DNA of 59,428 nt. Source: a virus (taxonomy: Duplodnaviria; Caudoviricetes). A program made the position numbers and the translations under genes. The DNA is taken from positions 1 through 59,428 of the IMG/VR virus record IMGVR_UViG_3300027787_000003. One strand, 5' to 3'. Below, piece by piece: positions 1-59,428 of this stretch. The notes under the pieces were generated by a model, which worked only from the letters and a program-made list of their open reading frames with translations, was not told the origin of the DNA and ran no database searches. The first letter of the stretch is position 1; every line of letters begins with the position of its first letter.

Positions 1-1
1 C

Positions 2-79
2 CCCGGCACCCGATCGCGGCCATTCCTGCGAAACGCCGCCGAGCGCGTCGTGGCCAGCGATCCCCGAGTACGTCGCTGA
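2..79 (+). CDS. 3' end of a head-tail/tail-completion (HK97 gp10-like) protein, truncated by the window edge
   Basis: Frame from base 2 reads PGTRSRPFLRNAAERVVASDPRVRR*. The PGT..RPFL..A motif is typical of this family, and it lies just upstream of the chaperone and tape measure genes. Confidence 0.55.
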   Translation, partial: PGTRSRPFLRNAAERVVASDPRVRR

Positions 80-132
80 GTTTCCCGACCTCGGTGGTAC
101 AGTCGCGCCTGAGACCTCGGGAAGGATTCACA

Positions 133-687
133 TTGGCTACGTTCAACGCCGACGGCACCGCCGAAGCTGCGCCCGCCTCCGAACAACTGGCTCCCCCGCC
201 TGACAACACCGACCACGCCGCCGTCGAGGCTGAGGCCGAGACCGAAGCGGTGATCGAAGCCCAGATCGCCGAGGCGGCGACCGACGACGACGTGCCCGAC
301 CCGCGCGTGGTCGAGCCTGAGGGACCGGGCACCACCATCGCCCTCGCCCCGAAGGTGGACATCAGCACCCTCGGCGAGGACTGGCCGTACGACTGGCTGG
401 AGTTCAAGGGCGACAAGCTCGGCATCCGGCTCCCGACGCGCCAGGCGCTCGCGGCGTTCTCCCTGGCCAGCTCGAAGTACGTCAGCCTCGGCGTGAAGAA
501 CGACCTGACCGGCCTGTTCATCGCGCGCCACCTCTCCCCCGAGAGCTACGGGCGCGTGTTCTCGCGGCTGATGGACCCCGACGAGAGCGACTACGACGTG
601 GACACCGTGGGCGAGCTGTTCAACGCGATCGTCATGGCGGCGGTCAACGCCGACAAGGTTGCTCCCAAGGGCGACGAGTCCAAGTAA
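133..687 (+). CDS. Tail assembly chaperone
   Basis: Acidic protein directly upstream of the tape measure gene. TTG start at 133 chosen because of the GGAAGG RBS at 120-125. Confidence 0.75.
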   Translation: MATFNADGTAEAAPASEQLAPPPDNTDHAAVEAEAETEAVIEAQIAEAATDDDVPDPRVVEPEGPGTTIALAPKVDISTLGEDWPYDWLEFKGDKLGIRLPTRQALAAFSLASSKYVSLGVKNDLTGLFIARHLSPESYGRVFSRLMDPDESDYDVDTVGELFNAIVMAAVNADKVAPKGDESK

Positions 688-715
688 TCGCAGCTCGATC
701 GGATAGCCTGACCGG

Positions 716-3700
716 GTGACCGATGTCGGAAAGGTACAGCTCGGCGTCGAGCTGGACGCCGACGATCTGGCAGCCCGGCTCGGCGAAGCGGTGCGGCGGG
801 CCATCGCGCCCGCGCTCGCTGAAATCAACCGCGAGCTGAACAAGGTCCAGCGCGAGTACGAAAAGACTGGCCGATCCGCCGAGAAGTCAGGCGCGGCCCA
901 GCGTGTCGCGATGGAAGCCGCCGAACAGGCGGTCCACAACCTCGGCGAGGAGCAGACCAAGGCGGCGCGCAAAACCGCCGCCGCTGGCGGGATCAGCACG
1001 CGCTCGATCAACGCCGTCACTCGCGCCCTCGACAAGCAGACCGCCGCCTGGGCAGCCAACACCGCCGCGCGCACGGCCAACGCCGCCGCGCCGACCGGCG
1101 GGCCACCGACCGGCGGCACCCGAGGCCCGCCAGGCGGCGGCGGTAGCTTCGACCGTCACCGTGGCGGGTTCATGCAGGGCGGCAAGGGCCGGTTCGGGTT
1201 CCTGACGTCGCCGCTGGGGATGAACGCCGTCGCGCTCGGCGTCGGGTCGCTCGGCCCGGCGCTGGCGGTCGTGACTGACCTGGTGGGCGGCGTCCAACAG
1301 CTCGCCGGGGCGGGCCTGGCGCTGCCGGGCATCTACGGCGCGGCGGGCGCGTCGATCCTGACCGCCGTCGCGGGCTTCAAGGGCATGGGCGATGCCGTCA
1401 AGGCGCTGAACGAGGCGGCGAAGTCGGGCGACCCAAAGGACTTGGAGAAAGCCACCGAGGCCATGAAGGACATGGACCCGGCGGCTCAGGCGGTCGCGAA
1501 AACGGTCTCGGGCCTGACCCGTGGACCGTTGCTCGACCTCCAGAAGATGATGGCCGGGCGCATGTTCGCCGGGTTCGACACCGACCTACAGAACACCGCC
1601 GACAAGGTGATCCCCCGGCTGAGCGGACGGCTGGGCGACCTCTCGACGGCGTGGAACGGCACGCTGAAGGCGCTCACCGGGGCGGCGCGCGACGACCGCA
1701 ACCTGAGCCTGCTCGACGGCATCCTGGGCGACACCGCCACGGCGCAGACCAAGATCAACGAACGGGTCGTAGCGCCGCTGACGCACGCCCTGCTCACGCT
1801 GACCAAGGGCGGGACCAACGTGCTGCCCCGGCTGGCCGACGGGCTGGCGGCGGGAGCCGAGCGGTTCGACAAGTTCATCACTCACGCCGCCGAGACCGGC
1901 AAGCTCGACAAGTGGATCAACGATGGCGTGACCGGGATGCGCCAGCTCGCCGAGAGCGGGATGAACCTGGTCAAGATCGTCATGGACATCACGCACGCCG
2001 CCGGGTCTGACCAGGGCGGGTTCCTGAGGTGGCTGGAGTCGGCCACCGACAAGCTCCACGACATCACCAGTTCGGCCTCGGGCCAGTCGGCGATGCGGAA
2101 GTTCTTCGATGACGCCCGCGAGATGGGCAAGGAGTGGCTGCCGATCCTGACCAACATCGGCAAGGCGCTGATCGAGGTCTACGAGGCCAGCCGCACCTGG
2201 ACCAACATCCTGTTGCCGTTCCTGAGGGTGGCGAGCGACCTGCTCACGGCGTTCCCTGGGCTGATCACCGCCGCCGGGGTCGCGCTGCTGGCGTGGAAAA
2301 CCTCCTCGATCTTCAAGCCGCTGATTAGCGGGCTGGACACCGTAATCGGCAAGCTCGGCACCGTCGCCCAGACCGCCGACCTCGCGCTGGGCAACACCCA
2401 GGCCGGGCGCGGCGGTATCTCAGGAGCGATGAGTCGCACCCAGCGCGGGCTGAACAAGCTCGGCGGCACTCGCGGCACGCTGGGCCTCGGCGGGCTGGCC
2501 GCTGGCACGGCGATGGAGGCGACCGCCGACGACACGACCGGCCAGGTGGTCGGCGCGCTGACAACGGTAGCGAGCGGTGCCCTGGCGGGGTCGGTGTTCG
2601 GCCCGGTCGGCACCGCCGTCGGCGCTGGCGTCGGCGCGGCGATCGCGGGCGTGACGTTCCTGCTCAGCGAGAACGCCAAGGAGGCCAAGGCGGCGGCGGA
2701 CGCCCAGGCGGCGTACCAGGCCAGCCTCGAACAGTCGCGCGAGGCGCTGCTGAATCTCCAGGGCGCTCAAAAGGAGGTGAACGACTCGCTGCTGGCGGCG
2801 AGCGGCAACCTCGCCGACCAGGGAGTCCAGCAGGGGATCGCGGCCAACCTCGAAGCCCTCCCCGAATCGCTCAAGGCCCACTACGGCGACAACGCCGCCA
2901 AGGGCTTCAGCGACTCCATCGCCAAGCTCGGCCTGAGCAATGCCGAGCTGGCGAACCAGCTCACCGCGAGCCAGCCGATATTCGACGCGCTCCAGACCAA
3001 CCTGCGGATGATGGGACCGGACGGCGCGTTCGCCGCCGACCAGCTACGCCAGCTTCGCGACCAGATCATGGGAGCCAGCCAGCAAGCGGCGGTGGCCGGG
3101 CCAGCGATGGCGACCCTCGCCGAGATTCTGCACACCGACGTCGCCGGGGCGGCGGCGACGGTTCGCACGGCGGTCCAGTCGATCCCCGAAAACGTCCCGA
3201 TCACGATGGACCTGCCCAACGCGGACGCGACAGTCGAGTTGCTGCGGTCGATGGGCTACCAGATCGACATTGTGGATGGTCGCGCGGTCGTCATCAACGC
3301 CGACGACCAGAAGGTGAAGGACGCCGACGCCGCGCTCGAAGCCCTCGGCGTCAAGATCACGCACCTCCCGACCGGCCAGATTCAGGTCGAGATTGACCAG
3401 GCCAAGCTCCAGGCCGCGCAGATGGACATGAACAACTTCTTCGTGCAGTACTCGAAGTTGCTCATCCAACCGACGGTGCAGCCCGCGCCGGGCCAGATGC
3501 CCGCGCCGGGCGTGGTCACCGGCCCGCCCGAAATCATGCCCGGCGTGCCGTTCCCTCAGCCGCCGCGCGCGACCGGCGGCGTGCTGCCGGGGTACTCGCC
3601 GGGGCGCGACAACATGCTGGTCCCGCTCGGCGGCGGCGAGGGCATCATCATCCCCGAGGCGATGCGCTGGCTGGGGAGCGACTGGCTCTACAACCTGAAC

Positions 3701-6700
3701 TCCAGCTTCCGAGGCGGCATCAGCCGCCAGGGCTACGCGGGCGGCGGCGTCCACATGGGGACCGGGCTGCCGCCTGGCCCGCTCGACCCCGACGCCAAGA
3801 ACCCGATGCTGACCACGCTGGAGGACATCCTGGCGGTGCTCCAGGGCCGGGGCGGGCCGATGACGCCGCTGAACATGACGGCGACCCAGACCCAGAAGAT
3901 GTCCGACGCGCTGATCGGCGGGCTGCCGGGGATGACGCCTGGCCGGATGGGACCGTTCGGCACCCCGATCAAGCCGCGCAACCGAGGCTACGAAATGGCC
4001 AGCGCGGCGCTTCAGGCGCTCGGCGCTGACCCCGAGAAGTGGATCGGACCCGATCCGGTCGAGTACTTCGGCAACGCCATCAAGGAACAGCTCGACCAGA
4101 CCCGCCAGGCGGCGGGGTCGAGCGGTGGCGTCCCTGGTGGAATGCCCGGCGCTCCGGTCGATTACGGCAAGGTCGCCGCCGCGCTGGTGAGCTTCGCCCA
4201 CACGGGCAACCTGGCCGACGTCGCGGGCATCGGCCTGAACGCGAACGATCCGGTCATCGGCGCGATCACCTCGGCGCGCAACAAGAAGGGCGGGCTGAGC
4301 GACGACGCCCTGGTAGAGCTGATCAATCAAATTGTCGGAGGCACAGGCTATTCCGGCGTGCTCGACACCCAGAACACCGCGATCGTCAAGAGCCTGACCA
4401 GGTTCCGCGAGCAGATGGACAAGAAGGGCGGCGTCCCCGGCGCGGCGATGGCCATGCCCGGCGCGGCCAACACGGGCGGGTACAACTTCGACGCCCTGGC
4501 CAAGCTCGAAGCGGGCGGCAACTGGTCGATCAACACCGGCAACGGGTATTTCGGTGGACTCCAGTTTGATCAGTCCACCTGGGACGCCTACAAGCCCGCC
4601 GGGTTCCCGGCGCGGGCCGACCTCGCCAGCCGCGAGCAGCAGATTCAGGTCGCGATGATCGCGATGCAGGCGCGCGGCGGGCCGGAATCGTTGTGGCCTC
4701 AGAACTACTCGGCGCTCGGCCAGCCCGGCGCGACCAACGTCACCGGGGCGAACCTGCCCGGCGTGACCCAGGCGCGGGCCTCGGCGGTCAAGGGCAGCAA
4801 GGCCGGGCTTCAGCCAGCGGCGGCGAACCTGTTCGACGTGATCAGCCAGTACTTCCCGCAGATCGGCGAGATTGGCGGCGTGCGCCAGGACAGCCTGCCG
4901 TACCACCCGAGCGGGCGGGCGCTCGACATTATGATCCCCGGCGCGGGCGGGCTGAACGACCCGACGCCGCCGGGCGCGAAGGCCCTCGGGGACTCGATCT
5001 ACCAGTTCTTGATGACCAACGCGAGCGCCCTGGGCATCGACACCAGCGGCACCCTCTGGCAGCAAAAGGACCACTTCAACCACATCCACGCCCAGCTCAT
5101 CGACGGCATCGACCAGTTCACGAACGCGGGTCTCAGCGCCGCGCCGGGCGGGCTGGGCGGCGCGACCAGTGGCAGCGGGACGCCCGTGTTCGTCACGAAC
5201 TGGCCGGGCGGCGGCGGGGCGGGGATGCCGCCGGGCGTGAGCGCGCTTCTCGGCGGGCTGACCCAGGGAGGCCAGGAGGCGGCGGGCAACGTCGTCGGCG
5301 ACATCGGCGCGGCGCTCAGCGGCGCGGTCAACCCGAGCGAGGGCCAGCCGAACGCCGCCCTGGGAGACCTGATCCAACAGCGCAACCCGATGGCGCTCGC
5401 CGCCGCGCTGGGCCTCAACGTGCCCGACTTCACCCGCGAGGGCGGCGCGGGCGCTGACGCGATCACCCAGGCGGGCGGGTTCGACGCCCAGGGCCGACTG
5501 TTCAGCGACACCGCCGGGCTGCTCGACCGGACGTTCACCACCCTGGCGACCCAGCTTCAGGCGATGCGCGACCAGATCGTGAGCGTCATCGACCAGGTAG
5601 TGGACAAGCTGAACGACGACGCCCTGACCCCGGTCGTGAAGGCGGGCGTCCAGAGCGCCCTCGAAGGGCTGAAGGAATCGGTCTCGAACCAGATCGGCAC
5701 GGCGATGGGCAACGCCGCCGCCCCGCCGATCGCCGACGCGGTGAGCAGCGCGGTCAGCTCGCTCCCGATCGACCAGAGCGGCGCGGGCAACACCGGCAAC
5801 AACGCCGCCAGCCTCGGCCAGAACGCCCTGGGAGCCATCGCGGGCGGGTTCGCTACCGGCGGTCTGGTCTGGGGCGGCATCCCCGGTCGCGACACGGTGC
5901 CGCTGCTGGCTCAACAGGGCGAGTTCGTGCTGGACACGGGCGACGTCGCGCGCATGGGCGGACCGAAGGGCGTCGAGGCGTTCCGCCGGGCGCTGGAGCG
6001 CGGCGGCGGCATCCGCCACTTCGCCACGGGCGGCGGCGTCAACGTGAACGATGTCGTGGGCGCGGAGTTCTTCGGCGTGAGCGAGGTGCCGATCATCTCC
6101 ACGATCGTCAACCTGCTCGTCCGCGTGCTGCTCAAGGTGATCGGCGTCGAAATCGAGGCCCGCGACACGCTGGCCGAGATGACCGGCGAGTTCCGTACCT
6201 TCCGAGGTGACGCCTTCAAGGCGTTCGACGCTCAGGGCCGACTGCTGAACGACACCTCGGCGCTGATCGAGCGGTCGTCCACCAGCGAGGAGACCGCCGC
6301 CGCCGAGCGCATCCGCATCCTCAAGATCGTCATTCAGGCGATCATCAAGTACCTGATCGAAAAGGTCATCGTCCCGATTATGAAGGCGGTCGCCAACAGC
6401 GCGATCCAGGCCGGGGCGAGCGCGGCGGGCGCGGCGGTCAACACCCAGGCTCCCGGCGCTGGCGGCATCGTGTCGAGCTTGATCAGCTCGGCGGGCCAGG
6501 CGGGCGTGGACATCGCCGCCGAGGTCGGCACCGACTTCGCCCTGGCGATCAGCCAGACCCTTATCGACATGGTGGCCGAGGGCCTGGTGAGCCAGTTCCC
6601 CGACATGATGACCGGCATTTTCGGCGGCGCTGGGCTGGCGGCGCTGTTCGACCCGCTGGGCGGCGGGCTGGGCAACGTGCTCGGCGCGCTGCTGGGCATC

Positions 6701-7015
6701 TTCACCGGCCTGGTCGGGTTCGGCGCGCTGGGCGGCGCGTCAACGATGATCCCAGGGGACGCGCTGCTGGGCGGCACACTGTTCGATGACGGCGGCATGG
6801 CCGAGGGCGTCGGCTGGCTCCCCAAGGGCACCGAGGAGCCAGAACTGGTCCTCAGCCCGACCGAGACCAACATCTTCAGCCGGTTCGTCGCCGCGCTCGA
6901 ACGGGGCGGGTTCGGCGGTGGCGGCAACCGAACGGTCAACGCTCCAATTACAGTGATCGGTGGGCGCGAGACCGCCGCCCAGGTCGAGGACCGGCTGCTC
7001 AGGATGATGCCGTAG
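716..7015 (+). CDS. Tape measure protein with internal Rpf-like transglycosylase and peptidase-like motifs
   Basis: 2099 aa, Ala/Gly-rich, longest ORF, positioned between chaperone and minor tail genes. Contains EAGGNWSINTGNGYFGGLQFDQSTW and YHPSGRALDIM..HFNHIH. Confidence 0.95.
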   Translation: MTDVGKVQLGVELDADDLAARLGEAVRRAIAPALAEINRELNKVQREYEKTGRSAEKSGAAQRVAMEAAEQAVHNLGEEQTKAARKTAAAGGISTRSINAVTRALDKQTAAWAANTAARTANAAAPTGGPPTGGTRGPPGGGGSFDRHRGGFMQGGKGRFGFLTSPLGMNAVALGVGSLGPALAVVTDLVGGVQQLAGAGLALPGIYGAAGASILTAVAGFKGMGDAVKALNEAAKSGDPKDLEKATEAMKDMDPAAQAVAKTVSGLTRGPLLDLQKMMAGRMFAGFDTDLQNTADKVIPRLSGRLGDLSTAWNGTLKALTGAARDDRNLSLLDGILGDTATAQTKINERVVAPLTHALLTLTKGGTNVLPRLADGLAAGAERFDKFITHAAETGKLDKWINDGVTGMRQLAESGMNLVKIVMDITHAAGSDQGGFLRWLESATDKLHDITSSASGQSAMRKFFDDAREMGKEWLPILTNIGKALIEVYEASRTWTNILLPFLRVASDLLTAFPGLITAAGVALLAWKTSSIFKPLISGLDTVIGKLGTVAQTADLALGNTQAGRGGISGAMSRTQRGLNKLGGTRGTLGLGGLAAGTAMEATADDTTGQVVGALTTVASGALAGSVFGPVGTAVGAGVGAAIAGVTFLLSENAKEAKAAADAQAAYQASLEQSREALLNLQGAQKEVNDSLLAASGNLADQGVQQGIAANLEALPESLKAHYGDNAAKGFSDSIAKLGLSNAELANQLTASQPIFDALQTNLRMMGPDGAFAADQLRQLRDQIMGASQQAAVAGPAMATLAEILHTDVAGAAATVRTAVQSIPENVPITMDLPNADATVELLRSMGYQIDIVDGRAVVINADDQKVKDADAALEALGVKITHLPTGQIQVEIDQAKLQAAQMDMNNFFVQYSKLLIQPTVQPAPGQMPAPGVVTGPPEIMPGVPFPQPPRATGGVLPGYSPGRDNMLVPLGGGEGIIIPEAMRWLGSDWLYNLNSSFRGGISRQGYAGGGVHMGTGLPPGPLDPDAKNPMLTTLEDILAVLQGRGGPMTPLNMTATQTQKMSDALIGGLPGMTPGRMGPFGTPIKPRNRGYEMASAALQALGADPEKWIGPDPVEYFGNAIKEQLDQTRQAAGSSGGVPGGMPGAPVDYGKVAAALVSFAHTGNLADVAGIGLNANDPVIGAITSARNKKGGLSDDALVELINQIVGGTGYSGVLDTQNTAIVKSLTRFREQMDKKGGVPGAAMAMPGAANTGGYNFDALAKLEAGGNWSINTGNGYFGGLQFDQSTWDAYKPAGFPARADLASREQQIQVAMIAMQARGGPESLWPQNYSALGQPGATNVTGANLPGVTQARASAVKGSKAGLQPAAANLFDVISQYFPQIGEIGGVRQDSLPYHPSGRALDIMIPGAGGLNDPTPPGAKALGDSIYQFLMTNASALGIDTSGTLWQQKDHFNHIHAQLIDGIDQFTNAGLSAAPGGLGGATSGSGTPVFVTNWPGGGGAGMPPGVSALLGGLTQGGQEAAGNVVGDIGAALSGAVNPSEGQPNAALGDLIQQRNPMALAAALGLNVPDFTREGGAGADAITQAGGFDAQGRLFSDTAGLLDRTFTTLATQLQAMRDQIVSVIDQVVDKLNDDALTPVVKAGVQSALEGLKESVSNQIGTAMGNAAAPPIADAVSSAVSSLPIDQSGAGNTGNNAASLGQNALGAIAGGFATGGLVWGGIPGRDTVPLLAQQGEFVLDTGDVARMGGPKGVEAFRRALERGGGIRHFATGGGVNVNDVVGAEFFGVSEVPIISTIVNLLVRVLLKVIGVEIEARDTLAEMTGEFRTFRGDAFKAFDAQGRLLNDTSALIERSSTSEETAAAERIRILKIVIQAIIKYLIEKVIVPIMKAVANSAIQAGASAAGAAVNTQAPGAGGIVSSLISSAGQAGVDIAAEVGTDFALAISQTLIDMVAEGLVSQFPDMMTGIFGGAGLAALFDPLGGGLGNVLGALLGIFTGLVGFGALGGASTMIPGDALLGGTLFDDGGMAEGVGWLPKGTEEPELVLSPTETNIFSRFVAALERGGFGGGGNRTVNAPITVIGGRETAAQVEDRLLRMMP

Positions 7016-7025
7016 AGGAGGGCGC

Positions 7026-8459
7026 GTGGCGTTTCGTGGCTACTTCGCGCTGAATGGCACCGAGATTGCCAACAGCAGCCGCGTCGTGGCGCATGTGGGC
7101 GCTGACACGCCGACAAGCGACATCGGCCTTCTCAGGGCAAATGAGAACTGCTCTCCGACCCCGATAGCGCCGGGGCGGCTGCTCGGTCAGCCGACCGATA
7201 CCCAGGTGGCCATCGCGCCGGGTCGGCTTCTCGGGACCATCCCCGACGGCACGCGGCTCTACGGGCCGGGCCTCGGCGTGATCGGCGACTGCTGGACGCC
7301 CGACAACCTGTGCTTCGGGTGCCGGGAGATGATCGGCTACGACGACTCCTGGGAGGGCCTGGCGGCGTTCCTGAGCGACCCGCTGTACCGGCCCGAGCTG
7401 GCTCCCTGGTACACCACCCGCGTCCCCGAGAGCGCCGAGTTCGGCGGGGTCTGGGTGATGGACGTCAAGGGCCTCGACACCACGCCCGGCGAGCGCCAGG
7501 TAACCGAAATGGCCGGGGACGGCGGCGCGGCTGGCCCGTACCGCGACACCAGCCGCAAGGTCACCTTCGACGCGGTGCTGATCGCGTGCTCGAACGCGGG
7601 CCTGACCTATGGCCTCCAGTGGCTCAACTGCCAGCTCCGCGAGACCACGACACGCTCGGACTCGACGCTGCGATTCATGGCGGCTCACCCGAGCGGGTCC
7701 GCCGCCGACCCGGCCAGCCTGGTCCGCGAGGTCCACGGCGTCGTGCTGACTCAAGAGGTCCAGATTCAGGACGCGATCAACGCGGGCCACGGCGAGAACC
7801 GCCAGGCGACGATGTACCGCGTCACCTGGGAGCTGACCGTCACCCGCCCGCACGCCTATCACCCGCCGATCGACCTCGACGTGGCCTGGGACACGATCGC
7901 CGTCGAGCCGATCAAGTGGGTTCACGCCGCCGACTGCACGGTGCCCGAGAGCTGCGTGGACATGCCGGTGCTGTACTCGACTGAGTGCGTCCCCGAGCGC
8001 ATCGACGTCGTGACGTCGCCGCCGCCGAGCTGTGGCGGATGTCTGCCGGTCTGCGCGGTGGTCACTCACGTCTACGAGGTGCCGACGTTCGACTATCCGC
8101 TGCGGTGCGCTCAGACCGTGGCCACGCTGCGGATCAAGAACAACGCCGTGCGAGGGCTGACGCTGCGCGGCTACTGGCGGCGGTGCAACGCCCTGGCGGG
8201 CTGCGACGATGAACGCTTCCCGTTCCAGGTGGCCGGGCTGCCGCCGACGGCTGAGCTGGTGCTGGACGGGATCAGCAAGACCTACTGGGCCAACTACGGC
8301 GGGCGGAAGCGCCGCCCGTGGGGCATCGTCGGCACGCCCAACGGCTCGCCGTGGCGACCGGCGATCATCGACCGCGCGCTGTGCTGGGAGCTGGTGATCG
8401 TCGCCGACAACGATGCCGACTTCGACGTGAGCCTGAGCCTGGCCGACCGGGAGGCGTAG
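7026..8459 (+). CDS. Minor tail protein (distal-tail-like)
   Basis: First gene after the tape measure, GAGGAG RBS, 477 aa, Cys-rich. Confidence 0.8.
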   Translation: MAFRGYFALNGTEIANSSRVVAHVGADTPTSDIGLLRANENCSPTPIAPGRLLGQPTDTQVAIAPGRLLGTIPDGTRLYGPGLGVIGDCWTPDNLCFGCREMIGYDDSWEGLAAFLSDPLYRPELAPWYTTRVPESAEFGGVWVMDVKGLDTTPGERQVTEMAGDGGAAGPYRDTSRKVTFDAVLIACSNAGLTYGLQWLNCQLRETTTRSDSTLRFMAAHPSGSAADPASLVREVHGVVLTQEVQIQDAINAGHGENRQATMYRVTWELTVTRPHAYHPPIDLDVAWDTIAVEPIKWVHAADCTVPESCVDMPVLYSTECVPERIDVVTSPPPSCGGCLPVCAVVTHVYEVPTFDYPLRCAQTVATLRIKNNAVRGLTLRGYWRRCNALAGCDDERFPFQVAGLPPTAELVLDGISKTYWANYGGRKRRPWGIVGTPNGSPWRPAIIDRALCWELVIVADNDADFDVSLSLADREA

Positions 8460-8461
8460 CC

Positions 8462-9553
8462 GTGACGGTCGTGACCGATCAGCAGTTCGTCAGCATCCAC
8501 ACCGCCGACGGCGTGACGATGTACCAGTTCGCGCCCGAGCAGTACACCGACCTGAGCTGGACGCGCCGCCAGCGTGACGCCAGCCAGTGCGACATCACGA
8601 TCCCGCCGACGGTGGACCTCGACCGGCTGCCGACGATCTATCCCTGGGTCCATTGGCTCTCGGTCTGGGATGGCGTGACCGACCGGCTGCTGTGGACCGG
8701 CCCGGCGATGAAGCCGACCAAGAACCGCGCGGGCCTGAGGATCAACGCCAAGGACCACGCCGCGTATCACCAGAAAACCCGCGTGGCCATCACGAAGCGG
8801 TGGGACGCCGCCGACCCGAGCAAGCCCGCCGGGGAGCTGTGGCAGTCGATGATCGCCGCCCAGGGATTGAACTCGCGCCCGATCGTGCGCGTGGACCCCG
8901 AGGGCGATCGTTTCGACTACCAGGTGATCGCCGACGAACAGATGACCGATCAGGCCCTCGGAGACCTGGTGCAGCTTGGGCTGCGGTGGTCGGTTGTGGC
9001 GGGCGTGCCGATCATCGGGCCGGTCGGCCTCGATGCCGTTGCTTCGCTCTCCGAGGACGACTTCCTCGGCGACGGCGTGGACCTGGTAACCGACGGCTCG
9101 GCGATCGTGAACGACGTGCTGGTGCGCGGCCAGGGAAACGAGGCCCGCGCGCGGACGAACTACTTCGGCCAGAACCTCCAGAGCATCGCCAACCTCGACC
9201 ACCTCAGCGACGTATCGAACGTCGCCAAGGCGGCGAAGCAGTTCGTCCGCAACACGGGCACGGTGCGGACGCGGCTCGACGTCCCCGGCGGGACCGAGCT
9301 GCACCCCGACGCGCCCGTGGACATTGACGACCTGATGACCTCGGCGCGGTTCGTCATCGAGGCCCAGGGCATCAAAGAGCTGATGGAGCTGACCGACGTC
9401 AGCGTGAGCCGCGCCCAGGGCCGGGCGTCGGTCAGCGTGACGATGAAGGCGCTGCCCGACCGCGACACCGAGGGCCACCTGATCGAGCTGGCCGACGTCG
9501 AGAGCAAGAAGCAGCCGGTGATGACGCTCGGCGGTCAGGCGGGCCGGGGATGA
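8462..9553 (+). CDS. Minor tail protein (baseplate hub-like)
   Basis: Synteny. GTG at 8462 follows the previous stop and a GGAGG RBS. Confidence 0.8.
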   Translation: MTVVTDQQFVSIHTADGVTMYQFAPEQYTDLSWTRRQRDASQCDITIPPTVDLDRLPTIYPWVHWLSVWDGVTDRLLWTGPAMKPTKNRAGLRINAKDHAAYHQKTRVAITKRWDAADPSKPAGELWQSMIAAQGLNSRPIVRVDPEGDRFDYQVIADEQMTDQALGDLVQLGLRWSVVAGVPIIGPVGLDAVASLSEDDFLGDGVDLVTDGSAIVNDVLVRGQGNEARARTNYFGQNLQSIANLDHLSDVSNVAKAAKQFVRNTGTVRTRLDVPGGTELHPDAPVDIDDLMTSARFVIEAQGIKELMELTDVSVSRAQGRASVSVTMKALPDRDTEGHLIELADVESKKQPVMTLGGQAGRG

Positions 9554-12045
9554 CCGCGCTGCTCGCGCCGGGCGCGACCCCGGCCAACGATCCCGAGCTG
9601 ATCCGGCAGATGCACGACCGCATCGCCCGGCTCGAACAGGCGCGCACCGTCCGCGTCGGCCCGTGGGTTCTGGCCACCGACACCCTGACGGGCAATCTGA
9701 TCGCTCAGCGGCCCGGCCAGACCGTTCTAATCGACGGCCAGGGAGCCACCGAGGTCGCCGCCCAGGCGGTGAACCTCTCGGGCCTGGGCGACTTCGTGAC
9801 GAACGACCAGCTCACCCTCGCGCTCGAAGGTCTCGACCTCGGCAGCGGCGGGCCGGTCGGCGACGTCATCGGCGCGATCGAGAGCAAGTTCGCCGAGCTG
9901 TACCAGATGCTCACCGGGTCGGGCATCCCCGGCGTGGACGCGCTGACCAAGCTCAGCGACTTCTTCAAGATCGAGCTTGGCGGGCCGGTGGACATCAGCC
10001 GCCTACCGCTGCTGCCGCTGGCTCACATCCGCGACATCATCACCGAGCTTCTGGACGATCCCGACTTCAGCAACCCGCTCACCCTGGCGGGGTTCACCGA
10101 CTGGCTCTGGGACAACACCGACGGCGTGGACACGCCCGGCGTGGCCAAGCTGGTCGCCGACGGGCTGACCCACACGATCTTCAGCAACAACGTCCCGGTG
10201 CGCCCCGGCGACACGCTCAACTTCATGTCCAAGGCCAAGTGGGAGGGCCTGACGACTGGCGCGGCCAGCCCGATTCAGATGCTCGTCAGCTTCTACAACG
10301 CCGCCGGGGCGATGATCGGCGCGCCTCAGCTCCTCGCCTCGACCGGCGCGGCGGGCACCAGCGGCGGCGTCGGCGGCTGGCAGACCATGACCGCGAACAA
10401 CATCGCCGTCCCGGCGGGCGCGGTGAACGCCGTGCAGGAATTGAACGTCACGCCCGGCGCGACCGGCGGCGTGGTCAAGTTCGGCCAGGCCAGCATGAGC
10501 AAGAGCGGGCTGCTGCCTCAGGGCTACGTGTCGGGCCTGCTCGACGCGCTGGCGGGTCTCTGGTCGGGCATCCAAGCGCGCATTGACGACTTCGCCGACC
10601 TGCTCGACGTGTTCGGCAACTTCGGCGTCGGCTCGGGGATGGGCCAACTGACCGACGTCGCCAACCGAATCTCCAAGCTCAACCCGTTGACCGGCACGTT
10701 CGATTCGTCGTTCCTGACCAACATGGCGGCGATCACGCTGCCCAATGGCCTGTCCCAGGTGCCGGTGCTCGGCGGGCTGGTCGATAAGGCGACCGGCGCG
10801 CTGAGCGGTCAGAACCAGACCGGCGGCGGCATCGTCGGCGCGATCGTGGACGACGCCGAAGACGTGATGACCAACCTCTACAACCAGCTCACCGCCAACA
10901 CCCGCAAGGTCCAGGCCCTCGAAGCCCAGGCGACCAGCTCCAGCGTCGGCGGGCGGCAGTTCAACATCAACTTCAGCGACTACCCCAACGGCGCGTTCCC
11001 CTCGGGCCTGTTCAACCTCAGCTACTCAGGCGCGGGGACCGGCGTGCTCGTCATTCAGGACGGCAAGGCCCAGTGGAACGTCGGCAACAGCGGCTACCGC
11101 CGGGCCACGATGCAGTACCCGACCCCGACGCTGACCAGCTTCCAGATCGTGCGCGGCACGATGGCCAGCCCGCCCGAGCAGGGCACCAACGTCCGAATCT
11201 GGTCGGTGGGCCGGGCGAACGCGGCGATGACCGACTTCGTGTTCGCGCGGGGTTACTGCACGGGATTCCTCAGCTACAAGGGCGACATCGGTCGGTACCA
11301 GGGCGGCGTCGAGGCGGTCTGGCAGGCCGGGGTCAGCTTGACCTGGAGCCTCGACCTGCGCGTGGTGATGGGCGTCGGCGTCAACGCCCGCCGCCACATG
11401 GTCCTCAGCGGGGACACGATCGTCTGGGACGGCATCGAGCCGGGCGGCGCTCAGTCGGTGCTCGACTCCGCGCATATGTACTGGGGCGCGATCAGCGAGA
11501 CTAACGGCGGCAAGGTGCCCGGCAACGTCGCCGGGGCGAGCGTCGTGGACAACGCTCCCCCGGCGGTCATCGGCTCGACGTTCCGCGCCAGCCGCCGGTC
11601 GGGCGCTGACGTGACGGTGCCCAGCGGCGCGGCGAAGATGCCGAACAACTTCTACGAGACCGTCGATTACATCAGCCCAGACCTGACCTACACGCCCGGC
11701 ACGAACTGCCGCCTGACGGTCAGCAAACAGGGCACCTACCTGGTCCAATATCGGATTCTGCACGGCCAGTACGCCTCGGGGTCGTTCGGCCACGGGCTGC
11801 TCTGGAAGAACGGCGCGATCTACGAGCGCGGCGGCTGGGGCGGCAACCAGCTCAACCTCGGCTTCAGCGTGAACACGACGCTGGAGGACGCCACGTACGC
11901 CAGCTTCGTCGTCCCGCTCAACCCTGGCGACTACATCGAGCCGGGGATGAACTTCACCGCCAACATGAGCAACACGGGTGACGCCGCCGCGATGGCCGAC
12001 GGATCGCAGTCGTGGTTCGCGGTGACCCGCGTCGGGATCGCCTGA
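9550..12045 (+). CDS. Minor tail protein
   Basis: 831 aa, ATGA overlap with the previous gene, beta-rich C-terminal part. Confidence 0.8.
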   Translation: MTALLAPGATPANDPELIRQMHDRIARLEQARTVRVGPWVLATDTLTGNLIAQRPGQTVLIDGQGATEVAAQAVNLSGLGDFVTNDQLTLALEGLDLGSGGPVGDVIGAIESKFAELYQMLTGSGIPGVDALTKLSDFFKIELGGPVDISRLPLLPLAHIRDIITELLDDPDFSNPLTLAGFTDWLWDNTDGVDTPGVAKLVADGLTHTIFSNNVPVRPGDTLNFMSKAKWEGLTTGAASPIQMLVSFYNAAGAMIGAPQLLASTGAAGTSGGVGGWQTMTANNIAVPAGAVNAVQELNVTPGATGGVVKFGQASMSKSGLLPQGYVSGLLDALAGLWSGIQARIDDFADLLDVFGNFGVGSGMGQLTDVANRISKLNPLTGTFDSSFLTNMAAITLPNGLSQVPVLGGLVDKATGALSGQNQTGGGIVGAIVDDAEDVMTNLYNQLTANTRKVQALEAQATSSSVGGRQFNINFSDYPNGAFPSGLFNLSYSGAGTGVLVIQDGKAQWNVGNSGYRRATMQYPTPTLTSFQIVRGTMASPPEQGTNVRIWSVGRANAAMTDFVFARGYCTGFLSYKGDIGRYQGGVEAVWQAGVSLTWSLDLRVVMGVGVNARRHMVLSGDTIVWDGIEPGGAQSVLDSAHMYWGAISETNGGKVPGNVAGASVVDNAPPAVIGSTFRASRRSGADVTVPSGAAKMPNNFYETVDYISPDLTYTPGTNCRLTVSKQGTYLVQYRILHGQYASGSFGHGLLWKNGAIYERGGWGGNQLNLGFSVNTTLEDATYASFVVPLNPGDYIEPGMNFTANMSNTGDAAAMADGSQSWFAVTRVGIA

Positions 12046-13238
12046 TGCCGTGGTTCCCTGAGCGGCCCGAGCCGGGCGACCTGCTCGCGCCGCCGCCGGG
12101 CTGGCACCCCGAGCCAGCGCCCGAGGAGTTCCTGATCGAGAAGCCGCCGGGCTGGTGGGCGGTGATCGCTCTCGACACGGCGATGACGGTCTACTGGGTG
12201 AGCGAGCTGGAGCTGGAGTTCATCAAGGGCGTCGGGTTCGAGGTGCTACACCTCAGCGTCAGCCGATCGCTGGCGCTCCAGAAGCTCGGGATGCTCAGCC
12301 TTCAGCGCAACGTCAACGTCACCACGGCGCTGGACATGCACGGCGTCTACATGCTCGGCCTCGCGCTGGCGATCACCCTTCAGCACACCCTGGCGCTGAC
12401 CAAGATCGCGAAGCTGGACTTCTCCAAGGCGCTCAACCTGACGCCGAACCTGGTGCTCGGCAACATCAAGACCATCGACATTCCGGCGTTCTGGTCGATG
12501 ACGCCGAGCCTGGTCTACACGCCGATCAAGATGCTGAGCCTGCCTCAGGCGGTCACCGCCACGCCGTCGCTTCAGCTCGGCGCGTTCCTGTCGATGGCGT
12601 TCAGCCAGTCGATTGAAATGTCCTCGGCGCTGGCGTTCGGGTTCCCGCCGACCGCCGAGGTGACCGACACCTACACCGCCGCCGGGGCGGCGACCCACAC
12701 GATCCGGCGGTGGGCCAATTTCATCGACGCGGTGACCCTGGGCGGCGGCGGCGGTGGCCAGGGGAGCGGCTGCTGCTTCGTCAACGGGTTCGGCGCGGGA
12801 CCAGGCGGGTACGCCGAGACCACCCTGACCCGCAACTCCGCGTCCACGGCGACGACGGTCGCCTGGTCGGTGCTCACGGCGGCGATCAACAACGGGACCG
12901 GCGGCAACGGCGGCAACGCGGGCGCGGGCGCGATCCCCGGTATCCCCGGCGCGGGCGGCAACGCCAGCACAATCACCATCGCCGGGTCGGGCACACTGAG
13001 CGGACCCGGCGGCTCAGGCGGCGCGCTGGGTGCCTGGGGCGCTGACATCACGGGCGGCGGGCCGGGCGCTCACTCGTTCAACGGCAAGCCCTACAACGGC
13101 GGGGCGAACGTGACCGGCTCGGGTGCCAACGGAAACGCTCCCGGCGGTGGCGGCGCGGCTGGCGCGGGCGGGTGCTGCTTCGGTACCAAGGGCGGCAACG
13201 GAGCCGTCGGGCGATCGTGGATGAGGAGCTACCAGTGA
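12045..13238 (+). CDS. Glycine-rich minor tail protein
   Basis: TGATG coupling at 12045. C-terminal Gly-rich domain (GGGGGG, GGNGGNAG, APGGGG). Confidence 0.8.
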   Translation: MPWFPERPEPGDLLAPPPGWHPEPAPEEFLIEKPPGWWAVIALDTAMTVYWVSELELEFIKGVGFEVLHLSVSRSLALQKLGMLSLQRNVNVTTALDMHGVYMLGLALAITLQHTLALTKIAKLDFSKALNLTPNLVLGNIKTIDIPAFWSMTPSLVYTPIKMLSLPQAVTATPSLQLGAFLSMAFSQSIEMSSALAFGFPPTAEVTDTYTAAGAATHTIRRWANFIDAVTLGGGGGGQGSGCCFVNGFGAGPGGYAETTLTRNSASTATTVAWSVLTAAINNGTGGNGGNAGAGAIPGIPGAGGNASTITIAGSGTLSGPGGSGGALGAWGADITGGGPGAHSFNGKPYNGGANVTGSGANGNAPGGGGAAGAGGCCFGTKGGNGAVGRSWMRSYQ

Positions 13239-13558
13239 CCGTGATGACCGAGCTTCAGGGCGACACGAACGACTACACCTGGGGAGTGCGGTACTGGTCG
13301 CTGAACGCCGTCGGCGCTGACCCCGGCGACGAGTATTCGTGGAGCGAGGCGGTTTTCATCACCGAATCGGCGCTCGACGCCTACACCCTGTTCGACCAGT
13401 ACGTGGCGGCGTACGCCGCGAACCCCGACGTCCGCAACATTCAGCTCGTCTACACCCCGAAAATCCAGTGGAGGGTCCAGCAAGAGGAGTCGCCCGGTGA
13501 CGCCGAAGCGGCTCGCCAGCGAATCGCTGAAGCCCTCCGCGACACGCCCAACGAATAG
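13235..13558 (+). CDS. Small tail-associated protein (paralogue of 13967 and 19006)
   Basis: GTGA overlap, GAGGAG RBS, C-terminal NPDVRNIQLVYTPKIQW motif. Confidence 0.65.
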   Translation: MTVMTELQGDTNDYTWGVRYWSLNAVGADPGDEYSWSEAVFITESALDAYTLFDQYVAAYAANPDVRNIQLVYTPKIQWRVQQEESPGDAEAARQRIAEALRDTPNE

Positions 13559-13567
13559 GATCGACCC

Positions 13568-13957
13568 GTGGCCGAAGGCATCAGCACATATCTGGCGAAC
13601 AAGCTGCTCGACCACGTTTGTCGCAACGTGGCCTACACGCCGCCCGCGATCGTCTACTTCCAGGCGCACGTCGGCGCGCCGGGCGCGGCGATGACGGCGA
13701 ACGTGGCGACCAACACCGCCCGCGTGGCGACCACCTGGGCGGCGGCGGCGGCTGGCGCGATCAGCCTGTCCAACACACCTGAGCACACCCTGGGCGGCAC
13801 GAACACCATCAGCCACGGATCGTTCTGGGACTCGCCGACGCCCGGCGGCGGCAACCCGCTGTGGTCATCGGCGGCGTCGGTCAGCAAGGGCGGCGTGGCG
13901 GGCGACATCATCCGCGTGAGCACGGCGGCGCTCAGCCTCGGCCCGCTGGCGAGCTAG
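13568..13957 (+). CDS. Minor tail protein
   Basis: 129 aa, N-terminal LANKLLDH and ISHGSFWDS motifs common in actinophage tail proteins. Confidence 0.7.
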   Translation: MAEGISTYLANKLLDHVCRNVAYTPPAIVYFQAHVGAPGAAMTANVATNTARVATTWAAAAAGAISLSNTPEHTLGGTNTISHGSFWDSPTPGGGNPLWSSAASVSKGGVAGDIIRVSTAALSLGPLAS

Positions 13958-13966
13958 GATCAGCCC

Positions 13967-14335
13967 GTGGCCGCATACGAATACGCCCTCGGGTTCGACG
14001 CCTGGACCGGCCCGGTCGAGAAGCTGCCGCCTCAGCCGATGGAGCCGCTACCGCCAGGGCCGGATGCCACGGTCGAGGAGCAGGACCGCCACGTCCGCGC
14101 GCTGGCCGATCACACCGACGCCAAGCGCGCCTACGAGACCGAGCTGCGGAAGCTCACCGCCGACGACGGCAACTGGACGACCCAGCGCACGCCGCTGCCG
14201 GTGACGACCAAGGACGACGCCGAGACCAGCGTGGCCGAGTTCGCCGAGCTGCACGCGACGAACCCGCTGGTGAAGAACGTCGGCCTCTACCGGACGCCCG
14301 CCGTGAAGTGGGAGCTGGTCACCAGCTACGGCTGA
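13967..14335 (+). CDS. Small tail-associated protein
   Basis: 122 aa, good codon usage, NPLVKNVGLYRTPAVKW motif. Confidence 0.65.
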   Translation: MAAYEYALGFDAWTGPVEKLPPQPMEPLPPGPDATVEEQDRHVRALADHTDAKRAYETELRKLTADDGNWTTQRTPLPVTTKDDAETSVAEFAELHATNPLVKNVGLYRTPAVKWELVTSYG

Positions 14336-14655
14336 GGGCGGTTCAGGTTCGGGAAGAACCCGCCGATGAACGCGCCCAGGTCGCCGATCACCGGCAGATT
14401 GATCCCCGGCGGCAACAGCTTGTCGATCGAGTCCCGCGCCGAATCGACCACCTCGGCGATGTCGGGCTTGCCGTCCTGGTCGAGGTCGGTGATCCGGTCG
14501 AAAGCCTTGTCGATCGCCGCGCCGATGGCGACCGGGAGGACCGGCAGAACGAGCTGAGTCACCAGCTTCGCCCCGAGGGCCATCGCCGCCGCCTGGGCGC
14601 GCTCGTCCTCGATGACGTCGATTACCAGTTCCTTGACCCAGCTCCGTACACCCAT
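14326..14655 (-). CDS. Hypothetical protein, antisense within the tail operon
   Basis: Fills the gap between two + genes. ATG at 14655 preceded by a -10-like TACGGT. Hydrophobic stretch and DLDQDGKPD loop. Confidence 0.65.
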   Translation of the reverse strand: MGVRSWVKELVIDVIEDERAQAAAMALGAKLVTQLVLPVLPVAIGAAIDKAFDRITDLDQDGKPDIAEVVDSARDSIDKLLPPGINLPVIGDLGAFIGGFFPNLNRPQP

Positions 14656-14685
14656 GCGCCCACCGTAGCGCGATACCCTGAGCCG

Positions 14686-15333
14686 GTGACCTCGCCGACC
14701 GTGTGCGTATCGGAGAATCTGGCCATCACCGCCGACGGGCGGCTGAGGCTGGCTCCCTGGTCGGTGCCGCAACTGGTCCTCGACGTCGTGGCGCACAGCT
14801 CAGCCGACACGACCAAGCTCACCGCCCACGAAACGCTGCCCGGCGTGCTGCTGATCGACAAGCTGGTCCAGTGGAAGAACTCAGCGCCGATCCCGCGCCA
14901 GGTCCGCGTCGAGGTCACCCGGCGCTGGCGGCGGTGGGTCACCAGCAACCCGAACGCCGTGCAGTTCCGCGATCGGTGGTCGAGCGCCATCACGCCCGCC
15001 GGTCAGGCCGCGCCGATCATTCCCGAGGAGCCGATCACCAGCGGCATCCTGAACGGCCAGGTCGGCACGGCGGGCGACATCGGCACGAACTCAGTCGCCG
15101 AGCCGAACCCCGGCAAGTTCTGGCAGTGGTGGGGCACCGGGTCGAGCGAGGAGTGGCTGGGTCCGGTCGAGCCGGGCGAGACCCTGAGGGTCTGGTACCG
15201 CCAATATGTCTGGACGCCGCCACCTTTCAGCGACAACGCGAACAAGAACTCGCCCGGCCACGAAGCCGAAGCGGGCTGGGCGCGGCTGAGCTTGTGGGCG
15301 TTCCCCGACCAGGGACGGCTGGTGGTCGGATGA
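14686..15333 (+). CDS. Virion structural protein (paralogue 1 of 3)
   Basis: GTG at 14686 in frame with ORF 13861-15333. Shares WxNxxP and RLxLxAxP motifs with the next two genes. Confidence 0.65.
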   Translation: MTSPTVCVSENLAITADGRLRLAPWSVPQLVLDVVAHSSADTTKLTAHETLPGVLLIDKLVQWKNSAPIPRQVRVEVTRRWRRWVTSNPNAVQFRDRWSSAITPAGQAAPIIPEEPITSGILNGQVGTAGDIGTNSVAEPNPGKFWQWWGTGSSEEWLGPVEPGETLRVWYRQYVWTPPPFSDNANKNSPGHEAEAGWARLSLWAFPDQGRLVVG

Positions 15334-15944
15334 GCAGCCTAAAGCTCTGCACCGCCGAGTACATGATCAGCGACTCCAATGGCCTCGGCCCGCGTCGGAC
15401 GTGGCTGCCTCGGGTGATCGCTGAGCAGTTCCTTGAGTCAACCAAGGACGGCGAAATCAAGCTCAGCCCTGACCCGGTGACGATGATCGACGGCGACCTG
15501 ACCTGGTTCAACAATTCGCCCGATCCGCAGCGGGTCTGGGTGCTGGTTCACACCGCGCCGCGCTCGATCATCGCCCAGAACCCGACGACGGTCGTCATTC
15601 ACGACGCCTGGACGCACCGCGTCGGGCGCGACCCGATGGCTGACTTCCCGAGCGTGGTTCAGAACACGTTCGGCGGTCGGCTCCAGATCGACCGGGCCAG
15701 CGTGGCGGCTGACGACATTCAGTTCGGGCGGTTCTTCCTCGACGGCGACGACTCCCAGACCTGGGTGGACCTCGGCGTCGTCCCGGCCAAGCAGAGCTTC
15801 CACTTCCGGTACCTGGCGGCGGTGCAGACCCCGAACACATGGATCGCGCCCGGCACGAACAGCGACGTCACGCCGCGCTGGGAGGCGTACGCCCGATGGA
15901 CCCGGCTCACCGCCTGGGGAGCGCCCGTGGAGGTGGCAGCGTGA
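15330..15944 (+). CDS. Virion structural protein (paralogue 2 of 3)
   Basis: ATGA overlap at 15330, shared motifs. Confidence 0.65.
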   Translation: MSSLKLCTAEYMISDSNGLGPRRTWLPRVIAEQFLESTKDGEIKLSPDPVTMIDGDLTWFNNSPDPQRVWVLVHTAPRSIIAQNPTTVVIHDAWTHRVGRDPMADFPSVVQNTFGGRLQIDRASVAADDIQFGRFFLDGDDSQTWVDLGVVPAKQSFHFRYLAAVQTPNTWIAPGTNSDVTPRWEAYARWTRLTAWGAPVEVAA

Positions 15945-16711
15945 CCGAGCCGTTCCCCTGCGTGGACACCGATCACTTCGAGGTCACCGCCGACGGCGCG
16001 ATCCGGCCTCAGCCGTGGATGCAGTGGCGGCACGTCGGCGGCGTCGAGGTGCCCAGCAAGTCAGGCCAGTACGGCGTGACGCTCTCGACCGGCGGCGGGG
16101 CGGTGCCCGGCGGCGTGGACATCTTCGGCACCCTGGGCACCCTGTTCGGGTCGCTGTTCTCGTTCCTGCCTGGAATCTTCGGAGCGGCCAGCCTTTTCAA
16201 CGTGGTCGAGCAGTCGGCCAGCGCGGCGGGCAACAAGAACGACCTGCTTCACGCGCTTCAGACGTCGTGGGTGAACGACTCCCCGGTGGACCAGTGGGTC
16301 TACGGCAAGCTCACCCGAGGCGGCTGCCGGGTGACGCTTCAGGCCCGCTCGCGAGGCGGGCTGCTGGTGACGTCGGGCTACAAGGTCGGCGCGCCGGGTG
16401 ATGCCGGTCCCCTGGTCCCGGCGTCGATGGTCGGCGTCGGCGCGGACATGGCGCGCGGTGGGACGCTGGCGACCGGCACGACCTATGGCATGGAGGAGAT
16501 TCGCCAGAACAGCGTGACCATCCCGCTCGCGCCCGAGCGCGCGGGCTGGGCCAAGGTCACGCCCGGCCAGTCGATCACCGCCCGCGCCGAGGTCAGGTTC
16601 ATCAGCGAGTTCTGGGAGCCGAGCACCATCGACGGCGGCACCAGCGGCTCGGAGTCGAGCTACGAGACCGGCGGCGCTCGCCTCGACCTGTTCGCCGTGC
16701 CGGTACTCTGA
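15941..16711 (+). CDS. Virion structural protein (paralogue 3 of 3)
   Basis: GTGA overlap at 15941, GGAGG RBS, shared motifs. Confidence 0.65.
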   Translation: MTEPFPCVDTDHFEVTADGAIRPQPWMQWRHVGGVEVPSKSGQYGVTLSTGGGAVPGGVDIFGTLGTLFGSLFSFLPGIFGAASLFNVVEQSASAAGNKNDLLHALQTSWVNDSPVDQWVYGKLTRGGCRVTLQARSRGGLLVTSGYKVGAPGDAGPLVPASMVGVGADMARGGTLATGTTYGMEEIRQNSVTIPLAPERAGWAKVTPGQSITARAEVRFISEFWEPSTIDGGTSGSESSYETGGARLDLFAVPVL

Positions 16712-16739
16712 GGGCTGATTCCCGACCTCGGAGGGTGAC

Positions 16740-17408
16740 TTGTATGACCCGCCAGCCGCGTACGACGACTGCCAATCGGACGCCGACGACGCGCCGACAC
16801 CGCCCGACCACCCGTACCGCGAAATCGAGGTCGAGGGCGTCGGCCTGATCCACGCGCGAAAGCCGCTGCCCAACGCGATCCCCGCGCTGGCCGGGGCGGC
16901 GAACAGCAAGTCCACCGGGCAGGGCCGGGTCGATCAGCTCGACATCTTCGTGCAGGCCCACCTCGCGCCGGGCGAGTTCGAGGGCCTGCTGGCGCGCATG
17001 ATGGACCCCGACGTCGAGCTGCCCGAGGACACGATGCTGAGGGTCAGCCGGGCGATCGCCACGGCGGGGACGGCCAGGCCCTACAGCGCGGTCATTCAGC
17101 TCGCGCTGATGGCCGCTCACAACTGGCGGGCGCTGCGGGTCAAGTACGCGGGCAACGGAATCGGCTCGCTGATGGCGCTGCCGTCGATGCACGTCGTCCT
17201 CGACATGATCGAGCAACTGGGCAGCGAGGCGGCGGCGACCGACGCCAAGAACGCCACCGAGGCGCGGGCCAAGATCACCAGCTACTTCGACAAGCTCTAC
17301 AAGCCCGACGCGACCATGATCAAGGTCGATGGAAAGCTGCCGCCGCCGCCTGGGTTCTCCGACGAGGAGGTCGAGGCGAGCTTCGATGCGTTCCTGAACG
17401 CCCGGTGA
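16740..17408 (+). CDS. Tail assembly chaperone-like protein (paralogue of 133-687 with a C-terminal extension)
   Basis: FVQAHLAPGEFEGLLARMMDPD aligns with FIARHLSPESYGRVFSRLMDPD of the chaperone. GGAGGG upstream of the TTG. Confidence 0.6.
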   Translation: MYDPPAAYDDCQSDADDAPTPPDHPYREIEVEGVGLIHARKPLPNAIPALAGAANSKSTGQGRVDQLDIFVQAHLAPGEFEGLLARMMDPDVELPEDTMLRVSRAIATAGTARPYSAVIQLALMAAHNWRALRVKYAGNGIGSLMALPSMHVVLDMIEQLGSEAAATDAKNATEARAKITSYFDKLYKPDATMIKVDGKLPPPPGFSDEEVEASFDAFLNAR

Positions 17409-17447
17409 TGACGGGCTGATGCCCGCCGCTCCGTTACCCTGACCATC

Positions 17448-17855
17448 ATGGCCATCACCTCCGTATTCTTCGACACCGCCGCCCCGGCGGGGTCCAAGTT
17501 CGACGCCGAGGTCGCCGCCGAAATCGAGGAGCTGGCTCCCGGCCTCGCGCCGGGCGAGGTCGGCGAGGCTGAGCTGGCCGACGGCGCGGTGACGAACGAC
17601 AAGCTGCACGCGGGCGCTGTGACCGCCGAGAAGATCGCCGAGGGCGGCGTGGACACCGCCAACTACGCGGCTGAATCGGTGGACACCAACGCCCTCGCGC
17701 CCGACTCAGTGACCGCCGAGAAGGCGGGCGTCGGGGTCTCGACCGCCTACGACGCCGCCGGTAACCCGGTGGAGGACAAGAAGGTCTACCTCACGACCGC
17801 CCAGTACAACCTGCTCAGCCCGCCCGATCCCAACACGACGTACTACATCAGCTAA
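17448..17855 (+). CDS. Minor tail/fibre protein with 10-residue repeats
   Basis: LADGAVTNDK/LHAGAVTAEK/LAPDSVTAEK repeats and C-terminal TTAQYNLLSPPDPNTTYYI. Confidence 0.7.
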   Translation: MAITSVFFDTAAPAGSKFDAEVAAEIEELAPGLAPGEVGEAELADGAVTNDKLHAGAVTAEKIAEGGVDTANYAAESVDTNALAPDSVTAEKAGVGVSTAYDAAGNPVEDKKVYLTTAQYNLLSPPDPNTTYYIS

Positions 17856-18995
17856 ATGCCGATCCGACACGGCGCGCTGCCGCAGCCCATCGCGATCCGC
17901 CGAGGCCGCACCGTCATCCGCGAGGTGCGGCGCGGCGGGACGCTGGTCTGGTCATCGAGCGCGGTGCGCGACTGTTTCGACTTCGAGGGCTGGCTTCAGG
18001 GCTGGATTGACGAGATGTGCGACGATCCGGCGCACCTGATCCCCGACGGTCTGGGCTACCTGTTCGACGGGCTGGACAACGCCGTCGGCTCGGTCGTGCA
18101 GTACACGAACGACGCTGTGAACCAGACCGGCGTGCTGGTGGCCAACACCACGAACAGCGCCGTTGACGCCTACTGCGGCATGTGGGGCGGCTCAGCGCCC
18201 GACGGGCTGCTGGGTCTGATCAACGGGCTGCCGCTGATCGGTGGCCCGGCGAAGCCGTTCCTCGACATTCTGGAGCAGTGGTTCGGCGGCACGCTGGAGG
18301 TCGATCAGCTCATCGGCAAGATTCCCGTCGTCGGCCAGCTCGCCCAGAACCTCGGCCTGATCCCCGACCAGCTCGGAAACCTGCTCGATCCGATCAACTA
18401 CGTGATTGACGAGGCAGGCAACGTCGTCGGCGTCATCACTTGCGGCGCGTACAAGGACATCGGCGGCGTGTTCGAGCCGCTGTGCTTCGTCATCGGCCAG
18501 GTCGGCGGCGCGGCGCGAATGCTCATCCCCGACGGGCTGATGTCGCTCGATCTGACGACCAGCCGATTCCGGCACCCGACGGTGATGCTCGCCGACGACG
18601 GCTACCTGGAGGTCGAGATTGCCGAGGGCGGCGGGCCGGGCGTCATCACCCAGGTTTTCCGCCGGTACTCCAATGACGGCTCGGGCAACGCGGGCGTCGG
18701 CCTCGACCTGCGGGACCGGGCGGTCTCGATCGTCCGCCGGGTCGGTGGCGTCGATACCCTGGTGAAGCCCAACCTGGCCAGCTTCGGCGGCGGCGACAAG
18801 CTGCGCCTTGTCCAGACCGGCAACCTGCACGAACTGTTCAAGAACGGCGAGCCGGTCGGTTCGTGGAACGACGCGGGCGCGACGGCGGTCAAGTCAGCCG
18901 CCGCCCGCTCGATCGCGATGCTCATGCAGGGCGCTCAGCAGTTCGGAGGGAGCCGACTGTTCTCGCCCTCGCTGAGTTGCGTCGAGGCGGCGTAA
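17856..18995 (+). CDS. Minor tail protein
   Basis: 379 aa abutting the previous stop, beta-sandwich-like C-terminus. Confidence 0.65.
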   Translation: MPIRHGALPQPIAIRRGRTVIREVRRGGTLVWSSSAVRDCFDFEGWLQGWIDEMCDDPAHLIPDGLGYLFDGLDNAVGSVVQYTNDAVNQTGVLVANTTNSAVDAYCGMWGGSAPDGLLGLINGLPLIGGPAKPFLDILEQWFGGTLEVDQLIGKIPVVGQLAQNLGLIPDQLGNLLDPINYVIDEAGNVVGVITCGAYKDIGGVFEPLCFVIGQVGGAARMLIPDGLMSLDLTTSRFRHPTVMLADDGYLEVEIAEGGGPGVITQVFRRYSNDGSGNAGVGLDLRDRAVSIVRRVGGVDTLVKPNLASFGGGDKLRLVQTGNLHELFKNGEPVGSWNDAGATAVKSAAARSIAMLMQGAQQFGGSRLFSPSLSCVEAA

Positions 18996-19005
18996 TCTCG
19001 CCGCC

Positions 19006-19278
19006 ATGAACCCCACAAACGTCGAAGCATTCGAGTTTGCCCTGTGGTACGAGTGGACCGGCGACGATCCCAGCGACCCGTCGGCCACCTGGACAGGCAC
19101 GCGCTACGTGCTCGGCGAGGGCCAGGCCGGTCTCGATCAAGCCCTGGCCGAGCTGGACAACATTCAGGGCTACATCGACGCGGGCTACGTGACCAACGTG
19201 CGCGCGGTGGCGGTGCGGTACGCCTCGATTCAGACCTGGACCGACTGGCAGACCGAGGGCGGCTCGCTGAGCAACTAG
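19006..19278 (+). CDS. Small tail-associated protein
   Basis: 90 aa. FEFALWYEWTG start resembles 13967. Confidence 0.6.
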   Translation: MNPTNVEAFEFALWYEWTGDDPSDPSATWTGTRYVLGEGQAGLDQALAELDNIQGYIDAGYVTNVRAVAVRYASIQTWTDWQTEGGSLSN

Positions 19279-19279
19279 C

Positions 19280-19537
19280 TCAGGCGACGTCCCTGTAGCG
19301 CCGCTCGCGGGTCTCGCGCTGCCGCTCGCGGGTGATCCGCTCGGCGAAGGGTGGTTGTGAGGGCTGAGGCCCGAGCGACCGGGAGCGGGCATCTGAGGGC
19401 CGATCGAGGATCGGTCGCAGCACGCTCGCGACGATCATCGCCAGGCCGAACGCCCAGACCACCCAGGCGCGGCGGTAGTCGGAGTCCAGCCCGGCGACGA
19501 ACACCAGGGCACCGGCCAGGAACAGGCGCACGTTCAC
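19280..19537 (-). CDS. Small membrane protein (2 TM, basic tail)
   Basis: Two hydrophobic segments and an Arg-rich C-terminus. Confidence 0.6.
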   Translation of the reverse strand: MNVRLFLAGALVFVAGLDSDYRRAWVVWAFGLAMIVASVLRPILDRPSDARSRSLGPQPSQPPFAERITRERQRETRERRYRDVA

Positions 19538-19541
19538 GGCG

Positions 19542-19748
19542 TTACCGCCCGCCCCACCATCCGCGACCGGGGCGCTCGGCGTGCCAGGCGTCGATGGTCT
19601 CGGGCAGCCAGCCCTTGTGGACGCCCACCTCGACGTCGTGCGGCGGGAGCGCGATCCCGTTCAGGTTGCGGACGTTCTTGATCCCGATGCGGTGGGCCAC
19701 CTCGGTTCGGCTGAGGTAATGGCGCACCTCAGTCTTGGTCGCGGTCAT
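19542..19748 (-). CDS. AlpA/excisionase-like HTH DNA-binding protein
   Basis: YLSRTEVAHRIG..GWLPETIDAW. AAAGGAG RBS 6 nt before ATG 19748. Confidence 0.7.
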   Translation of the reverse strand: MTATKTEVRHYLSRTEVAHRIGIKNVRNLNGIALPPHDVEVGVHKGWLPETIDAWHAERPGRGWWGGR

Positions 19749-20152
19749 CACGCGCTCCTTTCGACTTTCCCGACAATGGTAAGGGTGATCGGGGCGTCCT
19801 CGGAAGCCTCGACGGCGGCGCGCCCGGCGACCAGGCGGTGCCATTCGTCACGCTCGGCCTCGGGCTTGCGCGTGTCCACCTCGTAGCTGAGGGCCAGCCC
19901 GCCGCGCTTGTCGGCCTCCTCGATCAGGAGGTCCACGTCGGCGGCGAACTTGTCGCTCAGGGCCTCGACCTTGGCGACGAACCCAGGCGGGGCGGGGTTC
20001 GACCCGGCCTCGATGCGCTGGTAGTCGCGCCGGTCGAAGTCGAGGCGGCGGGCGATGTCGCGCTGGCTGAGGCCCATGTAGAGCCGGTGAGCGCGAATCA
20101 GCTCGCCCTGGCCTCGATCGCCGTGGAGCTGGGTCGCCTTGGTGACGGTCAT
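19748..20152 (-). CDS. Xre-family HTH DNA-binding protein
   Basis: LIRAHRLYMGLSQRDIARRLDFDRRDYQRIEAG. GGAAGGAAAG RBS before ATG 20152. Confidence 0.8.
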   Translation of the reverse strand: MTVTKATQLHGDRGQGELIRAHRLYMGLSQRDIARRLDFDRRDYQRIEAGSNPAPPGFVAKVEALSDKFAADVDLLIEEADKRGGLALSYEVDTRKPEAERDEWHRLVAGRAAVEASEDAPITLTIVGKVERSA

Positions 20153-20171
20153 CTGCTTTCCTTCCGTGGTT

Positions 20172-20200
20172 GATCCCCGGCCCTGGGAGGGCCGGGGATC
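20172..20200. other. Perfect 13-bp inverted repeat (hairpin) just 5' of an RBS
   Basis: GATCCCCGGCCCT-GGG-AGGGCCGGGGATC, no U-tract. Confidence 0.7.
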
Positions 20201-20232
20201 GTGGTCGTGGGTCGAGCGGTGAGCGGCGGTGC

Positions 20233-21045
20233 TCACCACCCGTTCTTCTGGGCACAGACCGGGCCGATCCCGCGTGCCCGGCTGTCGTCGTTCGTGAGGG
20301 TCCGCCCGCACACGCCGCACTCGCCGATTTCGTGGCCGTAGCGGGCGCTCGCCGCCTCGGCACCGGCCTCGGCGATCTTGGCCATGATCGCCTTGCTGGC
20401 GGCGAAGCTCATGCGCTGCTCGCCGTCGCTGATCATCAGCTTGACGAACACGTACCCGGCCCAGCGGCCTTCGGTCGGGCGATCGACCTTGTAGAACGCG
20501 AGTTCGTTGGTCGCGCCGTCCTCGGTCTCGATGGCGTAGCGCCCGGCGGGCACGACGTCGATCGAGGGGAACGCCGCGCCGCGATCGCTGGCGACCGCCG
20601 CCTTCGCGCTGGCGACGTTGGCCTCCTCGACGGCGCTGCGGGTGTTCTTGAACTCCAGCCCGCCCAGCAGGTCGATCAGCTTCGACGCGCCCGCCTTGGT
20701 CAGCGGCTTCGAGTCGGCGGGGTCGCGCTCATCGTTGACCGCCGCGTCGAACCCGTACGACATGAGCTGGTGGAACGTCGCGTGCAGGTCATCGCGGTCA
20801 TCGAGGGCGATGTCCAGGTTGCCGATGATCTTCTCAGCCGACGGGCCGTGCTCGGTGATTTCGGCGGCGATACGCAGCGTGACCGCGATCGTGGCGATGC
20901 GGCGCACCCAGCTATCGGCGAGGCCCGCGTTCTGCCAGTTGCGGTCGGTGACCATCGGCAGCAGCGCGTTGCGGAGCTGGCGGTCGGTGGCGAGCACCTG
21001 AAGGCTGGCCGGGGCGCTGGAGCTGGAGGCGAAGGGTGATCCCAT
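20233..21045 (-). CDS. Protein with C-terminal zinc-ribbon (DUF6011-like)
   Basis: CGVCGRTLTNDDSRARGIGPVC at the C-terminus, AGGA RBS. Confidence 0.7.
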   Translation of the reverse strand: MGSPFASSSSAPASLQVLATDRQLRNALLPMVTDRNWQNAGLADSWVRRIATIAVTLRIAAEITEHGPSAEKIIGNLDIALDDRDDLHATFHQLMSYGFDAAVNDERDPADSKPLTKAGASKLIDLLGGLEFKNTRSAVEEANVASAKAAVASDRGAAFPSIDVVPAGRYAIETEDGATNELAFYKVDRPTEGRWAGYVFVKLMISDGEQRMSFAASKAIMAKIAEAGAEAASARYGHEIGECGVCGRTLTNDDSRARGIGPVCAQKNGW

Positions 21046-21091
21046 TGTCGTGTCCTATCGTGTGGGGCGGGCCATTCCCGCCGACCCCGTA

Positions 21092-21121
21092 AGACTAGCC
21101 TGTCGATGTCGGGTTAGTCAA
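21092..21121 (-). promoter_or_regulatory. SigA-like promoter with operator in the spacer (copy 1)
   Basis: - strand TTGACT-AACCCGACATCGACAGGC-TAGTCT, 18-bp spacer. Confidence 0.8.
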
Positions 21122-21154
21122 CCCGTTTCACCGGGCCGGTCTACGCTGGGCGTC

Positions 21155-22726
21155 GTGTCGTTCGTCTGGAAGGCTGACCGCCCGCTGCTCTCCGAGGAGG
21201 AGATAGCCCGCATCGTTCACCAGGTCAGCCTCGAACGCGACCTGGACGAGCTGGCCAGCGTGCTCGCGCTGATGTGCATTCGCCAGGAGAGCGCGTTCTG
21301 GTGCCCCTGGAATCGCAAAGACCCGTCGAGCGAGAAGTACCCTCACGACTCCGAGAGCGACGACGGTCGCTCGGTGGCCTACTACCAGCAGCAGAACGGT
21401 CGAGCGGGCGAGGTGTTGCCGCCCGGCGACCGGGACAACTGGTGGGGACCGATGTCGTGTCGGATGGACCTGCGGTGCTCGACCAACACGTTCCTCGAAC
21501 GGCTCAGCGACGACTACCGAGGCGTGACCAACGGCGTTCAGGCCGGGCGGTTCGTCCAGCGGGTCCAAGGCTCGGCGTACCCCGACGCCTACGCCAAGCA
21601 CTGGGACTACTGCTGGGCGCTGCTCCATCGCGCGCTCGACGGCGGCGTGCAGAACCCGCCGGTCGTCGTCACCCCGAAGCCCGCCGACCCGCGTCCCGCC
21701 CCGGCGATCAAGCCGAACCCGGCCTGGCGCGGCGATCCGATCTGGCTGCCTGAGGTGTTGCGCGCGTTCGGCGTCGAGGTGTACGAGGTCGAGGGCGCTC
21801 GCGAGCGCGGCCACGGCGATTTCGCGGCCATCCCCTGGGTGCTGTGGCACCACACGGGCAACGTGAACGAGACCGACGACGGGATCGCTCACCACCCGAG
21901 CCTCGGCCTGGCGGCGAACATGCTGATCCATCCCGACGGTCGGGTGGCGATCACCGGGTTCGGCATCGCCTGGCACGGCGGCGTCGGCATCTACCCCGGC
22001 ATCCCCGAGGACTCGATTAACCAGCTCTCCATCGGCATCGAGTGCGCGCACAGCGGCGCTCACGGCGACCCGTGGCCCGCCCGCCAGATGGAAGCGATGA
22101 TCCGCGTCGGCGCGGCGATCGCGTGGTTCACCGGCCAGGACGCGCGCCGGTACCAGATCGCGCACAAGGAGTGGGCCGGGGCGGACAACCCGCTCGGCAT
22201 CAATAAGCAGGGCAAGCCCGACCCTATCGACATCGACATGCGATGGTTCCGTGACCAGATCGCCCAGCGGGCGGCGGCGGGACCGACTGGCGACACAACC
22301 ACAGGAGAGGATGACTGGCTGATGGCCGTAGACACCGATCGCCTGAACAAGGCGGTGGACAAGATTCTCGGCGGCGGCTCGATGCCGAACGCCTGGGCCT
22401 CGCGCTCGATCTTCGCCCGCGACGGGGCGGGCGTCGATGACACCGTGGGGATGCTGCTGCACACCGACGGCAACGGCCACACCGAGAAGGTCATCCTCGG
22501 CGCGCTGATCGGATACCCCGAGTACGTCGCCGACGTGCGCCGGGTCGCCGCCGACGGGCCAGCGCCGGGCAGCTACGCCGCCGAGAACTACTTCGAGGCG
22601 GCTCAGGAGTTCGCCCAGAAGCTCGAACCGCTGTGCGGCAAGCTCGCCGACCTGCTGACGTCATTTGACGCGCCAGCGGCGAAGCCAGCGGCCAAGAAAG
22701 CGCCCGCCAAGAAGGCGGCGCGCTGA
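21155..22726 (+). CDS. lysA: Lysin A (N-terminal catalytic domain + Zn amidase + C-terminal domain)
   Basis: Amidase motifs HHTG, AWHGG, SIGIE, HKEWA, KPDP. GTG at 21155 chosen. Ends in a PAAKKAPAKK basic tail. Confidence 0.9.
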   Translation: MSFVWKADRPLLSEEEIARIVHQVSLERDLDELASVLALMCIRQESAFWCPWNRKDPSSEKYPHDSESDDGRSVAYYQQQNGRAGEVLPPGDRDNWWGPMSCRMDLRCSTNTFLERLSDDYRGVTNGVQAGRFVQRVQGSAYPDAYAKHWDYCWALLHRALDGGVQNPPVVVTPKPADPRPAPAIKPNPAWRGDPIWLPEVLRAFGVEVYEVEGARERGHGDFAAIPWVLWHHTGNVNETDDGIAHHPSLGLAANMLIHPDGRVAITGFGIAWHGGVGIYPGIPEDSINQLSIGIECAHSGAHGDPWPARQMEAMIRVGAAIAWFTGQDARRYQIAHKEWAGADNPLGINKQGKPDPIDIDMRWFRDQIAQRAAAGPTGDTTTGEDDWLMAVDTDRLNKAVDKILGGGSMPNAWASRSIFARDGAGVDDTVGMLLHTDGNGHTEKVILGALIGYPEYVADVRRVAADGPAPGSYAAENYFEAAQEFAQKLEPLCGKLADLLTSFDAPAAKPAAKKAPAKKAAR

Positions 22727-23925
22727 TGGCTCACGACGACCAGGGGAAGTGGATCGGCTACGGCGAGGGCGATCGCGGCCCTGAGGTGACCAAGATCGAG
22801 CGCCGCCTGGCGCTGGCCTACCCCAAGAACAGCCACGCCGCCGAGTACGGCGTCCAGGTGGACGACTATTTCGACCAGGCGACCGAGCTGGCGCTGCGGG
22901 AGCTGACCATGTTTATGAACGCCGACCCGCGCGAGCGCGAGCGGCTGATGAAGCTCAAGGTCAAGCTCCCGATGCGAACCGACGGCGTGGCCGACCTCAA
23001 CGTGCGGACGGCGATCGGCGCGTACGTGCCGCCGCCGCCGGTCGCGCCGCGCCAGAAGTACCCGTGCCAGGGTGTCTGGGCGGACAGCCGCGCGTTCCTC
23101 AACCCGCCCGACGCTCACTCGTTCGAGAAGGCGACCAACGATTTCGCGAACGAGGGCTTCCGGCTCTACGAGGGCATGGTCGGTCGGCCTATCTGGGTGC
23201 TCGGGTACTCGATGGGCGGCACCAGCGTCCAGAAGTTCCTGACGCGCCTGAGGCCCGAATGGCGTCAGCACGTCGTCGGGGTCTCGACGTTCGGCGACCC
23301 GTGTATGCCCGCCGAGGGATCGCTGAACGGCGACACGACCGGCGAGGGCATCAGCCGCACCCCGCAGCCGACCTGGGTCCGCGACCGCTACTGGTCGTAC
23401 GCCATCCCCGGCGACTGGTACCCGCAGGCCCGAGGGCTGCTGTTTCTGCTCTACAAGATTCTGACCAAGGCCGAGCTGACGCTGGACTTCGCGAGCTATC
23501 TGTTCACTCAGTTCCCCTCGGACGCGATGCAGGAGCTGATGGGCCAGAAGCCGACCAGCTCATCGAACCCGCTCGACCAAGCTCTGAACGGCGTGCTCGC
23601 GCCGCTGGCGGGGATGATGACCAGCGGCCCGCTCGGCGTGATTGGCTCGCTGCTGACCCCGTTCGGCCTGATGGCTCAGCTCCCGAACCTGGTCTATCTG
23701 CTGTTCGACGCCATCAAGTTCATCGCGACCAACGCCCACGGTCAGTACGCCGACCCGGCTCAGGCCAACTGGGACGGCATGGTCGCCGTCGATCACGCCG
23801 CCCAGATGATCCGCGAGCACGCGCCCGGCGGCGCGACGTGTTTCCTGTTCCCCGGCACCTGGTCGAACTGGGACCAGCTTTTCCAGTTCGACACCTGGGT
23901 CAGGGTCAGCGGCGACACGCTGTAG
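22726..23925 (+). CDS. lysB: Lysin B (cutinase-like esterase)
   Basis: GYSMGG nucleophile elbow, FGDP, GDWY and a C-terminal His. N-terminal peptidoglycan-binding-like region. Coupled to lysA. Confidence 0.9.
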   Translation: MAHDDQGKWIGYGEGDRGPEVTKIERRLALAYPKNSHAAEYGVQVDDYFDQATELALRELTMFMNADPRERERLMKLKVKLPMRTDGVADLNVRTAIGAYVPPPPVAPRQKYPCQGVWADSRAFLNPPDAHSFEKATNDFANEGFRLYEGMVGRPIWVLGYSMGGTSVQKFLTRLRPEWRQHVVGVSTFGDPCMPAEGSLNGDTTGEGISRTPQPTWVRDRYWSYAIPGDWYPQARGLLFLLYKILTKAELTLDFASYLFTQFPSDAMQELMGQKPTSSSNPLDQALNGVLAPLAGMMTSGPLGVIGSLLTPFGLMAQLPNLVYLLFDAIKFIATNAHGQYADPAQANWDGMVAVDHAAQMIREHAPGGATCFLFPGTWSNWDQLFQFDTWVRVSGDTL

Positions 23926-24010
23926 CCGTCCAGAGCGTATCGCCTTGTCCACCTGATGGTCTGGCGTCTAACCTGATCGACAGACCGACGTGGTTGTGGG
24001 TCCAGCGAGC

Positions 24011-24044
24011 GAACCCCGGCCTCCCATCAGGGAGACCGGGGTTC
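24011..24044. terminator. Hairpin terminator between convergent operons
   Basis: GAACCCCGGCCTCCC-ATCA-GGGAGACCGGGGTTC followed by GTCGTTT. Confidence 0.7.
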
Positions 24045-24066
24045 GTCGTTTCACCCGAGGCCGGGC

Positions 24067-24687
24067 TTACTTGGCGGCGGCAGCCTTGTTCCGCCACTCC
24101 TGGTAGATCGCCTTGTCCTCATCGGACCCGGCGACCAGGATGTACGGCGCGGACTGGCCGGGCTTCTTGTTGCCCTTGACCAGCCGACCGAGCAGCCAGG
24201 CGGTGCCGTTGTCGAGCGCCTTCTTGAACTCGCGAACGAGCGCCTGCTGGAAGGCGAGAACGTCGTCCAGACGCTCGCCGACCTCGAACGGCTCGAACGG
24301 CTCGACGTCGCCGTCCTTGTTGATGATGGCGAACTGGCCATCATCGAGGGCGACGGCGGTCTGGCTGTTCGGCTGACCCGGCTCGGGCACCGTGAGCGGG
24401 ATGATGTCCACCCGCACGAACTCGCTCTCGGGCTTGTCCGAGTTGTTCGTGGAGGTCTTCATCGACCCGTGCTCGGTCGGGTGGACGAGGATGAGCTGGC
24501 CCAAGAAGTACTGCATCTTGTGGCCGCTGATCCCCGACGGATCGGCAGCGGCGAACGGGTCGCCCTTGCTGATCGGCTTGTCCTCGCCGAGGTTCGTCGC
24601 GTCGGGCAGATCGTCCTTGGCGGGCGCAGCCTTGGCGGCGGGAGCGGTGGCGGCAGCGCCACCCTTGTTGAACGGTGAACCGGCCAT
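24067..24687 (-). CDS. Hypothetical replication-region protein (possible ssDNA-binding protein)
   Basis: 206 aa, AAGGAG RBS, downstream of the exonuclease. Function inferred from position only. Confidence 0.6.
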   Translation of the reverse strand: MAGSPFNKGGAAATAPAAKAAPAKDDLPDATNLGEDKPISKGDPFAAADPSGISGHKMQYFLGQLILVHPTEHGSMKTSTNNSDKPESEFVRVDIIPLTVPEPGQPNSQTAVALDDGQFAIINKDGDVEPFEPFEVGERLDDVLAFQQALVREFKKALDNGTAWLLGRLVKGNKKPGQSAPYILVAGSDEDKAIYQEWRNKAAAAK

Positions 24688-24790
24688 GATGGCGGTCTCC
24701 TTCTGTCGTGCGCGTGCGGGTTTGCGTGCGCGGATGGGTGATCGGGCGTGATGCCGCGCGACCGAGGTCGCCGCCAGCCCGAGGGACGGG

Positions 24791-26095
24791 TTACAGCAAG
24801 CTCGCGATGTTGGCCGCGAACTCCCCCAGGGCGTCGTCCCAGACGTCCTGGTAGGTCTCGAACACCGCCTGGCCCTCAGCGGGCGAGGTGATGGCGCTCA
24901 GCGCGTTTCGCGCCTCGCAGTACCGGATGGCCTCAGGCGAGGGGACCGGGATGGCGTGCTTGGGCACCTCGACCTTGGCCTCCTTGCGGCGGCGGCGCGT
25001 GTCGAGGCTGGCGACCATCGTTTCGGCTCCCCAGTAGCGGTCGATGGTGATGGCGGCGGCGTTCTCGGGCCGGTCGCTGGGGATGTGCAGCAGCACCGCG
25101 AAGTCGTCGCGAATCTCGGGCATCGGCTCCCAGGAGCGACCGTCGTCGCTGAGCACCTTGGTCGCCCAGCCGTACACGCCGCCGACCTGCACGCCGTAGC
25201 TCAGCCAGGAGTACTTCAAATCCTTGTTCGTCTTGACGTCGAGCAGCACCAGCTCGCCGGTCGTGAGCAGCCGACCAATGCCGTCGATCTTCCCGGCCAC
25301 GGTCTCCTCGCCCTGGTCGTTCAGGATCGTGCGCTCGGTGTACTCGGGCAACACGACGATGCCCCGGTGAGCGAGCACCTTCAGCCCGTAGGTGACGTGA
25401 GGCAACACGATGTCGGGCACCTGGCTCAGCAGCGCCGTCCCGGCGTTCACAGCGCCCAGCCAGGCGTGCGCGCACTCGCCCAGCTCGCGGGCCTCAGCGC
25501 CGCCCATGATGTTGTCGATGACGTCGAGCACCGTGTCGATGGCGGTCACCTTCGACCCGTTCATCGCATCGACCAGGTTGCCCAGGCAGTCGGCGGCGGT
25601 GGTCTCGCCCGTGTCGTCAGACCAGACCACGGTCGCCGGGTCCATCGTGGCGAGCTGGAAGATTCGCACGGCGGTCTCGCGGCGCTTCCAGCGGCTCAGC
25701 CCGTAGGTGTCGTCCAGGGTGTCGGCGATCGTCGTCGCCCTGGGAAAGCCCGTCGGTCGGCCCGTCGTCGGCGAGGGGAGCTGGTACCAGCCCCAGCCGT
25801 TGAACTTGCTCACCGGGCGCGGCGGCTCGGGCGGCAGCGGGTAGCGCATCCATTGGGTGAAGCGCGGTGGGCTGTACTCCTCGAAGTCGTCGGTCAGCGC
25901 GGTCATGGTGGTCTCCTCGGTGGTTGTCGGTGCTTGGTCGGTCTCGATGACGGGCGGCGCGCCCGGCTCGAAGTAGCTCGGATGGGCGTACTCGGCGATG
26001 GCGCTCCAGCCGTCCTGAGCGCCGCTGCCCGAGCGCCGCCATACGGTGCCGTCGGGCTGGCGGCGGGCCGGGTACTGCTCGGCGACGGTGCTCAT
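24791..26095 (-). CDS. PD-(D/E)XK RecB/Cas4-like exonuclease
   Basis: GECAHAW, ERTI, AGKIDG, LLDVKT, YGVQ. Alternative start at 25906. Confidence 0.8.
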   Translation of the reverse strand: MSTVAEQYPARRQPDGTVWRRSGSGAQDGWSAIAEYAHPSYFEPGAPPVIETDQAPTTTEETTMTALTDDFEEYSPPRFTQWMRYPLPPEPPRPVSKFNGWGWYQLPSPTTGRPTGFPRATTIADTLDDTYGLSRWKRRETAVRIFQLATMDPATVVWSDDTGETTAADCLGNLVDAMNGSKVTAIDTVLDVIDNIMGGAEARELGECAHAWLGAVNAGTALLSQVPDIVLPHVTYGLKVLAHRGIVVLPEYTERTILNDQGEETVAGKIDGIGRLLTTGELVLLDVKTNKDLKYSWLSYGVQVGGVYGWATKVLSDDGRSWEPMPEIRDDFAVLLHIPSDRPENAAAITIDRYWGAETMVASLDTRRRRKEAKVEVPKHAIPVPSPEAIRYCEARNALSAITSPAEGQAVFETYQDVWDDALGEFAANIASLL

Positions 26096-26559
26096 CGGCC
26101 CGCCATCAGGTCGCCGTAGTCGAACCGATCGCCCAGGGCGTCGGTGATCGTCACCGGGTCACCCTCCAGTTCCAGGCAGCGGTTGTCGAAGATCACCGCG
26201 TACTTCGGGACGGTCAGGTTGCCGCCGACCCAGCCGACCCCGGCGGTCGTGAGCCGCCACCAGCCGGTGCGCGTCGAGCCGTCGGGCCTCACCTCAGCAT
26301 CGCGCTCGATGAGTCCCCAGTGGCGCGTCAGAACCTCGTCCTGGCCCGCCGAGCGGATCGACGGCAGATGCACCCAGCCCTGGCGATGGCCGGTCCACAT
26401 CTCCACCAGCACGCGCGCCATCGAGGCGGTGATCTTGCGCCGGTAGACCTTGACGTTCTGAGTGCAGCACGGGCACTCGGCTCCCTCGTCGTACATGCGG
26501 GCTTCGAGCCAGTCGCGGCCCTCGCCGATGGTGGCCTCCAGGCCGGGCGTGTCAGTCAT
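26092..26559 (-). CDS. Hypothetical protein (CPCC + winged-helix-like)
   Basis: 155 aa, overlaps both neighbours. Confidence 0.65.
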   Translation of the reverse strand: MTDTPGLEATIGEGRDWLEARMYDEGAECPCCTQNVKVYRRKITASMARVLVEMWTGHRQGWVHLPSIRSAGQDEVLTRHWGLIERDAEVRPDGSTRTGWWRLTTAGVGWVGGNLTVPKYAVIFDNRCLELEGDPVTITDALGDRFDYGDLMAGR

Positions 26560-27076
26560 GGACCACGACCGCCCTGAAGATGCCGTTGTTACCGGGGTTC
26601 TCGGCCAGGCCCTTCTCGACCAGGCGGTGCAGCCGCGAGCTGGCGGTGCTGGCCTTCAGGTCGGCCTGGCGGGCGTAGGCCCGATAGTGGATGCCGCCCT
26701 CGGCCCGGTAGCGGTCGAACAGGAAGCAGTAGGCGTCGAACAGCCGCTCGCCAAGCTCATCGACCCCGGCGGGGCACTTGATTCCCGGCGGCTGGCTGTG
26801 CGCCTCGCTGGCGATGGCGTGCGGGGCAGGGTGGTTAGACCCGAACGGGCCTCCCGTCGGCTCAGCGGGGCGCTCAGCGGCTTTCTTCGGCGGCTCGACG
26901 GGCGCGGGCGGCGTCGGCTCGGGGTCGGGCACGGCGATCAGGCGCGGCGGCACGTCGGGCGTCATGGCCTCGGCGGCGTCGGCCTCGGTCACGGGGAACT
27001 GAATCGGCGGTGACAGGCCCGCCAGCGCCAGTAGCGCGCGGCGGTCGTCATCGTCCTCGGCGATGAGTAGCTTCAC
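26552..27076 (-). CDS. Winged-HTH-like DNA-binding protein
   Basis: C-terminal YRAYARQADLKASTASSRLHRLVEKGL. GAAGGA RBS. Confidence 0.65.
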   Translation of the reverse strand: MKLLIAEDDDDRRALLALAGLSPPIQFPVTEADAAEAMTPDVPPRLIAVPDPEPTPPAPVEPPKKAAERPAEPTGGPFGSNHPAPHAIASEAHSQPPGIKCPAGVDELGERLFDAYCFLFDRYRAEGGIHYRAYARQADLKASTASSRLHRLVEKGLAENPGNNGIFRAVVVHD

Positions 27077-27119
27077 GGTCGGTCCTTCGTGGTTGTGGTT
27101 GTGGTCGAGCGCCGGGGCA

Positions 27120-28832
27120 TCAGTTCTCGATGCCCCGGTCCAGCACCTTCGCGGCGAACTTGATCGAGATTTCGTCGCTCAGGCGGGCCTTGGTCATGTT
27201 GTCGAAGTCAACGATCTTCAGCGTGCGGGCGAGGGCGCGCTGCTTGTCGCTGGGCGGCTGGTTGCGCCGCCAGCTCGCCGTGCGCGCCGGGAGCCGCTGA
27301 TCGCTCTCGACAATCCACACCTCGGCGGCTTCGAGCGCCGAGGGCAGGTCGGTGTAGTCGGGACCGTCGTGGCTGACGTACCGGCCCGAGGCGGTGACCC
27401 AGCCGCCCTTGCCGGTGCGGGAGTTGATCTGGCCGACGCACCAGCGGGTGGACTCGATGGTCTCGCCGGTCGGGCCGGGCCGACCGGGGCGGTAGCCGTC
27501 CTCGGGCCAGACGAACACGATTTCGTTGTTCTCCATCAGGTTGATGAACGGCACGCCCTTCGGGGTCTCCAGCCAGAGGGTGTCATCGTTGGCGAGCAGG
27601 TCGATGGTCACCATGTCCACCGGACCCATGCGAACCGGCTTCGGGGCAATCTCGACGTCATCGGCGTAGGTGTCGTCGGCCAGCTCGATCAGCTCGCCGG
27701 TCTCATCGACCTCCTTGGCGTCCACGCCTGGGATGAGCTGGGTCAGGTTGACCAGCTTCATCTGCCGCGCCGACCCGGCCAGGTCGAGCACCAGCGCGTC
27801 GGCCTTGCCGTCGAACAGGCGCAGCGAGCGACCGATCATCTGCGAGTACAGGTTGCGCGAGCGGGTCGGGCGGGCCAGCACCACCGCATCGCACATCGGA
27901 AAGTCAGCGCCCTCGGTGAGCACCTGGACGGTCACCAGCGCCCGCGCCGCGCCCGAGCGGAAGTCGTCGTAGATCGGCTGGCGGTCGGCGTAGCTGATGC
28001 CGCCGGTCACCGCGACCGCCGGGTAGTCGGCGTCGGTCAGCGCGTCGGCGATGTGGTGGGCGGCGTCAACGCTGGCGGCGAAGATGATCGGGCGGCGGTC
28101 GGCGGCGTGCAGCTTGATCGCGTCCACCACGTAGTCGGTTGCGGCCTCCATGACCTCGGCCAGCTCTCCCTGGTGGAAGTCGCCCGCCACGTTGCGGACG
28201 TCATCGAGCTTGTCGAGGCCCTTGATGCGGACGGTCAGCCCGTGAGGCTTGACCAGGAAGCCCTTTCGGATCGCCCAGGCGATGTCCTTCTCGTAGGCGA
28301 TGCTTTCGATGACGTCGCCGAGGCCGATCACGCCGCGCTGGTCGCGGTACATCGTGGCGGTGAACCCGGCCATCAGCGCGTGGTCGTAGCCGCCCAGCTC
28401 CGAGAACGTCGTGTGGAAGCCCTCGGCTCCCGCGTGGTGAACCTCGTCCCAGTAGATGCGGGTGCGCTTCCCGAGGGCCTGGCGGCGGTGGGCGGTGGCG
28501 AGGGTCTGCAACGTCGCGAACACGATCGGGCAGTGGTGGTCGTCCTCCTCGGCGCGGACGATGCCGATGTCGGTCAGCGGGATCGTGGGATCGACCGCCA
28601 GCAGGTCGCGCTTCATCTGGTCGAGCAGCTCGCCGCGATGGGCCAGCGCCACGACCGGCTCGCCAGCGCGGTAGTCGCGGCGGATGCGCTCGCCGATGAC
28701 GGTCGATTTGCCCGAGCCGGTCGGGAGGACGACGCCTGTGCGGCGCTTCCCGGCGGTCCACTCGCGCTCGATGGCGTCGGCGGCGGCGGTCTGGTAGTCG
28801 CGGAGCTGGCGGGGTGCTTGGGTGGCGGTCAT
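27120..28832 (-). CDS. Superfamily 2 DEAD/DEAH-like DNA helicase
   Basis: LRDYQ, PTGSGKS, DEVHH, GFTAT, LTEGAD, QMIGRSLR. Confidence 0.95.
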   Translation of the reverse strand: MTATQAPRQLRDYQTAAADAIEREWTAGKRRTGVVLPTGSGKSTVIGERIRRDYRAGEPVVALAHRGELLDQMKRDLLAVDPTIPLTDIGIVRAEEDDHHCPIVFATLQTLATAHRRQALGKRTRIYWDEVHHAGAEGFHTTFSELGGYDHALMAGFTATMYRDQRGVIGLGDVIESIAYEKDIAWAIRKGFLVKPHGLTVRIKGLDKLDDVRNVAGDFHQGELAEVMEAATDYVVDAIKLHAADRRPIIFAASVDAAHHIADALTDADYPAVAVTGGISYADRQPIYDDFRSGAARALVTVQVLTEGADFPMCDAVVLARPTRSRNLYSQMIGRSLRLFDGKADALVLDLAGSARQMKLVNLTQLIPGVDAKEVDETGELIELADDTYADDVEIAPKPVRMGPVDMVTIDLLANDDTLWLETPKGVPFINLMENNEIVFVWPEDGYRPGRPGPTGETIESTRWCVGQINSRTGKGGWVTASGRYVSHDGPDYTDLPSALEAAEVWIVESDQRLPARTASWRRNQPPSDKQRALARTLKIVDFDNMTKARLSDEISIKFAAKVLDRGIEN

Positions 28833-28919
28833 GTCGGCTTTCGGGTCGGGTGGCGGGAGGCGTGTGCGGGTGCGTGTGGTGTGCCAGTCGCTCGGGGTCG
28901 CCGGGCGACCGGCCCACCT

Positions 28920-28949
28920 ACACTAACCCATAAATGTCGGGCTTGTCTA
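28920..28949 (-). promoter_or_regulatory. SigA-like promoter with operator variant (copy 2)
   Basis: - strand TAGACA-AGCCCGACATTTATGGGT-TAGTGT. The -35 overlaps the primase stop codon. Confidence 0.7.
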
Positions 28950-31778
28950 GTCGGAATCGGTGACCTCGGCGGCAGCCGCCGCGCGGGCCTGATCAGCCGT
29001 CGCCAGGTCGGGGATGTACCGCGAGCCTGAGGGCGTGCCGGTCAAGGTCTGAATGAGCTGGTACCGCAGGCCCTTGTCCACAGCCTCGCCGATGCGCTGC
29101 TTCCAGTAGGCCGAGGTGTCCGACCGAGAGCGGGCGTAGGCGTCGGGGTGGATCGCCTGAACCAGCTCGGTACGGGTCGCGCCCTGCATCGACAGACCAT
29201 CGACGTGCTCGCGGATGCGGATGGCGGTCTCCACGACCGGCTCGGGCAGCGCGCGAGCCAGCACGACCTCGCCCTGCATCGGGTCGATCGTGCCCGAGGG
29301 CGAGGTGATCAGCGGCGCTCGCGTGTCACCGGGGAGGTCGAAGTTCATCATCAGCAGCGGGATCGCGTCCTCCAGTTGCTCGGCGTTCTTCTGCTTCGAC
29401 GTCCAGACCTCGATCGGCTTGCCCGGCAGCCGCCCGTTGTCGTCGGCGATCTGCTGGGTATCCCAGGTCGCCGCGCGGACCAGAAGCTCGCTGTCGAGAG
29501 CGCCGTTCAGCGCGCTCGACCCACGGGCCACGCCCTGGTCGTGCTTGGCGGTGTGATGCACCACGGCGACCCCGGCGTTCGTCAGCTCCTTGAGCTTGTC
29601 GAACCGGCGAACCGCCCGCCCGACGTCGGTCGCTGAGTTCTCCTCCAGCCCAGCCGACATGCGGGCGAAGGTGTCGAAGATGACCAGCCCGACGCCCTGG
29701 CGGGCGATGTAGGCGGCGATGTCGCCCCAGGCTTCGTTCTGGGCGTTGACCAGGATGATCCCGTTGCCGAGCAACAGGTTCTCGTCCAGCTCGACGTCGT
29801 GCGCCGCCTCCCAGGCCCGAATGCGCTGAACCGCGCCGGAAAGGCCCTCGCCGGGGAGGTACAGCACCCGTGTCTTGAGTGTCTGGCGACCCTGCCAACG
29901 CTTCCCGGTCGCGATGTGGCACGCCATGTCGAGCGCCACCGATGACTTGCCGATCCCCGGCGGGCCGATGATCGCGCTCAGCCCGCCGTGTTCGATCAGG
30001 CCCTCGATGATGAACTCCGGTGGCGGCATGTCGCGCCAGTGGGAGAACGGCGCGATGCGGGGAACGCCGTTGTGCTTGGAGTCGAACACGTCGGGGTCGC
30101 CGTCCTCGACGTCATCGCGGTACGGGCTGGCGGTCTCGGCCTTGCCGAAGTCAGCCGGTAGGTCGCTGAGGTCGGCGGCGTACTCGGTCGGCTCGGGCTG
30201 GCCCTGAGGTTCGCTCTCCGAACCCGGCAACGGGTCGCCCGTGCGAGGGTCGGTGTCGGTGCCGTCGGCGCGGTGCCCGCCGGTCTCGGCGGCGTCGTCC
30301 TCGTCGCGGGCGTGCCACAGAACGCCGTCGTCGTCGCTGACGAACAAGCCCTCGGCGGACTGGCACGCGGCGCAGAAGTCAGCGGCCACGCCGCCCTCAG
30401 CCTCGAACGCCGCCTCGGCCTCGGCCATCTCCTGCTCGGGGTCGGGCTGGCCCGGCCCGTTGCCGTAGTCGGGCAGCTCGAAGTCGCCGTTGCCGCTCTT
30501 GTCGAGGTCGGCGTCCACGCCCTTGGGATCAAGGCCCGGCTCCACGCTCAGGTCGGGCGTGACGCCCATTTCGTCCATCGCCCGCCCGACGTTGCCGCCG
30601 AAGTTGATCAGCGCGACCGCCTGGAGCTTGGAGAACGTCGGCGACCAGCCCGGCTCGTCCATGTGGTCGGTGAACGGCGGCGCGTCGTGGTCGGTCCACA
30701 GGTGAAGCGGCGCATTGACCTCGGTGTAGCGACCGGCGGTGCAGCCCGTGTCGTGAGCGGTGGCCGACTTCGGGCTGGCGTGGTTGCCCGGCGCTGTCCA
30801 GACCGCGCACCCGCAGTTGTCGGCGCGCGGCGCGGGCACCCAGCCCATCGGCTGAAGGATCGACTCCCACGACACGCCCTCGGCCCAGGCATCGACCGCG
30901 CTGGCAAGGTCGCCGTCCTCGCGGTCGCGCTGGCCCGCCTCGGCGCGCTGAACCCGGCGCTCCCCGGCCTCCATGATGGCGCGGGCCAGCCAGTCGGGCA
31001 GCTCGTAGACGTGGCCGAGCTGTTCGTACTTGCCCTCGGGCCGGGTCGAGGGCGGGATCAGCACATAGCGCCGGTCCCAGAGCACGGCGAACCCGTTGTC
31101 GCCGCCCCAGGTCATCGCGCCCAGGTGACGCGGCAACACCGGCAGCAGCTCATCGGGCACGGTGAACCAGAAGTGACCGCCGTCGGCGTGAGACCAGGTG
31201 GACGGGTCGGCGGGGTCGGCGTCCGGTCCCATGTGGCCGGGCGTGAGCACCGTCGGCGGAATGAACTGGTCGCCCACCTCGGCCACCTCGAACCAGCGGG
31301 CCATCTGCCCTTTCGTGTCGCAGTCGATCACGACCACGCCCGAGCCGCCGACCTCGACGGCGAGGTTCACAGCGGCGGGCATCGTCATCGCGATTTCGCC
31401 AGCGTCGAGGCGCTTCTTCGAGTAGGTGACCTCCTGGCCTCCCTCGACCTCGGCCCAGGTCGAGAACAGCTCGATGTACCGCTTCAGGTAGCGGTCGAGG
31501 GTGGCCTTGTCCGACGTCGCCAGCGCCAGCCCGGCGGGACTCTTGACCGTGGCCCAGTCCCGGCGACCGGCAGCCTGAGCCGCCTCGCGCGCGGCCTTGT
31601 CGTCGGCGTTGCGCTTGGCCGGGGTCCGCAGGTCAGCGGGCACCTTGGAGTCGGGGTAGATGAACAGCAGACTCAGCCCGAGGTCGGCGGCTGAGCGGAC
31701 GAACGCCCGTACGGCGTCGTGGTCGCGGTTGTCGATGCCCGAGCCGAGGACGGCTTCGAGCGGGGCACTTCCGAGCAT
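28947..31778 (-). CDS. Primase-polymerase / AAA (RepA-like) helicase fusion
   Basis: Prim-pol motifs VIDCD, GGHFWF, YVLIPPS. C-terminal GPPGIGKS, IFDT, VHHT, RGSSA. Confidence 0.9.
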   Translation of the reverse strand: MLGSAPLEAVLGSGIDNRDHDAVRAFVRSAADLGLSLLFIYPDSKVPADLRTPAKRNADDKAAREAAQAAGRRDWATVKSPAGLALATSDKATLDRYLKRYIELFSTWAEVEGGQEVTYSKKRLDAGEIAMTMPAAVNLAVEVGGSGVVVIDCDTKGQMARWFEVAEVGDQFIPPTVLTPGHMGPDADPADPSTWSHADGGHFWFTVPDELLPVLPRHLGAMTWGGDNGFAVLWDRRYVLIPPSTRPEGKYEQLGHVYELPDWLARAIMEAGERRVQRAEAGQRDREDGDLASAVDAWAEGVSWESILQPMGWVPAPRADNCGCAVWTAPGNHASPKSATAHDTGCTAGRYTEVNAPLHLWTDHDAPPFTDHMDEPGWSPTFSKLQAVALINFGGNVGRAMDEMGVTPDLSVEPGLDPKGVDADLDKSGNGDFELPDYGNGPGQPDPEQEMAEAEAAFEAEGGVAADFCAACQSAEGLFVSDDDGVLWHARDEDDAAETGGHRADGTDTDPRTGDPLPGSESEPQGQPEPTEYAADLSDLPADFGKAETASPYRDDVEDGDPDVFDSKHNGVPRIAPFSHWRDMPPPEFIIEGLIEHGGLSAIIGPPGIGKSSVALDMACHIATGKRWQGRQTLKTRVLYLPGEGLSGAVQRIRAWEAAHDVELDENLLLGNGIILVNAQNEAWGDIAAYIARQGVGLVIFDTFARMSAGLEENSATDVGRAVRRFDKLKELTNAGVAVVHHTAKHDQGVARGSSALNGALDSELLVRAATWDTQQIADDNGRLPGKPIEVWTSKQKNAEQLEDAIPLLMMNFDLPGDTRAPLITSPSGTIDPMQGEVVLARALPEPVVETAIRIREHVDGLSMQGATRTELVQAIHPDAYARSRSDTSAYWKQRIGEAVDKGLRYQLIQTLTGTPSGSRYIPDLATADQARAAAAAEVTDSD

Positions 31779-31811
31779 GGGTGTAGTCCTTCGTGGTCGT
31801 GGTCGAGCGGG

Positions 31812-32651
31812 TCAGTTGTCGAGGTCGGCGCGGCGCTTGACGATGCCGCCGCCGAGGGAGCTGTAGCCCACCTTGTCCACCCAGCTATCGGCGTGGTCGA
31901 GGTGGTGAATCAGCCGGGCGGTTTTCACCAGGTCGAGGCACAGGGCGACCTGCTCGGCGCTGACCGGGTGGCCGAACACGACCGCCCACAGCGCGCCGGT
32001 CTCGGTGAAGTTGTCGAGCGCATCGCCATAGTCGGCGTTGCGGTCGCCGTTCACCAGGTCAGCGGCCTCCTCGCAGATGGCGCGGGCGTGCTCGCCGGTC
32101 GAGGTCGGCGCGACCTGGCGCGCCCGGTCGAGCAGCGAGGTCACTTCGTCGGGACTGGCCGCTGGCGGGATGGGCGGTGGGTCGGCGTAGAGCTGAGGGC
32201 CTGGGCCGGTCCAGCCCTCGGCGGCGCGCAGGGCCGATTCGAGCGGGCCTGGCTCGCCGTCGCCGACCTCGGCGGTGACCTGGTGGCGACCCTCGCCCCA
32301 GTTCTCGGGCAGGCCAGCGGCCAGGCCGACCGGATCGCGGAGCGCCCTGGGAGCGTTGACGTGGGCAATCTCGTCGGTGGTCAGCGCGACCCGCGAGCCG
32401 TCGTCAGCCGGGCACCCGCCGACGTGACCGCCGACCCCGCGACAGGTGTCGCACGTCGCGGCGGGCGCGTGTTCGGGGCAGGCCGGGTCGAGCGTGGCCA
32501 GGTCGGGGCAAGAGCAGTCGCCGGGCATATCGAACCCATCGGTGCCGAAGCCCTTGACCGGGGGAAAGCCCTGGCCTCGGCCCGCGCCCTGGGAGTCGGC
32601 GGCGCGCTTGACCGCCTCGACATCGCGGGCGATGTCGTCCTGTCGTGACAT
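31812..32651 (-). CDS. DUF6378-like protein with Cys-rich N-terminus
   Basis: VNGDRNADYGDALDNF..LVKTAR..DSWVDKVGY. GAAAGG RBS. Confidence 0.65.
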   Translation of the reverse strand: MSRQDDIARDVEAVKRAADSQGAGRGQGFPPVKGFGTDGFDMPGDCSCPDLATLDPACPEHAPAATCDTCRGVGGHVGGCPADDGSRVALTTDEIAHVNAPRALRDPVGLAAGLPENWGEGRHQVTAEVGDGEPGPLESALRAAEGWTGPGPQLYADPPPIPPAASPDEVTSLLDRARQVAPTSTGEHARAICEEAADLVNGDRNADYGDALDNFTETGALWAVVFGHPVSAEQVALCLDLVKTARLIHHLDHADSWVDKVGYSSLGGGIVKRRADLDN

Positions 32652-32686
32652 GGTGGACCTTTCGTGGTTGTGGTTGTGAGCGAGGG

Positions 32687-33136
32687 TCAGACCGGCCAGC
32701 CTAAACCCTTGGGCGGCAACGGATTAGCTGCCGCTACATCTTGTGGTGCATCGTCGTGTCGGGCACTAGATCGGCGGTGCTTGGCCAGGTAGGCGTCCAT
32801 CTTGGCGCGCCAGTCGGCGTTCTCGTACCGCCCGAGGTCGCGGTTGCAGATGGTGCAGAGCAGCCCTCGAACACACTCGCCGCACGACTTCTCGCCGGGG
32901 CAGCAGTTGTGGTCGTGGTCAACGCTCAGCGCCGCCTCGCGACCGCAGATCGCGCATCGTCCCTCCTGTTCCTTGAATGTCTGGTCGAACCACTCGACCG
33001 TCCGGTTGTAGGTGCGCCTGAGGTAGTTAGCTCGGTGGCGTCCCTTGTCCCTCGGTCCCTTGGCTCGACGTCGCGCTTCTCGTTCTGGGTTCCATTTGCC
33101 GCCCATGACGGTCAGCTTAAACCTTGGCCCACGCAC
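32687..33136 (-). CDS. Endonuclease VII-family HNH nuclease
   Basis: QEGRCAICG..VDHDH..VRGLLCTICNRDLG. Start uncertain. Confidence 0.85.
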   Translation of the reverse strand: MRGPRFKLTVMGGKWNPEREARRRAKGPRDKGRHRANYLRRTYNRTVEWFDQTFKEQEGRCAICGREAALSVDHDHNCCPGEKSCGECVRGLLCTICNRDLGRYENADWRAKMDAYLAKHRRSSARHDDAPQDVAAANPLPPKGLGWPV

Positions 33137-34961
33137 CTCCCATGTCGGCTCGGTCGGTGCGAAGCGTCGGGGTTCGCTCGGCCCACTTGATCAGGAACGG
33201 CGGCGGCGTGAGCATGATCTGCTGCACCTCCTCGGCGACGGCGGTGTCCACCACCAGTTCGTCGTGCATCGCGAGCTGAAGGTGGTCGCCCAGACCCCGG
33301 CGCTCCATCTCCTCGATCGTCGCGGCGAGCACGTCGTAGGCCGATCCCTGGACGGTGTAGTTGACCGCCTTGAACACGCCGCCCTCGTCCACCGGCAAGA
33401 TGCGCCCGGCGGCGGTGACGGTGCAGCCGTGGGTCAGCGCCACCTCCTGCACCTTGAACATCCATCGCTCGGATCGCTTCATCGCCTCGAACATCTGCCG
33501 CCTGATCTGGGCGGCTGACTCCTCGGTGTGGCCGATGGTCGCGGCCATCTTCGTCGTGCCCTGGCCGTACATCGTGGCCAGCAGAACGACCTTGGCGGTG
33601 GGCCGGTCGATGCCGCAGCTCCGCATGATCGGCTCGTAGAGGTCAGCGCCCGCCTCGAACGGGCGCAGAAACGCCTCGTCCCGCGCCATCAGGCCCATGC
33701 AGACCGGCTCGATCTGGCTCCAGTCGATCGACGTCAGCCCTTGACCGTCGTCGCAGATCACCGGGCGCGCCTCGGCGGGGAACTGCTGAAGCTCGGGCGA
33801 GCCGTACGACATGCGGCCCGTGGCCGACGCGCCCAGCACGCCGACCTGAGGGTGGCACCGCCCGGTCACGCTGGCCTGGCGATCGACCTTGGCCAGGTAG
33901 CCCTCGACCTTCTCGATGACGGCGAGCTTTCGCTGGGCGGCGGCGAGCGGGTTGTGCTCGGCCAAGAACTCCATGTCCGCCTTGGTGGCCCTGGGCTTGC
34001 CGCCGGGCGTGCGCGGCCACGGCTGAGGCAGCTCGCCCCGGTCGGCGAGATACTGAATCAGCTTCGGCCCTTTGCCGGTCCCGCCCTCCAGCCCGTGCGC
34101 GGCCAGCTCGGCGATCGCCAGGTTGCGCTCGATGTCCACCTGTTCGGCGTACCGATCGAGGTAGGCGCGATCGACGTTCAGCCCGACCGCCGACCGGCGC
34201 AACATGACCCGGTGGACGGTCTCCTGGGTAGCGAGAAGGGCTTCCGCCTCGGCGTCGGTCGTCGCGCCGTAGGTGACGAACGGGTGGTCCTGGGACCAGC
34301 GGATGCCCTCGGCGCGCAAGACCGGCTCCAGCGCGAGGGTCGCCACGGTGTCGGCCATCGCCCCGAACCGATAGATCGGACTGTCGATGTCCATGCCCTC
34401 GAACCCGGCGGCTTGCGTCTTGTACCCCGCCGCCTTGAACGCCAGCGCCATCCCGCCCTTGTTATCGGCCAGGCCCAGGTGACGAATCGCCAGCGCCTCC
34501 AGGTTCTTCGGGATCATCACGTCGGGCAGCGCGAACCGCGCCAGCAGCAGCGTGTCGGTCAGGCGGTTGATCGTCGCCTTGCTGAACAGGCCCGCGTGAA
34601 ACAGCGGCGGCGTGTCGAACGGCGCATTGTGGAACACCAGCCGCGCCGCGTGGTCGAACAGCCGCTCGATCAGTTCGTGGTGCTCGCCGTCGCGCTGAGG
34701 GTCGAGCAAGATCGCCTGCACGTCGCCGTCGGGCCACGCCCAGGCAGCCGTGACGCAGTTGATCGTGAACGTGTTGTCGAGGCCGGGCGTTTCGATGTCG
34801 GCGGCGATGACCGTCGAGCGCCGGGGCAGCCGCGAGCAGAACCGCTCGACCGCCGCCACGGCGTCGGCTCCAGTGGCCAGGGTCGCGCCCAGGACGGGAT
34901 CGAACCACGATCGGCTCGGTACTCGCGGCGATCCCGCCCTGGCTGTGCCGGTGATGGTCAC
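33117..34961 (-). CDS. polA: Family A DNA polymerase with 3'-5' exonuclease
   Basis: ADIET, FHNAPFD, ATGRMS, IDWSQIE (motif A), RPTAKVVLLATMYG (B), VQGSA, MHDEL (C). Confidence 0.95.
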   Translation of the reverse strand: MTITGTARAGSPRVPSRSWFDPVLGATLATGADAVAAVERFCSRLPRRSTVIAADIETPGLDNTFTINCVTAAWAWPDGDVQAILLDPQRDGEHHELIERLFDHAARLVFHNAPFDTPPLFHAGLFSKATINRLTDTLLLARFALPDVMIPKNLEALAIRHLGLADNKGGMALAFKAAGYKTQAAGFEGMDIDSPIYRFGAMADTVATLALEPVLRAEGIRWSQDHPFVTYGATTDAEAEALLATQETVHRVMLRRSAVGLNVDRAYLDRYAEQVDIERNLAIAELAAHGLEGGTGKGPKLIQYLADRGELPQPWPRTPGGKPRATKADMEFLAEHNPLAAAQRKLAVIEKVEGYLAKVDRQASVTGRCHPQVGVLGASATGRMSYGSPELQQFPAEARPVICDDGQGLTSIDWSQIEPVCMGLMARDEAFLRPFEAGADLYEPIMRSCGIDRPTAKVVLLATMYGQGTTKMAATIGHTEESAAQIRRQMFEAMKRSERWMFKVQEVALTHGCTVTAAGRILPVDEGGVFKAVNYTVQGSAYDVLAATIEEMERRGLGDHLQLAMHDELVVDTAVAEEVQQIMLTPPPFLIKWAERTPTLRTDRADMGGAWAKV

Positions 34962-35332
34962 CTGATCCTCTCCCAGTTCCAGTCGTTCGGGTGGTCGGCG
35001 AGGTCGGTCACCTGGACGGCGTAGGTGCCGTCCTCAAGGGCCGACCGGCCCGCCTCGATGATGGCCGACGCCACGGCGCACCCGAACAGCTCGCCCTCGA
35101 TACGCTCGATCATCGGGTGCTGGACGTTCACCTGGTCGCGGGTCAGCTTCACCAGATGATCGCGGATGTGCATTCCCTCGGGCGGGTCGAGCAGGTCGCT
35201 CACCGCGTCGGGGTCGGGGCAGTCGTCGGCGCTGCACCTCACGTAGCCCTGGCCGGGGACCAGGCGCAGCGTGTCGTGTCCGCCGCACGCGGGGCAGTAC
35301 CCGAGCACGACCGGGGCGCTCTCGGCCATCAC
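34958..35332 (-). CDS. Hypothetical zinc-binding protein
   Basis: CPACG..C....CPDP. Coupled to the polymerase gene. Confidence 0.65.
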   Translation of the reverse strand: MMAESAPVVLGYCPACGGHDTLRLVPGQGYVRCSADDCPDPDAVSDLLDPPEGMHIRDHLVKLTRDQVNVQHPMIERIEGELFGCAVASAIIEAGRSALEDGTYAVQVTDLADHPNDWNWERIR

Positions 35333-35841
35333 TCTCCCTCCATCGCGTAGCCCACCATGTCGCGCTCGGGCGGCTCGGGCGCGACGTCGCGGTCCAGCCA
35401 GTCCTCGAAGTGCTCAGCGGTGGCCAGCACGATCGAGCTGGCCTCCAGCCCGAGCGGGATGCCGAGGCCCTGGTAGACCCTCGCCGCCGCCGCCAGCGCC
35501 GCCTCGCGCGCCCAGGTGCCGCCGTGGATTTCGCCGACCTCGGCCAGCGCCTCGGTCAGCACCGGCAGCTCCTCAGCCGCCGGGTACTGGTCAGGGTGGA
35601 ACGCGCCCAGGCGAATCACCTCGCACGGGAAGGTCACGCCCGCGTCCTCGATGGTGTGGGGCGACCAGCCGCCAGGGCTGATCCACACGACCACGCCCTG
35701 CTCGGGATCGACCTCGCGGCGCACGAACGCGACCGCCTCGCTGGTGGCGTCACCGGGGATGCGAAGCCAGCTAATGATCGTGCCGTCGGGGAGGGTGCGG
35801 AGGTGTCGGGAGTCGCGGATCATGCCGCTCGGGGTGCTCAC
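35329..35841 (-). CDS. Hypothetical protein
   Basis: 170 aa, 4-nt overlaps on both sides. Confidence 0.65.
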   Translation of the reverse strand: MSTPSGMIRDSRHLRTLPDGTIISWLRIPGDATSEAVAFVRREVDPEQGVVVWISPGGWSPHTIEDAGVTFPCEVIRLGAFHPDQYPAAEELPVLTEALAEVGEIHGGTWAREAALAAAARVYQGLGIPLGLEASSIVLATAEHFEDWLDRDVAPEPPERDMVGYAMEGE

Positions 35842-36302
35842 GACCGGCCCGTCTGGGTCGAGACCGCCACCTCGTAGGCGTTCAGCCGCTCGGTGATCGC
35901 CGCCGGGACGGGCGTGCCCTCGTAGCCGTGGCCGCGCTCGATGTCATGGCGCGACCAGTCGAAGTCGCGCGTGTTCACGTTGCGGTTGATGTCGCCGGTC
36001 CCGGCGAGCTTGCCTGACTTCAGCACGCGCGGGCCGGTGACGGCGATGCGGCTGAGGCGACCGTCGTCCCAGGTGGCGGTGAGCCAGCGCGGGCGGAAGG
36101 TCTGGGAGCCGTACTTGTGGGTCAGGTCAGGCACCGCGCCCGGCTCGATGGCGAACCGCGCGGTGTGCTCGACGCTGGTGCGCTCGGAGCCGTCGCCCTC
36201 GCGGTCGATGCGCGTCGAGGTGGTCGAGCGAAGGAACGTGATCCCGCCGTCGAGGTCGGTCGGGGTCGGGACCGGAATCGGTCCACTCTGGTCAGTTGGC
36301 AT
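35838..36302 (-). CDS. Hypothetical protein
   Basis: 154 aa, GGAGG RBS. Confidence 0.65.
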   Translation of the reverse strand: MPTDQSGPIPVPTPTDLDGGITFLRSTTSTRIDREGDGSERTSVEHTARFAIEPGAVPDLTHKYGSQTFRPRWLTATWDDGRLSRIAVTGPRVLKSGKLAGTGDINRNVNTRDFDWSRHDIERGHGYEGTPVPAAITERLNAYEVAVSTQTGRS

Positions 36303-36402
36303 GATCGCCTCCGTTGGTTGTGGTTCGGTTGGGGATGGCGGGCGGGCGCTGTGTGCTCAACGCCCGTCCGCCCCGCCGCCCGGCAGAGCGGCGGTTGCTC
36401 GG

Positions 36403-36690
36403 TCAGGCGACGGTCGCCTGGTCGTAGGCCATCAGGCCCGGTACGTCGGTGTAGTCGGCGGGCGGGCGCAGCGTGAGGGTCTGGTCATGGGCCAGGGTGG
36501 TCTCACGCTCAGCGCCCAGGCCGAACACCACATGCGTTCCGGTGCCGTCGTGGCTGAGCTGGCGCAGCTCGGCGGTGGTGATGGTGGCCACCTCAGCGCC
36601 GGGGTCGAACTCGCGGAAGCGGATCAGCGTGCCGATGTGACCGGCGTGCAGCTCCCCGGCGGTGATGGTCTCGCCCTTGTGCGCCGCCAT
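36403..36690 (-). CDS. Hypothetical protein
   Basis: 95 aa, TGATG coupling. Confidence 0.6.
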   Translation of the reverse strand: MAAHKGETITAGELHAGHIGTLIRFREFDPGAEVATITTAELRQLSHDGTGTHVVFGLGAERETTLAHDQTLTLRPPADYTDVPGLMAYDQATVA

Positions 36691-37115
36691 CAGCGAACGC
36701 CCTCTCCGGTGTCGTCAATCACCAGGGACGACTGGCCCTCCCCGGTGGAGAACCACCAGTTGCCGGTATCGCGGTCGAGCCACAGTCCGATCTGGCCGGG
36801 CTGGTCGGAGCAGTCCTCCTCGACGCACGTCGGGATGGCGTCGATGTTGCCGAACTCGCTGAGGTTGATCGTCGCCGGGCCGGGGCGATCCCCGGTGCCG
36901 GGGTGCGGCTGATCGGCGGGCGGGCCGGTCATCAGCTCGGCGAGCGATGTCGGCTGCCAGACCGGCGTCGGGTCGGTCAGCGCGCGGGCCAGATCGAGCG
37001 GGCTGACGCTGACCCCGGCGGGCGTGGTCGTGACCGTCGGCGCGGCGGTCGGGTTCGCCGAGCAACCTGCCAGGGCGAGCGCGATCGACGCGGCGGCGAA
37101 TGTGGGTCTGAGCAT
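36690..37115 (-). CDS. Lipoprotein
   Basis: Signal peptide with lipobox LALAGC. GAGGAG RBS. Confidence 0.75.
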   Translation of the reverse strand: MLRPTFAAASIALALAGCSANPTAAPTVTTTPAGVSVSPLDLARALTDPTPVWQPTSLAELMTGPPADQPHPGTGDRPGPATINLSEFGNIDAIPTCVEEDCSDQPGQIGLWLDRDTGNWWFSTGEGQSSLVIDDTGEGVR

Positions 37116-37201
37116 TGTGTTCTCCTCTGGTACCCGGCGGGCGTCTCCCGCCTGGGTTAGTCAGGTTATATCAGACGATCGGCCTCGGCGTCGAGGTGTT
37201 G

Positions 37202-37216
37202 CCCGACAATGGCGGG
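37202..37216. promoter_or_regulatory. Stand-alone operator copy
   Basis: CCCGAC-AAT-GGCGGG, an exact match to the core of the promoter-spacer operator, intergenic. Confidence 0.55.
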
Positions 37217-37221
37217 TGTAC

Positions 37222-37593
37222 TCATGCACCGCCGTCGATGATGGCCTGAGGCTGACCGGGGTCGCGGCGACCGGAGTGGTGCCATCGCTGGCCTCGGTGG
37301 GCCATGTAGAGGGTCTGCACCGCCGCCGCGAGCGCCGCTGGCATGTACCGAATCAGCATCGCCCACAGCGAGCCGTCCAGGGCGGGGTCGCGGTCGGTGG
37401 CGGCGTCGGTGCGCGCATCGCGGCGCATGATTTCCTCGACCAGAGCACAGACCCCGCCGTACTGGTCGGCGTGGACCGGGCGGGCGACGACGTACCCGAG
37501 CGCGAACGCCAGCGCCTCGGTCGGGGTCTGGCTCAGCGGGACGCCCGTGGGTCCGGTGGCGGTCGGCTGGCGGGCTGGCAGATGATCGGTCAT
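37222..37593 (-). CDS. Hypothetical protein, probably leaderless
   Basis: ATG lies 7 nt after the -10 of promoter copy 3. Confidence 0.6.
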   Translation of the reverse strand: MTDHLPARQPTATGPTGVPLSQTPTEALAFALGYVVARPVHADQYGGVCALVEEIMRRDARTDAATDRDPALDGSLWAMLIRYMPAALAAAVQTLYMAHRGQRWHHSGRRDPGQPQAIIDGGA

Positions 37594-37600
37594 GTCGGCT

Positions 37601-37630
37601 ACACTAGCCCGACAAGGGCGGGGGAGTCAC
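37601..37630 (-). promoter_or_regulatory. SigA-like promoter with operator in flipped orientation (copy 3)
   Basis: - strand GTGACT-CCCCCGCCCTTGTCGGGC-TAGTGT. Confidence 0.7.
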
Positions 37631-37938
37631 GGTCAATCGAATCCACCAGGGACGCCGCCCCGCGCGCGTGCGCGCGTCAGGATAGTCGGCGCACCCCGAG
37701 ATTGTCAAGGGCCTTGATAATGACCTTGACAGGCTGGTTAGGCTTGCGGCGAACGCCTGGCAAGCCACCAGGTCGCTGCGCTCCCGCCCCGGTCAGGGTG
37801 GTTGAGACCGACTCCCAAGAACACGAACGGCTCTGCCGGTGACTACTCGCGCGTCGGCTGGCGCACGCGCGAGCGTCGGACGGCCACGCCACGCCGTCAC
37901 CTTGAGCAGATGACCGGCGAGGGTTAGCGTGGTTAGTT

Positions 37939-38712
37939 ATGACGACACCTCGACGCCGATCGGCCCGACCTGGGAAGGCCAAGGCTGGCCCGACGCATCA
38001 GATGACACTCGATCAGTTCGACGCCGCCCTCACCAGCGAGCACGGGCATCCGACCGGGTTCGCGGCGACAGTCCGCGAACTGGCGGTGACCCGCGCTCAG
38101 ATCAAGCAGATCGACGCCGCTCGGGCTGAGGTATTCGAGCACGTCAAGCGCGCGTACGACGTCGGTCACCGCGCCGTCGGCGGTACCGGCTACGAGCTGC
38201 GGCAGACCACGCCAGGCGAGCCGACGACGTATCGAGCGGTGGCGAGCGCGGTGTGCAAGAAGGCCGATCCCAAGGCGTGGCAGCGGGCGCAGGCTGCGAA
38301 GCGGTGGGTCCAGGTCAAGCCTCCCCCGGCGTTCGAGCTGGCCATCCCGGTCATCGACACGCCAGCCGTGCCGGACTTTCTGCCGCCTGACCAGGCCACC
38401 ATCCTGTATCGCGAGCACCCGGCGTGGAAGCGGCGGCGGTGGCTCGCTGATGACGAGGAGCGGCTGATCGGCTCGCTGGAGAAGATCGCTGCGGAGTTCG
38501 GCTGGGACGGCGGCGAGACCGACGGGCCGGTGACGTTCACCGACGGCTGGAGCGTGCAACTGCGGACACGCCAGTACTCAAGCGAGCGCCTGGCCGAGGT
38601 CGATCCGGCGCTGTTCGATCAGCTCGCCGAGGTCAAGACCAAGCAGACGCCCGCCCGCGTGGTCGTGGCCCGCGCCGAGGAGCGCGAGTGGGATGAGCTG
38701 GACGGCGAGTGA
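37939..38712 (+). CDS. Hypothetical protein
   Basis: 257 aa, first gene of the rightward accessory operon. Preceded by TTGAGC-N17-TAGCGT. Confidence 0.7.
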   Translation: MTTPRRRSARPGKAKAGPTHQMTLDQFDAALTSEHGHPTGFAATVRELAVTRAQIKQIDAARAEVFEHVKRAYDVGHRAVGGTGYELRQTTPGEPTTYRAVASAVCKKADPKAWQRAQAAKRWVQVKPPPAFELAIPVIDTPAVPDFLPPDQATILYREHPAWKRRRWLADDEERLIGSLEKIAAEFGWDGGETDGPVTFTDGWSVQLRTRQYSSERLAEVDPALFDQLAEVKTKQTPARVVVARAEEREWDELDGE

Positions 38713-38730
38713 CGGGCTAACCTTGCTGAC

Positions 38731-38982
38731 ATGACTATGCCCTCAGCCCGCGAGCGCCAGGCGGCGCGCACCATGAGCAGCCACGCCAGCCCGCGCGTCG
38801 AGCCGGTCCTGGTGCCGATCAAAATGCGCCCTGACCTGCGGCGACGGTTCAGGCTCGCCGCCGTGGAGGCCGACCTGACCTATGCCCAGCTAATCGAACG
38901 CTGGCTCGACGCCGACGCCGAGCGCATGGAACGCGCGCGGCGGCGTCAAGCCCATCCCTTCCACCGACCGGCTGAGGAGTGA
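38731..38982 (+). CDS. Ribbon-helix-helix DNA-binding protein
   Basis: VLVPIKMRPDLRRRFRLAAVEADLTYAQLIERWL pattern. Confidence 0.65.
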   Translation: MTMPSARERQAARTMSSHASPRVEPVLVPIKMRPDLRRRFRLAAVEADLTYAQLIERWLDADAERMERARRRQAHPFHRPAEE

Positions 38983-39227
38983 GCCGCCGTGACCGACGCC
39001 GCAAGGCCCGCCGACGTGGCCGGGCGCTGCCTCAGGCGGCGCTGATGGGCCTCGCCGACATGACCGACGCCGAGGTCAGGGCGCGCCTGGGCCTGGAGCC
39101 GTGCGACCGCCCGCTCACAATGGAGGAGCGGATCGAGGCGTACGCCGTCAGGGCGTTCCCCGAGCCGTTCGACCCTGAGACCGAGGGCGACCTGGAACTG
39201 CTGGACATGCGTGAGGAGGACCGATGA
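38979..39227 (+). CDS. Hypothetical protein
   Basis: GTGA overlap, 82 aa. Confidence 0.55.
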   Translation: MSRRDRRRKARRRGRALPQAALMGLADMTDAEVRARLGLEPCDRPLTMEERIEAYAVRAFPEPFDPETEGDLELLDMREEDR

Positions 39228-39460
39228 TCGAGGTCGGCACCGTGGTCCCCGAGCTGACCGAGGCTCACCGGGACGGCACGGTCTGGGCCGACGTCGATTG
39301 CGCGCTATGGACGCCCGTGCCCGACTTCTTCGGCGGCGGCTGGCTGGTGACGTCGTGGCTGCCTTTCGCGATCACCAGCCAGCACATCCATCCCGACGCG
39401 GGCGGGCGGGTCTATGGCCCGTACGTCGCCGTCGCCCCAGGCCCACAGGAGGACCGATGA
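39224..39460 (+). CDS. Hypothetical protein
   Basis: ATGA overlap, GAGGAGG RBS. Confidence 0.6.
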   Translation: MIEVGTVVPELTEAHRDGTVWADVDCALWTPVPDFFGGGWLVTSWLPFAITSQHIHPDAGGRVYGPYVAVAPGPQEDR

Positions 39461-40194
39461 CCGCAGCGATGGAACAGCCCGACGACATGGACTCAGACCT
39501 CGCCGACCTGATCGACGCCGAGCTTCTGGAGCGTCGGGTCAAGGTGATGTTCCTGAAGAACGCGGGCGGCACGCTGAAGGCGATCGCCAAGGAGTGCGGC
39601 GTGTCGATCGCCACGGTTCGCAAGGACTTGGCCATCGTGCGCCGCGACATCAACAACGAACAGCCGACCGACGTCATCGCCCGCCATCGCGCGGTGATCT
39701 TCGACATTCAGCGGGCCAACTACCCGGCGATGATGCGCGGCGACAAGGACGCGGCGGCGACGATCCTCCGCGCCCTCGATCGCGAGGCGCGGCTGCTCGG
39801 CCTCGACCAGCCGGTGAAGCTGCTGGCCGGGGTGACCAAGGAGGAGTTCGCCAACGAAGCAGCCCGACTCATCGAGCGAATCAACGCCCTCGACCCCGCC
39901 ACCCTCAAGGAGCTAGAACGTGTCCGACGACATGACGACCAGGCCATCATCGACGTCACGCCCGAACCGGCTGATGAGGATGCTCGACTGGCTGCCGAGG
40001 CTGAGCCAGCGCCAGCCGGTGACCCTGTTCCCGTCGCGGGACCGTGGCGGCTCGGCCAGCCCATCCTCGACCCGAGCGCCATCCCCGACTCGTTCTGGGA
40101 CCGATCCGAGCTATCTCGATCGGCTGGCGCTGCCGACCCAGGTGCCGGGAGTGACGCCGCTGATCCCGACGCCGACTGGTCCAACATCGACTGA
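39457..40194 (+). CDS. HTH protein, terminase small-subunit-like
   Basis: TLKAIAKECGVSIATVRKDL and GDKDAA..REARLLGLDQP. AGGAGG RBS before ATG 39457. Confidence 0.6.
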   Translation: MTAAMEQPDDMDSDLADLIDAELLERRVKVMFLKNAGGTLKAIAKECGVSIATVRKDLAIVRRDINNEQPTDVIARHRAVIFDIQRANYPAMMRGDKDAAATILRALDREARLLGLDQPVKLLAGVTKEEFANEAARLIERINALDPATLKELERVRRHDDQAIIDVTPEPADEDARLAAEAEPAPAGDPVPVAGPWRLGQPILDPSAIPDSFWDRSELSRSAGAADPGAGSDAADPDADWSNID

Positions 40195-40762
40195 GTGCGG
40201 GTGCCCGCCTGACCCGATGGGCTTCGACTGCGAGCACGATAACGCCCTGGCCACCCATAGCGCCGAGCTGGTCGAGCGCCATCGGGTGACGCTGCCCGAG
40301 GGCGCGACCGACGACAACGTGGCGGCGGCGCGCCTGGTGGCCGAGAGCTACGCCGAGGCTCACGGGTTCGAGATACGGCCAGGGTCGTTCTCGGTGATCG
40401 CCTCCCAGGGCGGGTACCTGGGCGTGGCGTTCGACGTGACCGTGGGCCGGGGCGACATCGCCCTGGACCAGCGCGTCCCCGGCGTGCTCGACTGCTGGAC
40501 CTGGAGCGGGCCTCGGCTCGAATGGTGGCGGCGCATCTTCAACCGAGCCGACGGGCGTCAGGGCCGACGCCTGGCCGCTCGCGACGACGTGGCCGGGCGG
40601 GTTCTCCCTGGCCCGTGGGGAGGTGCTGACGCGCTGCGCGGGCCAGACCGCCCGAGCGCCAAGGTTCAGGCGGCGATGGGCGTCGGCGTCGGCGGCTGCA
40701 CATGCCACCTGGGAGGGCCGTTCGTTGACATTTGCCCGGTCCACTTCGAGGCCGATCGCTGA
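40151..40762 (+). CDS. Hypothetical protein (start uncertain, 40151 or 40217)
   Basis: 3' part of ORF 39920-40762. CxC..CxxH-type motifs at both ends. Confidence 0.5.
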   Translation: MTPLIPTPTGPTSTECGCPPDPMGFDCEHDNALATHSAELVERHRVTLPEGATDDNVAAARLVAESYAEAHGFEIRPGSFSVIASQGGYLGVAFDVTVGRGDIALDQRVPGVLDCWTWSGPRLEWWRRIFNRADGRQGRRLAARDDVAGRVLPGPWGGADALRGPDRPSAKVQAAMGVGVGGCTCHLGGPFVDICPVHFEADR

Positions 40763-40765
40763 GGC

Positions 40766-41068
40766 GTGAGCTACCCTGGCGACGTGTCAGACCTCGGCCT
40801 ACTTCAGCAACAGCGACCCGAGCGCGGCCCGACCGCCGATCAGGTGGCGATGTCGCTGGCCCAGGAGGGCGTGCGGCTCGCCGATATGTTCCCTGATCAG
40901 CGCCGCGCCGTGGTCACCTGGCTCCGCAACGAAGCCGGAAAGCTCTACTGGCGCGCTCAGGGCGTGATGGCCACCGACGTCGCCCAGGCCGAGGCGTGGC
41001 TGGGCATGAGCCACCAGCTCACCGCCAAGGCCGACGACATCGCCGCCGAGCTGGAGGCGAGCGCGTGA
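40766..41068 (+). CDS. Hypothetical protein
   Basis: 100 aa within the operon. Confidence 0.6.
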   Translation: MSYPGDVSDLGLLQQQRPERGPTADQVAMSLAQEGVRLADMFPDQRRAVVTWLRNEAGKLYWRAQGVMATDVAQAEAWLGMSHQLTAKADDIAAELEASA

Positions 41069-41784
41069 CCGAGCGGGCGACCGGGCGGCTGGTCCAGCAC
41101 GATCCTCAGTCGAGGGCCTACGCCGCGCCGAGGCGGGCGCTGCGCCCGGCGAGCTGGCTTCACCCGATGGGTCCGGTGCTCGATCAGGGCCAGCTCAACG
41201 GCTGCACCGGCTTCGCAGCGGCGAACTGGCTCAATAGCTCGCGCGCCCTGGTCGCCCGCGCCCGCTGGAATCGCCTGGTCATGGAGCGCGACCGCAGCTA
41301 CCTCGACGGCCAGGACGCGACCTCGATCTACAGCCAGGCGACCAAGGCCGACCCGTTCAAATGGACCTGGCCACCGACTGACGGCGGCTCCTCGGGCCTG
41401 GGCGTGGCCAAGGCGCTTAAGGCGGCGGGCGTGATCGACGCCTACCTGTGGACGTTCAGCTTCGATCAGATGCTCGCCCAGGGTCAGGTTCAGCCCGTGC
41501 TGGTCGGCACGATCTGGACCGAGGCGATGGGCGACCCCGACTCCAAGGGCGTGATCCACCTCGGCTCGGAGCGCCAGATCAAGTCCGCCCTCGACGGCGG
41601 CATGGGCCACGAATGGGTGCTTCGCGGCGTCCGCTGGGACCGCAAGCTCGCCCGCATCCGCAATCAGTGGTCGTCGGACTGGGGCATCAACGGCGAGGCG
41701 CTGATCCCGCTGGCCGAGCTTGAACGCGCCGTCATCGACTACCAGGGCGACGTCATGGTGCCTCAGATCGCGAGCGCGGCGTGA
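41065..41784 (+). CDS. Papain-like (C1A) cysteine peptidase
   Basis: VLDQGQLNGCTG (Gln + catalytic Cys), GH, RNQWSSDWGING. GTGA overlap, GGAGG RBS. Confidence 0.85.
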   Translation: MTERATGRLVQHDPQSRAYAAPRRALRPASWLHPMGPVLDQGQLNGCTGFAAANWLNSSRALVARARWNRLVMERDRSYLDGQDATSIYSQATKADPFKWTWPPTDGGSSGLGVAKALKAAGVIDAYLWTFSFDQMLAQGQVQPVLVGTIWTEAMGDPDSKGVIHLGSERQIKSALDGGMGHEWVLRGVRWDRKLARIRNQWSSDWGINGEALIPLAELERAVIDYQGDVMVPQIASAA

Positions 41785-41915
41785 GCCGCCAGGGCGTTCT
41801 GGTCGCCGTGGCGATCGCGGCGGCGGTGACGGTCGGGCTGATCCTGGCCGACCTGGGCGTGAGCGTGGCGGCGCTTCACGTCGCCGACCGCTGCGCCGTC
41901 GGGGAGCACCCGTGA
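41781..41915 (+). CDS. 44-aa membrane peptide (not in the ORF track)
   Basis: MSRQGVLVAVAIAAAVTVGLILADLGVSVAALHVADRCAVGEHP. GTGA overlaps at both ends. Confidence 0.6.
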   Translation: MSRQGVLVAVAIAAAVTVGLILADLGVSVAALHVADRCAVGEHP

Positions 41916-42523
41916 CCTCAGCCCGCGACGAGGACACCGAACGCTGGTCGCCCGATGACCTGCTGATCCCCGCCGTGCTGGCTGGCTCGCGCACCACGAT
42001 GGCCGACCTCTCAGGCGCGGATCGGGCCTGGGTGGTTGTGGGTCTCTACTACGACGAAGGGCTGACCGCCGAGGCCATCGCCGAACGGCTCGATTGCTCG
42101 GTGCGGCTGGTGCGGGCGATCGCCGCCGAGGCGACCGGCCAGGTCATGCGGACCTACCGTGACACGATCGACGCCGCCGACATGACTCACCGCATGGTCC
42201 AGGCCGAGGTGGCGCGCCTGAGCCGCGAGCTGGCCGAGGCCCAACAGGCAGCGGTGCGCTACGCCGCTCAGCGCGACCGGCTGCTGACTCAGGTGATGGC
42301 CAAGGGTCCAGTGTTCGGGTGCGGGTGCCCCAAGACGAAGTACAACACCTACACCCATCCCCGCACCGGCAAGGAGTCGTGTCGCGAGCACCATCGCCTG
42401 GCCCAGGCGGCGTACCGCGAGCGCGTCAAGGCGTCACGGCGCGGGTACACAATGGTCTCGGAGGTGGTCGATCATGGCAGCACGGAAGGGTCGGCGCGGG
42501 CCGACGTCAGCCAAGCGGGGTAG
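41912..42523 (+). CDS. HTH + coiled-coil + Cys/His zinc-finger protein
   Basis: GLTAEAIAERLDCSVRLVRAI, CGC..CREH. Confidence 0.7.
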   Translation: MTSARDEDTERWSPDDLLIPAVLAGSRTTMADLSGADRAWVVVGLYYDEGLTAEAIAERLDCSVRLVRAIAAEATGQVMRTYRDTIDAADMTHRMVQAEVARLSRELAEAQQAAVRYAAQRDRLLTQVMAKGPVFGCGCPKTKYNTYTHPRTGKESCREHHRLAQAAYRERVKASRRGYTMVSEVVDHGSTEGSARADVSQAG

Positions 42524-42806
42524 TCGGCGCTCCCTGGGGCGCTCAGCGCCCAAGATCGCCCGTTCTCGCTCCGCTGGCACCGTCGCCCTCAGCGCCCGCT
42601 CGGGCGGGGTCGGCCAGTTCGCCCGGCGCGGCGGCGGTTATCGCGGCTTCAAGTCGAAGAAGCAGTGGCGCTGGGCCTGGGCCACGCACCAGCCCTGGGC
42701 GCGCAAGAAGTCCCACGAAACCAAGGGCGGGCCGAAGGTCAGGTACCGCCGCCTCCCCGCCTCCAAGCACAGCGGCCACAAGGGCGGTCCCGCGCCGAGG
42801 GCGTGA
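42474..42806 (+). CDS. Very basic small protein
   Basis: Arg/Lys-rich, FKSKKQWRWAWAT. GGAGG RBS upstream. Confidence 0.65.
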   Translation: MAARKGRRGPTSAKRGSRRSLGRSAPKIARSRSAGTVALSARSGGVGQFARRGGGYRGFKSKKQWRWAWATHQPWARKKSHETKGGPKVRYRRLPASKHSGHKGGPAPRA

Positions 42807-42817
42807 TACCTCGGTCA

Positions 42818-42991
42818 TCACGGTTCTGGAAGCTCGATCGCCTCAGGCAGACACGCCCGGCAGGCGTACAGGTCGCCGAGCCAGCGCATGTCCGAGCGGT
42901 AGCGCGTCAGCCCGCATCGGGGACACCAGTCCGCCGCGCCCGAGGCGCACGCCGCCAGGCCCGCCTCCAAGACGATCGACTTACCAGCCAT
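42818..42991 (-). CDS. Small zinc-finger protein
   Basis: CPRC..CRAC. Start inferred at 42991. Confidence 0.5.
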   Translation of the reverse strand: MAGKSIVLEAGLAACASGAADWCPRCGLTRYRSDMRWLGDLYACRACLPEAIELPEP

Positions 42992-43385
42992 CGGCGCGGG
43001 CCTCCTCGACGCCGACCGGGCAGTCCCCGGCGTGACCGGCGCGGCGGCTGGCCCAGAACTCCACGCCACACGACCGGCAGAACCCGTCAGCGTCGTACGG
43101 GTCGGCGGCAGCGCGCAGCGCGGCCATCACCCGCTGACCCTCGCGGTGCGAGCAGGTTGGACAGTGTGGCCTGATGTTCGAGCGGATGTACCGGCCTCCC
43201 TGGTGGGCGGGCACGATCCGATCGACGTGGATGGTGCGGTCGCTGACCATCGCCCCGCACTCCCAGCACGGCACCTTGACGCCATCGCCGCCGAACCCCG
43301 AGGCCGGGCTGAGCAGCCACGCCCGCCGCGCCCGGCGGTCGTAGCTCGACCCTCGATCGTTACCGTTGGGCATCAGGCGGGCCAT
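42981..43385 (-). CDS. HNH endonuclease
   Basis: CWECG..HVDRIVPAHQGGRY..NIRPHCPTCS. Confidence 0.85.
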   Translation of the reverse strand: MARLMPNGNDRGSSYDRRARRAWLLSPASGFGGDGVKVPCWECGAMVSDRTIHVDRIVPAHQGGRYIRSNIRPHCPTCSHREGQRVMAALRAAADPYDADGFCRSCGVEFWASRRAGHAGDCPVGVEEARADGW

Positions 43386-43782
43386 CGACCACGCTCGGCG
43401 CGCACCAGCCCTTCGGCCTGGTCCGGTGGAGCTGGGGCGAGTTCTTGGCCCGCTGGCCCGTGTCGTGCTCGGCCTGGCGGCGCTCCTCGATCGACCAGCG
43501 CGCCTCGGGAAAGGCTCGCCTGAGCTGGTCCTTCGAGCACCCGAGCGTGCGGGCGACCTCGTTTCGCGAGCACCCGTCAGCCAGCAAGGTCTCGGCGCGG
43601 GCGAGCTGGGCGGTCGTCAGCGGCGGCATGTGGGCGGTCTGGTCGATGCCGTGGGCCTTCTTGACCCGGCGCACAATCTCAGGCGAACACCTCACCACCC
43701 GAGCGATGCGCGCGGTCGGGACGAACAGCTTGGCCAGGCGCACGATTTCGGCGTCCCTGGCCTCCTGGTCGCGGCGCTTCAT
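43360..43782 (-). CDS. Double-HTH DNA-binding protein
   Basis: TARIARVVRCSPEIVRRV and SRNEVARTLGCSKDQLRR. Confidence 0.7.
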   Translation of the reverse strand: MKRRDQEARDAEIVRLAKLFVPTARIARVVRCSPEIVRRVKKAHGIDQTAHMPPLTTAQLARAETLLADGCSRNEVARTLGCSKDQLRRAFPEARWSIEERRQAEHDTGQRAKNSPQLHRTRPKGWCAPSVVDGPPDAQR

Positions 43783-44138
43783 GGTCGCTCATCCTGCCTG
43801 ACGTCGCCCGCGCCCTCGCGCGAACACTCCGGCCACAGCTCCCTCAGATTGCAGCGGTTGTAGACCGCCTGGTCCACCTCGACCGTGCCGGTCCAGTCTG
43901 GGTTGTTCAGGTCGCGAACGGTGACGTCCCACCGCTCGGGCCAGAAGATCGGATAGCCCGGCGAGCTGATGCACACGGGCGGGTTTCCCGAACACGACGT
44001 CGTGCCCGGCATCCACTGCATCCACGCTGGCGTGTAGTCGGCGTCGATCACCAGCCCGTGCTCGGGCACCCGAGGCGTGTCCTCGCCGCACCCGGCCACG
44101 CTGAGCGCGACCAGGGCGGCGACGACGGCGCGTTTCAT
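43779..44138 (-). CDS. Lipoprotein
   Basis: MKR + hydrophobic core + VAGC lipobox. Confidence 0.75.
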   Translation of the reverse strand: MKRAVVAALVALSVAGCGEDTPRVPEHGLVIDADYTPAWMQWMPGTTSCSGNPPVCISSPGYPIFWPERWDVTVRDLNNPDWTGTVEVDQAVYNRCNLRELWPECSREGAGDVRQDERP

Positions 44139-44350
44139 CGGTCGGCCTCGCCGGTCAGGCCCAGCGCCTCGCGCATCGACCTGGCCGACTCAAGCAGCCG
44201 CGCCGCTTCGTCGGTGCCGTGCTCGCCGATCAGCCCGGCCACCATCGCATCGGTCGCAATGTCGAGGCGGGCGTTCAACTGGTCCATCGCCGTCTTGAAC
44301 TCGCTGACGGTCTCGGCGACGTCCCCCAGACCCTTCGGCAAACCCATCAT
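44135..44350 (-). CDS. Hypothetical protein
   Basis: Start 44350 with GGGGAGG RBS and ATGA overlap. Confidence 0.6.
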   Translation of the reverse strand: MMGLPKGLGDVAETVSEFKTAMDQLNARLDIATDAMVAGLIGEHGTDEAARLLESARSMREALGLTGEADR

Positions 44351-44628
44351 CCTGCGTACCTCCCCTTCGTGTCGATGTTGAGACCGCGCCGCCTGAGCCG
44401 CGCGATGTCGTTCTGCGTCGAGCGGTGATCGCTCGGCGTCGAGGCCAGCCCGCCGATGTACTCGCCATCGAGGTAGACCTTCCAGTGCCCGTCGCGGTTG
44501 CGACACGGCACGACCTCGCCGCCTGCGCGCTCGATGGCGTCGAGGAGCTTGCGAACCTCCTTGCTCTTGCCCCGGCGGCGCGAGCTTGACCCTGGGACAG
44601 GCCCAGGGCGCTCGCGGTCGCTCAGCAC
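44347..44628 (-). CDS. HicA-like protein
   Basis: KEVRKLLDAIERAG..GHWKV..TPSDHRS..N..ARLRRRG. Confidence 0.65.
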   Translation of the reverse strand: MLSDRERPGPVPGSSSRRRGKSKEVRKLLDAIERAGGEVVPCRNRDGHWKVYLDGEYIGGLASTPSDHRSTQNDIARLRRRGLNIDTKGRYAG

Positions 44629-44933
44629 CAGAACCGCCCGGCGTGACGGACGATCGAGACCGATTCGCCCTCGGCCATGACGTCGAGGTACCCCTTCAGG
44701 TCGCGGAGCTGCTGTTCTTCCAGCCTCAGCACCTCGACGTCGCGGAACAGGTTGATCGACGCCGCCAGGCCGGTGCGGATGTTCTCGGCCTCGATCACCT
44801 GGTAGGTCTCGACCGTCCGCACGGTGCGGATCGCCTTGACCACGTAGGCGTCGGCCTCCAGCGTGCGGAGCGAGCCGCGCGAGCGGTACACGTCGCCGAC
44901 TTCGAGGTCTGCGGCGGGGATGAGCGTGCTCAC
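44622..44933 (-). CDS. Hypothetical protein
   Basis: 103 aa, IPAADLEVGD start. Confidence 0.6.
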   Translation of the reverse strand: MSTLIPAADLEVGDVYRSRGSLRTLEADAYVVKAIRTVRTVETYQVIEAENIRTGLAASINLFRDVEVLRLEEQQLRDLKGYLDVMAEGESVSIVRHAGRFWC

Positions 44934-45091
44934 GCGAACACCGCCTGGGGGAACCCGGCGATGCCGCCTGCGGCCTCGACCTCGCGCATGAACGCCCAGG
45001 CCCGCGCCCGGTCGCTGATCTGGCAGACCTGCGGCTGACGGCTGGCGTCGGCCCGGTACTGCACGGTGTAGTGAGTGATGCGGCGAGCCAT
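44930..45091 (-). CDS. 53-aa hypothetical protein (not in the ORF track)
   Basis: MARRITHYTVQY..GFPQAVFA. GAGGAG RBS and GTGA overlap with the next gene. Confidence 0.65.
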   Translation of the reverse strand: MARRITHYTVQYRADASRQPQVCQISDRARAWAFMREVEAAGGIAGFPQAVFA

Positions 45092-45166
45092 GATCGGCTC
45101 CTCTCTGGCGGGCGATCCCGCCGGGGAAGGGGACCGGGGCGGAAGGCCCGCCCCGGTCGGGGATGG

Positions 45167-45454
45167 TCAGGCGACGTGCTCGAAAATCCAGTCGTTCAGC
45201 TCGTCCTCGACGGCGAGGGGCAGGCCCTCCCAGGCGACCACGATGCGCTCGCCGCTGGCGATCGCGTGGCCCTTGACGAACCGATCGGTGATCTGGTCCC
45301 AGGCGACCGCGCCGAGGCCGACCTTTGCGGCCCAGCGGCTCGCCTCGATCATGCCGTTCAACAGACCTGCTTCGATGGTGTCCTCGGGCGTGGCCCAGAA
45401 CGCGCCGTCCTTGTGGCTGACGTTGATCGCGCGCTGCGTGGTGGTTGTGGCCAT
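45167..45454 (-). CDS. Hypothetical protein
   Basis: AGGAG RBS, downstream of promoter copy 4. Confidence 0.7.
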   Translation of the reverse strand: MATTTTQRAINVSHKDGAFWATPEDTIEAGLLNGMIEASRWAAKVGLGAVAWDQITDRFVKGHAIASGERIVVAWEGLPLAVEDELNDWIFEHVA

Positions 45455-45502
45455 GATGGTCTCCTATCGGTTGTGGCGGCTGACCGCCGGGCTGATGTGA
45501 CT

Positions 45503-45532
45503 ACATTAACCCGCCTTAGTCGGGTTTGTCAA
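45503..45532 (-). promoter_or_regulatory. SigA-like promoter with operator (copy 4)
   Basis: - strand TTGACA-AACCCGACTAAGGCGGGT-TAATGT. Confidence 0.85.
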
Positions 45533-45556
45533 ACCCTCCTAGCTGGCAATTTGCGA

Positions 45557-45736
45557 TTACTTTTGCGTGACCACCCGGCGGCGCAGCTCATCTGGGCGCA
45601 GTTCATGTCGGCGGACCAGCCCGTCGGCCTTCTGCTCGAACCGCCGACCGCACCGGGGACAGGTCGCCTTGCCGCGCCAGACACGCCCTGGAGGCCCGTC
45701 TGAGCCGGGGCAGCGGTCACCAGCCGCGCGGGTCAC
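45557..45736 (-). CDS. Small zinc-binding protein
   Basis: CPGS..CPRCGR..H. GTGA overlap at 45736. Confidence 0.55.
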   Translation of the reverse strand: MTRAAGDRCPGSDGPPGRVWRGKATCPRCGRRFEQKADGLVRRHELRPDELRRRVVTQK

Positions 45737-45972
45737 TCCGCACCTACCTCCGAACCGCTCAGCGCCAGCGAGGCGAACTGGCCAGCGCCGCCAGCCCAGA
45801 CCGGGCGGGCCTTGTCCCACGGCGCGGGCAAGTACCCGCCTCGGGTCAGCCAGCCGTCGAGCGCGTCGAACAGCTCCCCGGCCCGCTCGACGTCGGCATG
45901 GGTCAGCCGGTGATCGGCTCGGACGCGGGCGGCGATGGCCCTCAGCTCATCGAGGGCGGCGTTCGGGTCCAT
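45733..45972 (-). CDS. Hypothetical protein
   Basis: MDPNAAL..LDGWLTRGGYLP, a motif common in actinophage early genes. Confidence 0.7.
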   Translation of the reverse strand: MDPNAALDELRAIAARVRADHRLTHADVERAGELFDALDGWLTRGGYLPAPWDKARPVWAGGAGQFASLALSGSEVGAE

Positions 45973-46193
45973 CAGGCCACGCTCACGTAGCGCATGGCGG
46001 TCGCCAGAAGGTGGTCGTAGTCGCCGCTGAGGGCTTCATCGAAGAACTCGCGGGCGGCGTCCCTGTGGCCCGCTCGGTCGAGCGCCCCGCGTACCCGGCT
46101 GGCGATCAAGAACCCGTTGCCGTCCTGGCCGGTGAGCTGAACGAACACCTCAGGGAACTTCGGCCCTTCGGCGGCGGTGGTCTGGTCTGACAT
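45972..46193 (-). CDS. Hypothetical protein
   Basis: LTGQDGNGF..SGDYDHLL. AAAGGA RBS. Confidence 0.7.
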   Translation of the reverse strand: MSDQTTAAEGPKFPEVFVQLTGQDGNGFLIASRVRGALDRAGHRDAAREFFDEALSGDYDHLLATAMRYVSVA

Positions 46194-46293
46194 GATCAGG
46201 TGTCCTTTCTGGACGGTTGGGTGGTTGTGGATGGGCCGACGCCCGGCGGCAATCTGGGTCTGACACTGCCCGCCGCCGGGCGTCAGGGAACGG

Positions 46294-46785
46294 CTACCCC
46301 TCGTACGGGCCGACCATGCCGCCGCGAGCGAATCGCGACTGGCCGTACCCGACGATCGGGCTTACGACGTCCTCGGTGCGCTCGACGCGACCGAACCGGC
46401 CCATCACCTCGGCGGCGGGCGGCTCGCCGCCCTCGGGCATCATCGAGGCGTAGTCGATGGCCAGCTCCATCGTCGGCCAGTTGGCCTCGCCGATGAACTC
46501 CAGCAGACCCGGCCAGTTGAACCGGCGGGCCTCGCTGCCGGTGACCACCCAGCGGACGTGCCGACCGTCACGCCAGCCGACGGCGGCGTAGTGGTAGGCC
46601 CGGCCCGCCATGTACCGGCTGAACCGCACGACCGGCGGCGCGGTGGCCTCGGCGCTGACCGGCGGCATCTTCGGGCGGCTGGCCTCGCGCTCAAGGCGCG
46701 CCGCCTCGGCGGCGGCTCGGGCCAGTTCGTCGGCTCGCTGGCGCGCTTCCTGCGCCTGGCGGACCAGTTCGGCGGCTGTGCTCAT
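46294..46785 (-). CDS. Hypothetical protein
   Basis: 163 aa, AAGGAG RBS. Confidence 0.7.
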   Translation of the reverse strand: MSTAAELVRQAQEARQRADELARAAAEAARLEREASRPKMPPVSAEATAPPVVRFSRYMAGRAYHYAAVGWRDGRHVRWVVTGSEARRFNWPGLLEFIGEANWPTMELAIDYASMMPEGGEPPAAEVMGRFGRVERTEDVVSPIVGYGQSRFARGGMVGPYEG

Positions 46786-46869
46786 GGTGTTCTCCTTGGT
46801 GGTTGTGTGCGATCTGGGTAGGGCGGGAGGCCCGGCCCACTAGCTCGACCGGGCCTCCCAGGTGGACTC

Positions 46870-47928
46870 TCAGGCGGGCATCACGGCGGCGAACGCCTTG
46901 GCCTTCATGTCGCTGACCTCGGCGCTGAGCAGCGTGCGCTGGGCGCGCTTGATCGCCGCCTCCTCGGCCTCCATCTTCGCCTCGCCCGTGACCGGCGCGA
47001 GGTGGTCGAAGTACTCGGTGACCGCGTTGTACGCGCCGAACGCCGTGCCGTAGAACGGCTTGACCGTCGGGCTGGTCTGGTACAGGTCCATGACCGTGTT
47101 GACCCGCTCGATGCGGCTGTTCTTCTGGCGCTCGGTGGTCGCGCCCTCGACCCCGAACAGGCCCGTGAAGATGTCGAGCACCTTCACGTTGTCGAGCGAC
47201 TGAGCGATCCGGCGCTCGCACTCAGCAACGTAGGTGTCGCCCAGCTTGAACGTCAGGCCCAGCAGGTTGCGGACCTCGGCCATCCGAGCGCGCGGGTCGC
47301 CCGTGTGGCGCAGCGCCACCCGTGAGACCGCCATGCTCTCGGCCATCCGCTGAGTGTTGGCGCACACCACCCGAACCGGGCTGATGTTGGCCACCAGCGA
47401 GCCGCCGCCGTCGTGCCAGTTGAAGATGCTGAGGTACAGGCTGGTCTTGTCCACCGAGCCGTCGAGGCCCTTCAGCTCCATCCAGTCGGGCATGACCATC
47501 GTGACGAACGTGCGCCGACCGCCGTCGAGGCCCGCCAGGGTCTCGATGTGCCCGCCGCTGGCCTCGGTGATGTCGCCGAGCAGCGCCGTGGTCGCCTCGT
47601 TCTGGAAGGGCTGCCAGTGGTTGCCGACGACGCCCAGCGCCTCGACCTTGCCGTTCACCGGGTTCGTCCGCAGCGTGGCGAACTTGCCGGGGACGGTGAC
47701 CTCGATGTCCTCGCCGTCAGGGCCGGGCACCTTGGCCGTCAGCGGCACCTTGCGGACGTCCCAGCCGCGCATGTGAGCGGCGTCGAGGGCTTCGTCCACG
47801 GTCATCGCGTGGCCGACCGGGGTGCCGAGGCGGTGCCAGGCGTCGGTGACGGTCTCGCCGTTGGCGAGCTGGCGGGTCCGCGAATCTGCGAACGCGGCTA
47901 CCCCGTCGGTGATGTCGATGTCGTGCAT
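46870..47928 (-). CDS. DUF932-family phage/plasmid protein
   Basis: AWHRLG, HDGGGS, PVRVVCANT, LRHT, GTAFGAYNAVTEY. AAAGGA RBS. Confidence 0.8.
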   Translation of the reverse strand: MHDIDITDGVAAFADSRTRQLANGETVTDAWHRLGTPVGHAMTVDEALDAAHMRGWDVRKVPLTAKVPGPDGEDIEVTVPGKFATLRTNPVNGKVEALGVVGNHWQPFQNEATTALLGDITEASGGHIETLAGLDGGRRTFVTMVMPDWMELKGLDGSVDKTSLYLSIFNWHDGGGSLVANISPVRVVCANTQRMAESMAVSRVALRHTGDPRARMAEVRNLLGLTFKLGDTYVAECERRIAQSLDNVKVLDIFTGLFGVEGATTERQKNSRIERVNTVMDLYQTSPTVKPFYGTAFGAYNAVTEYFDHLAPVTGEAKMEAEEAAIKRAQRTLLSAEVSDMKAKAFAAVMPA

Positions 47929-47978
47929 GGTTTTCCTTTCGTTGTCGGCGGGCCTGTCCCGCCGGGCTGGTGGTGAGT

Positions 47979-48064
47979 GATCGAGCGGGCCAGCCTTGAA
48001 CGCTCGCCGCTGGAACGAATGCAGCCGGGTCGTTGCGCCAGTTGAGTTACCGGCCCGCTCGATC
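47979..48064 (-). ncRNA. Candidate structured RNA / long structured 5' leader
   Basis: Perfect 13-bp outer stem with nested CTGG/CCAG and AACGA/TCGTT stems, directly downstream of promoter copy 5. Confidence 0.45.
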
Positions 48065-48086
48065 GTCGCTGTGAAGTTGTAGCCCT

Positions 48087-48116
48087 ACACTAACCCGCCC
48101 TTGTCGGGTTTGTCAA
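48087..48116 (-). promoter_or_regulatory. SigA-like promoter with operator (copy 5)
   Basis: - strand TTGACA-AACCCGACAAGGGCGGGT-TAGTGT. Confidence 0.85.
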
Positions 48117-48134
48117 GCGCCCGGACCAGCGAAT

Positions 48135-48281
48135 TTAGGCCAATATCGCCGCGATCGGTAGCCAGAGGCACCCTCCCAGCACGATCACCGCCGACCAGAA
48201 CTCAAGGCGCGAGTGCTGGCGGGCGATCAGCAGCCCTCCCAGGGCGAACAGCCACACGATCAGGCTCCAGACGATCACCAT
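48135..48281 (-). CDS. Small 2-TM membrane protein
   Basis: MVIVWSLIVWLFALGGLLI..FWSAVIVLGGCLWLPIAAILA. GGGAGG RBS. Confidence 0.6.
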   Translation of the reverse strand: MVIVWSLIVWLFALGGLLIARQHSRLEFWSAVIVLGGCLWLPIAAILA

Positions 48282-48694
48282 TGCCCCTCCCCTTGTGGCC
48301 CGGTGAAGTACCAGGTCAGGTCGCGATTGATGGCCTCCAGCGTGGCGTCGTCCACCTCGGGCAGGATGTCGGTCACCTCGACGGTCTCGCCGCCGGGGTA
48401 CTCGATGCAGCCGGTCTCCGCGCCCCGGCACGGCTGGTCGGTCGTGTGCGTGTGCAACGTCAGCGCCGGGATGCGAACGACGCGCTCGTAGCGCCCAGGC
48501 GGCAGCACGCGGCAGTCGAGGCTCGCCATCAGCCCATCAGGCCGGGCGCGGCGCGATCGGCTCTCAGCGGCGAGCTGAGCCGCCCAGGCGATGTGCCCGG
48601 CGTCGGCGACCCGCTCGGCTCGGCGGGCGCGCTGGCGGCGCTTCCAGCCCAGCGGGCCACACGACCGGCATCCCAGGGCGTGGTCGAGGCTCAC
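48275..48694 (-). CDS. Hypothetical protein
   Basis: GTGA overlap at 48694. Confidence 0.55.
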   Translation of the reverse strand: MSLDHALGCRSCGPLGWKRRQRARRAERVADAGHIAWAAQLAAESRSRRARPDGLMASLDCRVLPPGRYERVVRIPALTLHTHTTDQPCRGAETGCIEYPGGETVEVTDILPEVDDATLEAINRDLTWYFTGPQGEGQW

Positions 48695-49038
48695 GGCACG
48701 ACCACCTTGAACTCGCGCCGGAACAGGCACAGCTTCCGGCCTCGGGCGAGGTGCAGGCAGAACATCGGTTCTCGGTCTCCTTTCAGGACGGTCGCGACGG
48801 TGCCGCGCCGGTCGTCGTGGGCGGGGATCACTACCAGGTCGCCCTTGACCGGCTCGACCGTGGTCTCCGACCCGGCGATGCGGGTCAGGGCGGCGTCCTC
48901 GGCGTCGGCCTGGGCGTCGGCCTTCGTGTCGTGCTGCTGGTCGAGGCCCGGCCCGCTGGCGTACCAGCCGTGGGCGTTCTGCTCGACCAGGTACGGCCCG
49001 GCGGTGTAGACGCCGTTCTGGACTCGGCTCCACTTCAT
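48691..49038 (-). CDS. Hypothetical protein
   Basis: ATGA overlap at 49038. Confidence 0.6.
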   Translation of the reverse strand: MKWSRVQNGVYTAGPYLVEQNAHGWYASGPGLDQQHDTKADAQADAEDAALTRIAGSETTVEPVKGDLVVIPAHDDRRGTVATVLKGDREPMFCLHLARGRKLCLFRREFKVVVP

Positions 49039-49310
49039 GGCCTGACCACCGATCCGTCGGCGGTGCGGCAGATCGTGCAGCGCCGGATGTGGTGGGTCTC
49101 GCACGGCGCGAGCTTGTACCAGGCGCTCACCTGGGCGTGCAGCTCGCCGATGACCGGGGTCAGGGCGTGAGCCTCGGCCAGCCGACCGCTCGACCGCAGA
49201 ATCTCCCGCGCGGTCTGAAGGGTCTCGCGGGCCTTGATCGCCTGGTGGGCGGCAGTGGTGCTGGTGACCGGCTTCCGCGCATCGCGGACCCGGCTGGCGA
49301 CGACGCTCAT
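49035..49310 (-). CDS. Hypothetical protein
   Basis: GAGGAG RBS, ATGA overlap, C-terminal C..H...C..C. Confidence 0.6.
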   Translation of the reverse strand: MSVVASRVRDARKPVTSTTAAHQAIKARETLQTAREILRSSGRLAEAHALTPVIGELHAQVSAWYKLAPCETHHIRRCTICRTADGSVVRP

Positions 49311-49549
49311 TTCGCGCTCCTCACGCATCGGCAGTAGGCCCTCGCGCCGTCAGGCGTCAGGGCGTAGGTGAACACTCGCGCCACGCACCGCTGGCAGCGG
49401 CGTGGCTCTCCCAGGTGTTTCTCGAACTCGCCCAGGGTCGCCAGGTCGGCGACCGCCTGGGCCTCGCGCTCAGCGAGCAGCGCGCGGTGCTGAGCTGCCT
49501 GCTCCCGGCTCAGGACCGGGACGGCGAACTCGGGCCTCGGCTCCCTCAT
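49307..49549 (-). CDS. Hypothetical zinc-binding protein
   Basis: CQRC..CRC. ATGA overlap. Confidence 0.55.
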   Translation of the reverse strand: MREPRPEFAVPVLSREQAAQHRALLAEREAQAVADLATLGEFEKHLGEPRRCQRCVARVFTYALTPDGARAYCRCVRSAK

Positions 49550-49785
49550 CGCGCCGCCCTCCGTGCCTGCCAGTACGCGGCGTTCTCGTTCAGCTCGAAG
49601 TCGATGATGCGGGCGGCGTCGGCGGTGAGCTGGTCGTCAGCTCCCAGGGCGGTCTCGCCGAGCTGGCTCAGCTCCCACGCCTCGCGGTGGTCGGCGCAGT
49701 CCTCGGGACGATCGTTGGCGCACGGGCACTCCTCGGCGAAAAACCAGTCGGGGTGCGGGACGCCGTTGATGTTGACCCATCCCAT
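49546..49785 (-). CDS. Hypothetical protein
   Basis: GAGGAG RBS, first gene after promoter copy 6. Confidence 0.65.
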   Translation of the reverse strand: MGWVNINGVPHPDWFFAEECPCANDRPEDCADHREAWELSQLGETALGADDQLTADAARIIDFELNENAAYWQARRAAR

Positions 49786-49831
49786 CGGGGTCTCCTCTCG
49801 GTCGGGCGGGCTGGTCCCGCCGTCGTGGTCT

Positions 49832-49861
49832 ACAATAACCCGCCCTTGTCGGGTTTGTCAA
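49832..49861 (-). promoter_or_regulatory. SigA-like promoter with operator (copy 6)
   Basis: - strand TTGACA-AACCCGACAAGGGCGGGT-TATTGT. Confidence 0.85.
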
Positions 49862-49876
49862 ACCCTCCTAGCAGCG

Positions 49877-49906
49877 AAAACCGCCCCGGCGCGATGGCCG
49901 GGGCGG
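49877..49906 (-). terminator. Intrinsic terminator
   Basis: - strand CCGCCCCGGC-CATCGC-GCCGGGGCGG-TTTT after the stop at 49922. Confidence 0.75.
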
Positions 49907-49921
49907 TCTCGGGGCGGTCGA

Positions 49922-50602
49922 TCAGGCTTGCTCAGCCTGACGGGCCTGCCAGGCGGCGGACCCGGCGGCGCGAGCGCCGTTCGGGATGTACCGCAACCAG
50001 GTGTCGAGCTGGAGCGCGGCGTCGTCGGCGGTCATGCCCTCGGGCAGCTCGCCGTCGAGGATCGCCTGCACCGCCTGGTGGACCAGCGCGCCGAGCGCCT
50101 GGCGCTGGGCGACCTTGCCACCCTTGGGCTTCGCCGGGGCGATCGGGGTCGCCTCGCCAGCCTCGACCGCCTCGGCCTGAACCTCGGCCTCGGGCTGAGT
50201 CACGACCGGCTCGTCCACCGGGGACTCCTCGGCCTCGACCTCGGTGGCCTCGACCAGCTCGGGCTGCTCGACCTTGGCCTTCGGCGCGCCCTTGGCGATG
50301 ATCAGCGCGTCGATCGCCTCGGCCTGCCAGCCCTTGTCGGCGGGGAAGTCGCCGACCTCGGCCTTGCCCTTGACGGCGGTCGGGACGGCGGGGACGACCT
50401 TGGTGCGGTGGTTGTCCTGGTGGTAGCCCTCCTGGCTCGCCTTGAACGCGGCGGCGGCTGACTTGTGCCAGCTCCACGGGCCGAAGTCGCTCTCACCCTT
50501 GCCCGCGACCATCAGGACGTGGGTGTAGGGCATGGTGCCCGAGGTGCGGGTGAAGGTCTCGCCGTTGGGTGCGGTGGCGGTGAACTCGATCTTTGCGGCC
50601 AT
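49922..50602 (-). CDS. Hypothetical early protein
   Basis: 226 aa with an acidic linker, GAGAGG RBS, two tandem promoters upstream. Confidence 0.75.
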   Translation of the reverse strand: MAAKIEFTATAPNGETFTRTSGTMPYTHVLMVAGKGESDFGPWSWHKSAAAAFKASQEGYHQDNHRTKVVPAVPTAVKGKAEVGDFPADKGWQAEAIDALIIAKGAPKAKVEQPELVEATEVEAEESPVDEPVVTQPEAEVQAEAVEAGEATPIAPAKPKGGKVAQRQALGALVHQAVQAILDGELPEGMTADDAALQLDTWLRYIPNGARAAGSAAWQARQAEQA

Positions 50603-50651
50603 GATGTTTTCCTCTCGGTTGTGGCGGGCTGTTCCCGACCTGACGAGAGCT

Positions 50652-50681
50652 ACACTAACCCGCCCTTGTCGGGTAAGTCAA
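50652..50681 (-). promoter_or_regulatory. SigA-like promoter with operator (copy 7)
   Basis: - strand TTGACT-TACCCGACAAGGGCGGGT-TAGTGT. Confidence 0.85.
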
Positions 50682-50777
50682 GTGGATAGGAGAAATTCGC
50701 GCGAAAATCTTTTCCCCAGGTCAGCGGAGGTATTCCGCGCACCTCTCGGTTGGTCCCCGGCGACCGGCTCCAGCCCT

Positions 50778-50807
50778 ACACTAACCTGTCAATGTCGGGT
50801 TTGTCAA
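50778..50807 (-). promoter_or_regulatory. SigA-like promoter with operator variant (copy 8)
   Basis: - strand TTGACA-AACCCGACATTGACAGGT-TAGTGT. Confidence 0.8.
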
Positions 50808-50851
50808 CACGCCTGGACGATCTGGGCCTGTCCTCGCGATACGATCGCGGC

Positions 50852-51685
50852 ATGGCCTCGACCTCGACCGTCGGCAAGACGACCAACGTCCCGCCGTCCA
50901 CGCTGAATACCTTCCACCGCAACCCTCGCAAGGGCGACATCCCGGCGATCATGGCGAGCCTGCGCCGCCATAACCAGTACAAACCGATCACGGTCAACGT
51001 CGGCACCCACACGGGCCGACCGAACGAGGTGCTGGCGGGCAACCACACCCTGCTCGCGATCCGCGCGCTGGCCGAGGACGACCCCGACGACAAGCGATGG
51101 CACAAGGCGATCGCGTTCTGGGTGGACGTCGATGACGACATGGCCGACCGAATCGTGGTCGCCGACAACCAAACCGGACAGCTCGGCGGGTTCGATGAAG
51201 CCGAGCTGGCCGAGCTGGTGGCCGGGTTCGGCTCAGACATCGAGGGCCTGGGGTTCACTGAGGCCGACATCGCCGACCTGAACGCGCTGCACCAGGAGGG
51301 GCAAACCGACCTACCGCCGTTCACCTCGCCATTCGATGACCGTGGCAACGGCTCCACCGGGGAGACCGGCCCGCGCGACGACGGGCTGGTGAACGCGAAG
51401 GACATGACTCAGCGCCGCGACGAGTACGCCGAGAACGCCGGTCAGCGCATGGTCGTGCTCTCGATGCCGATTAACGTGTTCGTCTGGGTTCAGGAGGCCC
51501 TGGCCGAGGTGCGCTCGGCTGAGGGCGTCGAGACCAACACCGACGCCGTGGTGAAGCTGCTGGAGGCGTACACCAGCCGGTCAGCGCCCGCGCCCGAGGC
51601 CACGCCCGAGCCGGTCGCCGACGAGTTCGAGCGATTCCCCGCCGAGCCGGGCGATCCTGAGGGCTTCGATGACGCTGGCGACTGA
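50852..51685 (+). CDS. ParB/Srx-like N-terminal domain protein
   Basis: HRNPRKG..IMASL..QYKPI..VLAGNHT..IVVADN. ATG 50852 lies 6 nt after TACGAT. Confidence 0.85.
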   Translation: MASTSTVGKTTNVPPSTLNTFHRNPRKGDIPAIMASLRRHNQYKPITVNVGTHTGRPNEVLAGNHTLLAIRALAEDDPDDKRWHKAIAFWVDVDDDMADRIVVADNQTGQLGGFDEAELAELVAGFGSDIEGLGFTEADIADLNALHQEGQTDLPPFTSPFDDRGNGSTGETGPRDDGLVNAKDMTQRRDEYAENAGQRMVVLSMPINVFVWVQEALAEVRSAEGVETNTDAVVKLLEAYTSRSAPAPEATPEPVADEFERFPAEPGDPEGFDDAGD

Positions 51686-52547
51686 GCTTCATCGCCTCGA
51701 TGTGAAGCGCGTGGCGTCAGCCGAGGACGCGACGACGTGCGTCGGCGACATGGTGCCCGAGCGCGAGCCGACCGACATGCGCCCTGGGACGGTGGTCTAC
51801 GACGCCGACACGGGCGAGCCGGTCCTGGGATACCTCGCCCTGGCCGACCCAGGCCCGCTGCGGCGGGCGCTGCTCCAGATCGACTGCGGGGCGGCGGTCC
51901 AGCGGGCCAACAACTACCGCTCCCGGTCGCGGACGTTCGGCTATGCGCCGCGCCGCCCGGTGATCTGGCGCGAGGCGTGCGGCATCGCCACCCTCGGGCG
52001 CGACCAGCCCGACATCGAGGCGGTGCTGGAGGGGTACGCCGATCAGTTCATGGACGGGCTGGCCCGCATCGACGTCAACCTGATCCGCGCCGGGCGGGCG
52101 GCGACCGAGAGCGTTCGGCCCGACTGGAAGATGGGCGGCGCGCAGTTCTGGACCTCGGGCGTGGTCAACGACACCGCCCAGCTCCCGTACCACCGCGACG
52201 GGTTCAACTTCCCGGTCTGGTCGGCGATGCCGCTGGTCCGCCGGGGAACGCGCGGCGGTCATCTTCACCTCCCCGAGTACGACCTGGTGGTGCCGTGCGC
52301 CGACGCCACGGTGACGTACTTCGAGGGCTTCCGCCTGGTCCACGGCGTCACGCCGATTCGCCGGGTCAAGGCCAAGGAGGGCTACCGAATCAGCGCGGTC
52401 TACTACGCGCTGCGGGGGATGAAGAACTGCCGCTCAGCCGCCGAGGAAGCCGCCTACGGGCGGAAGCGCCGAACCGAGCGCGAGGCTGAAATGGCCGCGC
52501 GCCTGGCCGCTGGCGATCGGTCGATCCCCGGTCAGACCAAGGGCTGA
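51669..52547 (+). CDS. TET/JBP-family 2-oxoglutarate/Fe(II) dioxygenase
   Basis: WTSGVVN..LPYHRDGFN (HxD), GGHLHLPEY, VHGVTP (distal His), YRISAVYY (2OG-binding Arg). Confidence 0.9.
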   Translation: MTLATELHRLDVKRVASAEDATTCVGDMVPEREPTDMRPGTVVYDADTGEPVLGYLALADPGPLRRALLQIDCGAAVQRANNYRSRSRTFGYAPRRPVIWREACGIATLGRDQPDIEAVLEGYADQFMDGLARIDVNLIRAGRAATESVRPDWKMGGAQFWTSGVVNDTAQLPYHRDGFNFPVWSAMPLVRRGTRGGHLHLPEYDLVVPCADATVTYFEGFRLVHGVTPIRRVKAKEGYRISAVYYALRGMKNCRSAAEEAAYGRKRRTEREAEMAARLAAGDRSIPGQTKG

Positions 52548-52551
52548 GTTA

Positions 52552-52580
52552 CCCGACCGGGGCGGGCAATAGGCTATCCT
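52552..52580 (+). promoter_or_regulatory. Operator copy plus -10 element for the glycosyltransferase gene
   Basis: CCCGAC-CGG-GGCGGG (52552-52566), then TATCCT (52575-52580) 6 nt before the ATG. Confidence 0.55.
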
Positions 52581-52586
52581 CGGGCC

Positions 52587-53333
52587 ATGCCTCGGAACGT
52601 CCAGATCGCGATTCCCTCGTACCACCGCCCGCGCCGCATCGCTGAGACCACGCTGCCGCTGCTGCGCGACGGCGGCGTGGACATGGCCAGCGTGACCGTG
52701 TTCCTGACCGATGAGACCGAGCTGGCCGCGTACACGCCCGCCATCGAGGCGTTCGGCATCGGCGTCGAGGTCGGCCACGGCGTCGGCACCGCCGAGGCCC
52801 ACAATCACATCGCCCGCCACTATCCACCAGGGACGCCGCTGGTCCAGATAGACGACGACGTGAGCCGCATCGTCCAGCGCCAGGACGAGAAAACGCTGGT
52901 CGATGTGCGCGACCTCCCGGCGCTGTTCGACCTGGCGTTCCATGAGGCGTGCGGGACGCTGTGGTGCGTGTACCCGGCGGCGAACCCGTTCTACATGGCC
53001 GACCGGGTGCGGCGCTCGGGTCTCTGGTACGCCGAGGGCTGCCTGTTCGGCTACGAGGTCTCAGGCGGTGACTGGGAGCTGTGCCACGTTGACCACGGCG
53101 ACGACTACGAGCGGTCGATCAGGTTCTTCGAGGCCCTGGGCGCGGTGACGCGGCTCGACAACTACAGCTTCGTGAGCAAGTTCTGGAAGGAGCCGGGTGG
53201 CCTTCAGGACGTCCGCACGCCCGAGAACGTCATGGCTGGGCTGACGTACATCACCGACCGCTGGCCACACCTGGCGAAGCTCTACTACAACGCCGCCGGG
53301 CGTCCCAACCTGCGGCTGAAGGTGATCAAGTGA
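52587..53333 (+). CDS. GT-A fold glycosyltransferase (TET-associated type)
   Basis: IAIPSYHRP N-terminal strand, VQIDDD metal-binding motif, DDYERSI, PGGLQ. Confidence 0.85.
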   Translation: MPRNVQIAIPSYHRPRRIAETTLPLLRDGGVDMASVTVFLTDETELAAYTPAIEAFGIGVEVGHGVGTAEAHNHIARHYPPGTPLVQIDDDVSRIVQRQDEKTLVDVRDLPALFDLAFHEACGTLWCVYPAANPFYMADRVRRSGLWYAEGCLFGYEVSGGDWELCHVDHGDDYERSIRFFEALGAVTRLDNYSFVSKFWKEPGGLQDVRTPENVMAGLTYITDRWPHLAKLYYNAAGRPNLRLKVIK

Positions 53334-53908
53334 CCGCCCTGATCGTCGCGCCACACTGCGACGACGCCGAGCTGGGCTGCTCGATGGTGGCCAAGGGCGC
53401 GCGGCTCGCCGTCGTCAGCGCGAACGACGGCGCTCGCTGGGAGGAGCAGGTCCAAGGCGCGGCGTGGATGGGCGTGGCCGACACCATGCGCGCGGGGTTC
53501 CCCGACGGGGAGGTGGTCCACGACCGCCACCTGGTCGGGTTCATCGAACTGGCGCTCACCGGCTGCGACGTCGTGTACTCGCCGCCGCTGGCCGACACCC
53601 ATCAGGACCACGCCGCCGTCGCCCGCGCGGTGATCAGCGCCGCCCGCCGGTCGCCGGTCGGCATCATCGAGTACGAGACCCCGAGCGTGCTGCCGAGCTG
53701 GGAGCCGAACTGGTGGGTGCCGATGACGCCGACCGACCTGGACGAGCAACACCTGGCCCTGAGCTGCCACGTCAGCCAACACGACCGGCCCTACTTCAGC
53801 CCGCACTGGCTCGGCAATCGAGCCATGTTCCGAGGCCAACAGGTCGGCGTCCCGTTCGCCCAGACCTTCCGCGTGGTGCGGGCGGTCCGACAAGGAGGGT
53901 TCCTGTGA
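53330..53908 (+). CDS. PIG-L/LmbE-family N-acetyl-sugar deacetylase
   Basis: VAPHCDDAELG and DTHQDH Zn motifs, R..E, YETP, CHVSQ. Confidence 0.9.
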   Translation: MTALIVAPHCDDAELGCSMVAKGARLAVVSANDGARWEEQVQGAAWMGVADTMRAGFPDGEVVHDRHLVGFIELALTGCDVVYSPPLADTHQDHAAVARAVISAARRSPVGIIEYETPSVLPSWEPNWWVPMTPTDLDEQHLALSCHVSQHDRPYFSPHWLGNRAMFRGQQVGVPFAQTFRVVRAVRQGGFL

Positions 53909-54483
53909 CCATTCACCGCCTGATCTACCTCGCCGGTCAGCCCGGCTCGGGCAAAAGCACGCTGATGGCGCGCCTGACCGAGGGCTACGACCGAATCCAC
54001 GTCGGCCCGCCCGAGGTGCCCGTGGCTCACGACCAGCTCACGCGCGAGGTGCCCGGCGGCGTCGATGACGGCACGATCGAAATCGTCGGAGCCGAGCTTG
54101 GCGAGCAGCGCGGCGCGTTCGGCGGCACCGACCTGCTCCCGGCGTCGATCATCGACAAGGCCATCCCGTGGATCGAGACCGCTCCGTACCGGCTGGTCCT
54201 CGCCGAGGGCCAGCGCCTCGCGAACAAGCGATTCCTCCTGGCAGCCGCCTCGACCTACCAGGTGACGCTGGCGCTGCTCGACCACGCCGACCAGGACGCC
54301 TGGAGGCGCAAGCTCAGCCGGTCGCGTGGCCGGATTCAGAACGAGAGCTGGGTGAAGGGTCGGCTCACCGCGAACCGTAACCTCGCCGACCAGCTCGACG
54401 GCAAGCTGGACATCTGCGTGCTGCGTGGTCATCCTGACGCGCTGTTCGAGCCGCTGAAGGCGGTAATCTCGGGCGATGGCTGA
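53905..54483 (+). CDS. P-loop (NMP-kinase-like) protein
   Basis: LIYLAGQPGSGKST Walker A, FGGTD, EGQRL. GTGA overlap, AGGAGG RBS. Confidence 0.8.
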   Translation: MTIHRLIYLAGQPGSGKSTLMARLTEGYDRIHVGPPEVPVAHDQLTREVPGGVDDGTIEIVGAELGEQRGAFGGTDLLPASIIDKAIPWIETAPYRLVLAEGQRLANKRFLLAAASTYQVTLALLDHADQDAWRRKLSRSRGRIQNESWVKGRLTANRNLADQLDGKLDICVLRGHPDALFEPLKAVISGDG

Positions 54484-56221
54484 GGTCGAGTTTCCAGACC
54501 GCTCGGGCGTTCCGCTGCCCGACGTCTGGACCGCTGACGGCGCGTTCGACAGCCAGCGAGCGGCCCTGATCGCCGCTGAAACCGACGACTGGCCCGACGA
54601 CCAGCGGGCGGCGATGCTGGCCAGCCTCCGTGCCGCTGAGGTGCGCGCCGTGGCCAAGACACGCTACCGGCACCCCGCCGACATCGCCCGCAGCGTCGAT
54701 CCCAACTTCGTGCTGACGCCCGCCCTCGATCTGATCAGCTCGGCGATCGAGCGCGTGCTGGACAGCCCGCGCAAGATCAACCTGGCGATCACGATGCCGC
54801 CTCAGGAGGGCAAATCAACCACGGCGGCGGTCTGGACGCCGATCCGCGCGCTCCAGAAGAACCCGAACCGCCGGATCATTCTCTCGACCTACGCCGACGC
54901 CCTCGCCGAGGCGCACAGCCGCGCCGCCCGCTCAATCATCAGCACCTACGGCGCGGGCCTGACCGATTCGCTGACCGGCCTGGCGGTCGAGGACAAGATC
55001 GGACTGAAGCTCGCCCAGGGAGCGAACAAGGTCAGCGCGTGGTCGGTCGAGGGCGGCGCGGGCGGTCTGGTCGCCGCCGGTATCGGCTCCACGATCACCG
55101 GCCTCCCGGCTGACCTGTTCATCATTGACGACCCGTTCAAGAACATGATGGAGGCCGACTCAGCCGCCCACCGCAACCGCATCGAGGCGTGGTTCAGCTC
55201 GGTCGCGCTGACCCGCCTCGCGCCCGACGCCAGCGTGATCCTGATTCAGACCCGCTGGCACCCCGAGGACTTGGCCGGAAAGGTGTTCGCCGGGGAGAAG
55301 CTGCTGCCCAAGGGCGAGCGGACCTGGCGGTTCTTGAACATCCCGGCCATCGCCGAGGAGGGCATCCCCGACGCCCTGGGACGCGCGCCGGGCGTGCCGA
55401 TGGTCAGCGCCCGCGACACCGCCGAGGCCAAGCGCAACTTCGCCGTCACGCGCCGCCAGGTCGGCGAGCGCACCTGGTACGCCCTCTACCAGGGCAGCCC
55501 GCGCAACCCGGCGGGCGGCATCTTCCAGCGGGCGTGGTTCGAGCCTCGGCTGCCTGAGCCGCCGCTGTACCCGATCGCCTCGATGGTCGGCGTGGACCCG
55601 GCTGACTCAGGCGAGGGCGACGAAGCCGGAATCATCGGCGGGATGCTCTACCACGACGCGGGCCAGGCCAAGGTCGCCCTGACCCACGACCGATCCGGCC
55701 AGTTCACCGCCGACCAGTGGGCGCGCGAGGCGGTGCTGCTGGCGCTCGAAATCGGCGCTCGGGAGGTCGCCGTCGAGAGCTACACCAGCTCGACCACCTA
55801 CGTCCAGGTGGTCAAGCGGGCCTACCAGGCGGTCCACCGCGAGGCGGTGACCAAGGCCCACAACGGCGCGGCGCTGACCCCGGTCGAGCAGCGCGCCCTG
55901 ACCGACATTCCGCCGTTCATGGTGACCAAGTGGCGCGGCCCGACCAAGGCCGACGCCGTGGCCCGCTCGGGCGCGCTGAGCCAGGCCCTCGAAACGGGGA
56001 AGTGCCGAACGGTCGATTACGTGATGCGCGTGTTCGAGGAGCAGGCGTGCGACTGGCAGGCCGGTCAACACCAGCCCGACCGGGTGGCGGCGGCGGTCAT
56101 CACTCACGACAAGCTCGCCACGCTGGCGGGCGGCGGAATGCACCTGGCCAGTCCGATCGACGCCCAGGCGAGCGTCGTCGGGGTCGCGCCGCCCGCGTAC
56201 CTGCGGCGCAAGATCGGCTAA
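54476..56221 (+). CDS. terL: Terminase large subunit
   Basis: MPPQEGKST, FIIDDP, IQTRWH, ALYQG.P, VGVDPA, PDRV. Confidence 0.95.
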   Translation: MAEVEFPDRSGVPLPDVWTADGAFDSQRAALIAAETDDWPDDQRAAMLASLRAAEVRAVAKTRYRHPADIARSVDPNFVLTPALDLISSAIERVLDSPRKINLAITMPPQEGKSTTAAVWTPIRALQKNPNRRIILSTYADALAEAHSRAARSIISTYGAGLTDSLTGLAVEDKIGLKLAQGANKVSAWSVEGGAGGLVAAGIGSTITGLPADLFIIDDPFKNMMEADSAAHRNRIEAWFSSVALTRLAPDASVILIQTRWHPEDLAGKVFAGEKLLPKGERTWRFLNIPAIAEEGIPDALGRAPGVPMVSARDTAEAKRNFAVTRRQVGERTWYALYQGSPRNPAGGIFQRAWFEPRLPEPPLYPIASMVGVDPADSGEGDEAGIIGGMLYHDAGQAKVALTHDRSGQFTADQWAREAVLLALEIGAREVAVESYTSSTTYVQVVKRAYQAVHREAVTKAHNGAALTPVEQRALTDIPPFMVTKWRGPTKADAVARSGALSQALETGKCRTVDYVMRVFEEQACDWQAGQHQPDRVAAAVITHDKLATLAGGGMHLASPIDAQASVVGVAPPAYLRRKIG

Positions 56222-56778
56222 TCGCTGAGCTTGTCCACGACTTCGAGCCGGTACTGAGTCACCGGCAGAATCGGGCGCTGGAGCCGCTGGCACGTCGCCG
56301 CGCCGACCATCAGCGCGTCGGCTTCGTTGTTGCTCGCCAGGTCGGCCTCGGGGAACAGCTTGATCGCCGCCGCCAGAATGTGGTCCTTGTCGGTGCCCGG
56401 CCCTGAGCCTTTGCCGACGGTGAACTTCGCCCGCTGGCTGGTCCCGACGACGGTCACGGGCGTCCCGTGGCGCTCGCACAGCTCCAGCACCCGACCGAAA
56501 ATCCACGGCAACACCCAGGCGTTCTCGCCCTTGGCGGCGAACGCCAGGTTCTCGATCCCGACGGCATCGACGCCCTCGAACGCTGGCTCGATCTGGTCGA
56601 GCAGCGCGTTCACCCGGCGCACCATCGCGCGCTTGCTCTTGTCCTTGGTGGGCTTGGGCGCGCTGACCGTCGCCGTGGCGATGACCGCCCGCCAGCGATC
56701 GCCGTCGTGCTCGCCGATGTCGATGCGCGCGAGACCCGTCGCCGTCAGCGAGGAGTCGATCCCAAGTACCCGAGGCAT
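56218..56778 (-). CDS. ruvC: RuvC-like Holliday junction resolvase
   Basis: VLGIDSSLTATG, GIE, NEADAL. ATG 56778 lies 7 nt after TAACAT. Confidence 0.9.
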   Translation of the reverse strand: MPRVLGIDSSLTATGLARIDIGEHDGDRWRAVIATATVSAPKPTKDKSKRAMVRRVNALLDQIEPAFEGVDAVGIENLAFAAKGENAWVLPWIFGRVLELCERHGTPVTVVGTSQRAKFTVGKGSGPGTDKDHILAAAIKLFPEADLASNNEADALMVGAATCQRLQRPILPVTQYRLEVVDKLSD

Positions 56779-56787
56779 GGCGGTCAT

Positions 56788-56810
56788 GTTACCCGACCCC
56801 GACGGGTAAC
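56788..56810. promoter_or_regulatory. Palindromic operator-like site between divergent genes
   Basis: GTTACCCG-ACCCCGA-CGGGTAAC, containing CCCGAC-N3-GACGGG. Confidence 0.55.
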
Positions 56811-56827
56811 TCTGTATCATCGCGTCC

Positions 56828-57229
56828 ATGACAACGCTTGTGCTGATCGTCTGGACCCTCGCGGTGATGCGCCTGACGCGGCTGATCAACGGCGACAAGA
56901 TCACCGACCGCCTGAGGCTGTACCCGGCTGGCAAGCTCCGCGCCGCCCAGCTCGTCCGCCAGGAGGCCCTGGGACACGGCCAGGTTCAGCGCGCCGCCGA
57001 CGCCGAGGCCCAGATTCAACGCTGGGACAAGGTGCTGTACTTCATCGAGTGCCCCTGGTGCGTGTCGATGTGGATCGCCTTCGGCACAGCCTGGGTGCCG
57101 CTGTTCTTCCACCACAACGTCGTCGCGCGGTACATCGCGATCGCCCTCGCCGCCTCCCACCTGGTCGGCGTCATGGCCCGATTCGCCGACACCGAGGAAA
57201 TTGACATCGAGGACGATGACGACCAGTAG
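56828..57229 (+). CDS. Membrane protein (DUF1360-like)
   Basis: RLTRLI..D.I, CPWCVSMW, hydrophobic segments, acidic tail. Confidence 0.7.
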   Translation: MTTLVLIVWTLAVMRLTRLINGDKITDRLRLYPAGKLRAAQLVRQEALGHGQVQRAADAEAQIQRWDKVLYFIECPWCVSMWIAFGTAWVPLFFHHNVVARYIAIALAASHLVGVMARFADTEEIDIEDDDDQ

Positions 57230-57255
57230 CACGGCTGGGCGATAGCCTGTCCAAC

Positions 57256-59166
57256 ATGGCTGCCTCTAACCTGCGCGTCGTTCGCCGCTCCAAGGGCAGC
57301 CCCGCGCGGCGCTCGCTGACAAGCTCAGTAGGCCGCTCCCTGGTCGCGGCGAGCCAGCCAGTCGATGACCCGCAGAAGGCGTTCCGCACCGTCGTCGGTG
57401 CCGTGGGGCGCGCCGACTGGCAATCTGAGGCGTGGTCGTACCTCGATGAGACCGGCGTCGGCGAGCTGCGCTACTACGTGAGCTGGCGGGCGGGGTCGTG
57501 CTCGCGGGTGCGGCTGATCGCCAGCGAGATTGACGAAGTGACCGGGCTGCCGACCGGCGGGCTGACCGAGGACGCCGACGGCAAGGTGAGCGGCGAGGCG
57601 GCGCGGGTCGCCGAAATCTGCAAGCAGGTCGCCGGGGGACCGCTGGGCCAGAGCCAGCTCATCAAGCGCGTAGCCGAATGTCTGACCGTCCCCGGCGAAC
57701 TGTGGATCGGCATTCTGGTCCGCGACGACGGCGAGCACTGGCTGGCCCTGACCCGCGACGAGATTCGCGCCAAGGCGGGCGGCGGCGCTGAAATCGAGAT
57801 GCCGACCGGCGAGAAGCACGACTACGTGCCCGGCGTCGATCGTCTGTTCCGCGTGTGGAACCCGCGCCCTCGCCGCGCCAAGGAACCCGACTCCCCGGTG
57901 CGGGCGTGCCTCGACAGCCTGCGCGAAATCGTCAGGACCACAAAGAAGATCAAGAACGCCGACAAGTCCCGGCTGATCGGCAACGGCATCATCTTCCTGC
58001 CTCAGGAACTCAGCCTCCCCGCCGCCCAGGCACCCATCGCGGCGAACCAGCCCGGCGCGGCGCTCCCGGCGGTCTCGGGCGTGCCCGCCGCCGATCAACT
58101 GAGCAACCTGCTCTACAACGTCGCGAAGGTCGCCGTCGAGGACGAGGACAGCCAGGCGGCGTTCATCCCGGTCATGGCGACCGTCCCCGGCGAACACCTC
58201 CAGAAGGTCACTCACCTGAAGTTCGGCAACGAGGTGACCGAGGTCGAAATCAAGAAGCGAAACGACGCGATCGCCCGGCTGGCGATGGGCCTCGACGTAT
58301 CGCCCGAGCGGCTGCTGGGACTGGGGACAAACTCCAATCACTGGTCGGCCTGGCAGATCGGCGACGAGGACGTTCAGCTTCACATCAGCCCGGTCATGGA
58401 GACCCTGTGCCAGGCGATCTACGAACAGGTGATCAAGGTCGTTCTCCAGCGCGAGGGCATCAAGCCCGAGAAGTACGTGCTCTGGTACGACGCCTCGGGC
58501 CTGACCGTTGACCCCGACAAGAGCGATGAAGCCAGCGAGGCCCACGACCGGGGAGCCATCACCAGCGAGGCGCTGCGGAAGTACTACGGGCTGGCCGACG
58601 ACGCGGGCTACGACTTCCAGACCTTGGAGGGCTGGCAGGTCTGGGCGCAAGACGCCGTGGCCAAGAACCCCGAGCTGATCACCACACTGCTGCCGCTGCT
58701 GGACAAGAACGTCCAGGGCCTCGACTTCCCCGCGCCTCAGCCCGCGCTGCCGCCGGGCCAGGACCAGGGGACCGGCGAGGAGCCAGCCGACGAATCGACC
58801 GGCCAGGAGCCAGACACCGAGAGCGAGGCCGAGAGCGAGGCCGGGGCGCGCGTGATCGAGCCTGCCGAAATGATCCTCGCCGAGCGGGTGCTGGTGACCC
58901 GCGCGCTGGAGCTGGCCGGGAAGCGCCGCGCTCGCACGAACGAGCTGAAGTCACGGCTGAGCGGTCTCGCCGCTCACGACTACCACCGCGTTCTCGGGCC
59001 GGTCGCCGAGACCGAGATTCCCCGGCTGATCAACGGCTGGGACACCGCCCTCGAAGATCACGCGATCCGGCTGCTGGGCGTTGACACCGACGCCATGCGC
59101 GCCAGGGTGCGCGCTGAGATTCGCCGCGAGCTGACTCAGCCGGTCATCGACGGCCAGGTGGTCTGA
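57256..59166 (+). CDS. Portal protein
   Basis: 636 aa downstream of terminase. WQSEAW..VGELRY, LTVPGE, RLAMGLD..PE.LLG..NHWSAW. Confidence 0.9.
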   Translation: MAASNLRVVRRSKGSPARRSLTSSVGRSLVAASQPVDDPQKAFRTVVGAVGRADWQSEAWSYLDETGVGELRYYVSWRAGSCSRVRLIASEIDEVTGLPTGGLTEDADGKVSGEAARVAEICKQVAGGPLGQSQLIKRVAECLTVPGELWIGILVRDDGEHWLALTRDEIRAKAGGGAEIEMPTGEKHDYVPGVDRLFRVWNPRPRRAKEPDSPVRACLDSLREIVRTTKKIKNADKSRLIGNGIIFLPQELSLPAAQAPIAANQPGAALPAVSGVPAADQLSNLLYNVAKVAVEDEDSQAAFIPVMATVPGEHLQKVTHLKFGNEVTEVEIKKRNDAIARLAMGLDVSPERLLGLGTNSNHWSAWQIGDEDVQLHISPVMETLCQAIYEQVIKVVLQREGIKPEKYVLWYDASGLTVDPDKSDEASEAHDRGAITSEALRKYYGLADDAGYDFQTLEGWQVWAQDAVAKNPELITTLLPLLDKNVQGLDFPAPQPALPPGQDQGTGEEPADESTGQEPDTESEAESEAGARVIEPAEMILAERVLVTRALELAGKRRARTNELKSRLSGLAAHDYHRVLGPVAETEIPRLINGWDTALEDHAIRLLGVDTDAMRARVRAEIRRELTQPVIDGQVV

Positions 59167-59428
59167 TGTTCCCTACCCGAGGCGAAGCCCTCGATCGAAC
59201 CATCGAGTTCGAGGCGGCGCTGGCCGACCTGTACTCCGAGGCGCTGAACGCCTGGGTCGTCCAGGCGCGCCCGCTGGTGATTCCTGATCTGGCTGGTCAT
59301 GTGATCAATGGAGACCCTGCTTTGGTTGCTGCCTCGACTCCACCGAACCCGTCGGGAGTCGATCAAACCGCCGGGGTCTGGGATCAGCTTTCGACTGAGC
59401 TGATCCTAGCGGGCCTGTCAACCTTGTG
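59166..59428 (+). CDS. 5' part of a head morphogenesis/maturation protein, truncated by the window edge
   Basis: TGATG coupling to portal. Frame MFPTRGEALDRTIEFEAAL stays open to the end. Function inferred from synteny. Confidence 0.55.
   Translation, partial: MFPTRGEALDRTIEFEAALADLYSEALNAWVVQARPLVIPDLAGHVINGDPALVAASTPPNPSGVDQTAGVWDQLSTELILAGLSTL

Follow-up and report, generated by a model that had tools for sequence, protein, structure and literature searches.

The window analyzed here is the whole 59,428-nt stretch of IMG/VR virus record IMGVR_UViG_3300027787_000003, which is ~84% complete. The locus of interest, at positions 50852 to 54483, comprises five genes followed by a large terminase gene:

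50852-51685, + strand: gene 1, ParB-like protein (277 aa; ATG start; phrog_6392 match)
51669-52547, + strand: gene 2, TET-like (TET/JBP, 5mYOX) dioxygenase (292 aa; invariant H175xD177, H225, and R240)
52587-53333, + strand: gene 3, GT-A glycosyltransferase (GT) of the TAGT family (248 aa; PF20691 match)
53330-53908, + strand: gene 4, PIG-L/LmbE zinc deacetylase (192 aa; GTG start; PF02585 match)
53905-54483, + strand: gene 5, P-loop kinase, Ploopntkinase3 (192 aa; GTG start; PF18751 match)
54476-56221, + strand: large terminase, as context (phrog_38; E value, 4e-96; Pfam Terminase_6N; E value, 2.9e-09)

Junctions between genes 1 to 5 measure, in order, -17, +39, -4, and -4 nt, and that between the kinase and large terminase genes -8 nt. 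No internal stops were found in the five open reading frames, and their GC3 was 0.88 to 0.92. The GT/PIG-L and PIG-L/kinase pairs, each overlapping by 4 nt, are translationally coupled, and the putative DNA modification operon would be read together with the terminase gene. These coordinates, junctions, and intact frames bear out an earlier sequence-only reading of five co-oriented, contiguous, and mostly overlapping genes. The motifs it had listed were all in place (H175-R-D177 at 52191, H225-GVTP at 52341, and R240-IS at 52386 in the dioxygenase; D89-D-D91 at 52851 in the GT; P8-HCDD12 at 53351 and H91-QDH94 at 53600 in PIG-L), and Pfam or PHROG matches together with conserved residues supported its five family assignments. 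The nearest relative is Mycobacterium phage Indlovu (88.6% identity across genes 1 to 5), to whose structural genes the missing part of the window corresponds. The window phage is a soil mycobacteriophage of the cluster B type (Bclasvirinae), and the cluster sequence is already known from isolated, published mycobacteriophages and Arthrobacter phages.

Gene 1 matched phrog_6392 (ParB-like partition protein; E value, 9.8e-124), and phrog_723, phrog_8071, and phrog_620 also matched. The window protein had no Pfam match at an E value of ≤0.1 and no significant PDB match in sequence or profile searches, leaving its ParB fold unsupported by either database; relatives matched ParB_N weakly (Prairie, 6.5e-05; locus L010, 0.0041). 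Alignment revealed two conserved domains, one at each terminus, joined by an acidic linker. This protein presumably activates the dioxygenase or helps to target it.

Taken alone, the window dioxygenase scored 16.4 bits against Tet_JBP, below the Pfam cutoff of 34.9 bits. All 32 relatives in its alignment matched Tet_JBP and no other Pfam family (best E value, 2.6e-09), with H175, D177, H225, and R240 invariant across the 32 sequences. The best PDB match to the alignment profile was the Naegleria Tet-like dioxygenase (E value, 0.0075), followed by TET2 and CMD1, and 30 of 30 ESM Atlas feature matches fell in a single Pfam set, Tet_JBP (3 clusters shown). The C-terminal tail beyond the catalytic core is also conserved, with invariant C254, E260, R268, R271, and R278. 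A public annotation of gene 2 as a queuine tRNA-ribosyltransferase was rejected; the protein belongs to the Tet_JBP family, and BLASTP against genuine DpdA gave an E value of 2.7. Gene 2 is predicted to encode a hydroxylase converting thymine in DNA to 5-hydroxymethyluracil (5hmU).

Gene 3 encodes a TET-associated glycosyltransferase (TAGT), matching Pfam TAGT PF20691 at 101 bits (E value, 1.1e-28; cutoff, 27.5 bits) and phrog_25200 (E value, 2.1e-135), as well as phrog_842, named beta-glucosyl-HMC-alpha-glucosyltransferase (E value, 8.6e-09). Gene 4 encodes a deacetylase of the PIG-L/LmbE family in which the zinc and catalytic residues are all intact. It matched Pfam PIG-L PF02585 at 38.7 bits (E value, 1.7e-09; cutoff, 28.2), and its alignment with PDB 1uan (TT1542; E value, 6.3e-06) spans the AHPDD and HxDH motifs. 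The Atlas model of PIG-L had a pTM of 0.92 and TM scores of 0.91 to 0.93 against PIG-L clusters. Since D89-D90-D91 was invariant in 8/8 aligned GTs, and H9, D11, D12, H91, D93, and H94 in 15/15 PIG-Ls, these motifs represent catalytic residues rather than chance occurrences. No GT-PIG-L fusion was identified among the 10 long PIG-L relatives scanned. Homologues of gene 4 in published mycobacteriophages and Arthrobacter phages already carry the label glucosaminyl deacetylase. PIG-L was not copied recently from a host, because its closest cellular relatives share 22 to 33% identity, Mycobacterium is absent among the 80 cellular matches listed, and its score against the BshB1 equivalog (32.6 bits) is far below the cutoff of 182.5 bits.

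Gene 5 matched PF18751 (Ploopntkinase3; E value, 9.4e-66) and has the Walker A motif GQPGSGKST; public labels for it are adenylate kinase or terminase small subunit. The kinase was found in 416 phage records, compared with 100 for TET, and occurs in phages without TET. In Orion no cassette lies beside it, and in Quesadilla it adjoins a DpdA/preQ0 cassette. Because the kinase is a constant neighbor of the terminase even in phages lacking TET, its role is uncertain, and it may or may not act in the modification pathway. Describing the locus as a five-gene cluster was thus an overstatement, given how far the kinase extends beyond TET phages; the conserved unit is ParB, TET, GT, and PIG-L.

Comparison of related phages identified GT and PIG-L as an accessory two-gene cassette occupying a slot between TET and the kinase/terminase pair. 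Cooper has the order ParB-TET-kinase-TerL, with neither GT nor PIG-L in the slot. In Heath the slot is filled by a Pfam ADDT (amino acid:DNA transferase) gene (E value, 5e-09), and in Indlovu and PRodriguez by GT and PIG-L, placing the cassette between TET and the packaging genes and outside the structural genes. In Quesadilla a DpdA/preQ0 synthesis cassette replaces TET and the slot together, between the ParB-like gene and kinase/terminase. Among 50,697 records of a phage collection, TET was present in 100, GT in 20, and PIG-L in 21. Both GT and PIG-L were present in 18 actinophage records, 12 of Mycobacterium and 6 of Arthrobacter phages, and were adjacent in every one inspected. The sequence-only reading had proposed surveying neighborhoods for TET, GT, and PIG-L together, and such a survey of viral metagenomes (80 TAGT loci; neighbors counted within 4 kb) found TET at 38 loci and PIG-L at 8, with TET at all 8 of the latter. 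Of 20 viral metagenome PIG-L loci, the 6 at ≥39% identity all carried Tet_JBP. When PIG-L presence was mapped onto a quickly built TAGT tree, 6 changes were needed, of which well-supported branches forced at least 3; shuffled labels needed 11.2 on average, and 0/500 shuffles gave a count as low as 6. This low count implies that the TAGT/PIG-L pairing arose or was kept repeatedly. PIG-L was absent from 30 of the 38 TET-TAGT loci; TAGT therefore works without it and may use a plain hexose in many phages.

The substrate had been given earlier as T or 5-methylcytosine (5mC). Thymine is the most likely modified base, because no C5-cytosine methyltransferase was found and a ParB-like gene adjoins the dioxygenase, evidence that equally counts against 5mC. 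PF00145 had no match in the window (a control search found it in 9/14 genomes), and a methyltransferase is not named among the annotated Indlovu products in three stretches of its genome. In the available text of O'Toole et al. 2026 (PMC13229309), ParB-associated phage 5mYOX enzymes are T-dioxygenases that are activated by ParB and produce 5hmU, and an adjoining ParB-like gene marks this subclass. It is highly improbable that the dioxygenase targets 5mC to yield a final cytosine adduct, as in the systems with phage TETs studied by Burke et al. 2021. Clade A/B phage TETs are described there as oxidizing 5mC, and T-dioxygenases are noted as able to do so in vitro (PMC13229309); yet the ParB-linked subclass yields 5hmU, and the portion missing from the incomplete window corresponds, by comparison with Indlovu, to structural genes.

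On these family assignments, a pathway can be proposed. The dioxygenase, aided by the ParB-like protein, would convert thymine to 5hmU in phage DNA after its replication. The GT is predicted to attach an N-acetylhexosamine (HexNAc), most likely GlcNAc from UDP-GlcNAc, to the hydroxyl of the 5-hydroxymethyl group, and PIG-L to strip the N-acetyl group from the DNA-bound HexNAc. These steps would yield 5-(2-amino-2-deoxyhexosyl-oxymethyl)uracil, an analogue of base J with a protonatable amine. The standard way to place glucosamine on a hydroxyl group is to add GlcNAc and then deacetylate it with a PIG-L family enzyme, as MshA/MshB, BshA/BshB, PIG-A/PIG-L, and BtrM/BtrD do. The logic of the route proposed earlier, from hydroxymethyl-pyrimidine through HexNAc to hexosamine, was upheld by the adjacency, coupling, and co-occurrence of GT and PIG-L; its DNA product and its donor sugar, which sequence alone does not reveal, remain purely inferential. 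Phage GTs that place GlcNAc or HexNAc on 5hmC are described in the text available for PMC8256090 and bioRxiv 10.1101/2023.12.21.572611, and GREB1, which aligns with both the J-base GT and TAGT, is reported to use UDP-GlcNAc (PMC7968844). Overall, we give an amino-sugar thymine made by TET, GT, and PIG-L about an even chance of being what the operon produces. If so, the modification would, at a guess, protect phage DNA from host nucleases and perhaps also neutralize charge in the capsid. The earlier suggestion that the deacetylase step is undescribed held in the literature searched, which contained no description of it on DNA (Iyer et al. 2013 and supplements lay outside its scope).

Three other outcomes were weighed. 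In mycothiol, bacillithiol, and teicoplanin, deacetylation readies the amine for further acylation. By analogy, the free hexosamine might be an intermediate whose amine is used further, or the kinase might phosphorylate the sugar or 5hmU, giving an N-substituted or phosphorylated adduct. The 4-nt overlap of the kinase gene with the PIG-L stop fits this, as does the kinase's presence at 6/9 TET-TAGT-PIG-L loci and 0/7 TET-TAGT-only loci; in Heath it follows TET and an ADDT family transferase, an arrangement listed as T-hypermodification machinery in the accessible part of PMC13229309. However, the window operon has no acyl-, amino acid-, or other transferase, the kinase is absent within the locus examined from Prairie, L010, and L163 (all TET-TAGT-PIG-L), and it is retained without any TET and beside the DpdA cassette. 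We consider such further processing unlikely, if worth keeping in view.

It is rather improbable that GT and PIG-L have a substrate other than DNA, for instance a small thiol-like metabolite, the cell envelope, or virion proteins, and share no more than an operon with TET. Cellular PIG-L enzymes act on small glycosides. Distant phage PIG-L genes (23 to 30% identity) have no TET nearby and belong to gene clusters for glycans or nucleotide sugars, among genes for GT4, hexapeptide transferases, WbqC, ATP-grasp, and DegT, so the family also acts off DNA in phages. Both GT and PIG-L are acidic (pI 5.6), which is unexpected for DNA-binding enzymes and counts weakly against DNA as substrate, and the TAGT relative GREB1 is described as glycosylating a protein (PMC7968844). 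Against this stand the GT's membership in a TET-associated family, the constant presence of TET at PIG-L-bearing TAGT loci and close PIG-L loci, the cassette's position beside packaging rather than structural genes, and the distance of PIG-L from cellular, listed matches. A pathway ending at a plain hexose (true base J), with PIG-L an amidase or esterase for, e.g., a different N-acyl group or a host molecule, is more doubtful again. The glucosyltransferase name of phrog_842, the glucose of base J (PMC13229309, in the text available), and the many TET-TAGT loci that dispense with PIG-L agree with it, but if the GT product bore no acetamido group, it would be hard to explain why GT and PIG-L are strictly adjacent and have repeatedly been inherited together, and PIG-L conserves its complete zinc and catalytic set.

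The preferred amino-sugar pathway combines elements of several known systems. MshA/MshB, BshA/BshB, PIG-A/PIG-L, and BtrM/BtrD likewise add GlcNAc to a hydroxyl and then remove the acetyl group, sharing the PIG-L fold and metal site, but in those systems the transferases are of the GT-B type and the acceptors are lipids or small molecules, whereas the window GT is a TAGT family GT-A enzyme with a DNA base as its presumed acceptor. In kinetoplastids (JBP1/JBP2 and the J-base glucosyltransferase), a TET/JBP dioxygenase also makes 5hmU after replication (PMC13229309) and a TAGT-related GT-A enzyme then adds a sugar to the 5hmU (PMC7968844), as far as the available texts describe; base J differs in bearing glucose with no deacetylase, and JBP1 itself binds J-DNA, in place of a separate ParB-like presumed partner. 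The ParB-dependent T-dioxygenases of 5mYOX clade C1 (O'Toole et al. 2026, PMC13229309), as presented in the text available, share a ParB-like gene adjoining a ~290-aa TET/JBP enzyme, a nearby terminase, and no C5-methyltransferase, and the conserved tail of the window TET fits, by description, the C-terminal extension named in that paper; unlike them, the window adds a GT and a deacetylase. Phage TET and GT systems acting on 5hmC (Burke et al. 2021; Pyle et al. 2023/2024) similarly oxidize and then glycosylate DNA after replication, with GlcNAc and HexNAc adducts demonstrated, but their starting base is 5mC, which a phage methyltransferase produces, and the word deacetylase is absent from their main texts. 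Finally, in cluster B phage Rosebush, DpdA places dPreQ0 at about 28% of G (Hutinet et al. 2019, PMC6884629). Neither the enzymes nor the chemistry is related to those proposed here, and Quesadilla gp2 has no similarity to the window TET by BLASTP, but in Quesadilla, a related phage, such a cassette takes up the same place between the ParB-like gene and kinase/terminase.

The five genes proposed to form a DNA hypermodification cluster lie immediately before the large terminase gene (TerL). Five intact open reading frames were recovered on the + strand exactly where the sequence-only reading had placed them, with junctions of −17, +39, −4 and −4 nt, and all of the catalytic motifs it had named fell on the bases it gave. 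The fifth gene joins TerL through a further overlap (−8 nt).

Features of the operon and its surroundings in the window
46870-47928, − strand: DUF932 protein (E 2.2e-41), upstream of the operon
50852-51685, + strand: gene 1, ParB-like protein, overlapping the TET start by 17 nt
51669-52547, + strand: gene 2, TET/JBP (5mYOX) dioxygenase (TET)
52587-53333, + strand: gene 3, TET-associated glycosyltransferase (TAGT; GT)
53330-53908, + strand: gene 4, PIG-L/LmbE deacetylase (PIG-L)
53905-54483, + strand: gene 5, P-loop kinase
56218-56934, − strand: RuvC-like resolvase (phrog_159, E 7.6e-44), between the terminase and portal genes on the opposite strand

The window (59,428 bases, 69% G+C) is rated ∼84% complete in the virus record, and among public sequences Mycobacterium phage Indlovu (Bclasvirinae) is the nearest relative. 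Across the five-gene stretch (3,632 bases), 97% of the length aligned to Indlovu genes 1 to 5 at 88.6% identity. Window bases 2 to 25000 matched Indlovu 19383-43771, and thus the part of the genome absent from the window corresponds to the Indlovu capsid and tail genes. In order, the public labels of Indlovu genes 1 to 5 are ParB-like nuclease domain protein, queuine tRNA-ribosyltransferase, glycosyltransferase, glucosaminyl deacetylase and adenylate kinase, followed by the terminase gene; the genes are public, and gene 4 is already a "glucosaminyl deacetylase" in GenBank. Nine sequencing runs holding window sequence were listed, all as contigs and none from RNA; four soil runs from one study contained 0.72 to 0.76 of the sampled window words. 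No tRNA genes, and no Rfam families at gathering score, were identified in window positions 1 to 59428. A scan of 50400-56400 gave no promoter-like sites and one terminator-like site, on the minus strand and below the shuffled mean of 2.4, both scans being uninformative for a mycobacteriophage.

Assignment of gene 2 to the TET/JBP dioxygenases draws on its relatives, as the window protein alone scored 16.4 bits on Pfam Tet_JBP (PF12851) against a cut-off of 34.9 bits. Searching 5.8 billion proteins gave 702 relatives at an E value of ≤0.001 among 8,000 scored candidates, many of them already annotated with PF12851. Tet_JBP was the sole Pfam family matched by all 32 relatives in an alignment of the group (best E value, 2.6e-09), and related loci scored 32.8 (L012) and 64.1 bits (L163). 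Residues H175, D177, H225 and R240, the Fe(II) triad (HxD...H) and 2-oxoglutarate Arg of a double-stranded beta-helix core, were invariant in the aligned sequences (32/32). With the TET profile, the best PDB match was Naegleria Tet (E value, 0.0075), in an alignment spanning the second His (H225) and the 2-oxoglutarate Arg (R240), followed by human TET2 and CMD1. All 30 ESM Atlas feature hits fell in one Pfam set, Tet_JBP. Single-sequence PDB searches with TET, the GT and the kinase returned nothing significant, and NCBIfam offered no useful name for the ParB-like protein, TET or the GT.

The TET gene (51669-52547; 809-1687 in the Indlovu locus) carries the label "queuine tRNA-ribosyltransferase" or "DpdA-like" in many GenBank/RefSeq records of cluster-B phages, and PHROG 6059, which gene 2 matches, is also named queuine tRNA-ribosyltransferase. 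This identity was ruled out for gene 2: TGT families were absent from the Pfam matches of the 32 relatives, and gp2 of phage Quesadilla, a DpdA-type protein from different PHROGs (7068 and 887), showed no similarity to it (BLASTP E value, 2.7). Judged on these matches, the public label is wrong, and it was probably spread by position from phages like Quesadilla, where a true DpdA occupies the same slot. Gene 2 of many cluster-B phages would accordingly be relabelled as a TET/JBP dioxygenase, correcting a widespread error.

Gene 3 matched Pfam TAGT (PF20691) over profile positions 2 to 205 of 205 (E value, 1.1e-28; 101.1 bits against a cut-off of 27.5), a family reportedly defined by Iyer, Zhang, Burroughs and Aravind in 2013 (NAR 41:7635). 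The DxD metal/nucleotide-sugar motif (D89-D90-D91) was invariant in eight of eight aligned GTs. Its predicted action on a hydroxymethyl-pyrimidine in DNA is suggested by context, 38 of the 80 TAGT loci having TET no more than 4 kb away. In one other locus (L117, 1735-3422), two tandem TAGT paralogues adjoin TET with no PIG-L, an arrangement pointing to modification by a disaccharide there.

Gene 4 exceeded the cut-off for Pfam PIG-L (PF02585; 38.7 against 28.2 bits). H9, D11, D12, H91, D93 and H94, of the (A/P)HxDD and HxDH motifs, were invariant across 15 of 15 relatives; by reference to MshB, we take these to include the zinc ligands and the catalytic Asp. Both signature motifs aligned with those of Thermus TT1542, and the Atlas model (pTM 0.92) superposed on PIG-L clusters at TM 0.91 to 0.93. 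The phage clade is small: among 1.84 billion cluster representatives there were 1,620 matches at E ≤ 0.001, 170 at 1e-10 and 8 at 1e-30. The best 80 cellular relatives shared 22 to 33% identity and included no Mycobacterium protein, while among the NCBIfam equivalogs BshB1 (TIGR04001) reached 32.6 bits against a cut-off of 182.5 and MshB models gave no match at E ≤ 0.01. Capture of the host MshB was ruled out on these grounds, and the phage gene is thus not a recent copy of the host mycothiol enzyme. No fusion to a GT or TET was found in the 10 longest of 150 listed PIG-L relatives, which comprised three TPR-PIG-L fusions and seven with PIG-L alone.

Gene 1 matched four ParB-like PHROGs (E values, 9.8e-124 to 1.6e-18). 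The window protein had no Pfam match; in its relatives, ParB_N (PF02195) scored 23.3 and 17.6 bits, both under the 26.3-bit cut-off. PDB searches by single sequence or profile gave nothing significant, the best ParB structure having an E value of 0.72. The putative ParB assignment draws on the four PHROGs together with the weak ParB_N matches in relatives. The Quesadilla ParB-like protein (positions 1-633 of its locus), encoded beside DpdA, was 61% identical to that of the window in an alignment of ParB-like proteins and lacked the conserved C-terminal domain.

Gene 5 is a Ploopntkinase3 protein (PF18751; E value, 9.4e-66; 221.4 bits against a cut-off of 27) with the Walker A loop GQPGSGKST at residues 11 to 19. 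The sequence-only reading had counted it as the fifth member of the hypermodification cluster. All five genes are present, but a dedicated role for the kinase did not hold up: it occurs in 416 phage records against 100 with TET, and lies beside the terminase in phage Orion without any cassette and beside the DpdA cassette in Quesadilla. Its occurrence without TET or a transferase also speaks against a 5-hydroxymethyl-dU DNA kinase dedicated to thymidine hypermodification; in phage Heath it does follow TET and ADDT. The kinase is a constant partner of the terminase. In phage records its gene is always directly upstream of that for the large terminase, and it is labelled "adenylate kinase" in some and "terminase small subunit" in others.

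A frame of ParB-like gene, kinase and TerL is retained in related phages, and the genes in between vary.

Gene order between the ParB-like gene and TerL in the window and related phages
Indlovu, PRodriguez and the window: ParB-TET-GT-PIG-L-kinase-TerL
Cooper (L006): ParB-TET-kinase-TerL
Heath (L109, 1852-2826): ParB-TET-gp3-kinase-TerL, gp3 matching Pfam ADDT (amino acid:DNA transferase; E value, 5e-09)
Quesadilla (L108, 630-4006): ParB-DpdA-QueC-QueD-QueE-GTP cyclohydrolase-kinase-TerL
Orion (L190/L191): kinase-TerL, no cassette alongside

Because its contents vary in this way, GT and PIG-L constitute an accessory two-gene module. On gene content, the slot is one for interchangeable DNA-modification cassettes: TET, TET with ADDT, DpdA with preQ0 genes, or TET with TAGT and PIG-L. 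The ParB-like proteins found with TET and with DpdA, two unrelated DNA modifiers, seem to be of one lineage. An arrangement of the Quesadilla type in phage Rosebush is reported to place dPreQ0 on ∼28% of G (PMC6884629). In Arthrobacter phage Prairie, ParB and a small ORF precede TET-GT-PIG-L, and the kinase is not nearby.

The sequence-only reading had coupled TET, GT and PIG-L in a single pathway, and the trio recurred in a survey of gene neighborhoods. Across 50,697 phage records, GT relatives were found in 20 (12 Mycobacterium, 6 Arthrobacter and 2 Synechococcus) and PIG-L relatives in 21, of which 18 are the Mycobacterium and Arthrobacter records just named and the others are from Vibrio (2) or unclassified (1). 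Several of the 18 records with both are RefSeq/GenBank duplicates, leaving 15 distinct phages. TET was present in 13 of the 18 among the matches listed (60 rows of the TET search) and by DNA match in three more (Donny, EastView9101 and the second Baee record); Altadena and Klevey were absent from the TET matches listed. Of 20 IMG/VR loci with a PIG-L relative, the six at ≥39% identity all carried Tet_JBP. TAGT exceeded the cut-off in five of these six; the sixth (L012), which also carries a Ploopntkinase3 gene, scored 23.2 bits, with 36% identity by tblastn. Within a 4-kb radius, the 80 TAGT loci contained TET in 38 and PIG-L in 8, with TET in all eight of the latter, some of these rows matching by construction because the HMMs include those sequences. 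Whole-record searches found PIG-L in 8 of 60 searchable TAGT records. Among these, two new architectures were confirmed with Pfam: TET with adjacent TAGT-PIG-L genes (L116) and TAGT-TET-PIG-L (L163). On a quick maximum-likelihood TAGT tree (84 rows), parts of which are unsafe owing to long branches, PIG-L-linked GTs clustered, with 6 label changes compared with 11.2 on average after shuffling, and none of 500 shuffles as low; they do not form one clade, since well-supported branches force at least three changes.

PIG-L genes were also observed in other settings. Vibrio phage PG28 (L003, 6995-13002) and phage DLP3, the latter from a table in PMC7326821, carry PIG-L among WbqC, WcaG or WecE-type sugar genes; in phages of this type PIG-L is accompanied by a large glycosyltransferase resembling BshA and, near the terminase, by a ParB-like gene. 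These gene sets may represent a second route of GlcNAc transfer followed by deacetylation. A viral contig of 45% G+C (L021, 3532-6851) encodes consecutive ParB-like, TAGT, PIG-L and radical-SAM-like genes, with no Tet_JBP match anywhere in the 26-kb record.

A three-step route can be proposed. TET, with ParB, would oxidise thymine to 5hmU; the GT would convert 5hmU to HexNAc-O-methyl-uracil; and PIG-L would deacetylate this to hexosaminyl-O-methyl-uracil. Pairs of a GlcNAc-transferase and a PIG-L enzyme have precedent in the synthesis of mycothiol, bacillithiol, GPI and aminoglycosides. Phage GTs are reported to put GlcNAc or HexNAc on 5hmC (PMC8256090; bioRxiv 10.1101/2023.12.21.572611), and GREB1, a relative of TAGT and the J-base GT, is described as using UDP-GlcNAc (PMC7968844). 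Together with the co-occurrence data these observations support the route, to which we give about an even chance.

Other readings draw on the same data. Further processing of the exposed amine, or participation of the kinase, would fit the position of the kinase gene directly after PIG-L; set beside the many kinase records without TET, it appears rather unlikely. GT and PIG-L could instead act on a non-DNA target. PIG-L relatives at 23 to 30% identity occur without TET in nucleotide-sugar/glycan clusters, with neighbors including GT4, hexapeptide transferases, WbqC, ATP-grasp, methyltransferases, DegT and an epimerase; phage DLP3 is a further case. This argues against a DNA role, and the presence of TET at all eight PIG-L-bearing TAGT loci (4-kb radius) stands on the other side; we regard this reading as unlikely. 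The absence of PIG-L from 30 of the 38 TET+TAGT loci (4-kb radius) counts against the deacetylase step, as does the lack of a GT-PIG-L fusion among the PIG-L relatives scanned, and the donor sugar of the GT is not inferable from sequence, leaving room for a plain hexose with another role for PIG-L; we find this quite improbable. A 5mC substrate for the dioxygenase was also considered. No C5-cytosine methyltransferase (PF00145) was found in the window, and no methyltransferase is named among the annotated Indlovu products in three stretches of its genome; 5mC is a highly improbable substrate. O'Toole et al. 2026 (PMC13229309) showed that 5mYOX enzymes of phages are thymine dioxygenases when a ParB homologue lies next to them, and that on double-stranded DNA their activity depends on this ParB; together with the missing C5-methyltransferase this makes thymine, by analogy, the likely substrate here.

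Extending the three-step route, a more speculative and distinctly doubtful proposal is that the phage DNA carries a free-amine glucosaminyl-oxymethyl-uracil, made post-replicatively only at ParB-chosen sites and coupled to packaging via the kinase/terminase pair, the ParB-[cassette]-kinase-terminase slot being plug-and-play and one ParB lineage serving modifiers of unrelated chemistry, TET in this phage and DpdA in Quesadilla. If true, the mark would be as much a signal for packaging or regulation as a shield against nucleases, and the base would have no reported amino-sugar precedent in any DNA. To our knowledge, the sugars described so far on modified DNA bases are neutral or N-acetylated, and the cationic modifications of thymine follow another route, in which a kinase acts with an amino-acid or polyamine transferase. 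If a deacetylase frees an amine on a sugar attached to DNA, it would add a further tailoring step and a natural DNA base of a new chemical class, offering a reactive handle for labelling and bearing on phage escape from restriction, CRISPR and modification-dependent nucleases. The prediction is easily testable, as isolated phages of M. smegmatis mc2 155 and Arthrobacter globiformis have the same cassette, and close relatives provide natural controls in Cooper (no cassette) and Heath (another cassette).

Literature searches for "glucosaminyl deacetylase" with phage found the name merely among annotations, and none paired LmbE with JBP or a deacetylase with 5mYOX. No description of a deacetylase step in DNA glycosylation was found, a provisional result from the literature searches and main texts covered, and the word "deacetylase" is absent from the main texts of the phage TET and GT papers (Burke 2021; Pyle 2023) and of O'Toole et al. 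2026 (PMC13229309). A PIG-L/LmbE neighbor may have been mentioned in Iyer 2013, or PIG-L in Dataset S10 (co-occurring domains) of PMC13229309. In gene context the window TET resembles the ParB-dependent T-dioxygenases of that paper: like them, it has an adjacent ParB-like gene and no neighboring C5-methyltransferase.

What the first reader, a model, noticed from the sequence alone, without database searches (positions are those of the whole stretch)
51669..52547. TET/JBP dioxygenase with no cytosine methyltransferase: thymine is the likely substrate
Seen: no ORF in 59 kb carries recognisable C5-methyltransferase motifs (FxGxG, PCQ, ENV), and there is no thymidylate-synthase-like hydroxymethylase. 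The unseen part of the genome lies between the head gene and the tail chaperone, where structural genes are expected. Inference: this enzyme behaves like JBP (T -> 5hmU) rather than like phage TETs that act on 5mC made by a linked methyltransferase, so the modification would be installed on thymine after replication.
Basis: inference. Interest (0 to 1): 0.7.

Follow-up and report, generated by a model that had tools for sequence, protein, structure and literature searches.

The report
ParB-partnered phage thymine hydroxylase, sugar cassette
This mycobacteriophage gene encodes a TET/JBP-type enzyme that most likely hydroxylates thymine in finished DNA with help from the ParB-like protein next door.

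Summary
The ORF at 51669-52547 (+) is real. It is a TET/JBP-fold Fe(II)/2-oxoglutarate dioxygenase, not the "queuine tRNA-ribosyltransferase" that databases call it. The AF2 model has pLDDT 94.6, the top 26 Foldseek PDB hits are all TET-family, and H175/D177/H225/R240 are invariant in 65 homologues.

HMM searches found no C5-methyltransferase and no ThyA/ThyX-like enzyme. They covered the window, its complete 71-kb relative Mycobacterium phage Indlovu (88.6% nt identity) and 9 further complete actinophage genomes.

The gene overlaps an upstream ParB-like gene (CTPase-fold N-domain, disordered linker, C-terminal domain, no HTH). The enzyme also carries the C-terminal extension. Both are hallmarks of the ParB-dependent phage T-dioxygenases characterised by O'Toole et al. 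(PNAS 2026; preprint 2025).

So thymine as substrate is supported, by homology and context only, and it is already in print. This scan has also reported such cassettes on other DNA.

What I add:
- The ParB, dioxygenase, TAGT glycosyltransferase and PIG-L deacetylase genes form a module that recurs in Arthrobacter phages without any kinase.
- The P-loop kinase beside the terminase occurs in 416 phage records against 100 with the dioxygenase.
- The likely product is therefore a glycosylated, probably amino-sugar, 5hmU. It is uncharacterised, and the kinase is probably not needed to make it.

The parts
50852..51685 (+). ParB-like protein (277 aa from the ATG that matches Indlovu gp1; the open frame reaches back to a TTG at 50750). 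Probable activator of the dioxygenase. Its end overlaps the dioxygenase start by 17 nt.
   Evidence: phrog_6392 'ParB-like partition protein' 1.5e-123; no Pfam hit at E<=0.01. AF2 model pLDDT 79.9: folded N-domain plus two helices (residues 1-151), pLDDT <50 over 163-185, helical C-terminal domain 185-241. Foldseek PDB top hits are ParB-CDP 6sdk (4.9e-6), Myxococcus ParB 7bnr, Caulobacter ParB 7bm8, Noc, KorB and PadC. A homologue is found in 4 of 4 further dioxygenase-bearing phage genomes tested and not in Orion, which lacks the dioxygenase.
51669..52547 (+). 5-methylpyrimidine dioxygenase (TET/JBP fold, 292 aa). Probable thymine hydroxylase making 5hmU in DNA.
   Evidence: see the observation check. 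C254 is nearly invariant and is followed by a C-terminal helix at 257-280. No TGT domain (PF01702: 0 candidates).
52587..53333 (+). TET-associated glycosyltransferase (TAGT, 248 aa). Probable sugar transfer onto 5hmU.
   Evidence: Pfam PF20691 1.1e-28, 101 bits against a cut-off of 27.5; phrog_842 'beta-glucosyl-HMC-alpha-glucosyltransferase' 8.6e-9. tblastn finds it in 20 phage records, 18 of which also hold the PIG-L gene directly downstream.
53330..53908 (+). PIG-L/LmbE-family N-acetylglucosaminyl deacetylase (192 aa). Probable deacetylation of the transferred sugar. Overlaps TAGT by 4 nt.
   Evidence: Pfam PF02585 1.7e-9, 38.7 bits against 28.2; weak match to BshB1 TIGR04001 6.1e-8. PDB 1uan (TT1542) 6.3e-6, with the PHxDDxELGC and HxDH stretches aligned.
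53905..54483 (+). P-loop nucleotide kinase 3 family protein (192 aa from GTG 53905). Overlaps PIG-L by 4 nt and TerL by 8 nt. Its membership of the modification pathway is doubtful.
   Evidence: Pfam PF18751 5.6e-65 and 3.7e-67 in the six-frame search. Found in 416 phage records against 100 for the dioxygenase. Present in Orion, which has neither dioxygenase nor ParB. Absent from Bolt007 and Altadena, which have the ParB, dioxygenase, TAGT and PIG-L genes.
54476..56221 (+). Large terminase (context: the cassette sits immediately upstream of the packaging genes).
   Evidence: Pfam Terminase_6N 2.9e-9 and phrog_38 4e-96.

Best explanation
The ORF encodes a phage 5-methylpyrimidine dioxygenase (5mYOX, TET/JBP fold) of the ParB-dependent T-dioxygenase subclass. 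After replication it uses Fe(II), 2-oxoglutarate and O2 to hydroxylate the C5-methyl of selected thymines in double-stranded phage DNA, giving 5-hydroxymethyluracil. The overlapping upstream ParB-like protein (CTPase-fold N-domain, linker and C-terminal domain, no HTH) is needed to switch it on when the substrate is duplex DNA. The TAGT glycosyltransferase then puts a sugar on the new hydroxyl, probably an N-acetylhexosamine. The PIG-L deacetylase removes the acetyl group, leaving a base-J-like amino-sugar thymine derivative. Shown here: the fold, the catalytic residues, the ParB architecture, the absence of any cytosine-C5 methyltransferase or hydroxymethylase, and the co-inheritance of the four genes. 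Inferred: the substrate (from published enzymes of the same architecture and from the lack of 5mC), ParB dependence, the sugar's identity, and the order of steps. The neighbouring P-loop kinase is probably a conserved packaging-side gene of this phage lineage rather than a necessary step of the sugar pathway.
For: Enzyme identity. The AF2 model (pLDDT 94.6) has only TET-family chains as its top 26 Foldseek PDB hits. A profile of 65 homologues hits TET2, NgTET1 and CMD1, with the HRD and H...R motifs aligned. H175, D177, H225 and R240 are invariant in 65 of 65 sequences.

No 5mC source in the phage. PF00145 gave 0 candidates in the window and in 10 complete related genomes. No methyltransferase family turned up in 66 scanned window proteins. 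PF00303 and PF02511 gave 0, so 5hmU cannot come from a nucleotide-level hydroxymethylase.

Host. [quoted passage not shown]

Subclass hallmarks, as defined in PMC13229309. The ParB gene is adjacent and overlapping. The ParB model has an N-domain, two helices, a disordered linker and a C-terminal domain, and Myxococcus and Caulobacter ParB are among its best structural hits. The dioxygenase has a C-terminal extension after a near-invariant Cys (C254, helix 257-280). There is no neighbouring C5-methyltransferase.

Published activity. Members of that subclass gave 8-35% 5hmU in E. coli only when co-expressed with the cognate ParB.

Co-inheritance. ParB tracks the dioxygenase in 4 of 4 extra genomes tested and is absent from Orion, which lacks the dioxygenase.

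Complex prediction, ParB against dioxygenase: weak support. Score 0.55 (median of 3 runs); best of 3 controls 0.00. The mark was reached by 58 of 80 solved complexes and by 2 of 110 mismatched pairs. At 0.60 or under, only 7 of those 80 solved complexes reached it, as did both mismatched pairs that passed. The runs agree in at least 33% of contacts, and the partner's pLDDT is at least 66.

Sugar branch. TAGT scores well above the Pfam cut-off. TAGT and PIG-L co-occur in 18 phage records. At least 17 of these 18 also hold the dioxygenase. In Arthrobacter phages Bolt007 and Altadena the ParB, dioxygenase, TAGT and PIG-L genes stand together, away from the terminase and with no PF18751 kinase in the genome.

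Other annotators. GenBank depositors label the orthologue 'Tet-like J-binding protein' in Gordonia phage Wooper and Arthrobacter phage Altadena.
Against: Nothing here measures activity. The substrate is inferred.

The Pfam Tet_JBP score is below the curated cut-off (16.4 against 34.9 bits). It is also below the cut-off in all 4 relatives that matched.

In the paper, most ParB-dependent homologues gave under 5% 5hmU in E. coli. The characterised enzymes also oxidise 5mC in vitro (abstract). The authors could not trap a 5mYOX-ParB complex.

Old reports of 5mC in M. smegmatis exist, and the 2016 paper suggests re-examining the question.

The window is only 84% complete. The missing 10.8 kb is judged from Indlovu, which is 88.6% identical, and not from this phage itself.

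The complex prediction is weak support only.

The sugar's identity rests solely on the family of the neighbouring deacetylase.

The kinase is translationally coupled to PIG-L (4-nt overlap), and its role is unexplained. In Wooper the homologous position is annotated '5-hmU DNA kinase', next to an aGPT-Pplase2 gene. A kinase step in this phage therefore cannot be excluded.
Confidence: 0.75

Rival explanations
1. The enzyme is a 5mC dioxygenase, like phage TET43. It acts on 5-methylcytosine put on phage DNA by a host methyltransferase, or by a phage methyltransferase too divergent for PF00145 or encoded in the missing part. The sugar would then be attached to 5hmC.
For: Its closest solved structural relatives are all 5mC enzymes. 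Characterised phage T-dioxygenases also oxidise 5mC in vitro (abstract). Burke et al. 2021 showed phage TET with C5-MT and GT making glycosyl-5hmC (PMC8256090 passages). Old reports of 5mC in M. smegmatis exist. Some phage C5-MTs lack canonical motifs.
Against: PF00145 gave 0 candidates at E<=1 in the window and in 10 complete related genomes infecting four host genera. No methyltransferase of any Pfam family appeared in 66 window proteins. Recent work has not seen 5mC in the host. The ParB partner and the C-terminal extension are features of the T-oxidising subclass.
Confidence: 0.1
2. The full five-gene run is one pathway of the 5-HMUDK type. The kinase (pyro)phosphorylates 5hmU made by the dioxygenase, and the phosphorylated base is then substituted or decorated, with TAGT and PIG-L acting on or after that intermediate.
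For: PF18751 matches at 5.6e-65. The genes from TAGT to TerL are linked by 4-8 nt overlaps. O'Toole et al. state that the ParB-dependent subclass is consistently linked with P-loop kinases, GATases and amino acid:DNA transferases. Wooper has a dioxygenase, aGPT-Pplase2 and a '5-hmU DNA kinase' in the same positions. Ottawa has a GATase, ParB genes, a dioxygenase and a kinase.
Against: The kinase is in 416 phage records against 100 for the dioxygenase. Orion has the kinase directly before TerL, with no dioxygenase and no ParB. Bolt007 and Altadena keep the ParB, dioxygenase, TAGT and PIG-L genes with no kinase in the genome. The window has no aGPT-Pplase/AADT gene to use a phosphorylated intermediate.
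Confidence: 0.2
3. The gene is a DpdA/queuine tRNA-ribosyltransferase-like transglycosylase that inserts a 7-deazaguanine into DNA, as the RefSeq/PHROG labels say.
For: phrog_6059 is labelled 'queuine tRNA-ribosyltransferase' (3.4e-146). Many GenBank/RefSeq records carry that name, and one carries 'DpdA-like tRNA-guanine transglycosylase'.
Against: The confident model is a double-stranded beta-helix, and none of the Foldseek hits listed is a TGT or TIM-barrel protein. The profile hits TET proteins only. PF01702 gave 0 candidates at E<=1, while it rang in 14 of 14 controls. The HxD...H...R motif is invariant. Neither the phage nor its Mycobacterium host has preQ0 synthesis genes according to Hutinet et al. 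2019 (PMC6884629 passages).
Confidence: 0.01

Closest known systems
ParB-dependent phage T-dioxygenases (5mYOX clade C1, e.g. 5mYOX176 with ParB176), O'Toole et al., PNAS 2026 (PMC13229309; preprint 10.1101/2025.08.14.668559)
   Same: About 290-aa TET/JBP-fold enzyme with a C-terminal extension. Adjacent ParB-like gene with an N-terminal nucleotide-binding fold, a short helical segment, a disordered linker and a C-terminal domain, and no HTH. No neighbouring C5-methyltransferase. Sits among DNA-hypermodification genes next to the terminase.
   Different: Sequence relation to the tested enzymes is unknown (supplements closed). [quoted passage not shown] Here the partners are a TAGT glycosyltransferase and a PIG-L deacetylase. 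The main text does not mention mycobacteriophages, actinophages or deacetylases (0 occurrences each).
Kinetoplastid base J pathway (JBP1/JBP2 thymidine hydroxylases plus a glucosyltransferase)
   Same: Post-replicative T to 5hmU by a TET/JBP-fold enzyme, followed by O-glycosylation of the hydroxymethyl group.
   Different: The phage enzyme is a bare catalytic domain of 292 aa with a separate ParB-like activator. JBPs are large multidomain proteins with a J-binding or SWI2/SNF2 part (recalled, not tested here). The added deacetylase predicts an amino sugar rather than glucose.
Phage 5mC dioxygenase systems (C5-MT with TET and GT, e.g. TET43), Burke et al. 2021 (PMC8256090); Pyle et al. 2023 preprint (10.1101/2023.12.21.572611)
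   Same: Post-replicative oxidation by a phage TET-like enzyme, followed by glycosylation of the hydroxymethyl pyrimidine.
   Different: Those clusters carry a cognate C5-methyltransferase and no ParB. Here there is no methyltransferase and there is a ParB.
Thymidine hypermodification via 5-hmdU DNA kinase and amino acid:DNA transferases (phages ViI, M6, SP10, PhiW-14), Lee et al. 2018 (PMC5889632, passages)
   Same: 5hmU in DNA is the handle for further modification, and a P-loop kinase gene is present in the cluster.
   Different: In those phages 5hmdU is made before replication at the nucleotide level. Here no hydroxymethylase exists and no transferase for a phosphorylated intermediate was found. 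The kinase here occurs widely without the dioxygenase.
Same module in isolated actinophages: Mycobacterium phages Indlovu, Acadian, Baee, Rich and others; Arthrobacter phages Bolt007, Altadena, Bumble, Prairie, Lilmac1015
   Same: Orthologous ParB, dioxygenase, TAGT and PIG-L genes in the same order. Some depositors already call the enzyme 'Tet-like J-binding protein'.
   Different: The Arthrobacter versions lack the kinase and are not next to the terminase. No chemical analysis of any of these DNAs was found in my searches.

Membership tests
TET/JBP (5mYOX) dioxygenase superfamily | Double-stranded beta-helix fold closest to TET-type enzymes | tested here: met
   AF2 pLDDT 94.6. Foldseek PDB ranks 1-26 are all NgTET1, CcTet, TET2 or CMD1, E 1.5e-10 to 5.9e-9; AlkB-type enzymes appear only from 8.8e-7.
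TET/JBP (5mYOX) dioxygenase superfamily | HxD...H iron triad and the 2-oxoglutarate-binding Arg | tested here: met
   H175, D177, H225 and R240 are invariant in 65 of 65 sequences. HRD and H...R align with the TET2 motifs.
TET/JBP (5mYOX) dioxygenase superfamily | Pfam PF12851 score above the gathering cut-off | tested here: not met
   16.4 bits against 34.9; 17.4 bits in the six-frame search, and below the cut-off in all 4 of the 5 records that matched. Many homologues in the protein collection do carry PF12851. O'Toole et al. note that thousands of phage 5mYOX contigs lack this annotation.
ParB-dependent T-dioxygenase subclass (O'Toole 2026) | Co-located ParB homologue with NBD and CTD but no DNA-binding HTH domain | tested here: met
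   The genes overlap by 17 nt. Model domains are given. ParB/Noc/KorB N-domains are the best PDB matches over about 150 columns.
ParB-dependent T-dioxygenase subclass (O'Toole 2026) | C-terminal extension of the dioxygenase beyond the last residue conserved in both subclasses (a Cys) | tested here: met
   C254 is conserved in at least 90% of sequences and is followed by 38 residues containing helix 257-280. Equating C254 with C280 of 5mYOX176 is my inference.
ParB-dependent T-dioxygenase subclass (O'Toole 2026) | No cognate C5-methyltransferase | tested here: met
ParB-dependent T-dioxygenase subclass (O'Toole 2026) | Phylogenetic or SSN placement in clade C1 with the tested enzymes | not tested
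ParB-dependent T-dioxygenase subclass (O'Toole 2026) | T to 5hmU activity on dsDNA that requires the cognate ParB | not testable with these tools
   Needs co-expression and nucleoside LC-MS. The only proxy is the complex prediction, which gave weak support: score 0.55, best control 0.00.
Kinetoplastid JBP1/JBP2 | Hydroxylase domain fused to a J-DNA-binding domain (JBP1) or a SWI2/SNF2 ATPase (JBP2) | tested here: not met
   The protein is 292 aa and models as a single domain plus a C-terminal helix. The JBP architecture is recalled from the literature, not from a call.
DpdA / tRNA-guanine transglycosylase | TGT TIM-barrel domain (PF01702) | tested here: not met
   0 candidates at E<=1 in the window, Indlovu and Orion, while 14 of 14 control genomes rang. 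No TGT appears among the listed Foldseek or profile hits.
TET-associated glycosyltransferase (TAGT, PF20691) | Pfam score above the cut-off and linkage to a TET/JBP gene | tested here: met
   101.1 bits against 27.5. The gene lies 39 nt downstream of the dioxygenase.
PIG-L/LmbE N-acetylglucosaminyl deacetylases (PF02585) | Pfam score above the cut-off; conserved metal-binding His/Asp stretches | tested here: met
   38.7 bits against 28.2. PHCDDAELGC and THQDH align with the same stretches of TT1542, PDB 1uan. That these are the metal ligands is recalled.
5-hmdU DNA kinase (5-HMUDK) step of thymidine hypermodification | P-loop kinase that co-occurs with a source of 5hmU and with an enzyme that uses the phosphorylated base | tested here: inconclusive
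   PF18751 matches strongly. However, the kinase is in 416 records against 100 with the dioxygenase. It is present in Orion without the dioxygenase, and absent from Bolt007 and Altadena, which have it. No AADT/aGPT-Pplase was detected in the window.

The most novel reading that the evidence does not exclude
Cluster-B-type mycobacteriophages of the Indlovu/Acadian kind, and a group of Arthrobacter phages, carry a self-contained four-gene module: ParB-like activator, thymine dioxygenase, TAGT glycosyltransferase and PIG-L deacetylase. This module would make an undescribed DNA base entirely after replication. The base would be a base-J analogue in which 5-hydroxymethyluracil bears a de-N-acetylated amino sugar, for example 5-(glucosaminyl-oxymethyl)uracil. 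It would be positively charged at neutral pH and placed at selected thymine motifs. The P-loop kinase beside the terminase would not be part of this chemistry.
Probability: 0.4. Interest if true: 0.6.

Novelty: new member of a known kind. Interest (0 to 1): 0.3.

Why it matters
Dozens of mycobacteriophage records (and PHROG 6059) call this protein a queuine tRNA-ribosyltransferase, when it is a TET/JBP-fold dioxygenase.

Two things remain open and easy to test, because Indlovu, Acadian, Baee and the Arthrobacter phages are isolated phages of harmless laboratory hosts:

- The chemical identity of the final base. A glycosylated, probably amino-sugar, thymine would be the first base-J-like base shown in a bacterial virus.
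- What the near-universal Cluster B kinase beside the terminase does, given that it occurs with and without the dioxygenase.

Tried and rejected
1. Direct sequence search of the dioxygenase against the PDB gave only a chance hit (E 0.82). The profile and the fold search were needed.
2. Pfam and NCBIfam gave nothing significant for the ParB-like protein. A profile search against the PDB gave nothing either. Only the predicted fold showed the ParB relation.
3. Iyer et al. 2013 (NAR 41:7635), which I recall as the first prediction of these phage TET/JBP-TAGT operons, is not held by DOI or by PMC id. What I say of it is recall.
4. Papers on modified DNA in mycobacteriophages of this type: four searches found none. 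A first search was rejected for a malformed term.
5. Fused forms of the kinase, such as kinase-terminase: the 'longer' search found none. The tool itself rates this as weak evidence.
6. The TGT/DpdA reading was rejected on fold.
7. PDB sequence searches of TAGT and the kinase gave no significant match.
8. One mis-set ORF reference (wrong frame, 2 stops) was dropped from the Pfam sweep. My ORF filter kept 65 ORFs. 59 went into the sweep, 5 were scanned earlier (ParB-like, dioxygenase, TAGT, PIG-L, TerL), and the tape-measure ORF 716-7015 was left out. Small genes under 60 aa, or any the composition filter missed, were not scanned by Pfam. The six-frame family searches cover them.
9. I did not try to find sequencing runs or lay reads. 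Short-read data would not show the modification.
Full report
**What is there.** The window (59,428 bp, 69% GC) is a permuted fragment of a Cluster-B-type mycobacteriophage.
- Over the cassette it is 88.6% identical in DNA to Mycobacterium phage Indlovu (MW055906, 71,061 bp).
- Window base 50852 corresponds to Indlovu base 1, the window end to Indlovu 8546, and window base 2 to Indlovu 19383. The window therefore lacks the equivalent of Indlovu 8547-19382.
- Indlovu annotates that interval as capsid maturation protease/MuF, capsid subunits, major tail protein, head-to-tail adaptor and small unnamed genes.
- The ORF of the finding is exactly as stated: ATG 51669 to stop 52547, 292 aa, 91% identical to Indlovu gp2.

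**The gene run.** All genes are on the + strand.
- ParB-like, 50852-51685, overlapping the next gene by 17 nt.
- The dioxygenase, 51669-52547.
- A TAGT glycosyltransferase, 52587-53333 (PF20691, 1.1e-28).
- A PIG-L deacetylase, 53330-53908 (PF02585, 1.7e-9).
- A P-loop nucleotide kinase, 53905-54483 (PF18751, 5.6e-65).
- The large terminase, 54476-56221.

**Is it a TET/JBP enzyme?** By Pfam alone only marginally: Tet_JBP scores 16.4 bits against a cut-off of 34.9. PHROGs and many GenBank/RefSeq records call it 'queuine tRNA-ribosyltransferase'. I tested both readings.
- An alignment of 65 homologues (28-91% identical) has H175, D177, H225 and R240 invariant.
- Its profile hits TET2 (7.9e-5), NgTET1 (2.4e-3) and CMD1 (0.025) in the PDB, with the HRD and H...R motifs aligned.
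- The AF2 model is confident (pLDDT 94.6, pTM 0.90).
- Its Foldseek PDB hits at ranks 1-26 are all TET-family (NgTET1, CcTet, TET2, CMD1; E 1.5e-10 to 5.9e-9). AlkB-type enzymes follow from 8.8e-7, and no transglycosylase is listed.
- PF01702 (TGT) has no candidate in the window at E<=1, though it rings in 14 of 14 control genomes.

The transglycosylase label is a misannotation. Some depositors already use 'oxidoreductase', 'hydroxylase' or 'Tet-like J-binding protein'.

**Is there really no methyltransferase or hydroxymethylase?**
- PF00145 gave no candidate at E<=1 in the window, the whole Indlovu record, six more complete relatives (Kozie, Ottawa, Acadian, Cooper, Wooper, LilMcDreamy) and Orion, Bolt007 and Altadena. 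The same search rang in 12 of 14 control genomes.
- PF01555, PF00303 and PF02511 gave none in the window or Indlovu.
- Pfam scans of 59 further window ORFs listed 32 families, none a methyltransferase.
[quoted passage not shown] It also notes old contrary reports and suggests re-examination (PMC4938668, passages).

**What is already known.** O'Toole et al. [quoted passage not shown] I read the abstract and sections 5, 6, 8, 9, 11, 12 and 13.
- The ParB-dependent subclass has a neighbouring ParB homologue with a nucleotide-binding domain, a short helical segment, an unstructured linker of about 50 aa and a C-terminal domain, but no DNA-binding domain. Myxococcus and Caulobacter ParB are its nearest structures.
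- The dioxygenase of that subclass has a C-terminal extension.
- There is no adjacent C5-methyltransferase.
- Three pairs gave 8-35% 5hmU in E. coli only with ParB. The others gave under 5%.
- Only 6% of all mined 5mYOX pathways had a C5-MT.
- Earlier work pointed the same way. Burke et al. 2021 found TET89 oxidising T. Pyle et al. 2023 inferred that most 5mYOX make 5hmU.
- Iyer et al. 2013, which I recall predicted such operons, was not available.
- This scan has already reported such cassettes on other DNA.

**Does this locus fit that subclass?**
- The ParB-like protein has no Pfam hit.
- Its AF2 model (pLDDT 79.9) has a folded N-domain plus two helices (residues 1-151), a low-confidence linker (163-185 below pLDDT 50) and a helical C-terminal domain (185-241).
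- Foldseek puts ParB-CDP (6sdk, 4.9e-6), Myxococcus ParB (7bnr) and Caulobacter ParB (7bm8) first, followed by Noc, KorB, PadC and sulfiredoxins.
- The dioxygenase has a near-invariant C254 followed by 38 residues with a long helix at 257-280.
- A complex prediction of the two proteins gave weak support. The score was 0.55 and the best of 3 controls 0.00. The mark was reached by 58 of 80 solved complexes and 2 of 110 mismatched pairs. At 0.60 or under it was reached by only 7 of those 80, and by both mismatches that passed. The runs agree in at least 33% of contacts, and the partner's pLDDT is at least 66.
- A ParB homologue is present in 4 of 4 further dioxygenase-bearing genomes tested (Kozie, Bolt007, Altadena, Ottawa). 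It is absent from Orion, which has no dioxygenase.
- I could not place the protein among the paper's tested enzymes, because their sequences are in closed supplements.

**What the neighbours say about the pathway.**

| Protein | Phage records with a tblastn match |
|---|---|
| Dioxygenase | 100 (64 Mycobacterium, 15 Microbacterium, 8 Arthrobacter, 7 Gordonia, 5 cyanophage, 1 Rhodococcus) |
| TAGT | 20 |
| PIG-L | 21 |
| Kinase | 416 |

- TAGT and PIG-L share 18 records: 12 Mycobacterium and 6 Arthrobacter. At least 17 of these 18 also hold the dioxygenase. Klevey was not among the rows shown.
- In Arthrobacter phages Bolt007 and Altadena the order is ParB, one or two small ORFs, dioxygenase, glycosyltransferase, deacetylase. 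The module is far from the terminase, and the genome has no PF18751 kinase.
- Conversely, Orion has the kinase as gene 1 directly before TerL (PF18751, 360 bits), with no dioxygenase and no ParB.
- Other relatives fill the slot between dioxygenase and kinase differently. Cooper has nothing there. Wooper has an aGPT-Pplase2 gene. LilMcDreamy has two unnamed genes.
- I conclude that ParB with the dioxygenase is the constant core and the tailoring genes are interchangeable. The TAGT and PIG-L branch does not need the kinase, which is a lineage-wide gene beside the terminase whose role is open.
- The deacetylase family acts on N-acetylglucosaminyl conjugates. It matches BshB1 weakly and the LmbE-like TT1542. 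This suggests the transferred sugar is an N-acetylhexosamine that is then deacetylated. That step is inference only.

**Verdict.**
- The kind of system is published and was seen before in this scan, so this is a new member of a known kind.
- The unresolved parts are the final base made by the sugar and deacetylase branch, and the function of the kinase. My four literature searches found no chemical analysis of these phage DNAs.

Noticed in passing
window 53905-54483 (+); Orion NC_008197 16-564 (L009): The PF18751 P-loop kinase directly upstream of TerL is in 416 phage records (376 Mycobacterium), against 100 records with the dioxygenase. In Orion it is gene 1, with no ParB or dioxygenase in the genome. 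RefSeq often labels it 'terminase small subunit' and SEA-PHAGES labels it 'adenylate kinase'. Its real role is unexplained.
   Followed up: partly
window 51669-52547; PHROG 6059; many RefSeq/GenBank mycobacteriophage records: There is a systematic misannotation: the TET/JBP-fold dioxygenase is labelled 'queuine tRNA-ribosyltransferase' or 'DpdA-like tRNA-guanine transglycosylase'. The same PHROG-derived label also sits on distant cyanophage homologues (MED4-117, MED4-184).
   Followed up: yes
proteins P0312, P0314, P0317, P0337 (Vincenzo), P0356, P0368; P0313, P0324 (Knocker), P0346 (Funsized): The N-terminal half of this ParB-like protein (52-62% of the query covered, at 60-79% identity) also occurs fused to an N6/N4 DNA methylase domain (PF01555), or to PF20314, in other mycobacteriophages and metagenome contigs. 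The same ParB module may therefore partner different DNA-modifying enzymes.
   Followed up: no
Arthrobacter phage Ottawa OQ938580 39965-43516 (L004): There are four ParB-like matches in a row upstream of the dioxygenase (three annotated ParB genes, one of them with two matching stretches), plus a glutamine amidotransferase gene nearby. This is an expanded ParB set next to one dioxygenase.
   Followed up: no
Microbacterium phage Kozie OK040792 (L003), 1-882 and 51386-52045: The dioxygenase is gene 1 and the ParB homologue lies about 1 kb from the right end of the linear record. The pair is adjacent only across the genome ends.
   Followed up: partly
window 1-59428 against Indlovu: The window is a permuted, incomplete assembly: the conventional genome start falls at window 50852, and about 10.8 kb of structural genes are missing between the window's two ends. 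Similarity to Indlovu drops to about 73% over the tape-measure start (window 2-4061) and to 75-83% in parts of 36.7-45 kb.
   Followed up: yes
Synechococcus phage S-CBWM1 MG450654 5210-5863; Vibrio phages vB_VpS_PG28 and VH2_2019: There are distant homologues of the TAGT (26% identity, in the cyanophage) and of the PIG-L deacetylase (30%, in the Vibrio phages, annotated BshB1) outside the actinophages. Their contexts were not examined.
   Followed up: no
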